Positions 1 to 64,000 of a stretch of DNA of 64,000 nucleotides are shown one piece after another. The notes under the pieces are model-generated. The model was not told where the DNA came from. It ran no database searches and worked only from the letters and a program-made list of their open reading frames with translations. Source of the DNA: Eledone cirrhosa (lineage: Eukaryota); NCBI GenBank assembly GCA_964016885.1, contig OZ024741.1:258974001-259038000 (forward strand), in the 5' to 3' direction. The position numbers were made by a program, and so were the translations under genes. Positions within the stretch are counted from its first letter, which is position 1. The number at the start of each line of letters is the position of its first letter.

Positions 1-897
1 AAATACTCGTAAGTCGGAACACCCGTAAGCCGAAACCCTCGTAGGTCGGAACACTCGTAAGTCGAAACACTCGTAAGTCGAAACACCCGTAAGTCGAAAC
101 ACTCGTAAGTCGAAACACCCGTAAGTCGAAACATCTGTAAGTCAAAACACTCGTATGTCGAAACACTCGTAAGCCGAGACACTCGTAAGTCGGAACACTC
201 GCAAGTCAGAACACTCGTAAGTCAGAACACTCGTAAGTCGAAACACTCGTAAGTCGAAACACCCGTAAGTCGAAACGCCCGTAAGTCAAAACACTCGTAT
301 GTCGAAACACTCGCAAACTGAAAAACCGTAAGTCAAAACACTCGTAAGTCGAAACACTCGTAAGCCGAAACACTCGTAAGCGAAAACATTCGTAAGTCGA
401 AACACTCGTAACCCGAAACACTCGTAAGTCGAAACACTCGAAAGCCGAAACACTCGTAAGTCGAAACACTCATAAGCCGAAACACTCGTAAGTCGGAACA
501 CTCGTAAGTCAGAACACCCGTAAGTCAGAACACTCGTAGTCAGAACACTCGTAATTCGAAACACTCGAAAGCCGAAGCACTCGTAATCCGAAACACTCTT
601 AATTCGAAACACTCGTAAGTCGGAAGACTCGTAAGTCAGAACACTCGTAAGTCAGAACACTCGTAAGTCGAAACACTCGTAAGCCGAAACATCCGTAAGT
701 CAAAACATCCGTAAGTCAAAACATTCGTAAGTCGAAACACCCGTAGTCGAAACACTCGCATGTCGAAACACTCGTAAGTCGAAACACGCGTAAGTCGAAA
801 CACATGTAAGTCAAATCACTCGTAAGTCAAAACACTCGTAAGCCGAAACACTCGTAAGTCGAAACACTCGTAAGTCGAAACACTCGTAAAGCGAAAC

Positions 898-967
898 GTA
901 TAAATAAAGATTAATGTAATGAATTTGAAAAGCATAGAGATTTGAAACCGCGTCTATTTGTTATTTT
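898..967. repeat. 70-bp AT-rich cassette copy 1 (GTATAAATAAAGATTAATGTAATGAATTTGAAAAGCATAGAGATTTGAAACCGCGTCTATTTGTTATTTT)
   Basis: Non-satellite sequence preceded by the variant monomer CGTAAAGCGAAAC and followed by CGTAAGTCG. Confidence 0.95.
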
Positions 968-1474
968 CGTAAGTCGAAACACTCGTAAGCCGAAACACTC
1001 GTGAGCCGAAACACTCGTAAGTCGGAACACTCGTAAGTCAGAACACTCGTAAGTCAAAACACTCGTAAGTTAGAACACTCGTAAGTCAGAACACGCGTAA
1101 GTCAGAACACTCGTAAGTCAGAACACTCGTAAGTCGAAACACTCGTATCGAAACACTCGTATGTCAAAACACCAGTAAGTCAAAACACTCGTAAGTCGAA
1201 ACACTCGTAAGCCGAAACACCGTAAGTCAAAACACTCGTAAGTCGAAACACTCGTAAGTCGAAACACTCGTAAGTCGAAACACTCGTAAGTCGAAACACT
1301 CGTAAGCCGAAACACTCGTAAGCCGAAACACTCGTAAGTCGGAACACTCGTAAGTCAGAACACTCATAAGTCAGAACACTCGTAAGTCAGAACACTCGTA
1401 AGTCGAAACACTCGTATCGAAACACTCGTAAGTCAAAACACCAGATCAAAAGGTTGAATTTTATGTGCATAACA

Positions 1475-1872
1475 AACACTCCCTGAAACATAAATAATAA
1501 ACATGTAAAGTTTGAAAAAAATCGGTTGGGTACTTCTCGCATTTTAGGGATTCAAACTCACAGACACACACACACACACACACAGACAGACATCCTCAGG
1601 GAAGTGACGTAATGCAGACAGCCAGACATACAGACAGATATTATAAGGGCACGACGTTATATGTATCTATCTAAAAAGAGAAAGACTAAGAATTATAGAG
1701 AGAGATCGCTAAATCGCCTAATGTGGTCCCTAGGGCATTGAAAATTTGAAATATTTTTTGCTCAGAACACTCCCTGAAACATAAGTATTACATGTGTAAA
1801 GTTCGAAAACAGTCGGTTGGGTGGTTCTCGAGTTTTAACGATTGAAACTCACACACAGACAGACATCCTCAG
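1475..1872. repeat. Diverged internal direct repeat in the cassette: 1475-1599 vs 1766-1872
   Basis: Both copies read AACACTCCCTGAAACATAA…TGTAAAGTT(T/C)GAAAA…TCGGTTGGGT…TTCTCG…GATT(C/G)AAACTCACA…CACAGACAGACATCCTCAG. Confidence 0.92.
1561..1592. repeat. (CA)n/(CAGA)n microsatellite in the cassette
   Basis: CAGA(CA)10GACAGACA in copy 1. The (CA) count is about 7 in copies 2-4 and 8 in copies 5-7. Confidence 0.9.
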
Positions 1873-1887
1873 TTTTATATATATAGA

Positions 1888-1924
1888 CTAGCAGAAAACC
1901 ACCCGGTGAGCGGTTTTCTGCTAG
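1888..1924 (-). other. Inverted repeat/hairpin: perfect 13-bp stem CTAGCAGAAAACC…GGTTTTCTGCTAG with an 11-nt spacer; present in all 7 cassettes
   Basis: Arms at 1888-1900 and 1912-1924 are exact reverse complements. On the minus strand the stem extends 4 more pairs (two G·T wobbles), leaving a 3-nt loop. Confidence 0.92.
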
Positions 1925-3774
1925 CAAATCTAGTGTATATACTGATATTGTTGAGATTTGGATGAGAAATGTTTTTGGCACCACATGTTCACCGTCTCTC
2001 GGTGTGTCTTTTATGCATGTATAAATATATATGTTATCTATACGGTGAAATCTTTGAAATAAATATATGTTAAAACGAAAAAGGAAAAAAAGAGATTAGT
2101 GACGGAAATATAAACGTTATGATATAACGATGGAAATCTATAAACGTTTACGATAAAACGAAGGAAATAGAAACGTTTATATATAATAAGCCGAAAGACT
2201 CGTAAGCCGAAACACTCGTAAGCCGAAACACTCATAAGTCGAAACACTCGTAAGTCGAAACACACGTAAGCCGAAACACTGAAACACTCGTAAGCCGAAA
2301 CACTCGTAAGTCGAAACACTCGTAAGCCGAAACACTCGTAAGCCGAAATAATCGTAAGTCAAAACATTCGTAAGCCGAAACACTCGTAAGTGGAAACACG
2401 CGTTAGCCGGAACACTCGTAAGTCGAAACACTCGTACGCCGAAACCCTCGTAAGTCGGAACACTCGTAACTCAGAACACTCGTCAGTCAGAACACTCGTA
2501 AGTCGAAACACCCGTAAGTCAAAACACTCGTAAGTCGAAACACTCGTAAGTCAGAACACTCGTAGGTCAGAACACTCGTAAGTCGAAACACTCGTATCGA
2601 AACACTCGTATGTCAAAACAACCGTAAGTCATAACACTCGTAAGACGAAACACTCGTAACTCGAAACACTCGTAAGTCGAAACACTCGTAAGTCGAAACA
2701 CCCGTAAGTCAAAACACCCGTAAGTCATAACACTCCTAAGTCGAAACACTCTTAAGTCGAAACACCCGTAAGTCGAAACACACGTAAGTCAAAACACTCG
2801 TATGTCGAAACACTCGTAAGCCGAAACACCGTAAGTCAAAACACTCGTAAGTCGAAACACTCGTAAGTCGAAACACTCGTAAGTCGAAACACTCGTAGGC
2901 CGAAACACTCGTAAGCCAAAACATTCGTAAGTCGAAACACTCGTAAGCCGAAACACTCGTAAGTCGAAACACTCGTAAGCCGAAGCACTCGTAAGTCGAA
3001 ACCCTCATAAGCCGAAACACTCGTAAGTCGGTAGACTCGTAAGTCAGAACACCCGTAAGTCAGAACACTCGTAAGTCAGAACACTCGTAAGTCAGAACAC
3101 TCGTAAGTCAGAACACTCGTATCGAAACACTCGTATGTCAAAACACCCGTAAGTCAAAACACTCGTAAGTCGAAACACTCGTAAGCCGAAACATTCGTAA
3201 GTCAAAACAATCGTAAGCCGAAACACTTGTAAGTCGAAACACCCGTAAGTCAGAACATTCGTAAGTCAAAACACTCGTAAGTCGAAACACTCGTAAGTCG
3301 AAACACTCGTAAGTCGAAACACGCGTAAGTCAGAACACTCGTAGGTCAGAACATTCGTAAGTCGAAACACTCGTAAGTCAGAACACTCGTAACACTCGTA
3401 AGTCGAAACACTCGTATCGAAACACTCGTATGTCAAAACACCCGTAAGTCATAACACTCGTAAGTCGAAACACTCGTAAGCAGAAACACCGTAAGTCAAA
3501 ACACTCGTAAGTCAAAACACTCGTAAGTCGAAACACTCGTATGTCGAAACACTCGTAAGTCGGAACACTCGTAAGCCGAAACACTCGTAAGTCGGAACGC
3601 TCGTAAGTCGGAACACTCGTAAGTCAGAACACTCTTAAGTCGAAACACACGTAAGCCGAAACACCCGTAAGTCAAAACACTCTTAAGTCAAAACACTCGT
3701 AAGCCGAAACACACGTAAGTCAAAACACTCGTAAGTCGAAACACTCGTACGCCGAAACACTCGTAAAGCGAAAC

Positions 3775-3844
3775 GTATAAATAAAGATTAATGTAATGAA
3801 TTTGAAAAGCATAGATATTTGAAACCGCGTCTATTTGTTATTTT
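3775..3844. repeat. 70-bp cassette copy 2
   Basis: Same sequence, AATTTG/GATATT allele. Confidence 0.95.
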
Positions 3845-4682
3845 CGTAAGTCGAAACACTCGTAAGCCGAAACACTCGTAAGTCGAAACACTCGTAAGTC
3901 GGAACATTCGTAAGTCGAAACACTCGTAAGTCGAAACACTCGTAAGTCGAAACACGCGTACGTCGAAACACCCGTAAGTTAAAACACTCGTAAGTCGAAA
4001 CACTCGTAAGCCGAAACACCCGTAAGTCAGAACATTCGTAAGTCAAAACACTCGTAAGTCGAAACACTCGTAAGTCGAAACACTCGTAAGTCGAAACAGT
4101 CGTAAGTCGAAACACCCGTAAGTCAAAACACTCGAAAGTCAGAACACTCGTAAGTCGAAACACTCGTAAGTCAGAACACTCGTAACACTCGTAAGTCGAA
4201 ACACTCGTATCGAAACACTCGTATGTCAAAACTCCCGTAAGTCATAACACTCGTAAGTCGAAACACTCGTAAGCAGAAACACCGTAAGTCAAAACACTTG
4301 TAAGTCAAAACACTCGAAAGTCGAAACACTCGTAAGTCGAAACACTCGTAAGTCGAAACACTCGTAAGCAGAAACACCGTAAGTCAAAACACTCGTAAGT
4401 CAAAACACTCGAAAGTCGAAACACTCGTAAGTCGAAACACTCGTAAGCCGAAACACTCGTAAGTCGAAACACTCGTAAGTCGTAAAAACTCGTAAGTCGA
4501 AACACTCGTAAGTCGAAACACTCGTAAGCCGAAACACTCGTAAGCCGAAACACTCGTAAGTCGGAACACTCGTAAGTCAGAACGCTCGTAAGTCAGATCA
4601 CTCGTAAGTCAGAACACTCGTAAGTCAGAACACTCGTAAGTCGAAACACTCGTATCGAAACACTCGTAAGTCAAAACACCAG

Positions 4683-5421
4683 ATCAAAAGGTTGAATTTT
4701 ATGTGCATAACAAACACTCCCTGAAACATAAGTAATAAACATGTAAAGTTTGAAAAAAATCGGTTGGGTACTTCTCGCATTTTAGGGATTCAAATTCACA
4801 GACACACACACACACAGACAGATATCCTCAGGGAAGTGACGTAATGCAGACAGCCAGACATACAGACAGATATTATAAGGGCACGACGTTATATGTATGT
4901 ATCTATCTAAAAAGAGAAAGACTAAGAATTATAGAGCGAGATCGCTAAATCGCCTAATGTGGTCCCTAGGGCATTGAAAATTTGAAATATTTTTTGCTCA
5001 GAACACTCCCTGAAACATAAGTATTACATGTGTAAAGTTCGAAAACAGTCGGTTGGGTTGTTCTTGAGTTTTAAGGATTGAAACTCACACACAGACAGAC
5101 ATCCTCAGTTTTATATATATAGACTAGCAGAAAACCACCCGGTGAGCGGTTTTCTGCTAGCAAATCTAGTGTATATACTGATATTGTTGAGATTTGGATG
5201 AGAAATGTTTTTGGCACCACATGTTCAAGCGTCTCTCGGTGTGTCTTTTATGCATGTATAAATATATGTTATCTATACGGTGAAATCTTTGAAATAAATA
5301 TATGTTAAAACGAAAAAGGAGAAAAAGAGATTAGTGACGGAAATATAAACGTTATGATATAACGATGGAAATATATAAACGTTTACGATAAAACGATGGA
5401 AATAGAAACGTTTATATATAA
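4683..5421 (-). mobile_element. ~740-bp cassette copy 2 (type B), junction at 5124/5123
   Basis: Near-identical to copy 1. Type-B markers are ATGTATGTATCT, GAGCGAGAT, TTCAAGCGTCTC and AAGGAGAAAAAG. Confidence 0.7.
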
Positions 5422-6605
5422 TAAGCCGAAAGACTCGTAAGCTGAAACACTCGTAAGCCGAAACACTCATAAGTCGAAACACTCGTAAGTCGAAACACAC
5501 GTAAGCCGAAACACTGAAACACTCGTAAGCCGAAACACTCGTAAGTCGAAACACTCGTAAGCCGAAACACTCGTAAGCCGAAACACTCGTAAGCCGAAAT
5601 ACTCGTAAGTCAAAACACTCGTATGTCGAAACACTCGTAAACCGAAACACTCGTAAGTCGGAACACTCGTAAGTCAGAACACTCGTAAGTCAGAACACTC
5701 GTAAGTCGAAACACTCATAAGTCGAAACACTCGTAAGTCGAAACACCCGTAAGTCGAAACACCCGTAAGTTGAAACACTCGTATGTCGAATAACTCGTAA
5801 GCCGAAACACCGTAAGTCAAAACACTCGTAAGTCGAAACACTCGTAAGTCGAAACACCCATAAGCCGAAACACTCGTAAGCCAAAACATTCGTAAGTCGA
5901 AACACTCGTAAACCGAAACACTCGTAAGCCAAAACATTCGTAAGTCGAAACACTCGTAAGTCGAAACACCCATAGCCGAAACACTCGTAAGTCGGAACAC
6001 ACGTAAGTCAGAACACCCGTAAGTCAGAACACTCGTAAATCAGAACACTCGTAAGTCAGAACACTCGTAAGTCAGAGCACTCGTATCGAAACACTCGTAT
6101 GTCAAAACACCCGTAAGTCAAAACACTCGTAAGTCGAAACACTCGTAAGCCGAAACACCGTAAGCCAAAACACTCGTAAGTCGAAACACCCGTAAGTCGG
6201 AACACTCGTAAGTCGAAACAATCGTATGTCAAAACACCCCTAAGTCATAACACTCGTAAGTCGAAACACTCGTAAGCAGAAACACCGTAAGTCAAATCAC
6301 TCGTAAGTCAAAACACTCGAAAGTCGAAACACTCGTAAGTCGAAACACTCGTAAGTCGAAACACTCGTAAGCCGAAACACTCGTAAGTCGAAACACTCGT
6401 ATGTCGTAACACTCGTAAGTCGAAACACTCGTAAGCCGAAACACTCGTAAGCTGAAACAATCGTAAGTCGGAACACTAGTAAGTCAGAACGCTCGTAAGT
6501 CAGAAGACTCGTAAGTCAGAACACTCGTAAGTCAGAACACTCGTAAGTCAGAACACTCGTAAGTCGAAACACTCGTATCGAAACACTCGTAAGTCAAAAC
6601 ACCAG

Positions 6606-7341
6606 ATCAAAAGGTTGAATTTTATGTGCATAACAAACACTCCCTGAAACATAAATAATAAACATTTAAATTTTGAAAAAAATCGGTTGGGTACTTCTCG
6701 CATTTTAGGGATTCAAACTCAGACACACACACACACACAGACAGACATCCTCAGGGAATTGACGTAATGCAGACAGCCAGACATACAGACAGATATTATA
6801 AGGGCACGACGTTATATGTATCTATCTAAAAAGAGAAAGACTAAGAATTATAGAGAGAGATCGCTAAATCGCCTAATGTGGTCCCTAGGGCATTGAAAAT
6901 TTGAAATATTTTTTGCTCAGAACACTCCCTGAAACATAAGTATTACATGTGTAAAGTTCGAAAACAGTCGGTTGGGTGGTTCTCGAGTTTTAAGGATTGA
7001 AACTCACACACAGACAGACATCCTCAGTTTTATATATATAGACTAGCAGAAAACCACCCGGTGAGCGGTTTTCTGCTAGCAAATCTAGTGTATATACTGA
7101 TATTGTTGAGATTTGGATGAGAAATGTTTTTGGCACCACATGTTCACCGTCTCTCGGTGTGTCTTTTATGCATGTATAAATATATATGTTATCTATACGG
7201 TGAAATCTTTGAAATAAATATATGTTAAAACGAAAAAGGAAAAAAAGAGATTAGTGACGGAAATATAAACGTTATGATATAACGATGGAAATATATAAAC
7301 GTTTACGATAAAACGAAGGAAATAGAAACGTTTATATATAA
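6606..7341 (-). mobile_element. ~740-bp cassette copy 3 (type A), junction at 7043/7042
   Basis: Near-identical to copy 1, with the same satellite flanks (…CACCAG| and |TAAGCCGAAAGACTC). Confidence 0.7.
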
Positions 7342-9001
7342 TAAGCCGAAAGACTCGTAAGCCGAAACACTCGTAAGCCGAAACACTCATAAGTCGAAAC
7401 ACTCGTAAGTCGAAACACACGTAAGCCGAAACACTGAAACACTCGTAAGCCGAAACACTCGTAAGTCGAAACACTCGTAAGCCGAAACACTCGTAAGCCG
7501 AAACACTCGTAAGCCGAAATACTCGTAAGTCAAAACATTCTTAAGCCGAAACACTCGTAAGTGGAAACACGCGTTAGCCGGAACACTCGTAAGTCGAAAC
7601 ACTCGTACGCCGAAACCCTCGTAAGTCGGAACACTCGTAACTCAGAACACTCGTCAGTCAGAACACTCGTAAGTCGAAACACCCGTAAGTCAAAACACTC
7701 GTAAGTCGAAACACTCGTAAGTCAGAACACTCGTAGGTCAGAACACTCGTAAGTCGAAACACTCGTTAGTCAGAACACTCGTAACACTCGTAAGTCGAAA
7801 CACTCGTATCGAAACACTCGTATGTCAAAACAACCGTAAGTCATAACACTCGTAAGACGAAACACTCGTAACTCGAAACACTCGTAAGTCGAAACACTCG
7901 TAAGTCGAAACACCCGTAAGTCAAAACACCCGTAAGTCATAACACTCGTAAGTCGAAACACTCTTAAGTCGAAACACCCGTAAGTCGAAACACACGTAAG
8001 TCAAAACACTCGTATGTCGAAACACTCGTAAGCCGAAACACCGTAAGTCAAAACACTCGTAAGTCGAAACACTCGTAAGTCGAAACACTCGTAAGTCGAA
8101 ACACTCGTAAGCCGAAACACTCGTAAGCCAAAACATTCGTAAGTCGAAACACTCGTAAGCCGAAACACTCGTAAGTCGAAACACTCGTAAGCCGAAGCAC
8201 TCGTAAGTCGAGACCCTCATAAGCCGAAATACTCGTAAGTCGGAAGACTCGTAAGTCAGAACACCCGTAAGTCAGAACACTCGTACGTCAGAACACTCGT
8301 AAGTCAGAACACTCGTAAGTCAGAACACTCGTATCGAAACACTCGTATGTAAAAACACCCGTAAGTCAAAACACTCGTAAGTCGAAACACTCGTAAGCCG
8401 AAACATTCGTAAGCCAAAACAATCGTAAGTCAAAACAATCGTAAGCCGAAACACTTGTAAGTCGAAACACCCGTAAGTCAGAACATTCGTAAGTCAAAAC
8501 ATTCGTAAGTCGAAACACTCGTAAGTCGAAACACTCGTAAGTCGAAACACGCGTAAGTCAGAACACTCGTAGGTCAGAACATTCGTAAGTCAAAACACTC
8601 GTAAGTCAGAACACTCGTAACACTCGTAAGTCGAAACACTCGTATCGAAACACTCGTATGTCAAAACACCCGTAAGTCATAACACTCGTAAGTCGAAACA
8701 CTCGTAAGCAGAAACACCGTAAGTCAAAACACTCGTAAGTCAAAACACTCGTAAGTCGAAACACTCGTATGTCGAAACACTCGTAAGTCGGAACACTCGT
8801 AAGCCGAAACACTCGTAAGTCGGAACGCTCGTAAGTCGGAACACTCGTAAGTCAGAACACTCTTAAGTCGAAACACTCGTAAGCCGAAACACCCGTTGTC
8901 AAAACACTCTTAAGTCAAAACACTCGTAAGCCGAAACACACGTAAGTCAAAACACTCGTAAGTCGAAACACTCGTACGCCGAAACACTCGTAAAGCGAAA
9001 C

Positions 9002-9071
9002 GTATAAATAAAGATTAATGTAATGAATTTGAAAAGCATAGATATTTGAAACCGCGTCTATTTGTTATTTT
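9002..9071. repeat. 70-bp cassette copy 3
   Basis: AATTTG/GATATT allele. Confidence 0.95.
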
Positions 9072-9973
9072 CGTAAGTCGAAACACTCGTAAGCCGAAAC
9101 ACTCGTAAGTCGAAACACTCGTAAGTCGGAACATTCGTAAGTCGAAACACTCGTAAGTCGAAACACTCGTAAGTCGAAACACGCGTAAGTCGAAACACCC
9201 GTAAGTTAAAACACTCGTAAGTCGAAACACTCGTAAGCCGAAACACCCGTAAGTCAGAACATTCGTAAGTCAAAACACTCGTAAGTCGAAACACTCGTAA
9301 GTCGAAACACTCGTAAGTCGAAACACTCGTAAGTCGAAACACCCGTAAGTCAAAACACTCGTAAGTCAGAACACTCGTAGGTCAGAACACTCGTAAGTCG
9401 AAACACTCGTAAGTCAGAACACTCGTAACACTCGTAAGTCGAAACACTCGTATCGAAACACTCCTATGTCAAAACACCCGTAAGTCATAACACTCGTAAG
9501 TCGAAACACTCGTAAGCAGAAACACCGTAAGTCAAAACACTTGTAAGTCAAAACACTCGAAAGTCGAAACACTCGTAAGTCGAAACACTCGTAAGTCGAA
9601 ACACTCGTAAGCAGAAACACCGTAAGTCAAAACACTCGTAAGTCAAAACACTCGAAAGTCGAAACACTCGTAAGTCGAAACACTCGTAAGCCGAAACACT
9701 CGTAAGTCGAAACACTCGTAAGTCGTAAAAACTCGTAAGTCGAAACACTCGTAAGTCGAAACACTCGTAAGCCGAAACACTCGTAAGCCGAAACACTCGT
9801 AAGTCGGAACACTCGTAAGTCAGAACGCTCGTAAGTCAGATCACTCGTAAGTCAGAACACTCGTAAGTCAGAACACTCGTAAGTCAGAACACTCGTAAGT
9901 CAGAACACTCGTAAGTCAGAACACTCGTAAGTCGAAACACTCGTATCGAAACACTCGTAAGTCAAAACACCAG

Positions 9974-10712
9974 ATCAAAAGGTTGAATTTTATGTGCATA
10001 ACAAACACTCCCTGAAACATAAGTAATAAACATGTAAAGTTTGAAAAAAATCGGTTGGGTACTTCTCGCATTTTAGGGATTCAAACTCACAGACACACAC
10101 ACACACAGACAGACATCCTCAGGGAAGTGACGTAATGCAGACAGCCAGACATACAGACAGATATTATAAGGGCACGACGTTATATGTATGTATCTATCTA
10201 AAAAGAGAAAGACTAAGAATTATAGAGCGAGATCGCTAAATCGCCTAATGTGGTCCCTAGGGCATTGAAAATTTGAAATATTTTTTGCTCAGAACACTCC
10301 CTGAACCATAAGTATTACATGTGTAAAGTTCGAAAACAGTCGGTTGGGTTGTTCTCGAGTTTTAAGGATTGAAACTCACACACAGACAGACATCCTCAGT
10401 TTTATATATATAGACTAGCAGAAAACCACCCGGTGAGCGGTTTTCTGCTAGCAAATCTAGTGTATATACTGATATTGTTGAGATTTGGATGAGAAATGTT
10501 TTTGGCACCACATGTTCAAGCGTCTCTCGGTGTGTCTTTTATGCATGTATAAATATATGTTATCTATACGGTGAAATCTTTGAAATAAATATATGTTAAA
10601 ACGAAAAAGGAGAAAAAGAGATTAGTGACGGAAATATAAACGTTATGATATAACGATGGAAATATATAAACGTTTACGATAAAACGATGGAAATAGAAAC
10701 GTTTATATATAA
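9974..10712 (-). mobile_element. ~740-bp cassette copy 4 (type B), junction at 10415/10414
   Basis: Shares the type-B diagnostic variants with copy 2. Confidence 0.7.
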
Positions 10713-12819
10713 TAAGCCGAAAGACTCGTAAGCTGAAACACTCGTAAGCCGAAACACTCATAAGTCGAAACACTCGTAAGTCGAAACACACGTAAGCCGA
10801 AACACTGAAACACTCGTAAGCCGAAACACTCGTAAGTCGAAACACTCGTAAGCCGAAACACTCGTAAGCCGAAACACTCGTGAGCCGAAATACTCGTAAG
10901 TCAAAACATTCGTAAGCCGAAACACTCGTAAGTGGAAACACGCGTAAGCCGGAACACTCGTAAGTCGAAACACTCGTACACCGAAACACTCGTAAGTCGG
11001 AACACTCGTAAGTCGAAACACCGTAAGTCAAAACACTCGTATGTCGAAACATCCGTAAATCAGAACACTCGTAAGTCAAAACACTCGTAAGTCGAAACAC
11101 TCGTAAGCCAAAAATACTCGTAAGTCGAAACACCCTTAAGTCAAAACACTCGTAAGTCGAAACACTCGTAAGCCGAAACACCCGTAAGTCAAAACACCCG
11201 TAAGTCGAAACACTCGTAAGTCGAAACACTCGTACGCCGAAACACTCGTAAGTAAAAACATTAGTAAGTCGAAACACTCGTAAGCCGAAAGACTCGTAAG
11301 TCGAAACACTCGTAAGTCGAAACACCCGTAAGTCAAAACATTCGTAAGTCAAAACACTCGTAAGTCGAAACACTCGTAAGTAGAAACACTCGTAAGTCAA
11401 ATCTCTCGTACGCCGAAACACTCGTAAGTAAAAACATTAGTAAGTCGAAACACTCGTAAGCCGAAACACTCATAAGTCGAAACACTCGTAAGCCGAAACA
11501 CCCGTAAGTCAAAACATTCGTAAGTCAAAACACTCGTAAGTCGAAACACCCGTAAGTCAAAACACTCGTATGTCGAAACACTCGTAAGCCGAAACAACGT
11601 AAGTAAAAACACTCGTAAGTCGAAACACCCATAAGTCGAAACACTCGTAAGCCGAAACACTCGTAAGTCGAAACACTCATAAGCCGAAACACTCGTAAGT
11701 CGGAACACTCGTAAATCAGAACACCCGCAAGTCAGAACACTCGTAAATCAGAACACTCTTAAGTCGAAACTCACGTACGCCGAAACACTCTTAAGTCGAA
11801 ACACTCGTAAGTCGAAACATCCTTAAGTCGAAACACTCGTAAGTCGAAACACTCGTAAGTCGAAACACCCGTAAGTCGAAACACCCGTAAGTCAAAACAC
11901 TCGTATGTCGAAACACTCGTAAACCGAAACACTCGTAAGTCGGAACACTCGTAAGTCAGAACACTCGTAAGTCAGAACACTCGTAAGTCGAAACACTCAT
12001 AAGTCGAAACACTCGTAAGTCGAAACACCCGTAAGTCGAAACACCCGTAGGTCGAAACACTCGTATGTCGAATAACTCGTAAGCCGAAACACCGTAAGTC
12101 AAAACACTCGTAAGTCGAAACACTCGTAAGTCGAAACACCCATAAGCCAAAACACTCGTAAGCCAAAACATTCGTAAGTCGAAACACTCGTAAACCGAAA
12201 CACTCGTAAGCCAAAACATTCGTAAGTCGAAACACTCGTAAGTCGAAACACCCATAGCCGAAACACTGGTAAGTCGGAACACACGTAAGTCAGAACACCC
12301 GTAAGTCAGAACACTCGTAAGTCAGCACACTCGTAAGTCAGAACACTCGTAAGTCAGAGCACTCGTATCGAAACACTCGTATGTCAAAACACCCTTAAGT
12401 CAAAACACTCGTACGTCGAAACACTCGTAAGCCGAAACACCGTAAGCCAAAACACTCGTAAGTCGAAACACCCGTAAGTCGGAACACTCGTAAGTCGAAA
12501 CACTCGTAAGTCGAAACACTCGTAAGCCGAAACACTCGTAAGCCGAAACACTCGTAAGTCGAAACACTCGTATCGAAACACTCGTAAGTCGAAACACACT
12601 TAAGTCAAAACACTCGTAAGCCAAAACACTCGTAAGTCGAAACACTCGTAAGTCGGAACACTCGTAAGTCAGAACACTCGTAAGTCAGAACACTCGTAAG
12701 TGGAAACACGCGTAAGTCGAAAGACCCGTAAGTCAAAAATCTCGTAAGTCAAAACACTCGTAAGCCGAAACACTCGTAAGTCGAAACACTCGTAAGTCGA
12801 AACATTCGTAAAGCGAAAC

Positions 12820-12889
12820 GTATAAATAAAGATTAATGTAATGAACTTGAAAAGCATAGATATTTGAAACCGCGTCTATTTGTTATTTT
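12820..12889. repeat. 70-bp cassette copy 4
   Basis: AACTTG/GATATT allele. Confidence 0.95.
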
Positions 12890-14210
12890 CGTAAGTCGAA
12901 ACACTCGTAAGTCAGAACACTCGTAAGTCAGAACACTCTTAAGTCAGAACACTCGTATCGAAACACACGTATGTCAAAACACCCGTAAGTCAAAACACTC
13001 GTAAGTCGAAACACTCGTAAGTCGAAACACTCGTAAGCCGAAACAATCGTAAGTCAAAACACTCTTAAGTCGAAACACTCGTAAGCCGAAAATACTCGTA
13101 AGTCGGAACACCCGTAAGCCGAAACCCTCGTAGGTCGGAACACTCGTAAGTCGAAACACTCGTAAGTCGAAACACCCGTAAGTCGGAACACTCGTAAGTC
13201 AGAATACTCGTAAGTCGAAACACTCGTAAACCGGAACACCCGTAAGGCAAAACATTCGCAAGTCAAAACACTCGTAAGTCGAAACACTCGTAAGCCGAAA
13301 CACTCGTAAGTCGAAACACTCGTAAGTCGAAACACTCGTAAGTCGAAAAACTCGTAAGTCAGTGCACCCGTAAGTCAGAACACTCGTAGTCAGAACACTC
13401 GTAAGTCGAAACACTCGTAAGTCGAAACACCCGTAAGTCGAAACATCCGTAAGTCAAAACACTCGTATGTCGAAACACTCGTAAGCCGAAACACTCGTAA
13501 GTCGGAACACTCGCAAGTCAGAACACTCGTAAGTCAGAACACTCGTAAGTCGAAACACTCGTAAGTCGAAACACCCGTAAGTCGAAACGCCCGTAAGTCA
13601 AAACACTCGTATGTCGAAACACTCGCAAGCCGAAAAACCGTAAGTCAAAACACTCGTAAGTCGAAACACTCGTAAGTCGAAACACTCGTAAGCCGAAACA
13701 CTCGTAAGCGAAAACATTCGTAAGTCGAAACACTCGTAACCCGAAACACTCGTAAGTCGAAACACTCGAAAGCCGAAACACTCGTAAGTCGAAACACTCA
13801 TAAGCCGAAACACTCGTAAGTCGGAACACTCGTAAGTCAGAACACCCGTAAGTCAGAACACTCGTAGTCAGAACACTCGTAAGTCGAAACACTCGTAAGC
13901 CGAAACACTCGCAAGTCGAAGCACTCGTAATCCGAAACACTCTTAAGTCGAAACACTCGTAAGTCGGAACACTCGTAAGTCAGAACACTCGTAAGTCAGA
14001 ACACTCGTAAGTCGAAACACTCGTAAGCCGAAACATCCGTAAGTCAAAACATCCGTAAGTCAAAACACTCGTAAGCCGAAACACTCGCAAGTCGAAGCAC
14101 TCGTAATCCGAAACACATGTAAGTCAAAACACTCGTAAGTCAAAACACTCGTAAGCCGAAACACTCGTAAGTCGAAACACTCGTAAGTCGAAACACTCGT
14201 AAAGCGAAAC

Positions 14211-14280
14211 GTATAAATAAAGATTAATGTAATGAATTTGAAAAGCATAGAGATTTGAAACCGCGTCTATTTGTTATTTT
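14211..14280. repeat. 70-bp cassette copy 5
   Basis: AATTTG/GAGATT allele. Confidence 0.95.
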
Positions 14281-15569
14281 CGTAAGTCGAAACACTCGTA
14301 AGCCGAAACACTCGTGAGCCGAAACACTCGTAAGTCGGAACACTCGTAAGTCAGAACACTCGTAAGTCAGAACACTCGTAAGTTAGAACACTCGTAAGTC
14401 AGAACACTCGTAAGTCAGAACACTCGTAAGTCAGAACACTCGTAAGTCGAAACACTCGTATCGAAACACTCGTATGTCAAAACACCAGTAAGTCAAAACA
14501 CTCGTAAGTCGAAACACTCGTAAGCCGAAACACTGTAAGTCAAAACACTCGTAAGTCGAAACACTCGTAAGTCGAAACACTCGTAAGCCGAAACACTCGT
14601 AAGCCGAAACACTCGTAAGTCGGAACACTCGTAAGTCAGAACACTCATAAGTCAGAACACTCGTAAGTCAGAACACTCGTAAGTCGAAACACTCGTAAGC
14701 CGAAACACCGTAAGTCGAAACACCCGTATGTCGAAACACTCGTAAGCCGAAACACTCGTAAGTCGAAACACCCGTAGTTGAAACACTCGTAAGTCGAAAC
14801 ACCCGTAAGTCGAAACACTCGTAAGTCGAAACACTCGTAAGCCGAAACACTCGTAAGTCGAAACACTCATATGCCGAAACACTCGTAAGTCGAAACACTC
14901 GTAAGTCAGAACACTCGTAGTCAGAACACTCGTAAGTTAAACCACTCGTAAGCCGAAACACTCGTAAGTCGAAACACTCGTAAGTCAAAACACTCGTAAG
15001 TCGAAAAACTCGTAAGCCGGAACACTCGTAAGTCAGAACACTCGTAAGTCAGAACACTCGTAAGTCGAAACACTCGTAAGCCGAAACACCCGTAAGTCGA
15101 AACATTCGTAAGTCGAAACAGCCGTAAGTCGAAACAGTCGTAAGTCGAAACAGCCGTAAGTCGAAACACTCGTAAGTCGAAACACTCGTAAGTCGAAACA
15201 CCGTAAGTCAAAACACTCGTATGTCGAAACATCCGTAAATCAGAACACTCCTAAGTCAAAACACTCGAAAGTCGAAACACTCGTAAGTCGAAACACTCGT
15301 AAGTCGAAACACTCGTAAGCCGAAACACTCGTAAATCGAAACACTCGTAAGTCGTAACACTCGTAAGTCGAAACACTCGTAAGCCGAAACACTCGTAAGC
15401 CGAAACACTCGTAAGTCGGAACACTCGTAAGTCAGAACGCTCGTAAGTCAGAACACTCGTAAGTCAGAACACTCGTAAGTCAGAACACTCGTAAGTCAGA
15501 ACACTCGTAAGTCAGAACACTCGTAAGTCGAAACACTCGTATCGAAACACTCGTAAGTCAAAACACCAG

Positions 15570-16305
15570 ATCAAAAGGTTGAATTTTATGTGCATAACAA
15601 ACACTCCCTGAAACAAATAATAAACATGTAAAGTTTGAAAAAAATCGGTTGGGTACTTCTCGCATTTTAGGGATTCAAACTCACAGACACACACACACAC
15701 ACAGACAGACATCCTCAGGGAAGTGACGTAATGCAGACAGCCAGACATACAGACAGATATTATAAGGGCACGACGTTATATGTATCTATCTAAAAAGAGA
15801 AAGACTAAGAATTATAGAGAGAGATCGCTAAATCGCCTAATGTGGTCCCTAGGGCATTGAAAATTTGAAATATTTTTTGCTCAGAACACTCCCTGAAACA
15901 TAAGTATTACATGTGTAAAGTTCGAAAACAGTCGGTTGGGTGGTTCTCGAGTTTTAACGATTGAAACTCACACACAGACAGACATCCTCAGTTTTATATA
16001 TATAGACTAGCAGAAAACCACCCGGTGAGCGGTTTTCTGCTAGCAAATCTAGTGTATATACTGATATTGTTGAGATTTGGATGAGAAATGTTTTTGGCAC
16101 CACATGTTCACCGTCTCTCGGTGTGTCTTTTATGCATGTATAAATATATATGTTATCTATACGGTGAAATCTTTGAAATAAATATATGTTAAAACGAAAA
16201 AGGAAAAAAAGAGATTAGTGACGGAAATATAAACGTTATGATATAACGATGGAAATATATAAACGTTTACGATAAAACGAAGGAAATAGAAACGTTTATA
16301 TATAA
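15570..16305 (-). mobile_element. ~740-bp cassette copy 5 (type A'), junction at 16007/16006
   Basis: Type A with a 1-bp deletion (CTGAAACAAATAATAA) shared with copies 6 and 7. Confidence 0.7.
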
Positions 16306-18600
16306 TAAGCCAAAAGACTCGTAAGCCGAAACACTCGTAAGCCAAAACACTCATAAGTCGAAACACTCGTAAGTCGAAACACACGTAAGCCGAAACACTG
16401 AAACACTCGTAAGCCGAAACACTCGTAAGTCGAAACACTCGTAAGCCGAAACACTCGTAAGCCGAAACACTCGTAAGCCGAAATACTCGTAAGTCAAAAC
16501 ATTCGTAAGCCGAAACACTCGTAAGTGGAAACACGCGTGAGCCGGAACACTCGTAAGTCGAAACACTCGTACGCTGAAACCCTCGTAAGTCGGAACACTC
16601 GTAACTCAGAACACTCGTCAGTCAGAACACTCGTAAGTCGAAACACCCGTAAGTCAAAACACTCGTAAGTCGAAACACTCGTATCGAAACACTCGTATGT
16701 CAAAACAACCGTAAGTCATAACACTCGTAAGTCGAAACACTCGTAACTCGAAACACTCGTAAGTCGAAACACTCGTAAGTCGAAACACCCGTAAGTCAAA
16801 ACACCCGTAAGTCATAACACTCGTAAGTCGAAACACACTTAAGTCAAAACACCCGTAAGTCATAACACTCGTAAGTCGGAACACTCGTAAGTCGAAACAC
16901 CGTAAGTCAAAACACTCGTATGTCTAAACATCCGTAAATCAGAACACTCGTAAGTCAAAACACTCGTAAGTCGAAACACTCGTAAGCCAAAAATACTCGT
17001 AAGTCGAAACACCCTTAACTCAAAACACTCGTAAGTCGAAACACTCGTAAGCCGAAACACCCGTAAGTCAAAACACCCGTAAGTCGAAACACTCGTAAGT
17101 CGAAACACTCGTACGCCGAAACACTCGTAAGTAAAAACATTAGTAAGTCGAAACACTCGTAAGCCGAAAGACTCGTAAGTCGAAACACTCGTAAGTCGAA
17201 ACACCCGTAAGTCAAAACATTCGTAAGTCAAAACACTCGTAAGTCGAAACACTCGTAAGTAGAAACACTCGTAAGTCAAATCTCTCGTACGCCGAAACAC
17301 TCGTAAGTAAAAACATTAGTAAGTCGAAACACTCGTAAGCCGAAACACTCATAAGTCGAAACACTCGTAAGCCGAGACACCCGTAAGTCAAAACATTCGT
17401 AAGTAAAAACACTCGTAAGTCGAAACACCCATAAGTCGAAACACTCGTAAGCCGAAACACTCGTAAGTCGAAACACTCATAAGCCGAAACACTCGTAAGT
17501 CGGAACACTCGTAAATCAGAACACCCGCAAGTCAGAACACTCGTAAATCAGAACACTCTTAAGTCGAAACTCACGTACGCCGAAACACTCGTAAGTCGAA
17601 ACACTCGTAAGTCGAAACATCCTTAAGTCGAAACACTCGTACACCGAAACACTCGTAAGTATAAACATTAGTAAGTCGAAACACTCGTAAGCCGAAACAC
17701 TCGTAAGTCGAAACACCCATAGCCGAAACACTGGTAAGTCGGAACACACGTAAGTCAGAACACCCGTAAGTCAGAACACTCGTAAGTCAGCACACTCGTA
17801 AGTCAGAACACTCGTAAGTCAGAGCACTCGTATCGAAACACTCGTATGTCAAAACACCCTTAAGTCAAAACACTCGTACGTCGAAACACTCGTAAGCCGA
17901 AACACCGTAAGCCAAAACACTCGTAAGTCGAAACACCCGTAAGTCGGAACACTCATAAGTCGAAACACTCGTAAGTCGAAACACTCGTAAGCCGAAACAC
18001 TCGTAAGCCGAAACACTCGTAAGTCGGAACACTCGTAAGTCGGAACACTCGTAAGTCAGATCACTCGTAAGTCAGAACACTCGTAAGTCAGAACACTCGT
18101 AAGTCAGAACACTCGTAAGTCGAAACACTCGTATCGAAACACTCGTATGTCAAAACACCCATAAGTCAAAACACTCGTAAGTCGAAACATTCGTATGTCG
18201 AAACATCCGTAAATATGAACACTCGTAAGTCGAAACACTCGTAAGTCGAAACACTCGTATCGAAACACTCGTAAGTCGAAACACACTTAAGTCAAAACAC
18301 TCGTAAGCCAAAACACTCGTATGTCGAAACATCCGTAAATATGAACACTCGTAAGTCGAAACACTCGTAAGTCGAAACACTCGTAAGCCGAAACACTCGT
18401 AAGTCGAAACACTCGTATCGAAACACTCGTAAGTCGGAACACTCGTAAGTCAGAACACTCGTAAGTCAGAACACTCGTAAGTGGAAACACGCGTAAGTCG
18501 AAAGACCCGTAAGTCAAAAATCTCGTAAGTCAAAACACTCGTAAGCCGAAACACTCGTAAGTCGAAACACTCGTAAGTCGAAACATTCGTAAAGCGAAAC

Positions 18601-18670
18601 GTATAAATAAAGATTAATGTAATGAACTTGAAAAGCATAGATATTTGAAACCGCGTCTATTTGTTATTTT
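18601..18670. repeat. 70-bp cassette copy 6
   Basis: AACTTG/GATATT allele. Confidence 0.95.
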
Positions 18671-19037
18671 CGTAAGTCGAAACACTCGTAAGTCAGAACA
18701 CTCGTAAGTCAGAACACTCTTAAGTCAGAACACTCGTATCGAAACACACGTATGTCAAAACACCCGTAAGTCAAAACACTCGTAAGTCGAAACACTCGTA
18801 AGTCGAAACACTCGTAAGCCGAAACAATCGTAAGTCAAAACACTCTTAAGTCGAAACACTCGTAAGCCGAAAATACTCGTAAGTCGGAACACTCGTAAGT
18901 CAGAACGCTCGTAAGTCAGAACACTCGTAAGTCAGAACACTCGTAAGTCAGAACACTCGTAAGTCAGAACACTCGTAAGTCAGAACACTCGTAAGTCGAA
19001 ACACTCGTATCGAAACACTCGTAAGTCAAAACACCAG

Positions 19038-19773
19038 ATCAAAAGGTTGAATTTTATGTGCATAACAAACACTCCCTGAAACAAATAATAAACATGTAAA
19101 GTTTGAAAAAAATCGGTTGGGTACTTCTCGCATTTTAGGGATTCAAACTCACAGACACACACACACACACAGACAGACATCCTCAGGGAAGTGACGTAAT
19201 GCAGACAGCCAGACATACAGACAGATATTATAAGGGCACGACGTTATATGTATCTATCTAAAAAGAGAAAGACTAAGAATTATAGAGAGAGATCGCTAAA
19301 TCGCCTAATGTGGTCCCTAGGGCATTGAAAATTTGAAATATTTTTTGCTCAGAACACTCCCTGAAACATAAGTATTACATGTGTAAAGTTCGAAAACAGT
19401 CGGTTGGGTGGTTCTCGAGTTTTAACGATTGAAACTCACACACAGACAGACATCCTCAGTTTTATATATATAGACTAGCAGAAAACCACCCGGTGAGCGG
19501 TTTTCTGCTAGCAAATCTAGTGTATATACTGATATTGTTGAGATTTGGATGAGAAATGTTTTTGGCACCACATGTTCACCGTCTCTCGGTGTGTCTTTTA
19601 TGCATGTATAAATATATATGTTATCTATACGGTGAAATCTTTGAAATAAATATATGTTAAAACGAAAAAGGAAAAAAAGAGATTAGTGACGGAAATATAA
19701 ACGTTATGATATAACGATGGAAATATATAAACGTTTACGATAAAACGAAGGAAATAGAAACGTTTATATATAA
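19038..19773 (-). mobile_element. ~740-bp cassette copy 6 (type A'), junction at 19475/19474
   Basis: Apparently identical to copy 5 at an offset of 3468 bp. Confidence 0.7.
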
Positions 19774-22068
19774 TAAGCCAAAAGACTCGTAAGCCGAAAC
19801 ACTCGTAAGCCAAAACACTCATAAGTCGAAACACTCGTAAGTCGAAACACACGTAAGCCGAAACACTGAAACACTCGTAAGCCGAAACACTCGTAAGTCG
19901 AAACACTCGTAAGCCGAAACACTCGTAAGCCGAAACACTCGTAAGCCGAAATACTCGTAAGTCAAAACATTCGTAAGCCGAAACACTCGTAAGTGGAAAC
20001 ACGCGTGAGCCGGAACACTCGTAAGTCGAAACACTCGTACGCTGAAACCCTCGTAAGTCGGAACACTCGTAACTCAGAACACTCGTCAGTCAGAACACTC
20101 GTAAGTCGAAACACCCGTAAGTCAAAACACTCGTAAGTCGAAACACTCGTATCGAAACACTCGTATGTCAAAACAACCGTAAGTCATAACACTCGTAAGT
20201 CGAAACACTCGTAACTCGAAACACTCGTAAGTCGAAACACTCGTAAGTCGAAACACCCGTAAGTCAAAACACCCGTAAGTCATAACACTCGTAAGTCGAA
20301 ACACACTTAAGTCAAAACACCCGTAAGTCATAACACTCGTAAGTCGGAACACTCGTAAGTCGAAACACCGTAAGTCAAAACACTCGTATGTCTAAACATC
20401 CGTAAATCAGAACACTCGTAAGTCAAAACACTCGTAAGTCGAAACACTCGTAAGCCAAAAATACTCGTAAGTCGAAACACCCTTAACTCAAAACACTCGT
20501 AAGTCGAAACACTCGTAAGCCGAAACACCCGTAAGTCAAAACACCCGTAAGTCGAAACACTCGTAAGTCGAAACACTCGTACGCCGAAACACTCGTAAGT
20601 AAAAACATTAGTAAGTCGAAACACTCGTAAGCCGAAAGACTCGTAAGTCGAAACACTCGTAAGTCGAAACACCCGTAAGTCAAAACATTCGTAAGTCAAA
20701 ACACTCGTAAGTCGAAACACTCGTAAGTAGAAACACTCGTAAGTCAAATCTCTCGTACGCCGAAACACTCGTAAGTAAAAACATTAGTAAGTCGAAACAC
20801 TCGTAAGCCGAAACACTCATAAGTCGAAACACTCGTAAGCCGAGACACCCGTAAGTCAAAACATTCGTAAGTAAAAACACTCGTAAGTCGAAACACCCAT
20901 AAGTCGAAACACTCGTAAGCCGAAACACTCGTAAGTCGAAACACTCATAAGCCGAAACACTCGTAAGTCGGAACACTCGTAAATCAGAACACCCGCAAGT
21001 CAGAACACTCGTAAATCAGAACACTCTTAAGTCGAAACTCACGTACGCCGAAACACTCGTAAGTCGAAACACTCGTAAGTCGAAACATCCTTAAGTCGAA
21101 ACACTCGTACACCGAAACACTCGTAAGTATAAACATTAGTAAGTCGAAACACTCGTAAGCCGAAACACTCGTAAGTCGAAACACCCATAGCCGAAACACT
21201 GGTAAGTCGGAACACACGTAAGTCAGAACACCCGTAAGTCAGAACACTCGTAAGTCAGCACACTCGTAAGTCAGAACACTCGTAAGTCAGAGCACTCGTA
21301 TCGAAACACTCGTATGTCAAAACACCCTTAAGTCAAAACACTCGTACGTCGAAACACTCGTAAGCCGAAACACCGTAAGCCAAAACACTCGTAAGTCGAA
21401 ACACCCGTAAGTCGGAACACTCATAAGTCGAAACACTCGTAAGTCGAAACACTCGTAAGCCGAAACACTCGTAAGCCGAAACACTCGTAAGTCGGAACAC
21501 TCGTAAGTCGGAACACTCGTAAGTCAGATCACTCGTAAGTCAGAACACTCGTAAGTCAGAACACTCGTAAGTCAGAACACTCGTAAGTCGAAACACTCGT
21601 ATCGAAACACTCGTATGTCAAAACACCCATAAGACAAAACACTCGTAAGTCGAAACATTCGTATGTCGAAACATCCGTAAATATGAACACTCGTAAGTCG
21701 AAACACTCGTAAGTCGAAACACTCGTATCGAAACACTCGTAAGTCGAAACACACTTAAGTCAAAACACTCGTAAGCCAAAACACTCGTATGTCGAAACAT
21801 CCGTAAATATGAACACTCGTAAGTCGAAACACTCGTAAGTCGAAACACTCGTAAGCCGAAACACTCGTAAGTCGAAACACTCGTATCGAAACACTCGTAA
21901 GTCGGAACACTCGTAAGTCAGAACACTCGTAAGTCAGAACACTCGTAAGTGGAAACACGCGTAAGTCGAAAGACCCGTAAGTCAAAAATCTCGTAAGTCA
22001 AAACACTCGTAAGCCGAAACACTCGTAAGTCGAAACACTCGTAAGTCGAAACATTCGTAAAGCGAAAC

Positions 22069-22138
22069 GTATAAATAAAGATTAATGTAATGAACTTGAA
22101 AAGCATAGATATTTGAAACCGCGTCTATTTGTTATTTT
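22069..22138. repeat. 70-bp cassette copy 7
   Basis: AACTTG/GATATT allele, 3468 bp after copy 6. Confidence 0.95.
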
Positions 22139-24703
22139 CGTAAGTCGAAACACTCGTAAGTCAGAACACTCGTAAGTCAGAACACTCTTAAGTCAGAACA
22201 CTCGTATCGAAACACACGTATGTCAAAACACCCGTAAGTCAAAACACTCGTAAGTCGAAACACTCGTAAGTCGAAACACTCGTAAGCCGAAACAATCGTA
22301 AGTCAAAACACTCTTAAGTCGAAACACTCGTAAGCCGAAAATACTCGTAAGTCGGAACACCCGTAAGCCGAAACCCTCGTAGGTCGGAACACTCGTAAGT
22401 CGAAACACTCATAAGTCGAAACACCCGTAAGTCGGAACACTCGTAAGTCAGAATACTCGTAAGTCGAAACACTCGTAAACCGGAACACCCGTAAGGCAAA
22501 ACATTCGCAAGTCAAAACACTCGTAAGTCGAAACACTCGTAAGCCGAAACACTCGTAAGTCGAAACACTCGTAAGTCGAAACACTCGTAAGTCGAAAAAC
22601 TCGTAAGTCAGTGCACCCGTAAGTCAGAACACTCGTAGTCAGAACACTCGTAAGTCGAAACACTCGTAAGTCGAAACACCCGTCAGTCGAAACATCCGTA
22701 AGTCAAAACACTCGTATGTCGAAACACTCGTAAGCCGAAACACTCGTAAGTCGGAACACTCGCAAGTCAGAACACTCGTAAGTCAGAACACTCGTAAGTC
22801 GAAACACTCGTAAGTCGAAACACCCGTAAGTCGAAACGCCCGTAAGTCAAAACACTCGTATGTCGAAACACTCGCAAGCCGAAAAACCGTAAGTCAAAAC
22901 ACTCGTAAGTCGAAACACTCGTAAGTCGAAACACTCGTAAGCCGAAACACTCGTAAGCGAAAACATTCGTAAGTCGAAACACTCGTAACCCGAAACACTC
23001 GTAAGTCGAAACACTCGAAAGCCGAAACACTCGTAAGTCGAAACACTCATAAGCCGAAACACTCGTAAGTCGGAACTCTCGTAAGTCAGAACACCCGTAA
23101 GTCAGAACACTCGTAGTCAGAACACTCGTAAGTCGAAACACTCGTAAGCCGAAACACTCGCAAGTCGAAGCACTCGTAATCCGAAACACTCTTAAGTCGA
23201 AACACTCGTAAGTCGGAACACTCGTAAGTCAGAACACTCGTAAGTCAGAACACTCGTAAGTCGAAACACTCGTAAGCCGAAACATCCGTAAGTCAAAACA
23301 TCCGTAAGTCAAAACACTCGTAAGCCGAAACACTCGCAAGTCGAAGCACTCGTAATCCGAAACACATGTAAGTCAAAACACTCGTAAGTCAAAACACTCG
23401 TAAGCCGAAACACTCGTAAGTCGAAACACTCGTAAGTCGAAACACTCGTAAGCCGAAACACTCGCGAGCCGAAACACTCGTAAGTCGGAACACTCGTAAG
23501 TCAGAACACTCGTAAGTCAGAACACTCGTAAGTTAGAACACTCGTAAGTCAGAACACTCGTAAGTCAGGACACTCGTAAGTCAGAACACTCGTAAGTCGA
23601 AACACTCGTATCGAAACACTCGTATGTCAAAACACCAGTAAGTCAAAACACTCGTAAGTCGAAACACTCGTAAGCCGAAACACTGTAAGTCAAAACACTC
23701 GTAAGTCGAAACACTCGTAAGTCGAAACACTCGTAAGCCGAAACACTCGTAAGCCGAAACACTCGTAAGTCGGAACACTCGTAAGTCAGAACACTCATAA
23801 GTCAGAACACTCGTAAGTCAGAACACTCGTAAGTCGAAACACTCGTAAGCCGAAACACCGTAAGTCGAAACACCCGTATGTCGAAACACTCGTAAGCCGA
23901 AACACTCGTAAGTCGAAACACCCGTAGTTGAAACACTCGTAAGTCGAAACACCCGTAAGTCGAAACACTCGTAAGTCGAAACACTCGTAAGCCGAAACAC
24001 TCGTAAGTCGAAACACTCATATGCCGAAACACTCGTAAGTCGAAACACTCGTAAGTCAGAACACTCGTAGTCAGAACACTCGTAAGTCAAACCACTCGTA
24101 AGCCGAAACACTCGTAAGTCGAAACACTCGTAAGTCAAAACACTCGTAAGTCGATAAACTCGTAAGCCGGAACACTCGTAAGTCAGAACACTCGTAAGTC
24201 AGAACACTCGTAAGTCGAAACACTCGTAAGCCGAAACACCCGTAAGTCGAAACATTCGTAAGTCGAAACACCCGTAAGTCGAAACAGTCGTAAGTCGAAA
24301 CAGCCGTAAGTCGAAACACTCGTAAGTCGAAACACTCGTAAGTCGAAACACCGTAAGCCAAAACACTCGTATGTCGAAACATCCGTAAATCAGAACACTC
24401 CTAAGTCAAAACACTCGAAAGTCGAAACACTCGTAAGTCGAAACACTCGTAAGTCGAAACACTCGTAAGCCGAAACACTCGTAAATCGAAACACTCGTAA
24501 GTCGTAACACTCGTAAGTCGAAACACTCGTAAGCCGAAACACTCGTAAGCCGAAACACTCGTAAGTCGGAACACTCGTAAGTCAGAACGCTCGTAAGTCA
24601 GAACACTCGTAAGTCAGAACACTCGTAAGTCAGAACACTCGTAAGTCAGAACACTCGTAAGTCAGAACACTCGTATCGAAACACTCGTAAGTTAAAACAC
24701 CAG

Positions 24704-25439
24704 ATCAAAAGGTTGAATTTTATGTGCATAACAAACACTCCCTGAAACAAATAATAAACATGTAAAGTTTGAAAAAAATCGGTTGGGTACTTCTCGCATT
24801 TTAGGGATTCACACTCACAGACACACACACACACACAGACAGACATCCTCAGGGAAGTGACGTAATGCAGACAGCCAGACATACAGACAGATATTATAAG
24901 GGCACGACGTTATATGTATCTATCTAAAAAGAGAAAGACTAAGAATTATAGAGAGAGATCGCTAAATCGCCTAATGTGGTCCCTAGGGCATTGAAAATTT
25001 GAAATATTTTTTGCTCAGAACACTCCCTGAAACATAAGTATTACATGTGTAAAGTTCGAAAACAGTCGGTTGGGTGGTTCTCGAGTTTTAACGATTGAAA
25101 CTCACACACAGACAGACATCCTCAGTTTTATATATATAGACTAGCAGAAAACCACCCGGTGAGCGGTTTTCTGCTAGCAAATCTAGTGTATATACTGATA
25201 TTGTTGAGATTTGGATGAGAAATGTTTTTGGCACCACATGTTCACCGTCTCTCGGTGTGTCTTTTATGCATGTATAAATATATATGTTATCTATACGGTG
25301 AAATCTTTGAAATAAATATATGTTAAAACGAAAAAGGAGAAAAAGAGATTAGTGACGGAAATATAAACGTTATGATATAACGATGGAAATATATAAACGT
25401 TTACGATAAAACGAAGGAAATAGAAACGTTTATATATAA
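24704..25439 (-). mobile_element. ~740-bp cassette copy 7 (type A' with one B-like site), junction at 25141/25140; last copy in the window
   Basis: Matches copy 5 at an offset of 9134 bp but carries AAGGAGAAAAAG as in type B. Confidence 0.7.
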
Positions 25440-27889
25440 TAAGCCGAAAGACTCGTAAGCCGAAACACTCGTAAGCCGAAACACTCATAAGTCGAAACAC
25501 TCGTAAGTCGAAACACACGTAAGCCGAAACACTGAAACACTCGTAGGCCGAAACACTCGTAAGTCGAAACACTCGTAAGCCGAAACACTCGTAAGCCGAA
25601 ACACTCGTAAGCCGAAATACTCGTAAGTCAAAACATTCGTAAGCCGAAACACTCGTAAGTGGAAACACGCGTGAGCCGGAACACTCGTAAGTCGAAACAC
25701 ACGTACGCTGAAACCCTCGTAAGTCGGAACACTCGTAACTCAGAACACTCGTCAGTCAGAACACTCGTAAGTCGAAACACCCGTAAGTCAAAACACTCGT
25801 AAGTCGAAACACTCGTAAGTCAGAACACTCGTAGGTCAGAACACTCGTAAGTCGAAACACTCGTTAGTCAGAACACTCGTAACACTCGTAAGTCGAAACA
25901 CTCGTATCGAAACACTCGTATGTCAAAACAACCGTAAGTCATAACACTCGTAAGTCGAAACACTCGTAACTCGAAACACTCGTAAGTCGAAACACTCGTA
26001 AGTCGAAACACCCGTAAGTCAAAACACCCGTAAGTCATAACACTCGTAAGTCGAAACACACTTAAGTCAAAACACCCGTAAGTCATAACACTCGTAAGTC
26101 GGAACACTCGTAAGTCGAAACACCGTAAGTCAAAACACTCGTATGTCTAAACATCCGTAAATCAGAACACTCGTAAGTCAAAACACTCGTAAGTCGAAAC
26201 ACTCGTAAGCCAAAAATACTCGTAAGTCGAAACACCCTTAACTCAAAACACTCGTAAGTCGAAACACTCGTAAGCCGAAACACCCGTAAGTCAAAACACC
26301 CGTAAGTCGAAACACTCGTAAGTCGAAACACTCGTACGCCGAAACACTCGTAAGTAAAAACATTAGTAAGTCGAAACACTCGTAAGCCGAAAGACTCGTA
26401 AGTCGAAACACTCGTAAGTCGAAACACCCGTAAGTCAAAACATTCGTAAGTCAAAACACTCGTAAGTCGAAACACTCGTAAGTAGAAACACTCGTAAGTC
26501 AAATCTCTCGTACGCCGAAACACTCGTAAGTAAAAACATTAGTAAGTCGAAACACTCGTAAGCCGAAACACTCATAAGTCGAAACACTCGTAAGCCGAGA
26601 CACCCGTAAGTCAAAACATTCGTAAGTAAAAACACTCGTAAGTCGAAACACCCATAAGTCGAAACACTCGTAAGCCGAAACACTCGTAAGTCGAAACACT
26701 CATAAGCCGAAACACTCGTAAGTCGGAACACTCGTAAATCAGAACACCCGCAAGTCAGAACACTCGTAAATCAGAACACTCTTAAGTCGAAACTCACGTA
26801 CGCCGAAACACTCGTAAGTCGAAACACTCGTAAGTCGAAACATCCTTAAGTCGAAACACTCGTACACCGAAACACTCGTAAGTATAAACATTAGTAAGTC
26901 GAAACACTCGTAAGCCGAAACACTCGTAAGTCGAAACACCCGTAAGTCGAAACACCCGTAAGTCAAAACACTCGTATGTCGAAACACTCGTAAACCGAAA
27001 CACTCGTAAGTCGGAACACTCGTAAGTCAGAACACTCGTAAGTCAGAACACTCGTAAGTCAAAACACTCGTAAGTCGAAACACCCGTAAGTCGAAACACT
27101 CGTAAGTCGAAACACCCATAAGCCGAAACACTCGTAAGCCAAAACATTCGTAAGTCGAAACACTCGTAAACCGAAACACTCGTAAGCCAAAACATTCGTA
27201 AGTCGAAACACTCGTAAGTCGAAACACCCATAGCCGAAACACTCGTAAGTCGGAACACACGTAAGTCAGAACACCCGTAAGTCAGAACACTCGTAAGTCA
27301 GAACACTCGTAAGTCAGAACACTCGTAAGTCAGAGCACTCGTATCGAAACACTCGTATGTCAAAAGACCCGTAAGTCAAAACACTCGTAAGTCGAAACAC
27401 TCGTAAGCCGAAACACCGTAAGCCAAAACACTCGTAAGTCGGAACACTCGTAAGTCGAAACACTCGTATCGAAACACTCGTATGTCAAAACACCCATAAG
27501 TCAAAACACTCGTAAGTCGAAACACTCGTAAGTCGAAACACTCGTATGTCGAAACATCCGTAAATCAGAACACTCGTAAGTCGAAACACTCGTAAGTCGA
27601 AACACTCGTAAGCCGAAACACTCGTAAGTCGAAACACTCGTATCGAAACACTCGTAAGTCGAAACACCCTTAAGTCAAAACACTCGTAAGCCAAAACACT
27701 CGTAAGTCGAAACACTCGTAAGTCGGAACACTCGTAACTCAGAACACTCGTAAGTCAGAACACTCGTAAGTGGAAACACGCGTAAGTCGAAAGACCCGTA
27801 AGTCAAAAATCTCGTAAGTCAAAACACTCGTAAGCCGAAACACTCGTAAGTCGAAACACTCGTAAGTCGAAACATTCGTAAAGCGAAAC

Positions 27890-27959
27890 GTATAAATAAA
27901 GATTAATGTAATGAACTTGAAAAGCATAGATATTTGAAACCGCGTCTATTTGTTATTTT
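27890..27959. repeat. 70-bp cassette copy 8
   Basis: AACTTG/GATATT allele. Confidence 0.95.
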
Positions 27960-29074
27960 CGTAAGTCGAAACACTCGTAAGTCAGAACACTCGTAAGTCA
28001 GAACACTCTTAAGTGAGAACACTCGTATGTCAAAACACCCGTAAGTCAAAACACTCGTAAGTCGAAACACTCGTAAGTCGAAACACTCGTAAGCCGAAAC
28101 AATCGTAAGTCAAAACACTCGTAAGTCGAAACACTCGTAAGCCGAAAATACTCGTAAGTCGGAACACCCGTAAGCCGAAACCCTCGTAGGTCGGAACACT
28201 CGTAAGTCGAAACACTCGTAAGTCGAAACACCCGTAAGTCGAAACACTCGTAAGTCGAAACACCCGTAAGTCGAAACATCTGTAAGTCAAAACACTCGTA
28301 TGTCGAAACACTCGTAAGCCGAGACACTCGTAAGTCGGAACACTCGCAAGTCAGAACACTCGTAAGTCAGAACACTCATAAGTCGAAACACTCGTAAGTC
28401 GAAACACCCGTAAGTCGAAACGCCCGTAAGTCAAAACACTCGTATGTCGAAACACTCGCAAACTGAAAAACCGTAAGTCAAAACACTCGTAAGTCGAAAC
28501 ACTCGTAAGTCGAAACACTCGTAAGCCGAAACACTCGTAAGCGAAAACATTCGTAAGTCGAAACACTCGTAACCCGAAACACTCGTAAGTCGAAACACTC
28601 GAAAGCCGAAACACTCGTAAGTCGAAACACTCATAAGCCGAAACACTCGTAAGTCGGAACACTCGTAAGTCAGAACACCCGTAAGTCAGAACACGCGTAG
28701 TCAGAACACTCGTAAGTCGAAACACTCGTAAGCCGAAACACTCGCAAGTCGAAGCACTCGTAATCCGAAACACTCTTAATTCGAAACACTCGTAAGTCGG
28801 AAGACTCGTAAGTCAGAACACTCGTAAGTCAGAACACTCGTAAGTCGAAACACTCGTAAGCCGAAACATCCGTAAGTCAAAACATCCGTAAGTCAAAACA
28901 TTCGTAAGTCGAAACACCCGTAGTCGAAACACTCGCATGTCGAAACACTCGTAAGTCGAAACACGCGTAAGTCGAAACACATGTAAGTCAAAACACTCGT
29001 AAGTCAAAACACTCGTAAGCCGAAACACTCGTAAGTCGAAACACTCGTAAGTCGAAACACTCGTAAAGCGAAAC

Positions 29075-29144
29075 GTATAAATAAAGATTAATGTAATGAA
29101 TTTGAAAAGCATAGAGATTTGAAACCGCGTCTATTTGTTATTTT
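29075..29144. repeat. 70-bp cassette copy 9
   Basis: AATTTG/GAGATT allele. Confidence 0.95.
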
Positions 29145-30925
29145 CGTAAGTCGAACACTCGTAAGTCAGAACACTCGTAAGTCAGAACACTCGTAAGTTA
29201 GAACACTCGTAAGTCAGAACACTCGTAAGTCAGAACACTCGTAAGTCAGAACACTCGTAAGTCGAAACACTCGTATCGAAACACTCGTATGTTAAAACAC
29301 CAGTAAGTCAAAACACTCGTAAGTCGAAACACTCGTAAGCCGAAACACCGTAAGTCAAAACACTCGTAAGTCGAAACACTCGTAAGTCGAAACACTCGTA
29401 AGTCGAAACACTCGTAAGTCGAAACACTCGTAAGCCGAAACACTCGTAAGCCGAAACACTCGTAAGTCGGAACACTCGTAAGTCAGAACACTCATAAGTC
29501 AGAACACTCGTAAGTCAGAACACTCGTAAGTCGAAACACTCGTAAGCCGAAACACCGTAAGTCGAAACACCCGTATGTCGAAACACTCGTAAGCCGAAAC
29601 ACTCGTAAGTAAAAACATTAGTAAGTCGAAACACTCGTAAGCCGGAAGACTCGTAAGTCGAAACACTCGTAATCCGAAACACCCGTAAGTCAAAACATTC
29701 GTAAGTCAAAACACTCATAAGTCGAAACACTCGTAAGTAGAAACACTCGTAAGTCAAAACTCTCGTACGCCGAAACACTCGTAAGTAAAAACATTAGTAA
29801 ATCGAAACACTCGCAAGTCGAAGCACTCGTAATCCGAAACACTCTTAAGTCGAAACACTCGTAAGTCGGAAAACTCGTAAGTCGAAACACTCGTAAGTCA
29901 GAACACTCGTAGTCAGAACACTCGTAAGTCAAACCACTCGTAAGCCGAAACACTCGTAAGTCGAAACACTCGTAAGTCGAAACACTCGTAAGTCGAAAAA
30001 CTCGTAAGCCGGAACACTCGTAAGTCAGAACACTCGTAAGTCAGAACACTCGTAAGTCGAAACACTCGTAAGCCGAAACACACGTAAGTCGAAACATTCG
30101 TAAGTCGAAACACCCGTAAGTCGAAACACTCGTAAGTCGAAACACTCGTAAGTTGAAACACCGTAAGTCAAAACACTCGTATGTCGAAACATCCGTAAAT
30201 CAGAACACTCCTAAGTCAAAACACTCGTAAGCCGAAACACTCGTAAGTCAAAAATACTCGTAAGTCGAAACACCCTTAAGTAAAAACACTCGTAAGTCGA
30301 AACACTCGTAAGCCGAAACACCCGTCAGTCAAAACACCCGTAAGTCGAAACACTCGTAAGTCAAAACTCTCGTACGCCGAAACACTCGTAAGTAAAAACA
30401 TTAGTAAGTCGAAACACTCGTAAGCCGAAACACTCATAAGTCGAAACACTCGTAAGCCGAAACACCCGTAAGTCAAAACATTCGTAAGTCAAAACACTCG
30501 TAAGTCGAAACACCCGTAAGTCGAAACACTCGTATGTCGAAACACTCGTAAGCCGAAACACCGTAAGTAAAAACACTCGTAAGTCGAAACACCCACAAGT
30601 CGAAACACCCACAAGTCGAAACACTCGTAAGCCGAAACACTCGTGAGCCGAAACACTCGTAAGTCGGAAGACTCGTAAGTCAGAACACTCGTAAGTCAGA
30701 ACACTCGTAAGTCGAAACACTCGTAAGCCGAAACATCCGTAAGTCAAAACATCCGTAAGTCAAAACATTCGTAAGTCGAAACACCCGTAGTCGAAACACT
30801 CGCATGTCGAAACACTCGTAAGTCGAAACACGCGTAAGTCGAAACACATGTAAGTCAAAACACTCGTAAGTCAAAACACTCGTATGTCGAAACACTCGTA
30901 AGTCGAAACATTCGTAAAACGAAAC

Positions 30926-30995
30926 GTATAAATAAAGATTAATGTAATGAATTTGAAAAGCATAGAGATTTGAAACCGCGTCTATTTGTTATTTT
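30926..30995. repeat. 70-bp cassette copy 10
   Basis: AATTTG/GAGATT allele. Confidence 0.95.
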
Positions 30996-33138
30996 CGTAA
31001 GTCGAAACACTCGTAAGCCGAAACACTCGTGAGCCGAAACACTCGTAAGTCGGAACACTCGTAAGTCAGAACACTCGTAAGTCAGAACACTCGTAAGTTA
31101 GAACACTCGTAAGTCAGAACACTCGTAAGTCAGAACACTCGTAAGTCAGAACACTCGTAAGTCGAAACACTCGTATCGAAACACTCGTATGTCAAAACAC
31201 CAGTAAGTCAAAACACTCGTAAGTCGAAACACTCGTAAGCTGAAACACCGTAAGTCAAAACACTCGTAAGTCGAAACACTCGTAAGTCGAAACACTCGTA
31301 AGTCGAAACACTCGTAAGCCGAAACACTCGTAAGCCGAAACACTCGTAAGTCGGAACACTCGTAAGTCAGAACACTCATAAGTCAGAACACTCGTAAGTC
31401 AGAACACTCGTAAGTCGAAACACTCGTAAGCCGAAACACCGTAAGTCGAAACACCCGTATGTCGAAACACTCGTAAGCCGAAACACTCGTAAGTCGAAAC
31501 ACTCGTAAGTAAAAACATTAGTAAGTCGAAACACTCGTAAGCCGAAAGACTCGTAAGTCGAAACACTCGTAAGCCGAAACACCCGTAAGTCAAAACATTC
31601 GTAAGTCAAAATACTCGTAAGTCGAAACACCCGTAAGTCAAAACACTCGTATGTCGAAACACTCGTAAGCCGAAACAACGTAAGGAAAAACACTCGTAAG
31701 TCGAAACACCCATAAGTCGAAACACTCGTAAGCCGAAACACTCTTAAGTCGAAACACTCATAAGCCGAAACACTCGTAAGTCGGAACACTCGTAAATCAG
31801 AACACCCGCAAGTCAGAACACTCGTAAATCAGAACACTCTTAAGTCGAAACTCACGTACGCCGAAACACTCGTAAGTCGAAACACTCGTAAGTCGAAACA
31901 TCCTTAAGTCGAAACACTCGTACACCGAAACACTCGCAAGTATAAACATTAGTAAGTCGAAACACTCGTATGTCGAAACACTCGTAAACCGAAACACTCG
32001 TAAGTCGGAACACTCGTAAGTCAGAACACTCGTAAGTCAGAACACTCGTAAGTCGAAACACTCATAAGTCGAAACACTCGTAAGTCGAAACACCCGTAAG
32101 TCGAAACACCCGTAAGTCGAAACACTCGTATGTCGAATAACTCGTAAGCCGAAACACCGTAAGTCAAAACACTCGTAAGTCGAAACACTCGTAAGTCGAA
32201 ACACCCATAAGCCGAAACACTCGTAAGCCAAAACATTCGTAAGTCGAAACACTCGTAAACCGAAACACTCGTAAGCCAAAACATTCGTAAGTCGAAACAC
32301 TCGTAAGTCGAAACACCCATAGCCGAAACACTCGTAAGTCTGAACACACGTAAGTCAGAACAGCCGTAAGTCAGAACACTCGTAAGTCAGAACACTCGTA
32401 AGTCAGAGCACTCGTATCGAAACACTCGTATGTCAAAACACCCGTAAGTCAAAACACTCGTAAGTCGAAACACTCGTAAGCCGAAACACCGTAAGCCAAA
32501 ACACTCGTAAGTCGAAACACCCGTAAGTCGGAACACTCGTAAGTCGAAACACTCGTAAGTCGAAACACTCGTAAGCCGAAATACTCCTAAGCCGAAACAC
32601 TCGTAAGTCGGAACACTCGTAAGTCGGAACACTCGTAAGTCAGAACACTCGTAAGTCAGAACACTCGTAAGTCAGAACACTCGTAAGTCAGAACACTCGT
32701 AAGTCGAAACACTCGTATCGAAACACTCGTATGTCAAAACACCCGTAAGTCAAAACACTCGTAAGTCGAAACACTCGTAAGTCGAAACACTCGTATGTCG
32801 AAACATCCGTAAATCAGAACACTCGTAAGTCGAAACACTCGTAAGTCGAAACACTCGTAAGCCGAAACACTCGTAAGTCGAAGCACTCGTATCGAAACAC
32901 TCGTAAGTCGAAACACCCTTAAGTCAAAACACTCGTAAGCCAAAACACTCGTAAGTCGAAACACTCGTAAGTCGGAACACTCGTAAGTCAGAACACTCGT
33001 AAGTTAGAACACTCGTAAGTGGAAACACGCGTAAGTCGAAAGACCCGTAAGTCAAAAATCTCGTAAGTCAAAACACTCGTAAGCCGAAACACTCGTAAGT
33101 CGAAACACTCGTAAGTCGAAACATTCGTAAAGCGAAAC

Positions 33139-33208
33139 GTATAAATAAATATTAATGTAATGAACTTGAAAAGCATAGATATTTGAAACCGCGTCTATTT
33201 GTTATTTT
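33139..33208. repeat. 70-bp cassette copy 11
   Basis: AAATATT/AACTTG/GATATT allele. Confidence 0.95.
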
Positions 33209-34321
33209 CGTAAGTCGAAACACTCGTAAGTCAGAACACTCGTAAGTCAGAACACTCTTAAGTCAGAACACTCGTATCGAAACACACGTATGTCAAAACA
33301 CCCGTAAGTCAAAACACTCGTAAGTCGAAACACTCGTAAGTCGAAACACTCGTAAGCCGAAAAAATCGTAAGTCAAAACACTCGTAAGTCGAAACACTCG
33401 TAAACCGAAAATACTCGTAAGTCGGAACACCCGTAAGCCGAAACCCTCGTAGGTCGGAACACTCGTAAGTCGAAACACTCGTAAGTCGAAACACCCGTAA
33501 GTCGAAACACTCGTAAGTCGAAACACCCGTAAGTCGAAACATCCGTAAGTCAAAACACTCGTATGTCGAAACACTCGTAAGCCGAAACACTCGTAAGTCG
33601 GAACACTCGCAAGTCAGAACACTCGTAAGTCAGAACACTCGTAAGTCGAAACACTCGTAAGTCGAAACGCCCGTAAGTCAAAACACTCGTATGTCGAAAC
33701 ACTCGCAAGCCGAAAAACCGTAAGTCAAAACACTCGTAAGTCGAAACACTCGTAAATCGAAACACTCGTAAGCCGAAACACTCGTAAGCGAAAACATTCG
33801 TTAGTCGAAACACTCGTAACCCGAAACACTCGTAAGTCGAAACACTCGAAAGCCGAAACACTCGTAAGTCGAAACACTCATAAGCCGAAACACTCGTAAG
33901 TCGGAACACTCGTAAGTCAGAACACCCGTAAGTCAGAACACTCGTAGTCAGAACACTCGTAAGTCGAAACACTCGTAAGCCGAAACACTCGCAAGTCCAA
34001 GCACTCGTAATCCGAAACACTCTTAAGTCGAAACACTCGTAAGTCGGAACACTCGTAAGTCAGAACACTCGTAAGTCAGAACATTCGTAAGTCGAAACAC
34101 TCGTAAGCCGAAACATCCGTAAGTCAAAACATCCGTAAGTCAAAACATTCGTAAGTCGAAACACCAGTAGTCGAAACACTCGCAAGTCGAAACACTCGTA
34201 AGTCGAAACACGCGTAAGTCGAAACACATGTAAGTCAAAACATCCGTAAGTCAAAACACTCGTAAGCCGAAACACTCGTAAGTCGAAACACTCGTAAGTC
34301 GAAACACTCGTAAAGCGAAAC

Positions 34322-34391
34322 GTATAAATAAAGATTAATGTAATGAATTTGAAAAGCATAGAGATTTGAAACCGCGTCTATTTGTTATTTT
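34322..34391. repeat. 70-bp cassette copy 12
   Basis: AATTTG/GAGATT allele. Confidence 0.95.
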
Positions 34392-36870
34392 CGTAAGTCG
34401 AAACACTCGTAAGCCGAAACACTCGTGAGCCGAAACACTCGTAAGTCGGAACACTCATAAGTCAGAACACTCGTAAGTCAGAACACTCGTAAGTTAGAAC
34501 ACTCGTAAGTCAGAACACTCGTAAGTCAGAACACTCGTAAGTCAGAACACTCGTAAGTCGAAACACTCGTATCGAAACACTCGTATGTCAAAACACCAGT
34601 AAGTCAAAACACTCGTAAGTCGAAACACTCGTAAGCCGAAACCGCGTAAGTGGAAACACTCGTAAGTCGAAACACTCGTAAGTCGAAACACTCGTAAGTC
34701 GAAACACTCGTAAGCCGAAACACTCGTAAGTCGGAACACTCGTAAGTCAGAACACTCATAAGTCAGAACACTCGTAAGTCAGAACACTCGTAAGTCGAAA
34801 CACTCGTATCGAAACACTCTTATGTCAAAACACCAGTAAGTCGAAGCACTCGTATCGAAACACTCGTATGTTAAAACACCAGTAAGTCAAAACACTCGTA
34901 AGTCGAAACACTCGTAAGCCGAAACACCGTAAGTCGAAACACCCGTATGTCGAAACACTCGTAAGCCGAAACACTCGTAAGTCGAAACACTCGTAGTCGA
35001 AACACTCGTACGTCGAAACACCCGTAAGTCGAAACACTCGTAAGTCGAAACACTCGTAAGCCGAAACACTCGTAAGTCGAAACACTCATAAGCCGAAACA
35101 CTCGTAAGTCGAAACACTCGTAAGTCAGAACACTCGTAGTCAGAACACTCGTAAGTCAAACCACTCGTAAGCCGAAACACTCGTAAGTCGAAACACTCGT
35201 AAGTCGAAACACTCGTAAGTCGAAAAACTCGTAAGCCGGAACACTCGTAAGTCAGAACACTCGTAAGTCAGAACACTCGTAAGTCGAAACACTCGTAAGC
35301 CGAAACACCCGTAAGTCGAAACATTCGTAAGTCGAAACACCCGTAAGTCGAAACACTCGTAAGTCGAAACACTCGTAAGTCGAAACACTCGTAAGCCGAA
35401 ACACTCGTAAGCCGAAACACTCGTAAGTCGGAACACTCGTAAGTCAGAACACTCATAAGTCAGAACACTCGTAAGTCAGAACACTCGTAAGTCGAAACAC
35501 TCGTAAGCCGAAACACCGTAAGTCGAAACACCCGTATGTCGAAACACTCGTAAGCCGAAACACTCGTAAGTAAAAACATTAGTAAGTCGAAACACTCGTA
35601 AGCCGGAAGACTCGTAAGTCGAAACACTCGTAAGCCGAAACACCCGTAAGTCAAAACATTCGTAAGTCAAAACACTCGTAAGTCGAAACACTCGTAAGTA
35701 GAAACACTCGTAAGTCAAAACTCTCGTACGCCGAAACACTCGTAAGTAAAAACATTAGTAAATCGAAACACTCGCAAGTCGAAGCACTCGTAATCCGAAA
35801 CACTCTTAAGTCGAAACACTCGTAAGTCGGAAAACTCGTAAGTCGAAACACTCGTAAGTCAGAACACTCGTAGTCAGAACACTCGTAAGTCAAACCACTC
35901 GTAAGCCGAAACACTCGTAAGTCGAAACACTCGTAAGTCGAAACACTCGTAAGTCGAAAAACTCGTAAGCCGGAACACTCGTAAGTCAGAACACTCGTAA
36001 GTCAGAACACTCGTAAGTCGAAACACTCGTAAGCCGAAACACACGTAAGTCGAAACATTCGTAAGTCGAAACACCCGTAAGTCGAAACACTCGTAAGTCG
36101 AAACACTCGTAAGTTGAAACACCGTAAGTCAAAACACTCGTATGTCGAAACATCCGTAAATCAGAACACTCCTAAGTCAAAACACTCGTAAGCCGAAACA
36201 CTCGTAAGTCAAAAATACTCGTAAGTCGAAACACCCTTAAGTAAAAACACTCGTAAGTCGAAACACTCGTAAGCCGAAACACCCGTCAGTCAAAACACCC
36301 GTAAGTCGAAACACTCGTAAGTCAAAACTCTCGTACGCCGAAACACTCGTAAGTAAAAACATTAGTAAGTCGAAACACTCGTAAGCCGAAACACTCATAA
36401 GTCGAAACACTCGTAAGCCGAAACACCCGTAAGTCAAAACATTCGTAAGTCAAAACACTCGTAAGTCGAAACACCCGTAAGTCGAAACACTCGTATGTCG
36501 AAACACTCGTAAGCCGAAACACCGTAAGTAAAAACACTCGTAAGTCGAAACACCCACAAGTCGAAACACTCGTAAGCCGAAACACTCGTGAGCCGAAACA
36601 CTCGTAAGTCGGAAGACTCGTAAGTCAGAACACTCGTAAGTCAGAACACTCGTAAGTCGAAACACTCGTAAGCCGAAACATCCGTAAGTCAAAACATCCG
36701 TAAGTCAAAACATTCGTAAGTCGAAACACCCGTAGTCGAAACACTCGCATGTCGAAACACTCGTAAGTCGAAACACGCGTAAGTCGAAACACATGTAAGT
36801 CAAAACACTCGTAAGTCAAAACACTCGTATGTCGAAACACTCGTAAGTCGAAACATTCGTAAAGCGAAAC

Positions 36871-36940
36871 GTATAAATAAAGATTAATGTAATGAATTTG
36901 AAAAGCATAGAGATTTGAAACCGCGTCTATTTGTTATTTT
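36871..36940. repeat. 70-bp cassette copy 13
   Basis: AATTTG/GAGATT allele, 5945 bp after copy 10. Confidence 0.95.
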
Positions 36941-39083
36941 CGTAAGTCGAAACACTCGTAAGCCGAAACACTCGTGAGCCGAAACACTCGTAAGTCGGAA
37001 CACTCGTAAGTCAGAACACTCGTAAGTCAGAACACTCGTAAGTTAGAACACTCGTAAGTCAGAACACTCGTAAGTCAGAACACTCGTAAGTCAGAACACT
37101 CGTAAGTCGAAACAGTCGTATCGAAACACTCGTATGTCAAAACACCAGTAAGTCAAAACACTCGTAAGTCGAAACACTCGTAAGCTGAAACACCGTAAGT
37201 CAAAACACTCGTAAGTCGAAACACTCGTAAGTCGAAACACTCGTAAGTCGAAACACTCGTAAGCCGAAACACTCGTAAGCCGAAACACTCGTAAGTCGGA
37301 ACACTCGTAAGTCAGAACACTCATAAGTCAGAACACTCGTAAGTCAGAACACTCGTAAGTCGAAACACTCGTAAGCCGAAACACCGTAAGTCGAAACACC
37401 CGTATGTCGAAACACTCGTAAGCCGAAACACTCGTAAGTCGAAACACTCGTAAGTAAAAACATTAGTAAGTCGAAACACTCGTAAGCCGAAAGACTCGTA
37501 AGTCGAAACACTCGTAAGCCGAAACACCCGTAAGTCAAAACATTCGTAAGTCAAAATACTCGTAAGTCGAAACACCCGTAAGTCAAAACACTCGTATGTC
37601 GAAACACTCGTAAGCCGAAACAACGTAAGGAAAAACACTCGTAAGTCGAAACACCCGTAAGTCGAAACACTCGTAAGCCGAAACACTCTTAAGTCGAAAC
37701 ACTCATAAGCCGAAACACTCGTAAGTCGGAACACTCGTAAATCAGAACACCCGCAAGTCAGAACACTCGTAAATCAGAACACTCTTAAGTCGAAACTCAC
37801 GTACGCCGAAACACTCGTAAGTCGAAACACTCGTAAGTCGAAACATCCTTAAGTCGAAACACTCGTACACCGAAACACTCGCAAGTATAAACATTAGTAA
37901 GTCGAAACACTCGTATGTCGAAACACTCGTAAACCGAAACACTCGTAAGTCGGAACACTCGTAAGTCAGAACACTCGTAAGTCAGAACACTCGTAAGTCG
38001 AAATACTCATAAGTCGAAACACTCGTAAGTCGAAACACCCGTAAGTCGAAACACCCGTAAGTCGAAACACTCGTATGTCGAATAACTCGTAAGCCGAAAC
38101 ACCGTAAGTCAAAACACTCGTAAGTCGAAACACTCGTAAGTCGAAACACCCATAAGCCGAAACACTCGTAAGCCAAAACATTCGTAAGTCGAAACACTCG
38201 TAAACCGAAACACTCGTAAGCCAAAACATTCGTAAGTCGAAACACTCGTAAGTCGAAACACCCATAGCCGAAACACTCGTAAGTCTGAACACACGTAAGT
38301 CAGAACAGCCGTAAGTCAGAACACTCGTAAGTCAGAACACTCGTAAGTCAGAGCACTCGTATCGAAACACTCGTATGTCAAAACACCCGTAAGTCAAAAC
38401 ACTCGTAAGTCGAAACACTCGTAAGCCGAAACACCGTAAGCCAAAACACTCGTAAGTCGAAACACCCGTAAGTCGGAACACTCGTAAGTCGAAACACTCG
38501 TAAGTCGAAACACTCGTAAGCCGAAATACTCCTAAGCCGAAACACTCGTAAGTCGGAACACTCGTAAGTCGGAACACTCGTAAGTCAGAACACTCGTAAG
38601 TCAGAACACTCGTAAGTCAGAACACTCGTAAGTCAGAACACTCGTAAGTCGAAACACTCGTATCGAAACACTCGTATGTCAAAACACCCGTAAGTCAAAA
38701 CACTCGTAAGTCGAAACACTCGTAAGTCGAAACACTCGTATGTCGAAACATCCGTAAATCAGAACACTCGTAAGTCGAAACACTCGTAAGTCGAAACACT
38801 CGTAAGCCGAAACACTCGTAAGTCGAAGCACTCGTATCGAAACACTCGTAAGTCGAAACACCCTTAAGTCAAAACACTCGTAAGCCAAAACACTCGTAAG
38901 TCGAAACACTCGTAAGTCGGAACACTCGTAAGTCAGAACACTCGTAAGTTAGAACACTCGTAAGTGGAAACACGCGTAAGTCGAAAGACCCGTAAGTCAA
39001 AAATCTCGTAAGTCAAAACACTCGTAAGCCGAAACACTCGTAAGTCGAAACACTCGTAAGTCGAAACATTCGTAAAGCGAAAC

Positions 39084-39153
39084 GTATAAATAAATATTAA
39101 TGTAATGAACTTGAAAAGCATAGATATTTGAAACCGCGTCTATTTGTTATTTT
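39084..39153. repeat. 70-bp cassette copy 14
   Basis: AAATATT/AACTTG allele, 5945 bp after copy 11. Confidence 0.95.
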
Positions 39154-40171
39154 CGTAAGTCGAAACACTCGTAAGTCAGAACACTCGTAAGTCAGAACAC
39201 TCTTAAGTCAGAACACTCGTATCGAAACACACGTATGTCAAAACACCCGTAAGTCAAAACACTCGTAAGTCGAAACACTCGTAAGTCGAAACACTCGTAA
39301 GCCGAAAAAATCGTAAGTCAAAACACTCGTAAGTCGAAACACTCGTAAACCGAAAATACTCGTAAGTCGGAACACCCGTAAGCCGAAACCCTCGTAGGTC
39401 GGAACACTCGTAAGTCGAAACACTCGTAAGTCGAAACACCCGTAAGTCGAAACACTCGTAAGTCGAAACACCCGTAAGTCGAAACATCCGTAAGTCAAAA
39501 CACTCGTATGTCGAAACACTCGTAAGCCGAAACACTCGTAAGTCGGAACACTCGCAAGTCAGAACACTCGTAAGTCAGAACACTCGTAAGTCGAAACACT
39601 CGTAAATCGAAACACTCGTAAGCCGAAACACTCGTAAGCGAAAACATTCGTTAGTCGAAACACTCGTAACCCGAAACACTCGTAAGTCGAAACACTCGAA
39701 AGCCGAAACACTCGTAAGTCGAAACACTCATAAGCCGAAACACTCGTAAGTCGGAACACTCGTAAGTCAGAACACCCGTAAGTCAGAACACTCGTAGTCA
39801 GAACACTCGTAAGTCGAAACACTCGTAAGCCGAAACACTCGCAAGTCCAAGCACTCGTAATCCGAAACACTCTTAAGTCGAAACACTCGTAAGTCGGAAC
39901 ACTCGTAAGTCAGAACACTCGTAAGTCAGAACATTCGTAAGTCGAAACACTCGTAAGCCGAAACATCCGTAAGTCAAAACATCCGTAAGTCAAAACATTC
40001 GTAAGTCGAAACACCAGTAGTCGAAACACTCGCAAGTCGAAACACTCGTAAGTCGAAACACGCGTAAGTCGAAACACATGTAAGTCAAAACATCCGTAAG
40101 TCAAAACACTCGTAAGCCGAAACACTCGTAAGTCGAAACACTCGTAAGTCGAAACACTCGTAAAGCGAAAC

Positions 40172-40241
40172 GTATAAATAAAGATTAATGTAATGAATTT
40201 GAAAAGCATAGAGATTTGAAACCGCGTCTATTTGTTATTTT
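40172..40241. repeat. 70-bp cassette copy 15
   Basis: AATTTG/GAGATT allele. Confidence 0.95.
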
Positions 40242-41986
40242 CGTAAGTCGAAACACTCGTAAGCCGAAACACTCGTGAGCCGAAACACTCGTAAGTCGGA
40301 ACACTCATAAGTCAGAACACTCGTAAGTCAGAACACTCGTAAGTTAGAACACTCGTAAGTCAGAACACTCGTAAGTCAGAACACTCGTAAGTCAGAACAC
40401 TCGTAAGTCGAAACACTCGTATCGAAACACTCGTATGTCAAAACACCAGTAAGTCAAAACACTCGTAAGTCGAAACACTCGTAAGCCGAAACCGCGTAAG
40501 TCGAAACACTCGTAAGTCGAAACACTCGTAAGTCGAAACACTCGTAAGTCGAAACACTCGTAAGCCGAAACACTCGTAAGTCGGAACACTCGTAAGTCAG
40601 AACACTCATAAGTCAGAACACTCGTAAGTCAGAACACTCGTAAGTCGAAACACTCGTATCGAAACACTCTTATGTCAAAACACCAGTAAGTCGAAGCACT
40701 CGTATCGAAACACTCGTATGTTAAAACACCAGTAAGTCAAAACACTCGTAAGTCGAAACACTCGTAAGCCGAAACACCGTAAGTCGAAACACCCGTATGT
40801 CGAAACACTCGTAAGCCGAAACACTCGTAAGTCGAAACACTCGTAGTCGAAACACTCGTACGTCGAAACACCCGTAAGTCGAAACACTCGTAAGTCGAAA
40901 CACTCGTAAGCCGAAACACTCGTAAGTCGAAACACTCATAAGCCGAAACACTCGTAAGTCGAAACACTCGTAAGTCAGAACACTCGTAGTCAGAACACTC
41001 GTAAGTCAAACCACTCGTAAGCCGAAACACTCGTAAGTCGAAACACTCGTAAGTCGAAACACTCGTAAGTCGAAAAACTCGTAAGCCGGAACACTCGTAA
41101 GTCAGAACACTCGTAAGTCAGAACACTCGTAAGTCGAAACACTCGTAAGCCGAAACACCCGTAAGTCGAAACATTCGTAAGTCGAAACACCCGTAAGTCG
41201 AAACACTCGTAAGTCGAAACACTCGTAAGTCGAAACACCGTAAGTCAAAACACTCGTATGTCGAAACATCCGTAAATCAGAACACTCCTAAGTCAAAACA
41301 CTCGTAAGCCGAAACACTCGTAAGTCAAAAATACTCGTAAGTCGAAACACCCTTAAGTAAAAACACTCGTAAGTCGAAACACTCGTAAGCCGAAACACCC
41401 GTCAGTCAAAACACCCGTAAGTCGAAACACTCGTAAGTCAAAACTCTCGTACGCCGAAACACTCGTAAGTAAAAACATTAGTAAGTCGAAACACTCGTAA
41501 GCCGAAACACTCATAAGTCGAAACACTCGTAAGCCGAAACACCCGTAAGTCAAAACATTCGTAAGTCAAAACACTCGTAAGTCGAAACACCCGTAAGTCG
41601 AAACACTCGTATGTCGAAACACTCGTAAGCCGAAACACCGTAAGTAAAAACACTCGTAAGTCGAAACACCCACAAGTCGAAACACTCGTAAGCCGAAACA
41701 CTCGTGAGCCGAAACACTCGTAAGTCGGAAGACTCGTAAGTCAGAACACTCGTAAGTCAGAACACTCGTAAGTCGAAACACTCGTAAGCCGAAACATCCG
41801 TAAGTCAAAACATCCGTAAGTCAAAACATTCGTAAGTCGAAACACCCGTAGTCGAAACACTCGCATGTCGAAACACTCGTAAGTCGAAACACGCGTAAGT
41901 CGAAACACATGTAAGTCAAAACACTCGTAAGTCAAAACACTCGTATGTCGAAACACTCGTAAGTCGAAACATTCGTAAAGCGAAAC

Positions 41987-42056
41987 GTATAAATAAAGAT
42001 TAATGTAATGAATTTGAAAAGCATAGAGATTTGAAACCGCGTCTATTTGTTATTTT
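41987..42056. repeat. 70-bp cassette copy 16
   Basis: AATTTG/GAGATT allele, 5116 bp after copy 13. Confidence 0.95.
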
Positions 42057-44199
42057 CGTAAGTCGAAACACTCGTAAGCCGAAACACTCGTGAGCCGAAA
42101 CACTCGTAAGTCGGAACACTCGTAAGTCAGAACACTCGTAAGTCAGAACACTCGTAAGTTAGAACACTCGTAAGTCAGAACACTCGTAAGTCAGAACACT
42201 CGTAAGTCAGAACACTCGTAAGTCGAAACAGTCGTATCGAAACACTCGTATGTCAAAACACCAGTAAGTCAAAACACTCGTAAGTCGAAACACTCGTAAG
42301 CTGAAACACCGTAAGTCAAAACACTCGTAAGTCGAAACACTCGTAAGTCGAAACACTCGTAAGTCGAAACACTCGTAAGCCGAAACACTCGTAAGCCGAA
42401 ACACTCGTAAGTCGGAACACTCGTAAGTCAGAACACTCATAAGTCAGAACACTCGTAAGTCAGAACACTCGTAAGTCGAAACACTCGTAAGCCGAAACAC
42501 CGTAAGTCGAAACACCCGTATGTCGAAACACTCGTAAGCCGAAACACTCGTAAGTCGAAACACTCGTAAGTAAAAACATTAGTAAGTCGAAACACTCGTA
42601 AGCCGAAAGACTCGTAAGTCGAAACACTCGTAAGCCGAAACACCCGTAAGTCAAAACATTCGTAAGTCAAAATACTCGTAAGTCGAAACACCCGTAAGTC
42701 AAAACACTCGTATGTCGAAACACTCGTAAGCCGAAACAACGTAAGGAAAAACACTCGTAAGTCGAAACACCCATAAGTCGAAACACTCGTAAGCCGAAAC
42801 ACTCTTAAGTCGAAACACTCATAAGCCGAAACACTCGTAAGTCGGAACACTCGTAAATCAGAACACCCGCAAGTCAGAACACTCGTAAATCAGAACACTC
42901 TTAAGTCGAAACTCACGTACGCCGAAACACTCGTAAGTCGAAACACTCGTAAGTCGAAACATCCTTAAGTCGAAACACTCGTACACCGAAACACTCGCAA
43001 GTATAAACATTAGTAAGTCGAAACACTCGTATGTCGAAACACTCGTAAACCGAAACACTCGTAAGTCGGAACACTCGTAAGTCAGAACACTCGTAAGTCA
43101 GAACACTCGTAAGTCGAAATACTCATAAGTCGAAACACTCGTAAGTCGAAACACCCGTAAGTCGAAACACCCGTAAGTCGAAACACTCGTATGTCGAATA
43201 ACTCGTAAGCCGAAACACCGTAAGTCAAAACACTCGTAAGTCGAAACACTCGTAAGTCGAAACACCCATAAGCCGAAACACTCGTAAGCCAAAACATTCG
43301 TAAGTCGAAACACTCGTAAACCGAAACACTCGTAAGCCAAAACATTCGTAAGTCGAAACACTCGTAAGTCGAAACACCCATAGCCGAAACACTCGTAAGT
43401 CTGAACACACGTAAGTCAGAACAGCCGTAAGTCAGAACACTCGTAAGTCAGAACACTCGTAAGTCAGAGCACTCGTATCGAAACACTCGTATGTCAAAAC
43501 ACCCGTAAGTCAAAACACTCGTAAGTCGAAACACTCGTAAGCCGAAACACCGTAAGCCAAAACACTCGTAAGTCGAAACACCCGTAAGTCGGAACACTCG
43601 TAAGTCGAAACACTCGTAAGTCGAAACACTCGTAAGCCGAAATACTCCTAAGCCGAAACACTCGTAAGTCGGAACACTCGTAAGTCGGAACACTCGTAAG
43701 TCAGAACACTCGTAAGTCAGAACACTCGTAAGTCAGAACACTCGTAAGTCAGAACACTCGTAAGTCGAAACACTCGTATCGAAACACTCGTATGTCAAAA
43801 CACCCGTAAGTCAAAACACTCGTAAGTCGAAACACTCGTAAGTCGAAACACTCGTATGTCGAAACATCCGTAAATCAGAACACTCGTAAGTCGAAACACT
43901 CGTAAGTCGAAACACTCGTAAGCCGAAACACTCGTAAGTCGAAGCACTCGTATCGAAACACTCGTAAGTCGAAACACCCTTAAGTCAAAACACTCGTAAG
44001 CCAAAACACTCGTAAGTCGAAACACTCGTAAGTCGGAACACTCGTAAGTCAGAACACTCGTAAGTTAGAACACTCGTAAGTGGAAACACGCGTAAGTCGA
44101 AAGACCCGTAAGTCAAAAATCTCGTAAGTCAAAACACTCGTAAGCCGAAACACTCGTAAGTCGAAACACTCGTAAGTCGAAACATTCGTAAAGCGAAAC

Positions 44200-44269
44200 G
44201 TATAAATAAATATTAATGTAATGAACTTGAAAAGCATAGATATTTGAAACCGCGTCTATTTGTTATTTT
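44200..44269. repeat. 70-bp cassette copy 17
   Basis: AAATATT/AACTTG allele, 5116 bp after copy 14. Confidence 0.95.
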
Positions 44270-45287
44270 CGTAAGTCGAAACACTCGTAAGTCAGAACAC
44301 TCGTAAGTCAGAACACTCTTAAGTCAGAACACTCGTATCGAAACACACGTATGTCAAAACACCCGTAAGTCAAAACACTCGTAAGTCGAAACACTCGTAA
44401 GTCGAAACACTCGTAAGCCGAAAAAATCGTAAGTCAAAACACTCGTAAGTCGAAACACTCGTAAACCGAAAATACTCGTAAGTCGGAACACCCGTAAGCC
44501 GAAACCCTCGTAGGTCGGAACACTCGTAAGTCGAAACACTCGTAAGTCGAAACACCCGTAAGTCGAAACACTCGTAAGTCGAAACACCCGTAAGTCGAAA
44601 CATCCGTAAGTCAAAACACTCGTATGTCGAAACACTCGTAAGCCGAAACACTCGTAAGTCGGAACACTCGCAAGTCAGAACACTCGTAAGTCAGAACACT
44701 CGTAAGTCGAAACACTCGTAAATCGAAACACTCGTAAGCCGAAACACTCGTAAGCGAAAACATTCGTTAGTCGAAACACTCGTAACCCGAAACACTCGTA
44801 AGTCGAAACACTCGAAAGCCGAAACACTCGTAAGTCGAAACACTCATAAGCCGAAACACTCGTAAGTCGGAACACTCGTAAGTCAGAACACCCGTAAGTC
44901 AGAACACTCGTAGTCAGAACACTCGTAAGTCGAAACACTCGTAAGCCGAAACACTCGCAAGTCCAAGCACTCGTAATCCGAAACACTCTTAAGTCGAAAC
45001 ACTCGTAAGTCGGAACACTCGTAAGTCAGAACACTCGTAAGTCAGAACATTCGTAAGTCGAAACACTCGTAAGCCGAAACATCCGTAAGTCAAAACATCC
45101 GTAAGTCAAAACATTCGTAAGTCGAAACACCAGTAGTCGAAACACTCGCAAGTCGAAACACTCGTAAGTCGAAACACGCGTAAGTCGAAACACATGTAAG
45201 TCAAAACATCCGTAAGTCAAAACACTCGTAAGCCGAAACACTCGTAAGTCGAAACACTCGTAAGTCGAAACACTCGTAAAGCGAAAC

Positions 45288-45357
45288 GTATAAATAAAGA
45301 TTAATGTAATGAATTTGAAAAGCATAGAGATTTGAAACCGCGTCTATTTGTTATTTT
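45288..45357. repeat. 70-bp cassette copy 18
   Basis: AATTTG/GAGATT allele, 5116 bp after copy 15. Confidence 0.95.
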
Positions 45358-45649
45358 CGTAAGTCGAAACACTCGTAAGCCGAAACACTCGTGAGCCGAA
45401 ACACTCGTAAGTCGGAACACTCATAAGTCAGAACACTCGTAAGTCAGAACACTCGTAAGTTAGAACACTCGTAAGTCAGAACACTCGTAAGTCAGAACAC
45501 TCGTAAGTCAGAACACTCGTAAGTCGAAACACTCGTATCGAAACACTCGTATGTCAAAACACCAGTAAGTCAAAACACTCGTAAGTCGAAACACTCGTAA
45601 GCCGAAACCGCGTAAGTCGAAACACTCGTAAGTCGAAACACTCGTAAGT

Positions 45650-48600
45650 CGAAACACTCGTAAGTCGAAACACTCGTAAGCCGAAACACTCGTAAGTCGG
45701 AACACTCGTAAGTCAGAACACTCATAAGTCAGAACACTCGTAAGTCAGAACACTCGTAAGTCGAAACACTCGTATCGAAACACTCTTATGTCAAAACACC
45801 AGTAAGTCGAAGCACTCGTATCGAAACACTCGTATGTTAAAACACCAGTAAGTCAAAACACTCGTAAGTCGAAACACTCGTAAGCCGAAACACCGTAAGT
45901 CGAAACACCCGTATGTCGAAACACTCGTAAGCCGAAACACTCGTAAGTCGAAACACTCGTAGTCGAAACACTCGTACGTCGAAACACCCGTAAGTCGAAA
46001 CACTCGTAAGTCGAAACACTCGTAAGCCGAAACACTCGTAAGTCGAAACACTCATAAGCCGAAACACTCGTAAGTCGAAACACTCGTAAGTCAGAACACT
46101 CGTAGTCAGAACACTCGTAAGTCAAACCACTCGTAAGCCGAAACACTCGTAAGTCGAAACACTCGTAAGTCGAAACACTCGTAAGTCGAAAAACTCGTAA
46201 GCCGGAACACTCGTAAGTCAGAACACTCGTAAGTCAGAACACTCGTAAGTCGAAACACTCGTAAGCCGAAACACCCGTAAGTCGAAACATTCGTAAGTCG
46301 AAACACCCGTAAGTCGAAACACTCGTAAGTCGAAACACTCGTAAGTCGAAACACCGTAAGTCAAAACACTCGTATGTCGAAACATCCGTAAATCAGAACA
46401 CTCCTAAGTCAAAACACTCGTAAGTCGAAACACTCGTAAGTCAAAAATACTCGTAAGTCGAAACACCCTTAAGTAAAAACACTCGTAAGTCGAAACACTC
46501 GTAAGCCGAAACACCCGTCAGTCAAAACACCCGTAAGTCGAAACACTCGTAAGTCAAAAGTCTCGTACGCCGAAACACTCGTAAGTAAAAACATTAGTAA
46601 GTCGAAACACTCGTAAGCCGAAACACTCATAAGTCGAAACACTCGTAAGCCGAAACACCCGTAAGTCAAAACATTCGTAAGTCAAAACACTCGTAAGTCG
46701 AAACACCCGTAAGTCGAAACACTCGTATGTCGAAACACTCGTAAGCCGAAACACCGTAAGTAAAAACACTCGTAAGTCGAAACACCCACAAGTCGAAACA
46801 CTCGTAAGCCGAAACACTCGTAAGTCGAAACACTCATAAGCCGAAACACTCGTAAGTCGGAACACTCGTAAATCAGAACACCCGCAAGTCAGAACACTCG
46901 TATCGAAACACTCGTATGTCAAAACACCCGTAAGTCAAAACACTCGTAAGTCGAAACACTCGTAAGCCGAAACACCGTAAGTAAAAAAACTCGTAAGTCG
47001 AAATACTCGTAAGTCGAAACACTCGTAAGCCGAAACAATCGTAATTCAAAACACTCGTAAGTCGAAACACTCGTAAGCCGAAACAATCGTAAGTCGAAAC
47101 ACTCGTAAGCCGAAAATACTCGTAAGTCGGAACACCCGTAAGCCGAAACCCTCGTAGGTCGGAACACTCGTAAGTCGAAACACTCGTAAGTCGAAACACC
47201 CGTAAGTCGGAACACTCGTAAGTCAGAATACTCGTAAGTCAAAACACTCGTAAACCGGAACACCCGTAAGGCAAAACATTCGCAAGTCAAAACACTCGTA
47301 AGTCGAAACACTCGTAAGCCGAAACACTCGTAAGTCGAAACATTCGTAAGTCGAAACACTCGTAAGTCGAAACACTCGTAAGTCAGTGCACCCGTAAGTC
47401 AGAACACTCGTAGTCAGAACACTCGTAAGTCGAAACACTCGTAAGTCGAAACACCCGTAAGTCGAAACATCCGTAAGTCAAAACACTCGTATGTCGAAAC
47501 ACTCGTAAGCCGAAACACTCATAAGTCGAAACACTCGTAAGCCGAAACACCCGTAAGTCAAAACATTCGTAAGTCAAAACACTCGTAAGTCGAAACACCC
47601 GTAAGTCAAAACACTCGTATGTCGAAACACTCGTAAGCCGAAACAACGTAAGTAAAAACACTCGTAAGTCGAAACACCCATAAGTCGAAACACTCGTAAG
47701 CCGAAACACTCGTAAGTCGAAACACTCATAAGCCGAAACACTCGTAAGTCGGAACACTCGTAAATCAGAACACCCGCAAGTCAGAACACTCGTGAATCAG
47801 AACACTCTTAAGTCGAAACTCACGTACGCTGAAACACTCGTAAGTCGAAACACTCGTAAGTCGAAACATCCTTAAGTCGAAACACTCGTACACCGAAACA
47901 CTCGTAAGTATAAACATTAGTAAGTCGAAACACTCGTAAGCCGAAACACTCGTAAGTCGAAACACCCGTAAATCGAAACACCCGTAAGTCAAAACACTCG
48001 TATGTCGAAACACTCGTAAACCGAAACACTCGTAAGCCGAAACACCGTAAGTCGAAACACTCGTAAGTCGAAACACTCGTAAGTCGAAACACTCGTAAGT
48101 CGAAACACTCGTAAGCCGAAACACTCGTAAGTCGAAACACTCGTAAGTCGGAACACTCGTAAGTCAGAACACTCATAAGTCAGAACACTCGTAAGTCAGA
48201 ACACTCGTAAGTCGAAACACTCGTATCGAAACACTCGTATGTCAAAACACCAGTAAGTCGAAGCACTCGTATCGAAACACTCGTATGTTAAAACACCAGT
48301 AAGTCAAAACACTCGTAAGTCGAAACACTCGTAAGCCGAAACACCGTAAGTCGAAACACCCGTATGTCGAAACACTCGTAAGCCGAAACACTCGTAAGTC
48401 GAAACACTCGTAGTCGAAACACTCGTAAGTCGAAACACCCGTAAGTCGAAACACTCGTAAGTCGAAACACTCGTAAGCCGAAACACTCGTAAGTCGAAAC
48501 ACTCATAAGCCGAAACACTCGTAAGTCGAAACACTCGTAAGTCAGAACACTCGTAGTCAGAACACTCGTAAGTCAAACCACTCGTAAGCCGAAACACTCG

Positions 48601-50475
48601 TAAGTCGAAACACTCGTAAGTCGAAACACTCATAAGTCGAAAAACTCGTAAGCCGGAACACTCGTAAGTCAGAACACTCGTAAGTCAGAACACTCGTAAG
48701 TCGAAACACTCGTAAGCCGAAACACCCGTAAGTCGAAACATTCGTAAGTCGAAACACCCGTAAGTCGAAACACTCGTAAGTCGAAACACTCGTAAGTCGA
48801 AACACCGTAAGTCAAAACACTCGTATGTCGAAACATCCGTAAATCAGAACACTCCTAAGTCAAAACACTCGTAAGTCGAAACACTCGTAAGTCAAAAATA
48901 CTCGTAAGTCGAAACACCCTTAAGTAAAAACACTCGTAAGTCGAAACACTCGTAAGCCGAAACACCCGTCAGTCAAAACACCCGTAAGTCGAAACACTCG
49001 TAAGTCAAAAGTCTCGTACGCCGAAACACTCGTAAGTAAAAACATTAGTAAGTCGAAACACTCGTAAGCCGAAACACTCATAAGTCGAAACACTCGTAAG
49101 CCGAAACACCCGTAAGTCAAAACATTCGTAAGTCAAAACACTCGTAAGTCGAAACACCCGTAAGTCGAAACACTCGTATGTCGAAACACTCGTAAGCCGA
49201 AACACCGTAAGTAAAAACACTCGTAAGTCGAAACACCCACAAGTCGAAACACTCGTAAGCCGAAACACTCGTAAGTCGAAACACTCATAAGCCGAAACAC
49301 TCGTAAGTCGGAACACTCGTAAATCAGAACACCCGCAAGTCAGAACACTCGTATCGAAACACTCGTATGTCAAAACACCCGTAAGTCAAAACACTCGTAA
49401 GTCGAAACACTCGTAAGCCGAAACACCGTAAGTAAAAAAACTCGTAAGTCGAAATACTCGTAAGTCGAAACACTCGTAAGCCGAAACAATCGTAATTCAA
49501 AACACTCGTAAGTCGAAACACTCGTAAGCCGAAACAATCGTAAGTCGAAACACTCGTAAGCCGAAAATACTCGTAAGTCGGAACACCCGTAAGCCGAAAC
49601 CCTCGTAGGTCGGAACACTCGTAAGTCGAAACACTCGTAAGTCGAAACACCCGTAAGTCGGAACACTCGTAAGTCAGAAAACTCGTAAGTCAAAACACTC
49701 GTAAACCGGAACACCCGTAAGGCAAAACATTCGCAAGTCAAAACACTCGTAAGTCGAAACACTCGTAAGCCGAAACACTCGTAAGTCGAAACACTCGTCA
49801 GTCGAAACACTCGTAAGTCGAAACACTCGTAAGTCAGTGCACCCGTAAGTCAGAACACTCGTAGTCAGAACACTCGTAAGTCGAAACACTCGTAAGTCGA
49901 AACACCCGTAAGTCGAAACATCCGTAAGTCAAAACACTCGTATGTCGAAACACTCGTAAGCCGAAACACTCATAAGTCGAAACACTCGTAAGCCGAAACA
50001 CCCGTAAGTCAAAACATTCGTAAGTCAAAACACTCGTAAGTCGAAACACCCGTAAGTCAAAACACTCGTATGTCGAAACACTCGTAAGCCGAAACAACGT
50101 AAGTAAAAACACTCGTAAGTCGAAACACCCATAAGTCGAAACACTCGTAAGCCGAAACACTCGTAAGTCGAAACACTCATAAGCCGAAACACTCGTAAGT
50201 CGGAACACTCGTAAATCAGAACACCCGCAAGTCAGAACACTCGTGAATCAGAACACTCTTAAGTCGAAACTCACGTACGCTGAAACACTCGTAAGTCGAA
50301 ACACTCGTAAGTCGAAACATCCTTAAGTCGAAACACTCGTACACCGAAACACTCGTAAGTATAAACATTAGTAAGTCGAAACACTCGTAAGCCGAAACAC
50401 TCGTAAGTCGAAACACCCGTAAATCGAAACACCCGTAAGTCAAAACACTCGTATGTCGAAACACTCGTAAACCGA
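45650..50475. repeat. Tandem duplication, period 2451 bp, pure satellite; boundaries approximate
   Basis: ORF landmark offsets 45791/48242, 46469/48920 and 47765/50216. Confidence 0.88.
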
Positions 50476-53386
50476 AACACTCGTAAGTCGGAACACTCGT
50501 AAGTCAGAACACTCGTAAGTCAGAACACTCGTAAGTCGAAACACTCATAAGTCGAAACACTCGTAAGTCGAAACACCCGTAAGTCGAAACCCCCGTAAGT
50601 CGAAACACTCGTATGTCGAATAACTCGTAAGCCGAAACACCGTAAGTCAAAACACTCGTAAGTCGAAACACTCGTAAGTCGAAACACCCATAAGCCGAAA
50701 CACTCGTAAGCCAAAACATTCGTAAGTCGAAACACTCGTAAACCGAAACACTCGTAAGCCAAAACATTCGTAAGTCGAAACACTCGTAAGTCGAAACACC
50801 CATAGCCGAAACACTCGTAAGTCGGAACACACGTAAGTCAGAACACCCGTAAGTCAGAACACCCGTAAGTCAGAACACTCGTAAGTCAGAACACTCGTAA
50901 GTCAGAGCACTCGTATCGAAACACTCGTATGTCAAAACACCCGTAAGTCAAAACACTCGTAAGTCGAAACACTCGTAAGCCGAAACACCGTAAGCCAAAA
51001 CACTCGTAAGTCGAAACACCCGTAAGTCGGAACACTCGTAAGTCGAAACACTCGTAAGTCGAAACACTCGTAAGCCGAAACACTCGTAAGCCGAAACACT
51101 CGTAAGTCGGAACACTCGTAAGTCGGAACACTCGTAAGTCAGAACACTCGTAAGTCAGAACACTCGTAAGTCAGAACACTCGTAAGTCAGAATACTCGTA
51201 AGTCGAAACACTCGTATCGAAACACTCGTATGTCAAAACACCCGTAAGTCAAAACACTCGTAAGTCGAAACACTCGTAAGTCGAAACACTCGTATGTCGA
51301 AACATCCGTAAATCAGAACACTCGTAAGTCGAAACACTCGTAAGCCGAAACACTCGTAAGTCGAAACACTCGTATCGAAACACTCGTAAGTCGAAACACC
51401 CTTAAGTCAAAACACTCGTAAGCCAAAACACTCGTAAGTCGAAACACTCGTAAGTCGGAACACTCGTAAGTCAGAACACTCGTAAGTCAGAACACTCGTA
51501 AGTGGAAACACGCGTAAGTCGAAAGACACGTAAGTCAAAATTCTCGTAAGTCAAAACACTCGTAAGTCGAAACACTCGTAAGTCGAAACACTCGTAAGTC
51601 GAAACACTCGTAAGTCGGAACACTCGTAAGTCAGAACACTCATAAGTCAGAACACTCGTAAGTCAGAACACTCGTAAGTCGAAACACTCGTAAGCCGAAA
51701 CACCGTAAGTCGAAACACCCGTATGTCGAAACACTCGTAAGCCGAAACACTCGTAAGTCGAAACACTCGTAAGTAAAAACATTAGTAAGTCGAAACACTC
51801 GTAAGCCGAAAGACTCGTAAGTCGAAACACTCGTAAGCCGAAACACCCGTAAGTCAAAACATTCGTAAGTCAAAATACTCGTAAGTCGAAACACCCGTAA
51901 GTCAAAACACTCGTATGTCGAAACACTCGTAAGCCGAAACAACGTAAGGAAAAACACTCGTAAGTCGAAACACCCATAAGTCGAAACACTCGTAAGCCGA
52001 AACACTCTTAAGTCGAAACACTCATAAGCCGAAACACTCGTAAGTCGGAACACTCGTAAATCAGAACACCCGCAAGTCAGAACACTCGTAAATCAGAACA
52101 ATCTTAAGTCGAAACTCACGTACGCCGAAACACTCGTAAGTCGAAACACTCGTAAGTCGAAACATCCTTAAGTCGAAACACTCGTACACCGAAACACTCG
52201 TAAGTATAAACATTAGTAAGTCGAAACACTCGTATGTCGAAACACTCGTAAACCGAAACACTCGTAAGTCGGAACACTCGTAAGTCAGAACACTCGTAAG
52301 TCAGAACACTCGTAAGTCGAAACACTCATAAGTCGAAACACTCGTAAGTCGAAACACCCGTAAGTCGAAACACCCGTAAGTCGAAACACTCGTATGTCGA
52401 ATAACTCGTAAGCCGAAACACCGTAAGTCAAAACACTCGTAAGTCGAAACACTCGTAAGTCGAAACACCCATAAGCCGAAACACTCGTAAGCCAAAACAT
52501 TCGTAAGTCGAAACACTCGTAAACCGAAACACTCGTAAGCCAAAACATTCGTAAGTCGAAACACTCGTAAGTCGAAACACCCATAGCCGAAACACTCGTA
52601 AGTCTGAACACACGTAAGTCAGAACAGCCGTAAGTCAGAACACTCGTAAGTCAGAACACTCGTAAGTCAGAACACTCGTAAGTCAGAGCACTCGTATCGA
52701 AACACTCGTATGTCAAAACACCCGTAAGTCAAAACACTCGTAAGTCGAAACACTCGTAAGCCGAAACACCGTAAGCCAAAACACTCGTAAGTCGAAACAC
52801 TCGTAAGTCGAAACACTCGTAAGCCGAAATACTCCTAAGCCGAAACACTCGTAAGTCGGAACACTCGTAAGTCGGAACACTCGTAAGTCAGAACACTCGT
52901 AAGTCAGAACACTCGTAAGTCAGAACACTCGTAAGTCAGAACACTCGTAAGTCGAAACACTCGTATCGAAACACTCGTATGTCAAAACACCCGTAAGTCA
53001 AAACACTCGTAAGTCGAAACACTCGTAAGTCGAAACACTCGTATGTCGAAACATCCGTAAATCAGAACACTCGTAAGTCGAAACACTCGTAAGTCGAAAC
53101 ACTCGTAAGCCGAAACACTCGTAAGTCGAAGCACTCGTATCGAAACACTCGTAAGTCGAAACACCCTTAAGTCAAAACACTCGTAAGCCAAAACACTCGT
53201 AAGTCGAAACACTCGTAAGTCGGAACACTCGTAAGTCAGAACACTCGTAAGTTAGAACACTCGTAAGTGGAAACACGCGTAAGTCGAAAGACCCGTGAGT
53301 AAAAAATCTCGTAAGTCAAAACACTCGTAAGCCGAAACACTCGTAAGTCGAAACACTCGTAAGTCGAAACATTCGTAAAGCGAAAC

Positions 53387-53456
53387 GTATAAATAAATAT
53401 TAATGTAATGAACTTGAAAAGCATAGATATTTGAAACCGCGTCTATTTGTTATTTT
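53387..53456. repeat. 70-bp cassette copy 19
   Basis: AAATATT/AACTTG allele. Confidence 0.95.
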
Positions 53457-54521
53457 CGTAAGTCGAAACACTCGTAAGTCAGAACACTCGTAAGTCAGAA
53501 CACTCTTAAGTCAGAACACTCGTATCGAAACACACGTATGTCAAAACACCCGTAAGTCAAAACACTCGTAAGTCGAAACACTCGTAAGTCGAAACACTCG
53601 TAAGCCGAAACAATCGTAAGTCAAAACACTCGTAAGTCGAAACACTCGTAAACCGAAAATACTCGTAAGTCGGAACACCCGTAAGCCGAAACCCTCGTAG
53701 GTCGGAACACTCGTAAGTCGAAACACTCGTAAGTCGAAACACCCGTAAGTCGAAACACTCGTAAGTCGAAACACCCGTAAGTCGAAACATCCGTAAGTCA
53801 AAACACTCGTATGTCGAAACACTCGTAAGCCGAAACACTCGTAAGTCGGAACACTCGCAAGTCAGAACACTCGTAAGTCAGAACACTCGTAAGTCGAAAC
53901 ACTCGTAAGTCGAAACGCCCGTAAGTCAAAACACTCGTATGTCGAAACACTCGCAAGCCGAAAAACCGTAAGTCAAAACACTCGTAAGTCGAAACACTCG
54001 TAAATCGAAACACTCGTAAGCCGAAACACTCGTAAGCGAAAACATTCGTTAGTCGAAACACTCGTAACCCGAAACACTCGTAAGTCGAAACACTCGAAAG
54101 CCGAAACACTCGTAAGTCGAAACACTCATAAGCCGAAACACTCGTAAGTCGGAACACTCGTAAGTCAGAACACCCGTAAGTCAGAACACTCGTAGTCAGA
54201 ACACTCGTAAGTCGAAACACTCGTAAGCCGAAACACTCGCAAGTCCAAGCACTCGTAATCCGAAACACTCTTAAGTCGAAACACTCGTAAGTCGAAACAC
54301 TCGTAAGCCGAAACATCCGTAAGTCAAAACATCCGTAAGTCAAAACATTCGTAAGTCGAAACACCAGTAGTCGAAACACTCGCAAGTCGAAACACTCGTA
54401 AGTCGAAACACGCGTAAGTCGAAACACATGTAAGTCAAAACACCCGTAAGTCAAAACACTCGTAAGCCGAAACACTCGTAAGTCGAAACACTCGTAAGTC
54501 GAAACACTCGTAAAGCGAAAC

Positions 54522-54591
54522 GTATAAATAAAGATTAATGTAATGAATTTGAAAAGCATAGAGATTTGAAACCGCGTCTATTTGTTATTTT
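54522..54591. repeat. 70-bp cassette copy 20
   Basis: AATTTG/GAGATT allele. Confidence 0.95.
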
Positions 54592-57500
54592 CGTAAGTCG
54601 AAACACTCGTAAGCCGAAACACTCGTGAGCCGAAACACTCGTAAGTCGGAACACTCATAAGTCAGAACACTCGTAAGTCAGAACACTCGTAAGTTAGAAC
54701 ACTCGTAAGTCAGAACACTCGTAAGTCAGAACACTCGTAAGTCAGAACACTCGTAAGTCGAAACACTCGTATCGAAACACTCGTATGTCAAAACACCAGT
54801 AAGTCAAAACACTCGTAAGTCGAAACACTCGTAAGCCGAAACACCGTAAGTCGAAACACTCGTAAGTCGAAACACTCGTAAGTCGAAACACTCGTAAGTC
54901 GAAACACTCGTAAGCCGAAACACTCGTAAGTCGGAACACTCGTAAGTCAGAACACTCATAAGTCAGAACACTCGTAAGTCAGAACACTCGTAAGTCGAAA
55001 CACTCGTATCGAAACACTCGTATGTCAAAACACCAGTAAGTCGAAGCACTCGTATCGAAACACTCGTATGTTAAAACACCAGTAAGTCAAAACACTCGTA
55101 AGTCGAAACACTCGTAAGCCGAAACACCGTAAGTCAAAACACTCGTAAGTCGAAACACTCGTAAGCCGAAACACCGTAAGTCGAAACACCCGTATGTCGA
55201 AACACTCGTAAGCCGAAACACTCGTAAGTCGAAACACTCGTAGTCGAAACACTCGTAAGTCGAAACACCCATAAGTCGAAACACTCGTAAGTCGAAACAC
55301 TCGTAAGCCGAAACACTCGTAAGTCGAAACACTCATAAGCCGAAACACTCGTAAGTCGAAACACTCGTAAGTCAGAACACTCGTAGTCAGAACACTCGTA
55401 AGTCAAACCACTCGTAAGCCGAAACACTCGTAAGTCGAAACACTCGTAAGTCGAAACACTCGTAAGTCGAAAAACTCGTAAGCCGGAACACTCGTAAGTC
55501 AGAACACTCGTAAGTCAGAACACTCGTAAGTCGAAACACTCGTAAGCCGAAACACCCGTAAGTCGAAACATTCGTAAGTCGAAACACCCGTAAGTCGAAA
55601 CACTCGTAAGTCGAAACACTCGTAAGTCGAAACACCGTAAGTCAAAACACTCGTATGTCGAAACATCCGTAAATCAGAACACTCCTAAGTCAAAACACTC
55701 GTAAGTCGAAACACTCGTAAGTCAAAAATACTCGTAAGTCGAAACACCCTTAAGTAAAAACACTCGTAAGTCGAAACACTCGTAAGCCGAAACACCCGTC
55801 AGTCAAAACACCCGTAAGTCGAAACACTCGTAAGTCAAAAGTCTCGTACGCCGAAACACTCGTAAGTAAAAACATTAGTAAGTCGAAACACTCGTAAGCC
55901 GAAACACTCATAAGTCGAAACACTCGTAAGCCGAAACACCCGTAAGTCAAAACATTCGTAAGTCAAAACACTCGTAAGTCGAAACACCCGTAAGTCGAAA
56001 CACTCGTATGTCGAAACACTCGTAAGCCGAAACACCGTAAGTAAAAACACTCGTAAGTCGAAACACCCACAAGTCGAAACACTCGTAAGCCGAAACACTC
56101 GTAAGTCGAAACACTCATAAGCCGAAACACTCGTAAGTCGGAACACTCGTAAATCAGAACACCCGCAAGTCAGAACACTCGTATCGAAACACTCGTATGT
56201 CAAAACACCCGTAAGTCAAAACACTCGTAAGTCGAAACACTCGTAAGCCGAAACACCGTAAGTAAAAAAACTCGTAAGTCGAAATACTCGTAAGTCGAAA
56301 CACTCGTAAGCCGAAACAATCGTAATTCAAAACACTCGTAAGTCGAAACACTCGTAAGCCGAAACAATCGTAAGTCGAAACACTCGTAAGCCGAAAATAC
56401 TCGTAAGTCGGAACACCCGTAAGCCGAAACCCTCGTAGGTCGGAACACTCGTAAGTCGAAACACTCGTAAGTCGAAACACCCGTAAGTCGGAACACTCGT
56501 AAGTCAGAATACTCGTAAGTCAAAACACTCGTAAACCGGAACACCCGTAAGGCAAAACATTCGCAAGTCAAAACACTCGTAAGTCGAAACACTCGTAAGC
56601 CGAAACACTCGTAAGTCGAAACATTCGTAAGTCGAAACACTCGTAAGTCGAAACACTCGTAAGTCAGTGCACCCGTAAGTCAGAACACTCGTAGTCAGAA
56701 CACTCGTAAGTCGAAACACTCGTAAGTCGAAACACCCGTAAGTCGAAACATCCGTAAGTCAAAACACTCGTATGTCGAAACACTCGTAAGCCGAAACACT
56801 CATAAGTCGAAACACTCGTAAGCCGAAACACCCGTAAGTCAAAACATTCGTAAGTCAAAACACTCGTAAGTCGAAACACCCGTAAGTCAAAACACTCGTA
56901 TGTCGAAACACTCGTAAGCCGAAACAACGTAAGTAAAAACACTCGTAAGTCGAAACACCCATAAGTCGAAACACTCGTAAGCCGAAACACTCGTAAGTCG
57001 AAACACTCATAAGCCGAAACACTCGTAAGTCGGAACACTCGTAAATCAGAACACCCGCAAGTCAGAACACTCGTGAATCAGAACACTCTTAAGTCGAAAC
57101 TCACGTACGCTGAAACACTCGTAAGTCGAAACACTCGTAAGTCGAAACATCCTTAAGTCGAAACACTCGTACACCGAAACACTCGTAAGTATAAACATTA
57201 GTAAGTCGAAACACTCGTAAGCCGAAACACTCGTAAGTCGAAACACCCGTAAATCGAAACACCCGTAAGTCAAAACACTCGTATGTCGAAACACTCGTAA
57301 ACCGAAACACTCGTAAGCCGAAACACCGTAAGTCGAAACACTCGTAAGTCGAAACACTCGTAAGTCGAAACACTCGTAAGTCGAAACACTCGTAAGCCGA
57401 AACACTCGTAAGCCGAAACACTCGTAAGTCGGAACACTCGTAAGTCAGAACACTCATAAGTCAGAACACTCGTAAGTCAGAACACTCGTAAGTCGAAACA

Positions 57501-60254
57501 CTCGTATCGAAACACTCGTATGTCAAAACACCAGTAAGTCGAAGCACTCGTATCGAAACACTCGTATGTTAAAACACCAGTAAGTCAAAACACTCGTAAG
57601 TCGAAACACTCGTAAGCCGAAACACCGTAAGTCGAAACACCCGTATCTCGAAACACTCGTAAGCCGAAACACTCGTAAGTCGAAACACTCGTAGTCGAAA
57701 CACTCGTAAGTCGAAACACCCGTAAGTCGAAACACTCGTAAGTCGAAACACTCGTAAGCCGAAACACTCGTAAGTCGAAACACTCATAAGCCGAAACACT
57801 CGTAAGTCGAAACACTCGTAAGTCAGAACACTCGTAGTCAGAACACTCGTAAGTCAAACCACTCGTAAGCCGAAACACTCGTAAGTCGAAACACTCGTAA
57901 GTCGAAACACTCGTAAGTCGAAAAACTCGTAAGCCGGAACACTCGTAAGTCAGAACACTCGTAAGTCAGAACACTCGTAAGTCGAAACACTCGTAAGCCG
58001 AAACACCCGTAAGTCGAAACATTCGTAAGTCGAAACACCCGTAAGTCGAAACACTCGTAAGTCGAAACACTCGTAAGTCGAAACACCGTAAGTCAAAACA
58101 CTCGTATGTCGAAACATCCGTAAATCAGAACACTCCTAAGTCAAAACACTCGTAAGTCGAAACACTCGTAAGTCAAAAATACTCGTAAGTCGAAACACCC
58201 TTAAGTAAAAACACTCGTAAGTCGAAACACTCGTAAGCCGAAACACCCGTCAGTCAAAACACCCGTAAGTCGAAACACTCGTAAGTCAAAAGTCTCGTAC
58301 GCCGAAACACTCGTAAGTAAAAACATTAGTAAGTCGAAACACTCGTAAGCCGAAACACTCATAAGTCGAAACACTCGTAAGCCGAAACACCCGTAAGTCA
58401 AAACATTCGTAAGTCAAAACACTCGTAAGTCGAAACACCCGTAAGTCGAAACACTCGTATGTCGAAACACTCGTAAGCCGAAACACCGTAAGTAAAAACA
58501 CTCGTAAGTCGAAACACCCACAAGTCGAAACACTCGTAAGCCGAAACACTCGTAAGTCGAAACACTCATAAGCCGAAACACTCGTAAGTCGGAACACTCG
58601 TAAATCAGAACACCCGCAAGTCAGAACACTCGTATCGAAACACTCGTATGTCAAAACACCCGTAAGTCAAAACACTCGTAAGTCGAAACACTCGTAAGCC
58701 GAAACACCGTAAGTAAAAAAACTCGTAAGTCGAAATACTCGTAAGTCGAAACACTCGTAAGCCGAAACAATCGTAATTCAAAACACTCGTAAGTCGAAAC
58801 ACTCGTAAGCCGAAACAATCGTAAGTCGAAACACTCGTAAGCCGAAAATACTCGTAAGTCGGAACACCCGTAAGCCGAAACCCTCGTAGGTCGGAACACT
58901 CGTAAGTCGAAACACTCGTAAGTCGAAACACCCGTAAGTCGGAACACTCGTAAGTCAGAATACTCGTAAGTCAAAACACTCGTAAACCGGAACACCCGTA
59001 AGGCAAAACATTCGCACGTCAAAACACTCGTAAGTCGAAACACTCGTAAGCCGAAACACTCGTAAGTCGAAACACTCGTAAGTCGAAACACTCGTAAGTC
59101 GAAACACTCGTAAGTCAGTGCACCCGTAAGTCAGAACACTCGTAGTCAGAACACTCGTAAGTCGAAACACTCGTAAGTCGAAACACCCGTAAGTCGAAAC
59201 ATCCGTAAGTCAAAACACTCGTATGTCGAAACACTCGTAAGCCGAAACACTCATAAGTCGAAACACTCGTAAGCCGAAACACCCGTAAGTCAAAACATTC
59301 GTAAGTCGAAACACTCGTAAGTCGAAACACTCGTAAGCCGAAACAATCGTAAGTCAAAACACTCGTAAGTCGAAACACTCGTAAACCGAAAATACTCGTA
59401 AGTCGGAACACCCGTAAGCCGAAACCCTCGTAGGTCGGAACACTCGTAAGTCGAAACACTCGTAAGTCTAAACACCCGTAAGTGGAAACACTCGTAAGTC
59501 GAAACACCCGTAAGTCGAAACATCCGTAAGTCAAAACACTCGTATGTCGAAACACTCGTAAGCCGAAACACTCGTAAGTCGGAACACTCGCAAGTCAGAA
59601 CACTCGTAAGTCAGAACACTCGTAAGTCGAAACACTCGTAAGTCGAAACGCCCGTAAGTCAAAACACTCGTATGTCGAAACACTCGCAAGCCGAAAAACC
59701 GTAAGTCAAAACACTCGTAAGTCGAAACACTCGTAAATCGAAACACTCGTAAGCCGAAACACTCGTAAGCGAAAACATTCGTTAGTCGAAACACTCGTAA
59801 CCCGAAACACTCGTAAGTCGAAACACTCGAAAGCCGAAACACTCGTAAGTCGAAACACTCATAAGCCGAAACACTCGTAAGTCGGAACACTCGTAAGTCA
59901 GAACACCCGTAAGTCAGAACACTCGTAGTCAGAACACTCGTAAGTCGAAACACTCGTAAGCCGAAACACTCGCAAGTCCAAGCACTCGTAATCCGAAACA
60001 CTCTTAAGTCGAAACACTCGTAAGTCGAAACACTCGTAAGCCGAAACATCCGTAAGTCAAAACATCCGTAAGTCAAAACATTCGTAAGTCGAAACACCAG
60101 TAGTCGAAACACTCGCAAGTCGAAACACTCGTAAGTCGAAACACGCGTAAGTCGAAACACATGTAAGTCAAAACACCCGTAAGTCAAAACACTCGTAAGC
60201 CGAAACACTCGTAAGTCGAAACACTCGTAAGTCGAAACACTCGTAAAGCGAAAC

Positions 60255-60324
60255 GTATAAATAAAGATTAATGTAATGAATTTGAAAAGCATAGAGATTT
60301 GAAACCGCGTCTATTTGTTATTTT
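60255..60324. repeat. 70-bp cassette copy 21
   Basis: AATTTG/GAGATT allele, 5733 bp after copy 20. Confidence 0.95.
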
Positions 60325-63300
60325 CGTAAGTCGAAACACTCGTAAGCCGAAACACTCGTGAGCCGAAACACTCGTAAGTCGGAACACTCATAAGTCAGAA
60401 CACTCGTAAGTCAGAACACTCGTAAGTTAGAACACTCGTAAGTCAGAACACTCGTAAGTCAGAACACTCGTAAGTCAGAACACTCGTAAGTCGAAACACT
60501 CGTATCGAAACACTCGTATGTCAAAACACCAGTAAGTCAAAACACTCGTAAGTCGAAACACTCGTAAGCCGAAACACCGTAAGTCGAAACACTCGTAAGT
60601 CGAAACACTCGTAAGTCGAAACACTCGTAAGTCGAAACACTCGTAAGCCGAAACACTCGTAAGTCGGAACACTCGTAAGTCAGAACACTCATAAGTCAGA
60701 ACACTCGTAAGTCAGAACACTCGTAAGTCGAAACACTCGTATCGAAACACTCGTATGTCAAAACACCAGTAAGTCGAAGCACTCGTATCGAAACACTCGT
60801 ATGTTAAAACACCAGTAAGTCAAAACACTCGTAAGTCGAAACACTCGTAAGCCGAAACACCGTAAGTCAAAACACTCGTAAGTCGAAACACTCGTAAGCC
60901 GAAACACCGTAAGTCGAAACACCCGTATGTCGAAACACTCGTAAGCCGAAACACTCGTAAGTCGAAACACTCGTAGTCGAAACACTCGTAAGTCGAAACA
61001 CCCATAAGTCGAAACACTCGTAAGTCGAAACACTCGTAAGCCGAAACACTCGTAAGTCGAAACACTCATAAGCCGAAACACTCGTAAGTCGAAACACTCG
61101 TAAGTCAGAACACTCGTAGTCAGAACACTCGTAAGTCAAACCACTCGTAAGCCGAAACACTCGTAAGTCGAAACACTCGTAAGTCGAAACACTCGTAAGT
61201 CGAAAAACTCGTAAGCCGGAACACTCGTAAGTCAGAACACTCGTAAGTCAGAACACTCGTAAGTCGAAACACTCGTAAGCCGAAACACCCGTAAGTCGAA
61301 ACATTCGTAAGTCGAAACACCCGTAAGTCGAAACACTCGTAAGTCGAAACACTCGTAAGTCGAAACACCGTAAGTCAAAACACTCGTATGTCGAAACATC
61401 CGTAAATCAGAACACTCCTAAGTCAAAACACTCGTAAGTCGAAACACTCGTAAGTCAAAAATACTCGTAAGTCGAAACACCCTTAAGTAAAAACACTCGT
61501 AAGTCGAAACACTCGTAAGCCGAAACACCCGTCAGTCAAAACACCCGTAAGTCGAAACACTCGTAAGTCAAAAGTCTCGTACGCCGAAACACTCGTAAGT
61601 AAAAACATTAGTAAGTCGAAACACTCGTAAGCCGAAACACTCATAAGTCGAAACACTCGTAAGCCGAAACACCCGTAAGTCAAAACATTCGTAAGTCAAA
61701 ACACTCGTAAGTCGAAACACCCGTAAGTCGAAACACTCGTATGTCGAAACACTCGTAAGCCGAAACACCGTAAGTAAAAACACTCGTAAGTCGAAACACC
61801 CACAAGTCGAAACACTCGTAAGCCGAAACACTCGTAAGTCGAAACACTCATAAGCCGAAACACTCGTAAGTCGGAACACTCGTAAATCAGAACACCCGCA
61901 AGTCAGAACACTCGTATCGAAACACTCGTATGTCAAAACACCCGTAAGTCAAAACACTCGTAAGTCGAAACACTCGTAAGCCGAAACACCGTAAGTAAAA
62001 AAACTCGTAAGTCGAAATACTCGTAAGTCGAAACACTCGTAAGCCGAAACAATCGTAATTCAAAACACTCGTAAGTCGAAACACTCGTAAGCCGAAACAA
62101 TCGTAAGTCGAAACACTCGTAAGCCGAAAATACTCGTAAGTCGGAACACCCGTAAGCCGAAACCCTCGTAGGTCGGAACACTCGTAAGTCGAAACACTCG
62201 TAAGTCGAAACACCCGTAAGTCGGAACACTCGTAAGTCAGAATACTCGTAAGTCAAAACACTCGTAAACCGGAACACCCGTAAGGCAAAACATTCGCAAG
62301 TCAAAACACTCGTAAGTCGAAACACTCGTAAGCCGAAACACTCGTAAGTCGAAACATTCGTAAGTCGAAACACTCGTAAGTCGAAACACTCGTAAGTCAG
62401 TGCACCCGTAAGTCAGAACACTCGTAGTCAGAACACTCGTAAGTCGAAACACTCGTAAGTCGAAACACCCGTAAGTCGAAACATCCGTAAGTCAAAACAC
62501 TCGTATGTCGAAACACTCGTAAGCCGAAACACTCATAAGTCGAAACACTCGTAAGCCGAAACACCCGTAAGTCAAAACATTCGTAAGTCAAAACACTCGT
62601 AAGTCGAAACACCCGTAAGTCAAAACACTCGTATGTCGAAACACTCGTAAGCCGAAACAACGTAAGTAAAAACACTCGTAAGTCGAAACACCCATAAGTC
62701 GAAACACTCGTAAGCCGAAACACTCGTAAGTCGAAACACTCATAAGCCGAAACACTCGTAAGTCGGAACACTCGTAAATCAGAACACCCGCAAGTCAGAA
62801 CACTCGTGAATCAGAACACTCTTAAGTCGAAACTCACGTACGCTGAAACACTCGTAAGTCGAAACACTCGTAAGTCGAAACATCCTTAAGTCGAAACACT
62901 CGTACACCGAAACACTCGTAAGTATAAACATTAGTAAGTCGAAACACTCGTAAGCCGAAACACTCGTAAGTCGAAACACCCGTAAATCGAAACACCCGTA
63001 AGTCAAAACACTCGTATGTCGAAACACTCGTAAACCGAAACACTCGTAAGCCGAAACACCGTAAGTCGAAACACTCGTAAGTCGAAACACTCGTAAGTCG
63101 AAACACTCGTAAGTCGAAACACTCGTAAGCCGAAACACTCGTAAGCCGAAACACTCGTAAGTCGGAACACTCGTAAGTCAGAACACTCATAAGTCAGAAC
63201 ACTCGTAAGTCAGAACACTCGTAAGTCGAAACACTCGTATCGAAACACTCGTATGTCAAAACACCAGTAAGTCGAAGCACTCGTATCGAAACACTCGTAT

Positions 63301-64000
63301 GTTAAAACACCAGTAAGTCAAAACACTCGTAAGTCGAAACACTCGTAAGCCGAAACACCGTAAGTCGAAACACCCGTATGTCGAAACACTCGTAAGCCGA
63401 AACACTCGTAAGTCGAAACACTCGTAGTCGAAACACTCGTAAGTCGAAACACCCGTAAGTCGAAACACTCGTAAGTCGAAACACTCGTAAGCCGAAACAC
63501 TCGTAAGTCGAAACACTCATAAGCCGAAACACTCGTAAGTCGAAACACTCGTAAGTCAGAACACTCGTAGTCAGAACACTCGTAAGTCAAACCACTCGTA
63601 AGCCGAAACACTCGTAAGTCGAAACACTCGTAAGTCGAAACACTCGTAAGTCGAAAAACTCGTAAGCCGGAACACTCGTAAGTCAGAACACTCGTAAGTC
63701 AGAACACTCGTAAGTCGAAACACTCGTAAGCCGAAACACCCGTAAGTCGAAACATTCGTAAGTCGAAACACCCGTAAGTCGAAACACTCGTAAGTCGAAA
63801 CACTCGTAAGTCGAAACACCGTAAGTCAAAACACTCGTATGTCGAAACATCCGTAAATCAGAACACTCCTAAGTCAAAACACTCGTAAGTCGAAACACTC
63901 GTAAGTCAAAAATACTCGTAAGTCGAAACACCCTTAAGTAAAAACACTCGTAAGTCGAAACACTCGTAAGCCGAAACACCCGTCAGTCAAAACACCCGTA

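Follow-up and report, generated by a model that had tools for sequence, protein, structure and literature searches.

The 64,000-nucleotide stretch analysed here (the window) raises the question of how joints between Helitron ends came to recur inside a 16-bp satellite. The first-pass annotation had read the locus as a head-to-tail rolling-circle concatemer of one non-autonomous Helitron that carries the satellite as cargo. Our analysis indicates that the array is likely a recombinational higher-order repeat rather than such a concatemer, and that the satellite itself very probably arose by expansion of the 16-bp repeat inside a single member of one Helitron family (named X) that abuts the 5' TC terminus of a member of a second family (named Y), in which case the CTAG|TC joints would be recombination copies of that single junction. 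The parts of the window are as follows.

1..64000, plus strand: array of a 16-bp satellite that fills about 90% of the window and extends beyond both sides, the probable expansion product of a repeat inside Helitron family X
1445..1887, minus strand: head 1, the 443-bp 5' portion of Y, a non-autonomous Helitron family, starting with TC at 1887 and fused to satellite where Y is cut, at base ~486
1888..2186, minus strand: tail 1, the 3' 299 bp of Helitron family X, with its terminal CTAG at 1888 and a 37-bp terminal palindrome at 1888-1924
4683..5421 (right end approximate), minus strand: cassette 2 (Y head and X tail), junction 5123/5124, haplotype B
6606..7341, minus strand: cassette 3 (Y head and X tail), junction 7042/7043, haplotype A
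9974..10712 (right end approximate), minus strand: cassette 4 (Y head and X tail), junction 10414/10415, haplotype B
15570..16305, minus strand: cassette 5 (Y head and X tail), junction 16006/16007, haplotype A
19038..19773, minus strand: cassette 6 (Y head and X tail), junction 19474/19475, haplotype A
24704..25439, minus strand: cassette 7 (Y head and X tail), junction 25140/25141, haplotype A, the last cassette of the block
900..961, minus strand: 62-bp spacer, the first of 21 window copies, which adjoins the 16-mers in mobile X copies
Further spacer starts, minus strand: 3777, 9004, 12822, 14213, 18603, 22071, 27892, 29077, 30928, 33141
Remaining spacer starts, minus strand: 34324, 36873, 39086, 40174, 41989, 44202, 45290, 53389, 54524, 60257

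All seven CTAG|TC junctions claimed for the window lie exactly where they had been placed, from 1887/1888 in the first cassette to 25140/25141 in the last, and the claimed junction-to-junction spacings (3236, 1919, 3372, 5592, 3468 and 5666 bp) hold as well. The junction surroundings are identical in all seven cassettes over the approximately 95 bases compared. The array extends leftward past the window, giving 24 cassettes in total at C2:258.911-258.999 Mb. The hairpin proposed at the tail end is real (-15.3 kcal/mol, z = -6.7, with 0 of 200 shuffles equally good) and is formed by a near-perfect palindrome of 37 bp, the terminal CTAG included. The 62-bp spacer, a non-satellite sequence overlooked in the earlier reading, proved to be the key marker of origin.

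Helitron termini do lie in the middle of the cassette, as had been proposed, and dispersed copies break at 1887/1888. Head and tail had also been taken for the two ends of one element; instead, the tail belongs to family X and the head to family Y. These are distinct dispersed families, both of which possess a 5' and a 3' end of their own. Family X, of around 2 kb, has the order CTAG, tail, 16-mers, spacer, body and 5' end, whereas family Y, of around 1 kb, has its own 3' end and contributes bases ~486-1023 to the window head. The end motifs number 877 (X 3'), 1,186 (X 5'), 2,246 (Y 5') and 1,714 (Y 3') copies. The satellite-bearing form of X accounts for 161 dispersed copies, and the proposal that a non-autonomous Helitron carries the 16-mer as internal cargo is borne out by the one to three units in these copies (three units in 22, two in 7 and one in 1 of the 30 sampled). 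X has a canonical 5' TC end, a boundary common to 7/7 full-length satellite-bearing copies compared, and its 3' CTAG boundary is of the CTRR type with a subterminal hairpin, atypical in that the palindrome takes in the CTAG. Judging from its flanks, X appears to insert between A and T without target-site duplication; in a C1 sample of 35 located X 5' ends, 28 are flanked by A, five abut the CTAG of another Helitron and two have other flanks. No autonomous RepHel partner with X ends was found among 10 long-frame loci and one further candidate, in a search that scored 150 PF14214 hits out of 3,704 candidates; at this 11th locus, X is seated at the 5' end of the putative autonomous element. Flip-flop of the palindrome was also considered as a routine transposition product, but only 5/70 read flipped, several of them being fold-back subfamilies, and we do not claim it.

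The manner in which the cassettes were multiplied can be read from their linkage and breakpoints. The exact satellite-head joint occurs 104 times, all in C2:256.6-261.7 Mb, one 5-Mb region of one contig, and the tail lies next to the head in 66/66 array cassettes checked. Head and tail flanking satellite were found at no locus outside this region, a result that the first-pass annotation had itself named as decisive against its model, and the head-satellite-tail unit was not found as a dispersed copy. In the 24-cassette array, head and tail haplotypes are concordant across the junction in 24/24 cassettes (distance r = 0.76) and across the satellite in only 10/23 (r = 0.05), with the cassettes being non-independent through block duplications, which inflates the linkage permutation p-values. 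A second array of 19 cassettes gives r = 0.43 across the junction versus 0.06 across the satellite; a fourth set of six cassettes shows no linkage either way, and the third set is without informative sites. The three largest duplications (17-18 kb) have both ends within satellite, and the junction coincides with a block end in 0 of the 31 aligned blocks listed. Nested block duplications are present, including one 4-cassette block repeated three times, so that the array has both the nested duplications and the breakpoints in repeat sequence that characterize a higher-order satellite repeat.

A single head-satellite-tail Helitron amplified as a rolling-circle concatemer is accordingly very unlikely to account for the locus. 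Such a concatemer would be in keeping with the precise CTAG|TC joints, which resemble those of Helraiser circles, with the formal presence of a usable 5' and 3' end in each unit, and with the tandem Helitron arrays already known, as far as the accessible parts of those sources describe them. However, the junction joins the ends of two families, the unit lacks a dispersed monomer, and the copied units are not bounded at CTAG|TC. The terminal CTAG is mutated in 19/19 and 16/16 cassettes (35/35, from three other stretches), yet these cassettes are tandemly repeated. Moreover, the junction is older than the array, because loci at C4 and C2:240.96 Mb (see below) have it without the satellite-head joint. 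The linkage, the breakpoints and the absence of a dispersed unit thus refute the rolling-circle concatemer as the main mechanism, while an occasional rolling-circle event among existing cassettes may have occurred. The notion of a transposon-borne satellite system survives in part: the 16-mer is Helitron cargo, but concatemer formation is not how the array was amplified. Assembly artefact, for which the near-identity of some blocks might speak (2,830-bp units and a 17.8-kb exact diagonal), is the least probable explanation of the repeated cassettes, with next to no weight left to it, in view of several diverged haplotypes and nested duplication levels. The contigs of run X2, which may share the assembly's source, point the same way with a summed depth of approximately 1e7 for the 16-mer, 2e5 for the spacer and 1e4 for the tail.

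With the array likely being a recombinational higher-order repeat, the direction between transposon and satellite was considered. Array monomers are 8-10% off consensus, above the spacers (0.5-4%) and the tails (1.0-1.6%), and this higher divergence, taken alone, could be a sign of an older satellite from which X captured a short piece. Such a capture would fit monomers more diverged than the tails of dispersed X (around 1%), and both directions have been discussed for oyster HINEs (PMC7492417, in its accessible part). It is nevertheless quite unlikely, since the ends of array blocks pass directly into X-body sequence, the array spacer joint retains bases explicable only by an X-body deletion, the X spacer is present in 5/5 sampled array regions, often identical to the X form, and the two commonest array monomers are the two found in X. 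A T allele shared by 59/59 array tails is weak evidence by itself because it is a CpG transition carried also by about 10 dispersed copies. Runs X5-X7, from other organisms, contain the satellite and pieces of X at low depth only, which may be trace DNA, and they were left out of the argument on direction; no RNA data set was listed as containing the satellite.

The growth of the satellite from X is further marked by two founder-like loci. At C4:114,050,785-114,055,094, Y is joined to a complete 3,456-bp X with approximately 130 monomers, three spacers and A|T flanks, the cargo of this pair amounting to 2.3 kb. At C2:240.96 Mb, the head runs on into native Y. A private Y allele was found exactly twice, at these two loci, which differ at 6/525 bases, compared with 23-37 for five other Y copies. 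An 8-bp deletion that accounts for the array-type spacer joint occurs four times, at three C2 block ends and in the C4 element. The 16-mers expanded in one Y+X pair that has this deletion next to the 62-bp spacer, and a complete example persists at C4:114.05 Mb. Its private deletions make the C4 locus a sister or a later-modified donor, rather than a proven ancestor. Comparison of flanks, with a C4 or a C2 donor in question, returned matches only to common repeats, and the outer ends at C2 are cut off by other sequence. Next, the spacer would have been returned to the repeat by a single looping rearrangement (2,077 exact copies). In a subsequent rearrangement, the repeat may have been fused to mid-Y sequence, so that head and tail became enclosed in a cassette (104 copies). 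Multiplication of the whole would have followed, through either unequal exchange or tandem duplication of segments within the satellite, as the breakpoints suggest.

The position of X at the 5' end of Y follows a family-wide pattern. TC directly follows the end of X in 40/42 sampled cases, 35 of which pass a strict Helitron-start test, compared with 2/30 for Y, none passing. The pattern is that X lies at the A|TC boundary where a resident Helitron begins; mechanistically, a helper transposase probably nicks the resident 5' end and X may be joined into the nick. Alternatively, X might be untargeted and ride with the downstream Helitron by read-through of its own terminator, in line with the end bypass and compound Helitrons documented in the literature available to us in part, and with the presence of one Y+X pair at two loci. 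This is quite unlikely, given that the tails of 11 satellite-bearing X copies are 95.5% alike while the abutting 120 bp are only 60.5% alike (43-90%), and that the hosts are diverse, comprising several Helitron families, X itself and one autonomous element. Among the accessible titles and abstract openings, neither family-wide targeting of Helitron 5' ends nor this satellite was found. Adjacent unlike Helitrons produced by consecutive insertion are described, in the accessible parts of the sources, for maize r1 (PMC2267711), for bat exemplars (PMC4778049) and for one Fusarium case (PMC5148889). There too unlike elements lie side by side, but as single or few cases; in the present genome such adjacency is the norm for X, with its hundreds of copies (40/42), and not for its neighbour Y (2/30). 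Beyond preferential insertion, we tentatively propose, at somewhat less than even confidence, that X parasitises Helitrons: it would integrate almost only at transposase-cut 5' TC ends, its palindrome would serve as an either-strand terminator and capture inverted host pieces by fold-back, and a single nested pair would have been the source both of the multi-megabase satellite and, through compound transposition, of a satellite-loaded copy that moved from one chromosome to another.

Whether a satellite was born of Helitron repeats or captured by a Helitron is rarely settled. In the present genome, the stages are found side by side, from one to three units in the 161 mobile copies through approximately 130 in a complete element to megabases in the arrays, and sequence marks give their order, so that the origin question becomes directly testable across individuals and relatives. 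A CTAG|TC joint within an array does not by itself speak for amplification by rolling-circle copying. A family-wide preference for the 5' ends of other Helitrons, together with a non-targeting control family, would give a handle on Helitron target choice. Helitron-derived satellites and unlike head-to-tail Helitrons are already known; the preserved stages and the near-obligate targeting are new.

Several known systems, each judged on the accessible part of its source, share features with this one. In Drosophila, central tandem repeats of DINE-TR1 and DINE form satellites (review PMC9659126), and there as here satellite DNA arises when tandem repeats inside a non-autonomous rolling-circle element expand; the carrier here differs in its canonical TC/CTAG ends (not Helentron-type), AT targets and 16-bp unit, and its junction marks and complete 130-monomer intermediate give the direction. 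X likewise has the satellite-related central tandem repeats of HINE/DINE-1 elements (one to three units in 30/30 sampled copies, ~130 at C4), but its AT target and TC/CTAG ends set it apart from that type, which is defined by an oligo-T target and subterminal inverted repeats. Cg_HINE elements of the Pacific oyster are likewise dispersed and non-autonomous and carry short arrays at their centre, in some cases related to a classical satellite; they are Helentron-type, with oligo-T targets and 140-180-bp monomers, in contrast to X, and their direction of origin was left open (PMC7492417). In the double insertion followed by unequal exchange described by McGurk and Barbash (10.1101/158386), one tandem junction is similarly fixed in every unit and unequal exchange yields higher-order repeats, but the unit is a whole transposon, whereas the unit of the present array consists largely of internal satellite, together with a trapped piece of the junction. 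Finally, rolling-circle tandem arrays of one Helitron, such as Helitron-1_DPe on the Drosophila Y and the Xenopus arrays, share the tandem head-to-tail joints; the present array differs in joining the ends of two families and in having its breakpoints within satellite.

The 16-bp satellite makes up about 90% of the window (G000:C2:258,974,001-259,038,000 of a 3.0-Gb genome) and is broken up by seven cassettes of ~735 bp each, in which a head and a tail meet at a CTAG|TC junction. The junction coordinates and spacings in the first-pass annotation are exact, and the subterminal hairpin that it placed at the tail end is borne out (z = -6.7) as a 37-bp palindrome with the terminal CTAG inside it. 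A 62-bp spacer, absent from that annotation, occurs in 21 copies in the window. The observation is confirmed, and its interpretation, a rolling-circle concatemer of one Helitron running from the TC of the head through satellite to the CTAG of the tail, is partly supported.

Head and tail, used as separate search queries, led to two Helitron families. The 40 best tail matches include copies of the tail's family (X) on several other contigs; read from CTAG, these pass through the 299-bp tail, a few 16-mers, the 62-bp spacer and more body sequence to a common TC boundary ~2 kb off. The head corresponds to bases ~486-1023 of a second family (Y), whose elements measure ~1 kb and have a hairpin-CTAG end of their own. 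X ends yield 877 (3') and 1,186 (5') exact motif copies, and Y ends 2,246 (5') and 1,714 (3'). Satellite-bearing X has 161 exact dispersed copies, with none in C2:240-262 Mb among 100 listed; the first 30 carry three 16-mer units (22/30), two (7/30) or one (1/30). Because these dispersed satellite-bearing copies hold 1-3 units, the carrier of the 16-mer is X. The earlier reading of the 16-mer as Helitron cargo holds, with the correction that the carrier has its own TC end and that the head belongs to Y. In several X copies, different insertions, which we take to be SINE-like, occupy one same spot just before the 16-mers (loci L062:1897-2013, L063 and L246).

The proposed head-satellite-tail element was judged by its mobility and its copying. 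All 104 copies of the satellite-head joint are confined to C2:256.6-261.7 Mb, which speaks against a single mobile element. Among the 24 cassettes of the window's array, the haplotypes of head and tail agree in 24/24 across the junction and in 10/23 across the satellite, the pairing of the proposed element. In this array the distance correlation is 0.76 across the junction versus 0.05 across the satellite, and another array, with 19 cassettes, gives 0.43 versus 0.06, although the cassette units are non-independent and the linkage p-values therefore too small. A third set of 9 cassettes has no informative sites, and linkage was looked for in a fourth set of 6 and not seen. The three largest duplications (17-18 kb) have both ends in satellite, no block among 31 listed ends at a junction, and at the left edge of the window's array the tail is truncated at base 82. 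In three other stretches CTAG is mutated in 19/19 and 16/16 cassettes, and tandem repetition is nonetheless present. Linkage across the junction, breakpoints in satellite and arrays with mutated CTAG argue against a copied unit bounded by CTAG|TC. Judged from the sequence, the proposed element is neither mobile nor the copied unit.

The meeting of CTAG with TC is characteristic of X ends. TCTATA directly follows 547/877 X 3' motifs on the element strand, a count that takes in array copies. In a sample of 42 exact X ends from 40 C1 loci, drawn from roughly every second place among the first 100 listed, TC follows in 40/42 and a strictly defined Helitron-like start in 35/42; the 7 misses include 4 head-like sequences and 2 in which the palindrome was matched from its wrong side. 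For satellite-bearing X ends the figures are 28/29 and 25/29, and for the first 30 Y ends 2/30 and 0/30; on visual inspection one Y end adjoins a Y start and another is 4 bases off. An X-type end occupies 10/23 located Y starts. In 11 satellite-bearing X copies the tails are 95.5% alike while the abutting 120 bp are only 60.5% alike, so that the hosts are diverse and independent insertions are favoured over co-transposition. By analogy with the cleavage and joining chemistry described for Helraiser (PMC4778049, PMC5876387), the target of X may be a transposase nick at the host 5' TC. A sister family with a nearly identical terminal palindrome has ordinary AT-rich sequence after it in 5/5 cases (L066:1659, L086:3601, L098:3572, L170:2837, L221:3824), so the palindrome alone is insufficient to explain the targeting. 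A stop-interrupted autonomous Helitron also has an X-type element at its 5' end (L277, G000:C1:49,419,892-49,425,500). At L165:2093-2350 (G000:C1:23.67 Mb), the palindrome is followed by an inverted ~215 bp of the abutted Y copy, including private variants, and then by its own second half; fold-back synthesis likely made this piece. Fixed inverted host starts occur in other X subfamilies (L088, L100, L116, L184).

Marks of the probable origin are preserved. At one end of the C2 domain (254.735 Mb), the sequence passes from monomers through a spacer into X body that lacks 8 bp, and the bases following the spacer throughout the arrays are those supplied by this deletion. The deleted form has 4 copies, three at C2 block ends with one common flank and one at C4:114.054 Mb, within the following feature.

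C4:114,050,785-114,055,094, Y copy plus complete 3,456-bp X, between A and T, the X cargo of 2,266 bp holding ~130 monomers and 3 spacers

The Y allele of this locus has exactly one other copy, at C2:240.96 Mb; there the head runs on into native Y. These two copies differ at 6/525 bases and five other Y copies at 23-37. The C4 locus has deletions of its own and would be either a sister copy or a donor modified later, and the pair may have moved either by compound transposition or by duplication. At a site that reads C in 33 dispersed and 12 other X copies, array tails carry T in 59/59, though this T is a CpG change that about 10 dispersed copies share. All 59 array tails also lack a 16-bp duplication present in 22/33 dispersed copies. 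Array monomers are 8-10% diverged, which counts against a young origin.

The array-type spacer joint has 2,077 copies versus 104 satellite-head joints, and cassettes are a minor component of the satellite, whose total is very roughly 4-5 Mb as scaled from 5,487 triple-monomer matches versus 71 in the window. The domain at G000:C2:254.7-262.0 Mb extends over about 7 Mb, with satellite in both orientations. A C1 array of ~97 kb contains the array-type spacer with no Helitron end flanking it on either side, so it was likely spread by recombination. Three other tandem repeats abut array ends (L140:1100-1657, L287:8306-8900, L153:1750-2448), with short apparent overlaps at two joins, and array edges are cut by what appears to be retroelement coding DNA (L072:8700-9239, L070:7500-7875, L155:8610-9200).

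Elsewhere in the genome, 4/8 exact matches to the 3' end of a family bearing long RepHel-region frames (L269-L276, L221-L222, L235-L236) run directly into what seems to be the family's own 5' end, making them candidates for true tandem Helitrons. Many near-identical RepHel matches lie ~100 kb apart on the small contigs C16, C19, C20 and C27 (L189-L216), a spacing that suggests very large tandem units. At C1:143.2-143.75 Mb, several Y starts lie 46-62 kb apart.

Beyond the observed families, junctions, intermediates and breakpoint pattern, we infer an order of events and the enzymes of the satellite mechanism. Y would have inserted first, followed by X at the Y start, and the 16-mers would then have expanded in place within X. 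Two rearrangements may have followed, trapping first the spacer and second the head-tail junction, after which unequal exchange or segmental duplication, plus inversions, would have built the domain.

The interest of the locus lies in its preserved stages of satellite growth and in the targeting of X; family-wide targeting of Helitron 5' ends was not found in the literature covered. Active wheat Helitrons reportedly prefer plain AT sites (PMC13286980). Consecutive insertion joins unlike Helitrons in maize (PMC2267711), bats (PMC4778049) and Fusarium (PMC5148889), compound Helitrons are described in bats (PMC4224331), and double insertion followed by expansion in Drosophila (10.1101/158386). 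Rolling-circle elements are likewise described as a source of satellites through their internal repeats, with DINE (reviewed in PMC9659126), oyster HINEs (PMC7492417) and Xenopus (PMC12001565) as examples.
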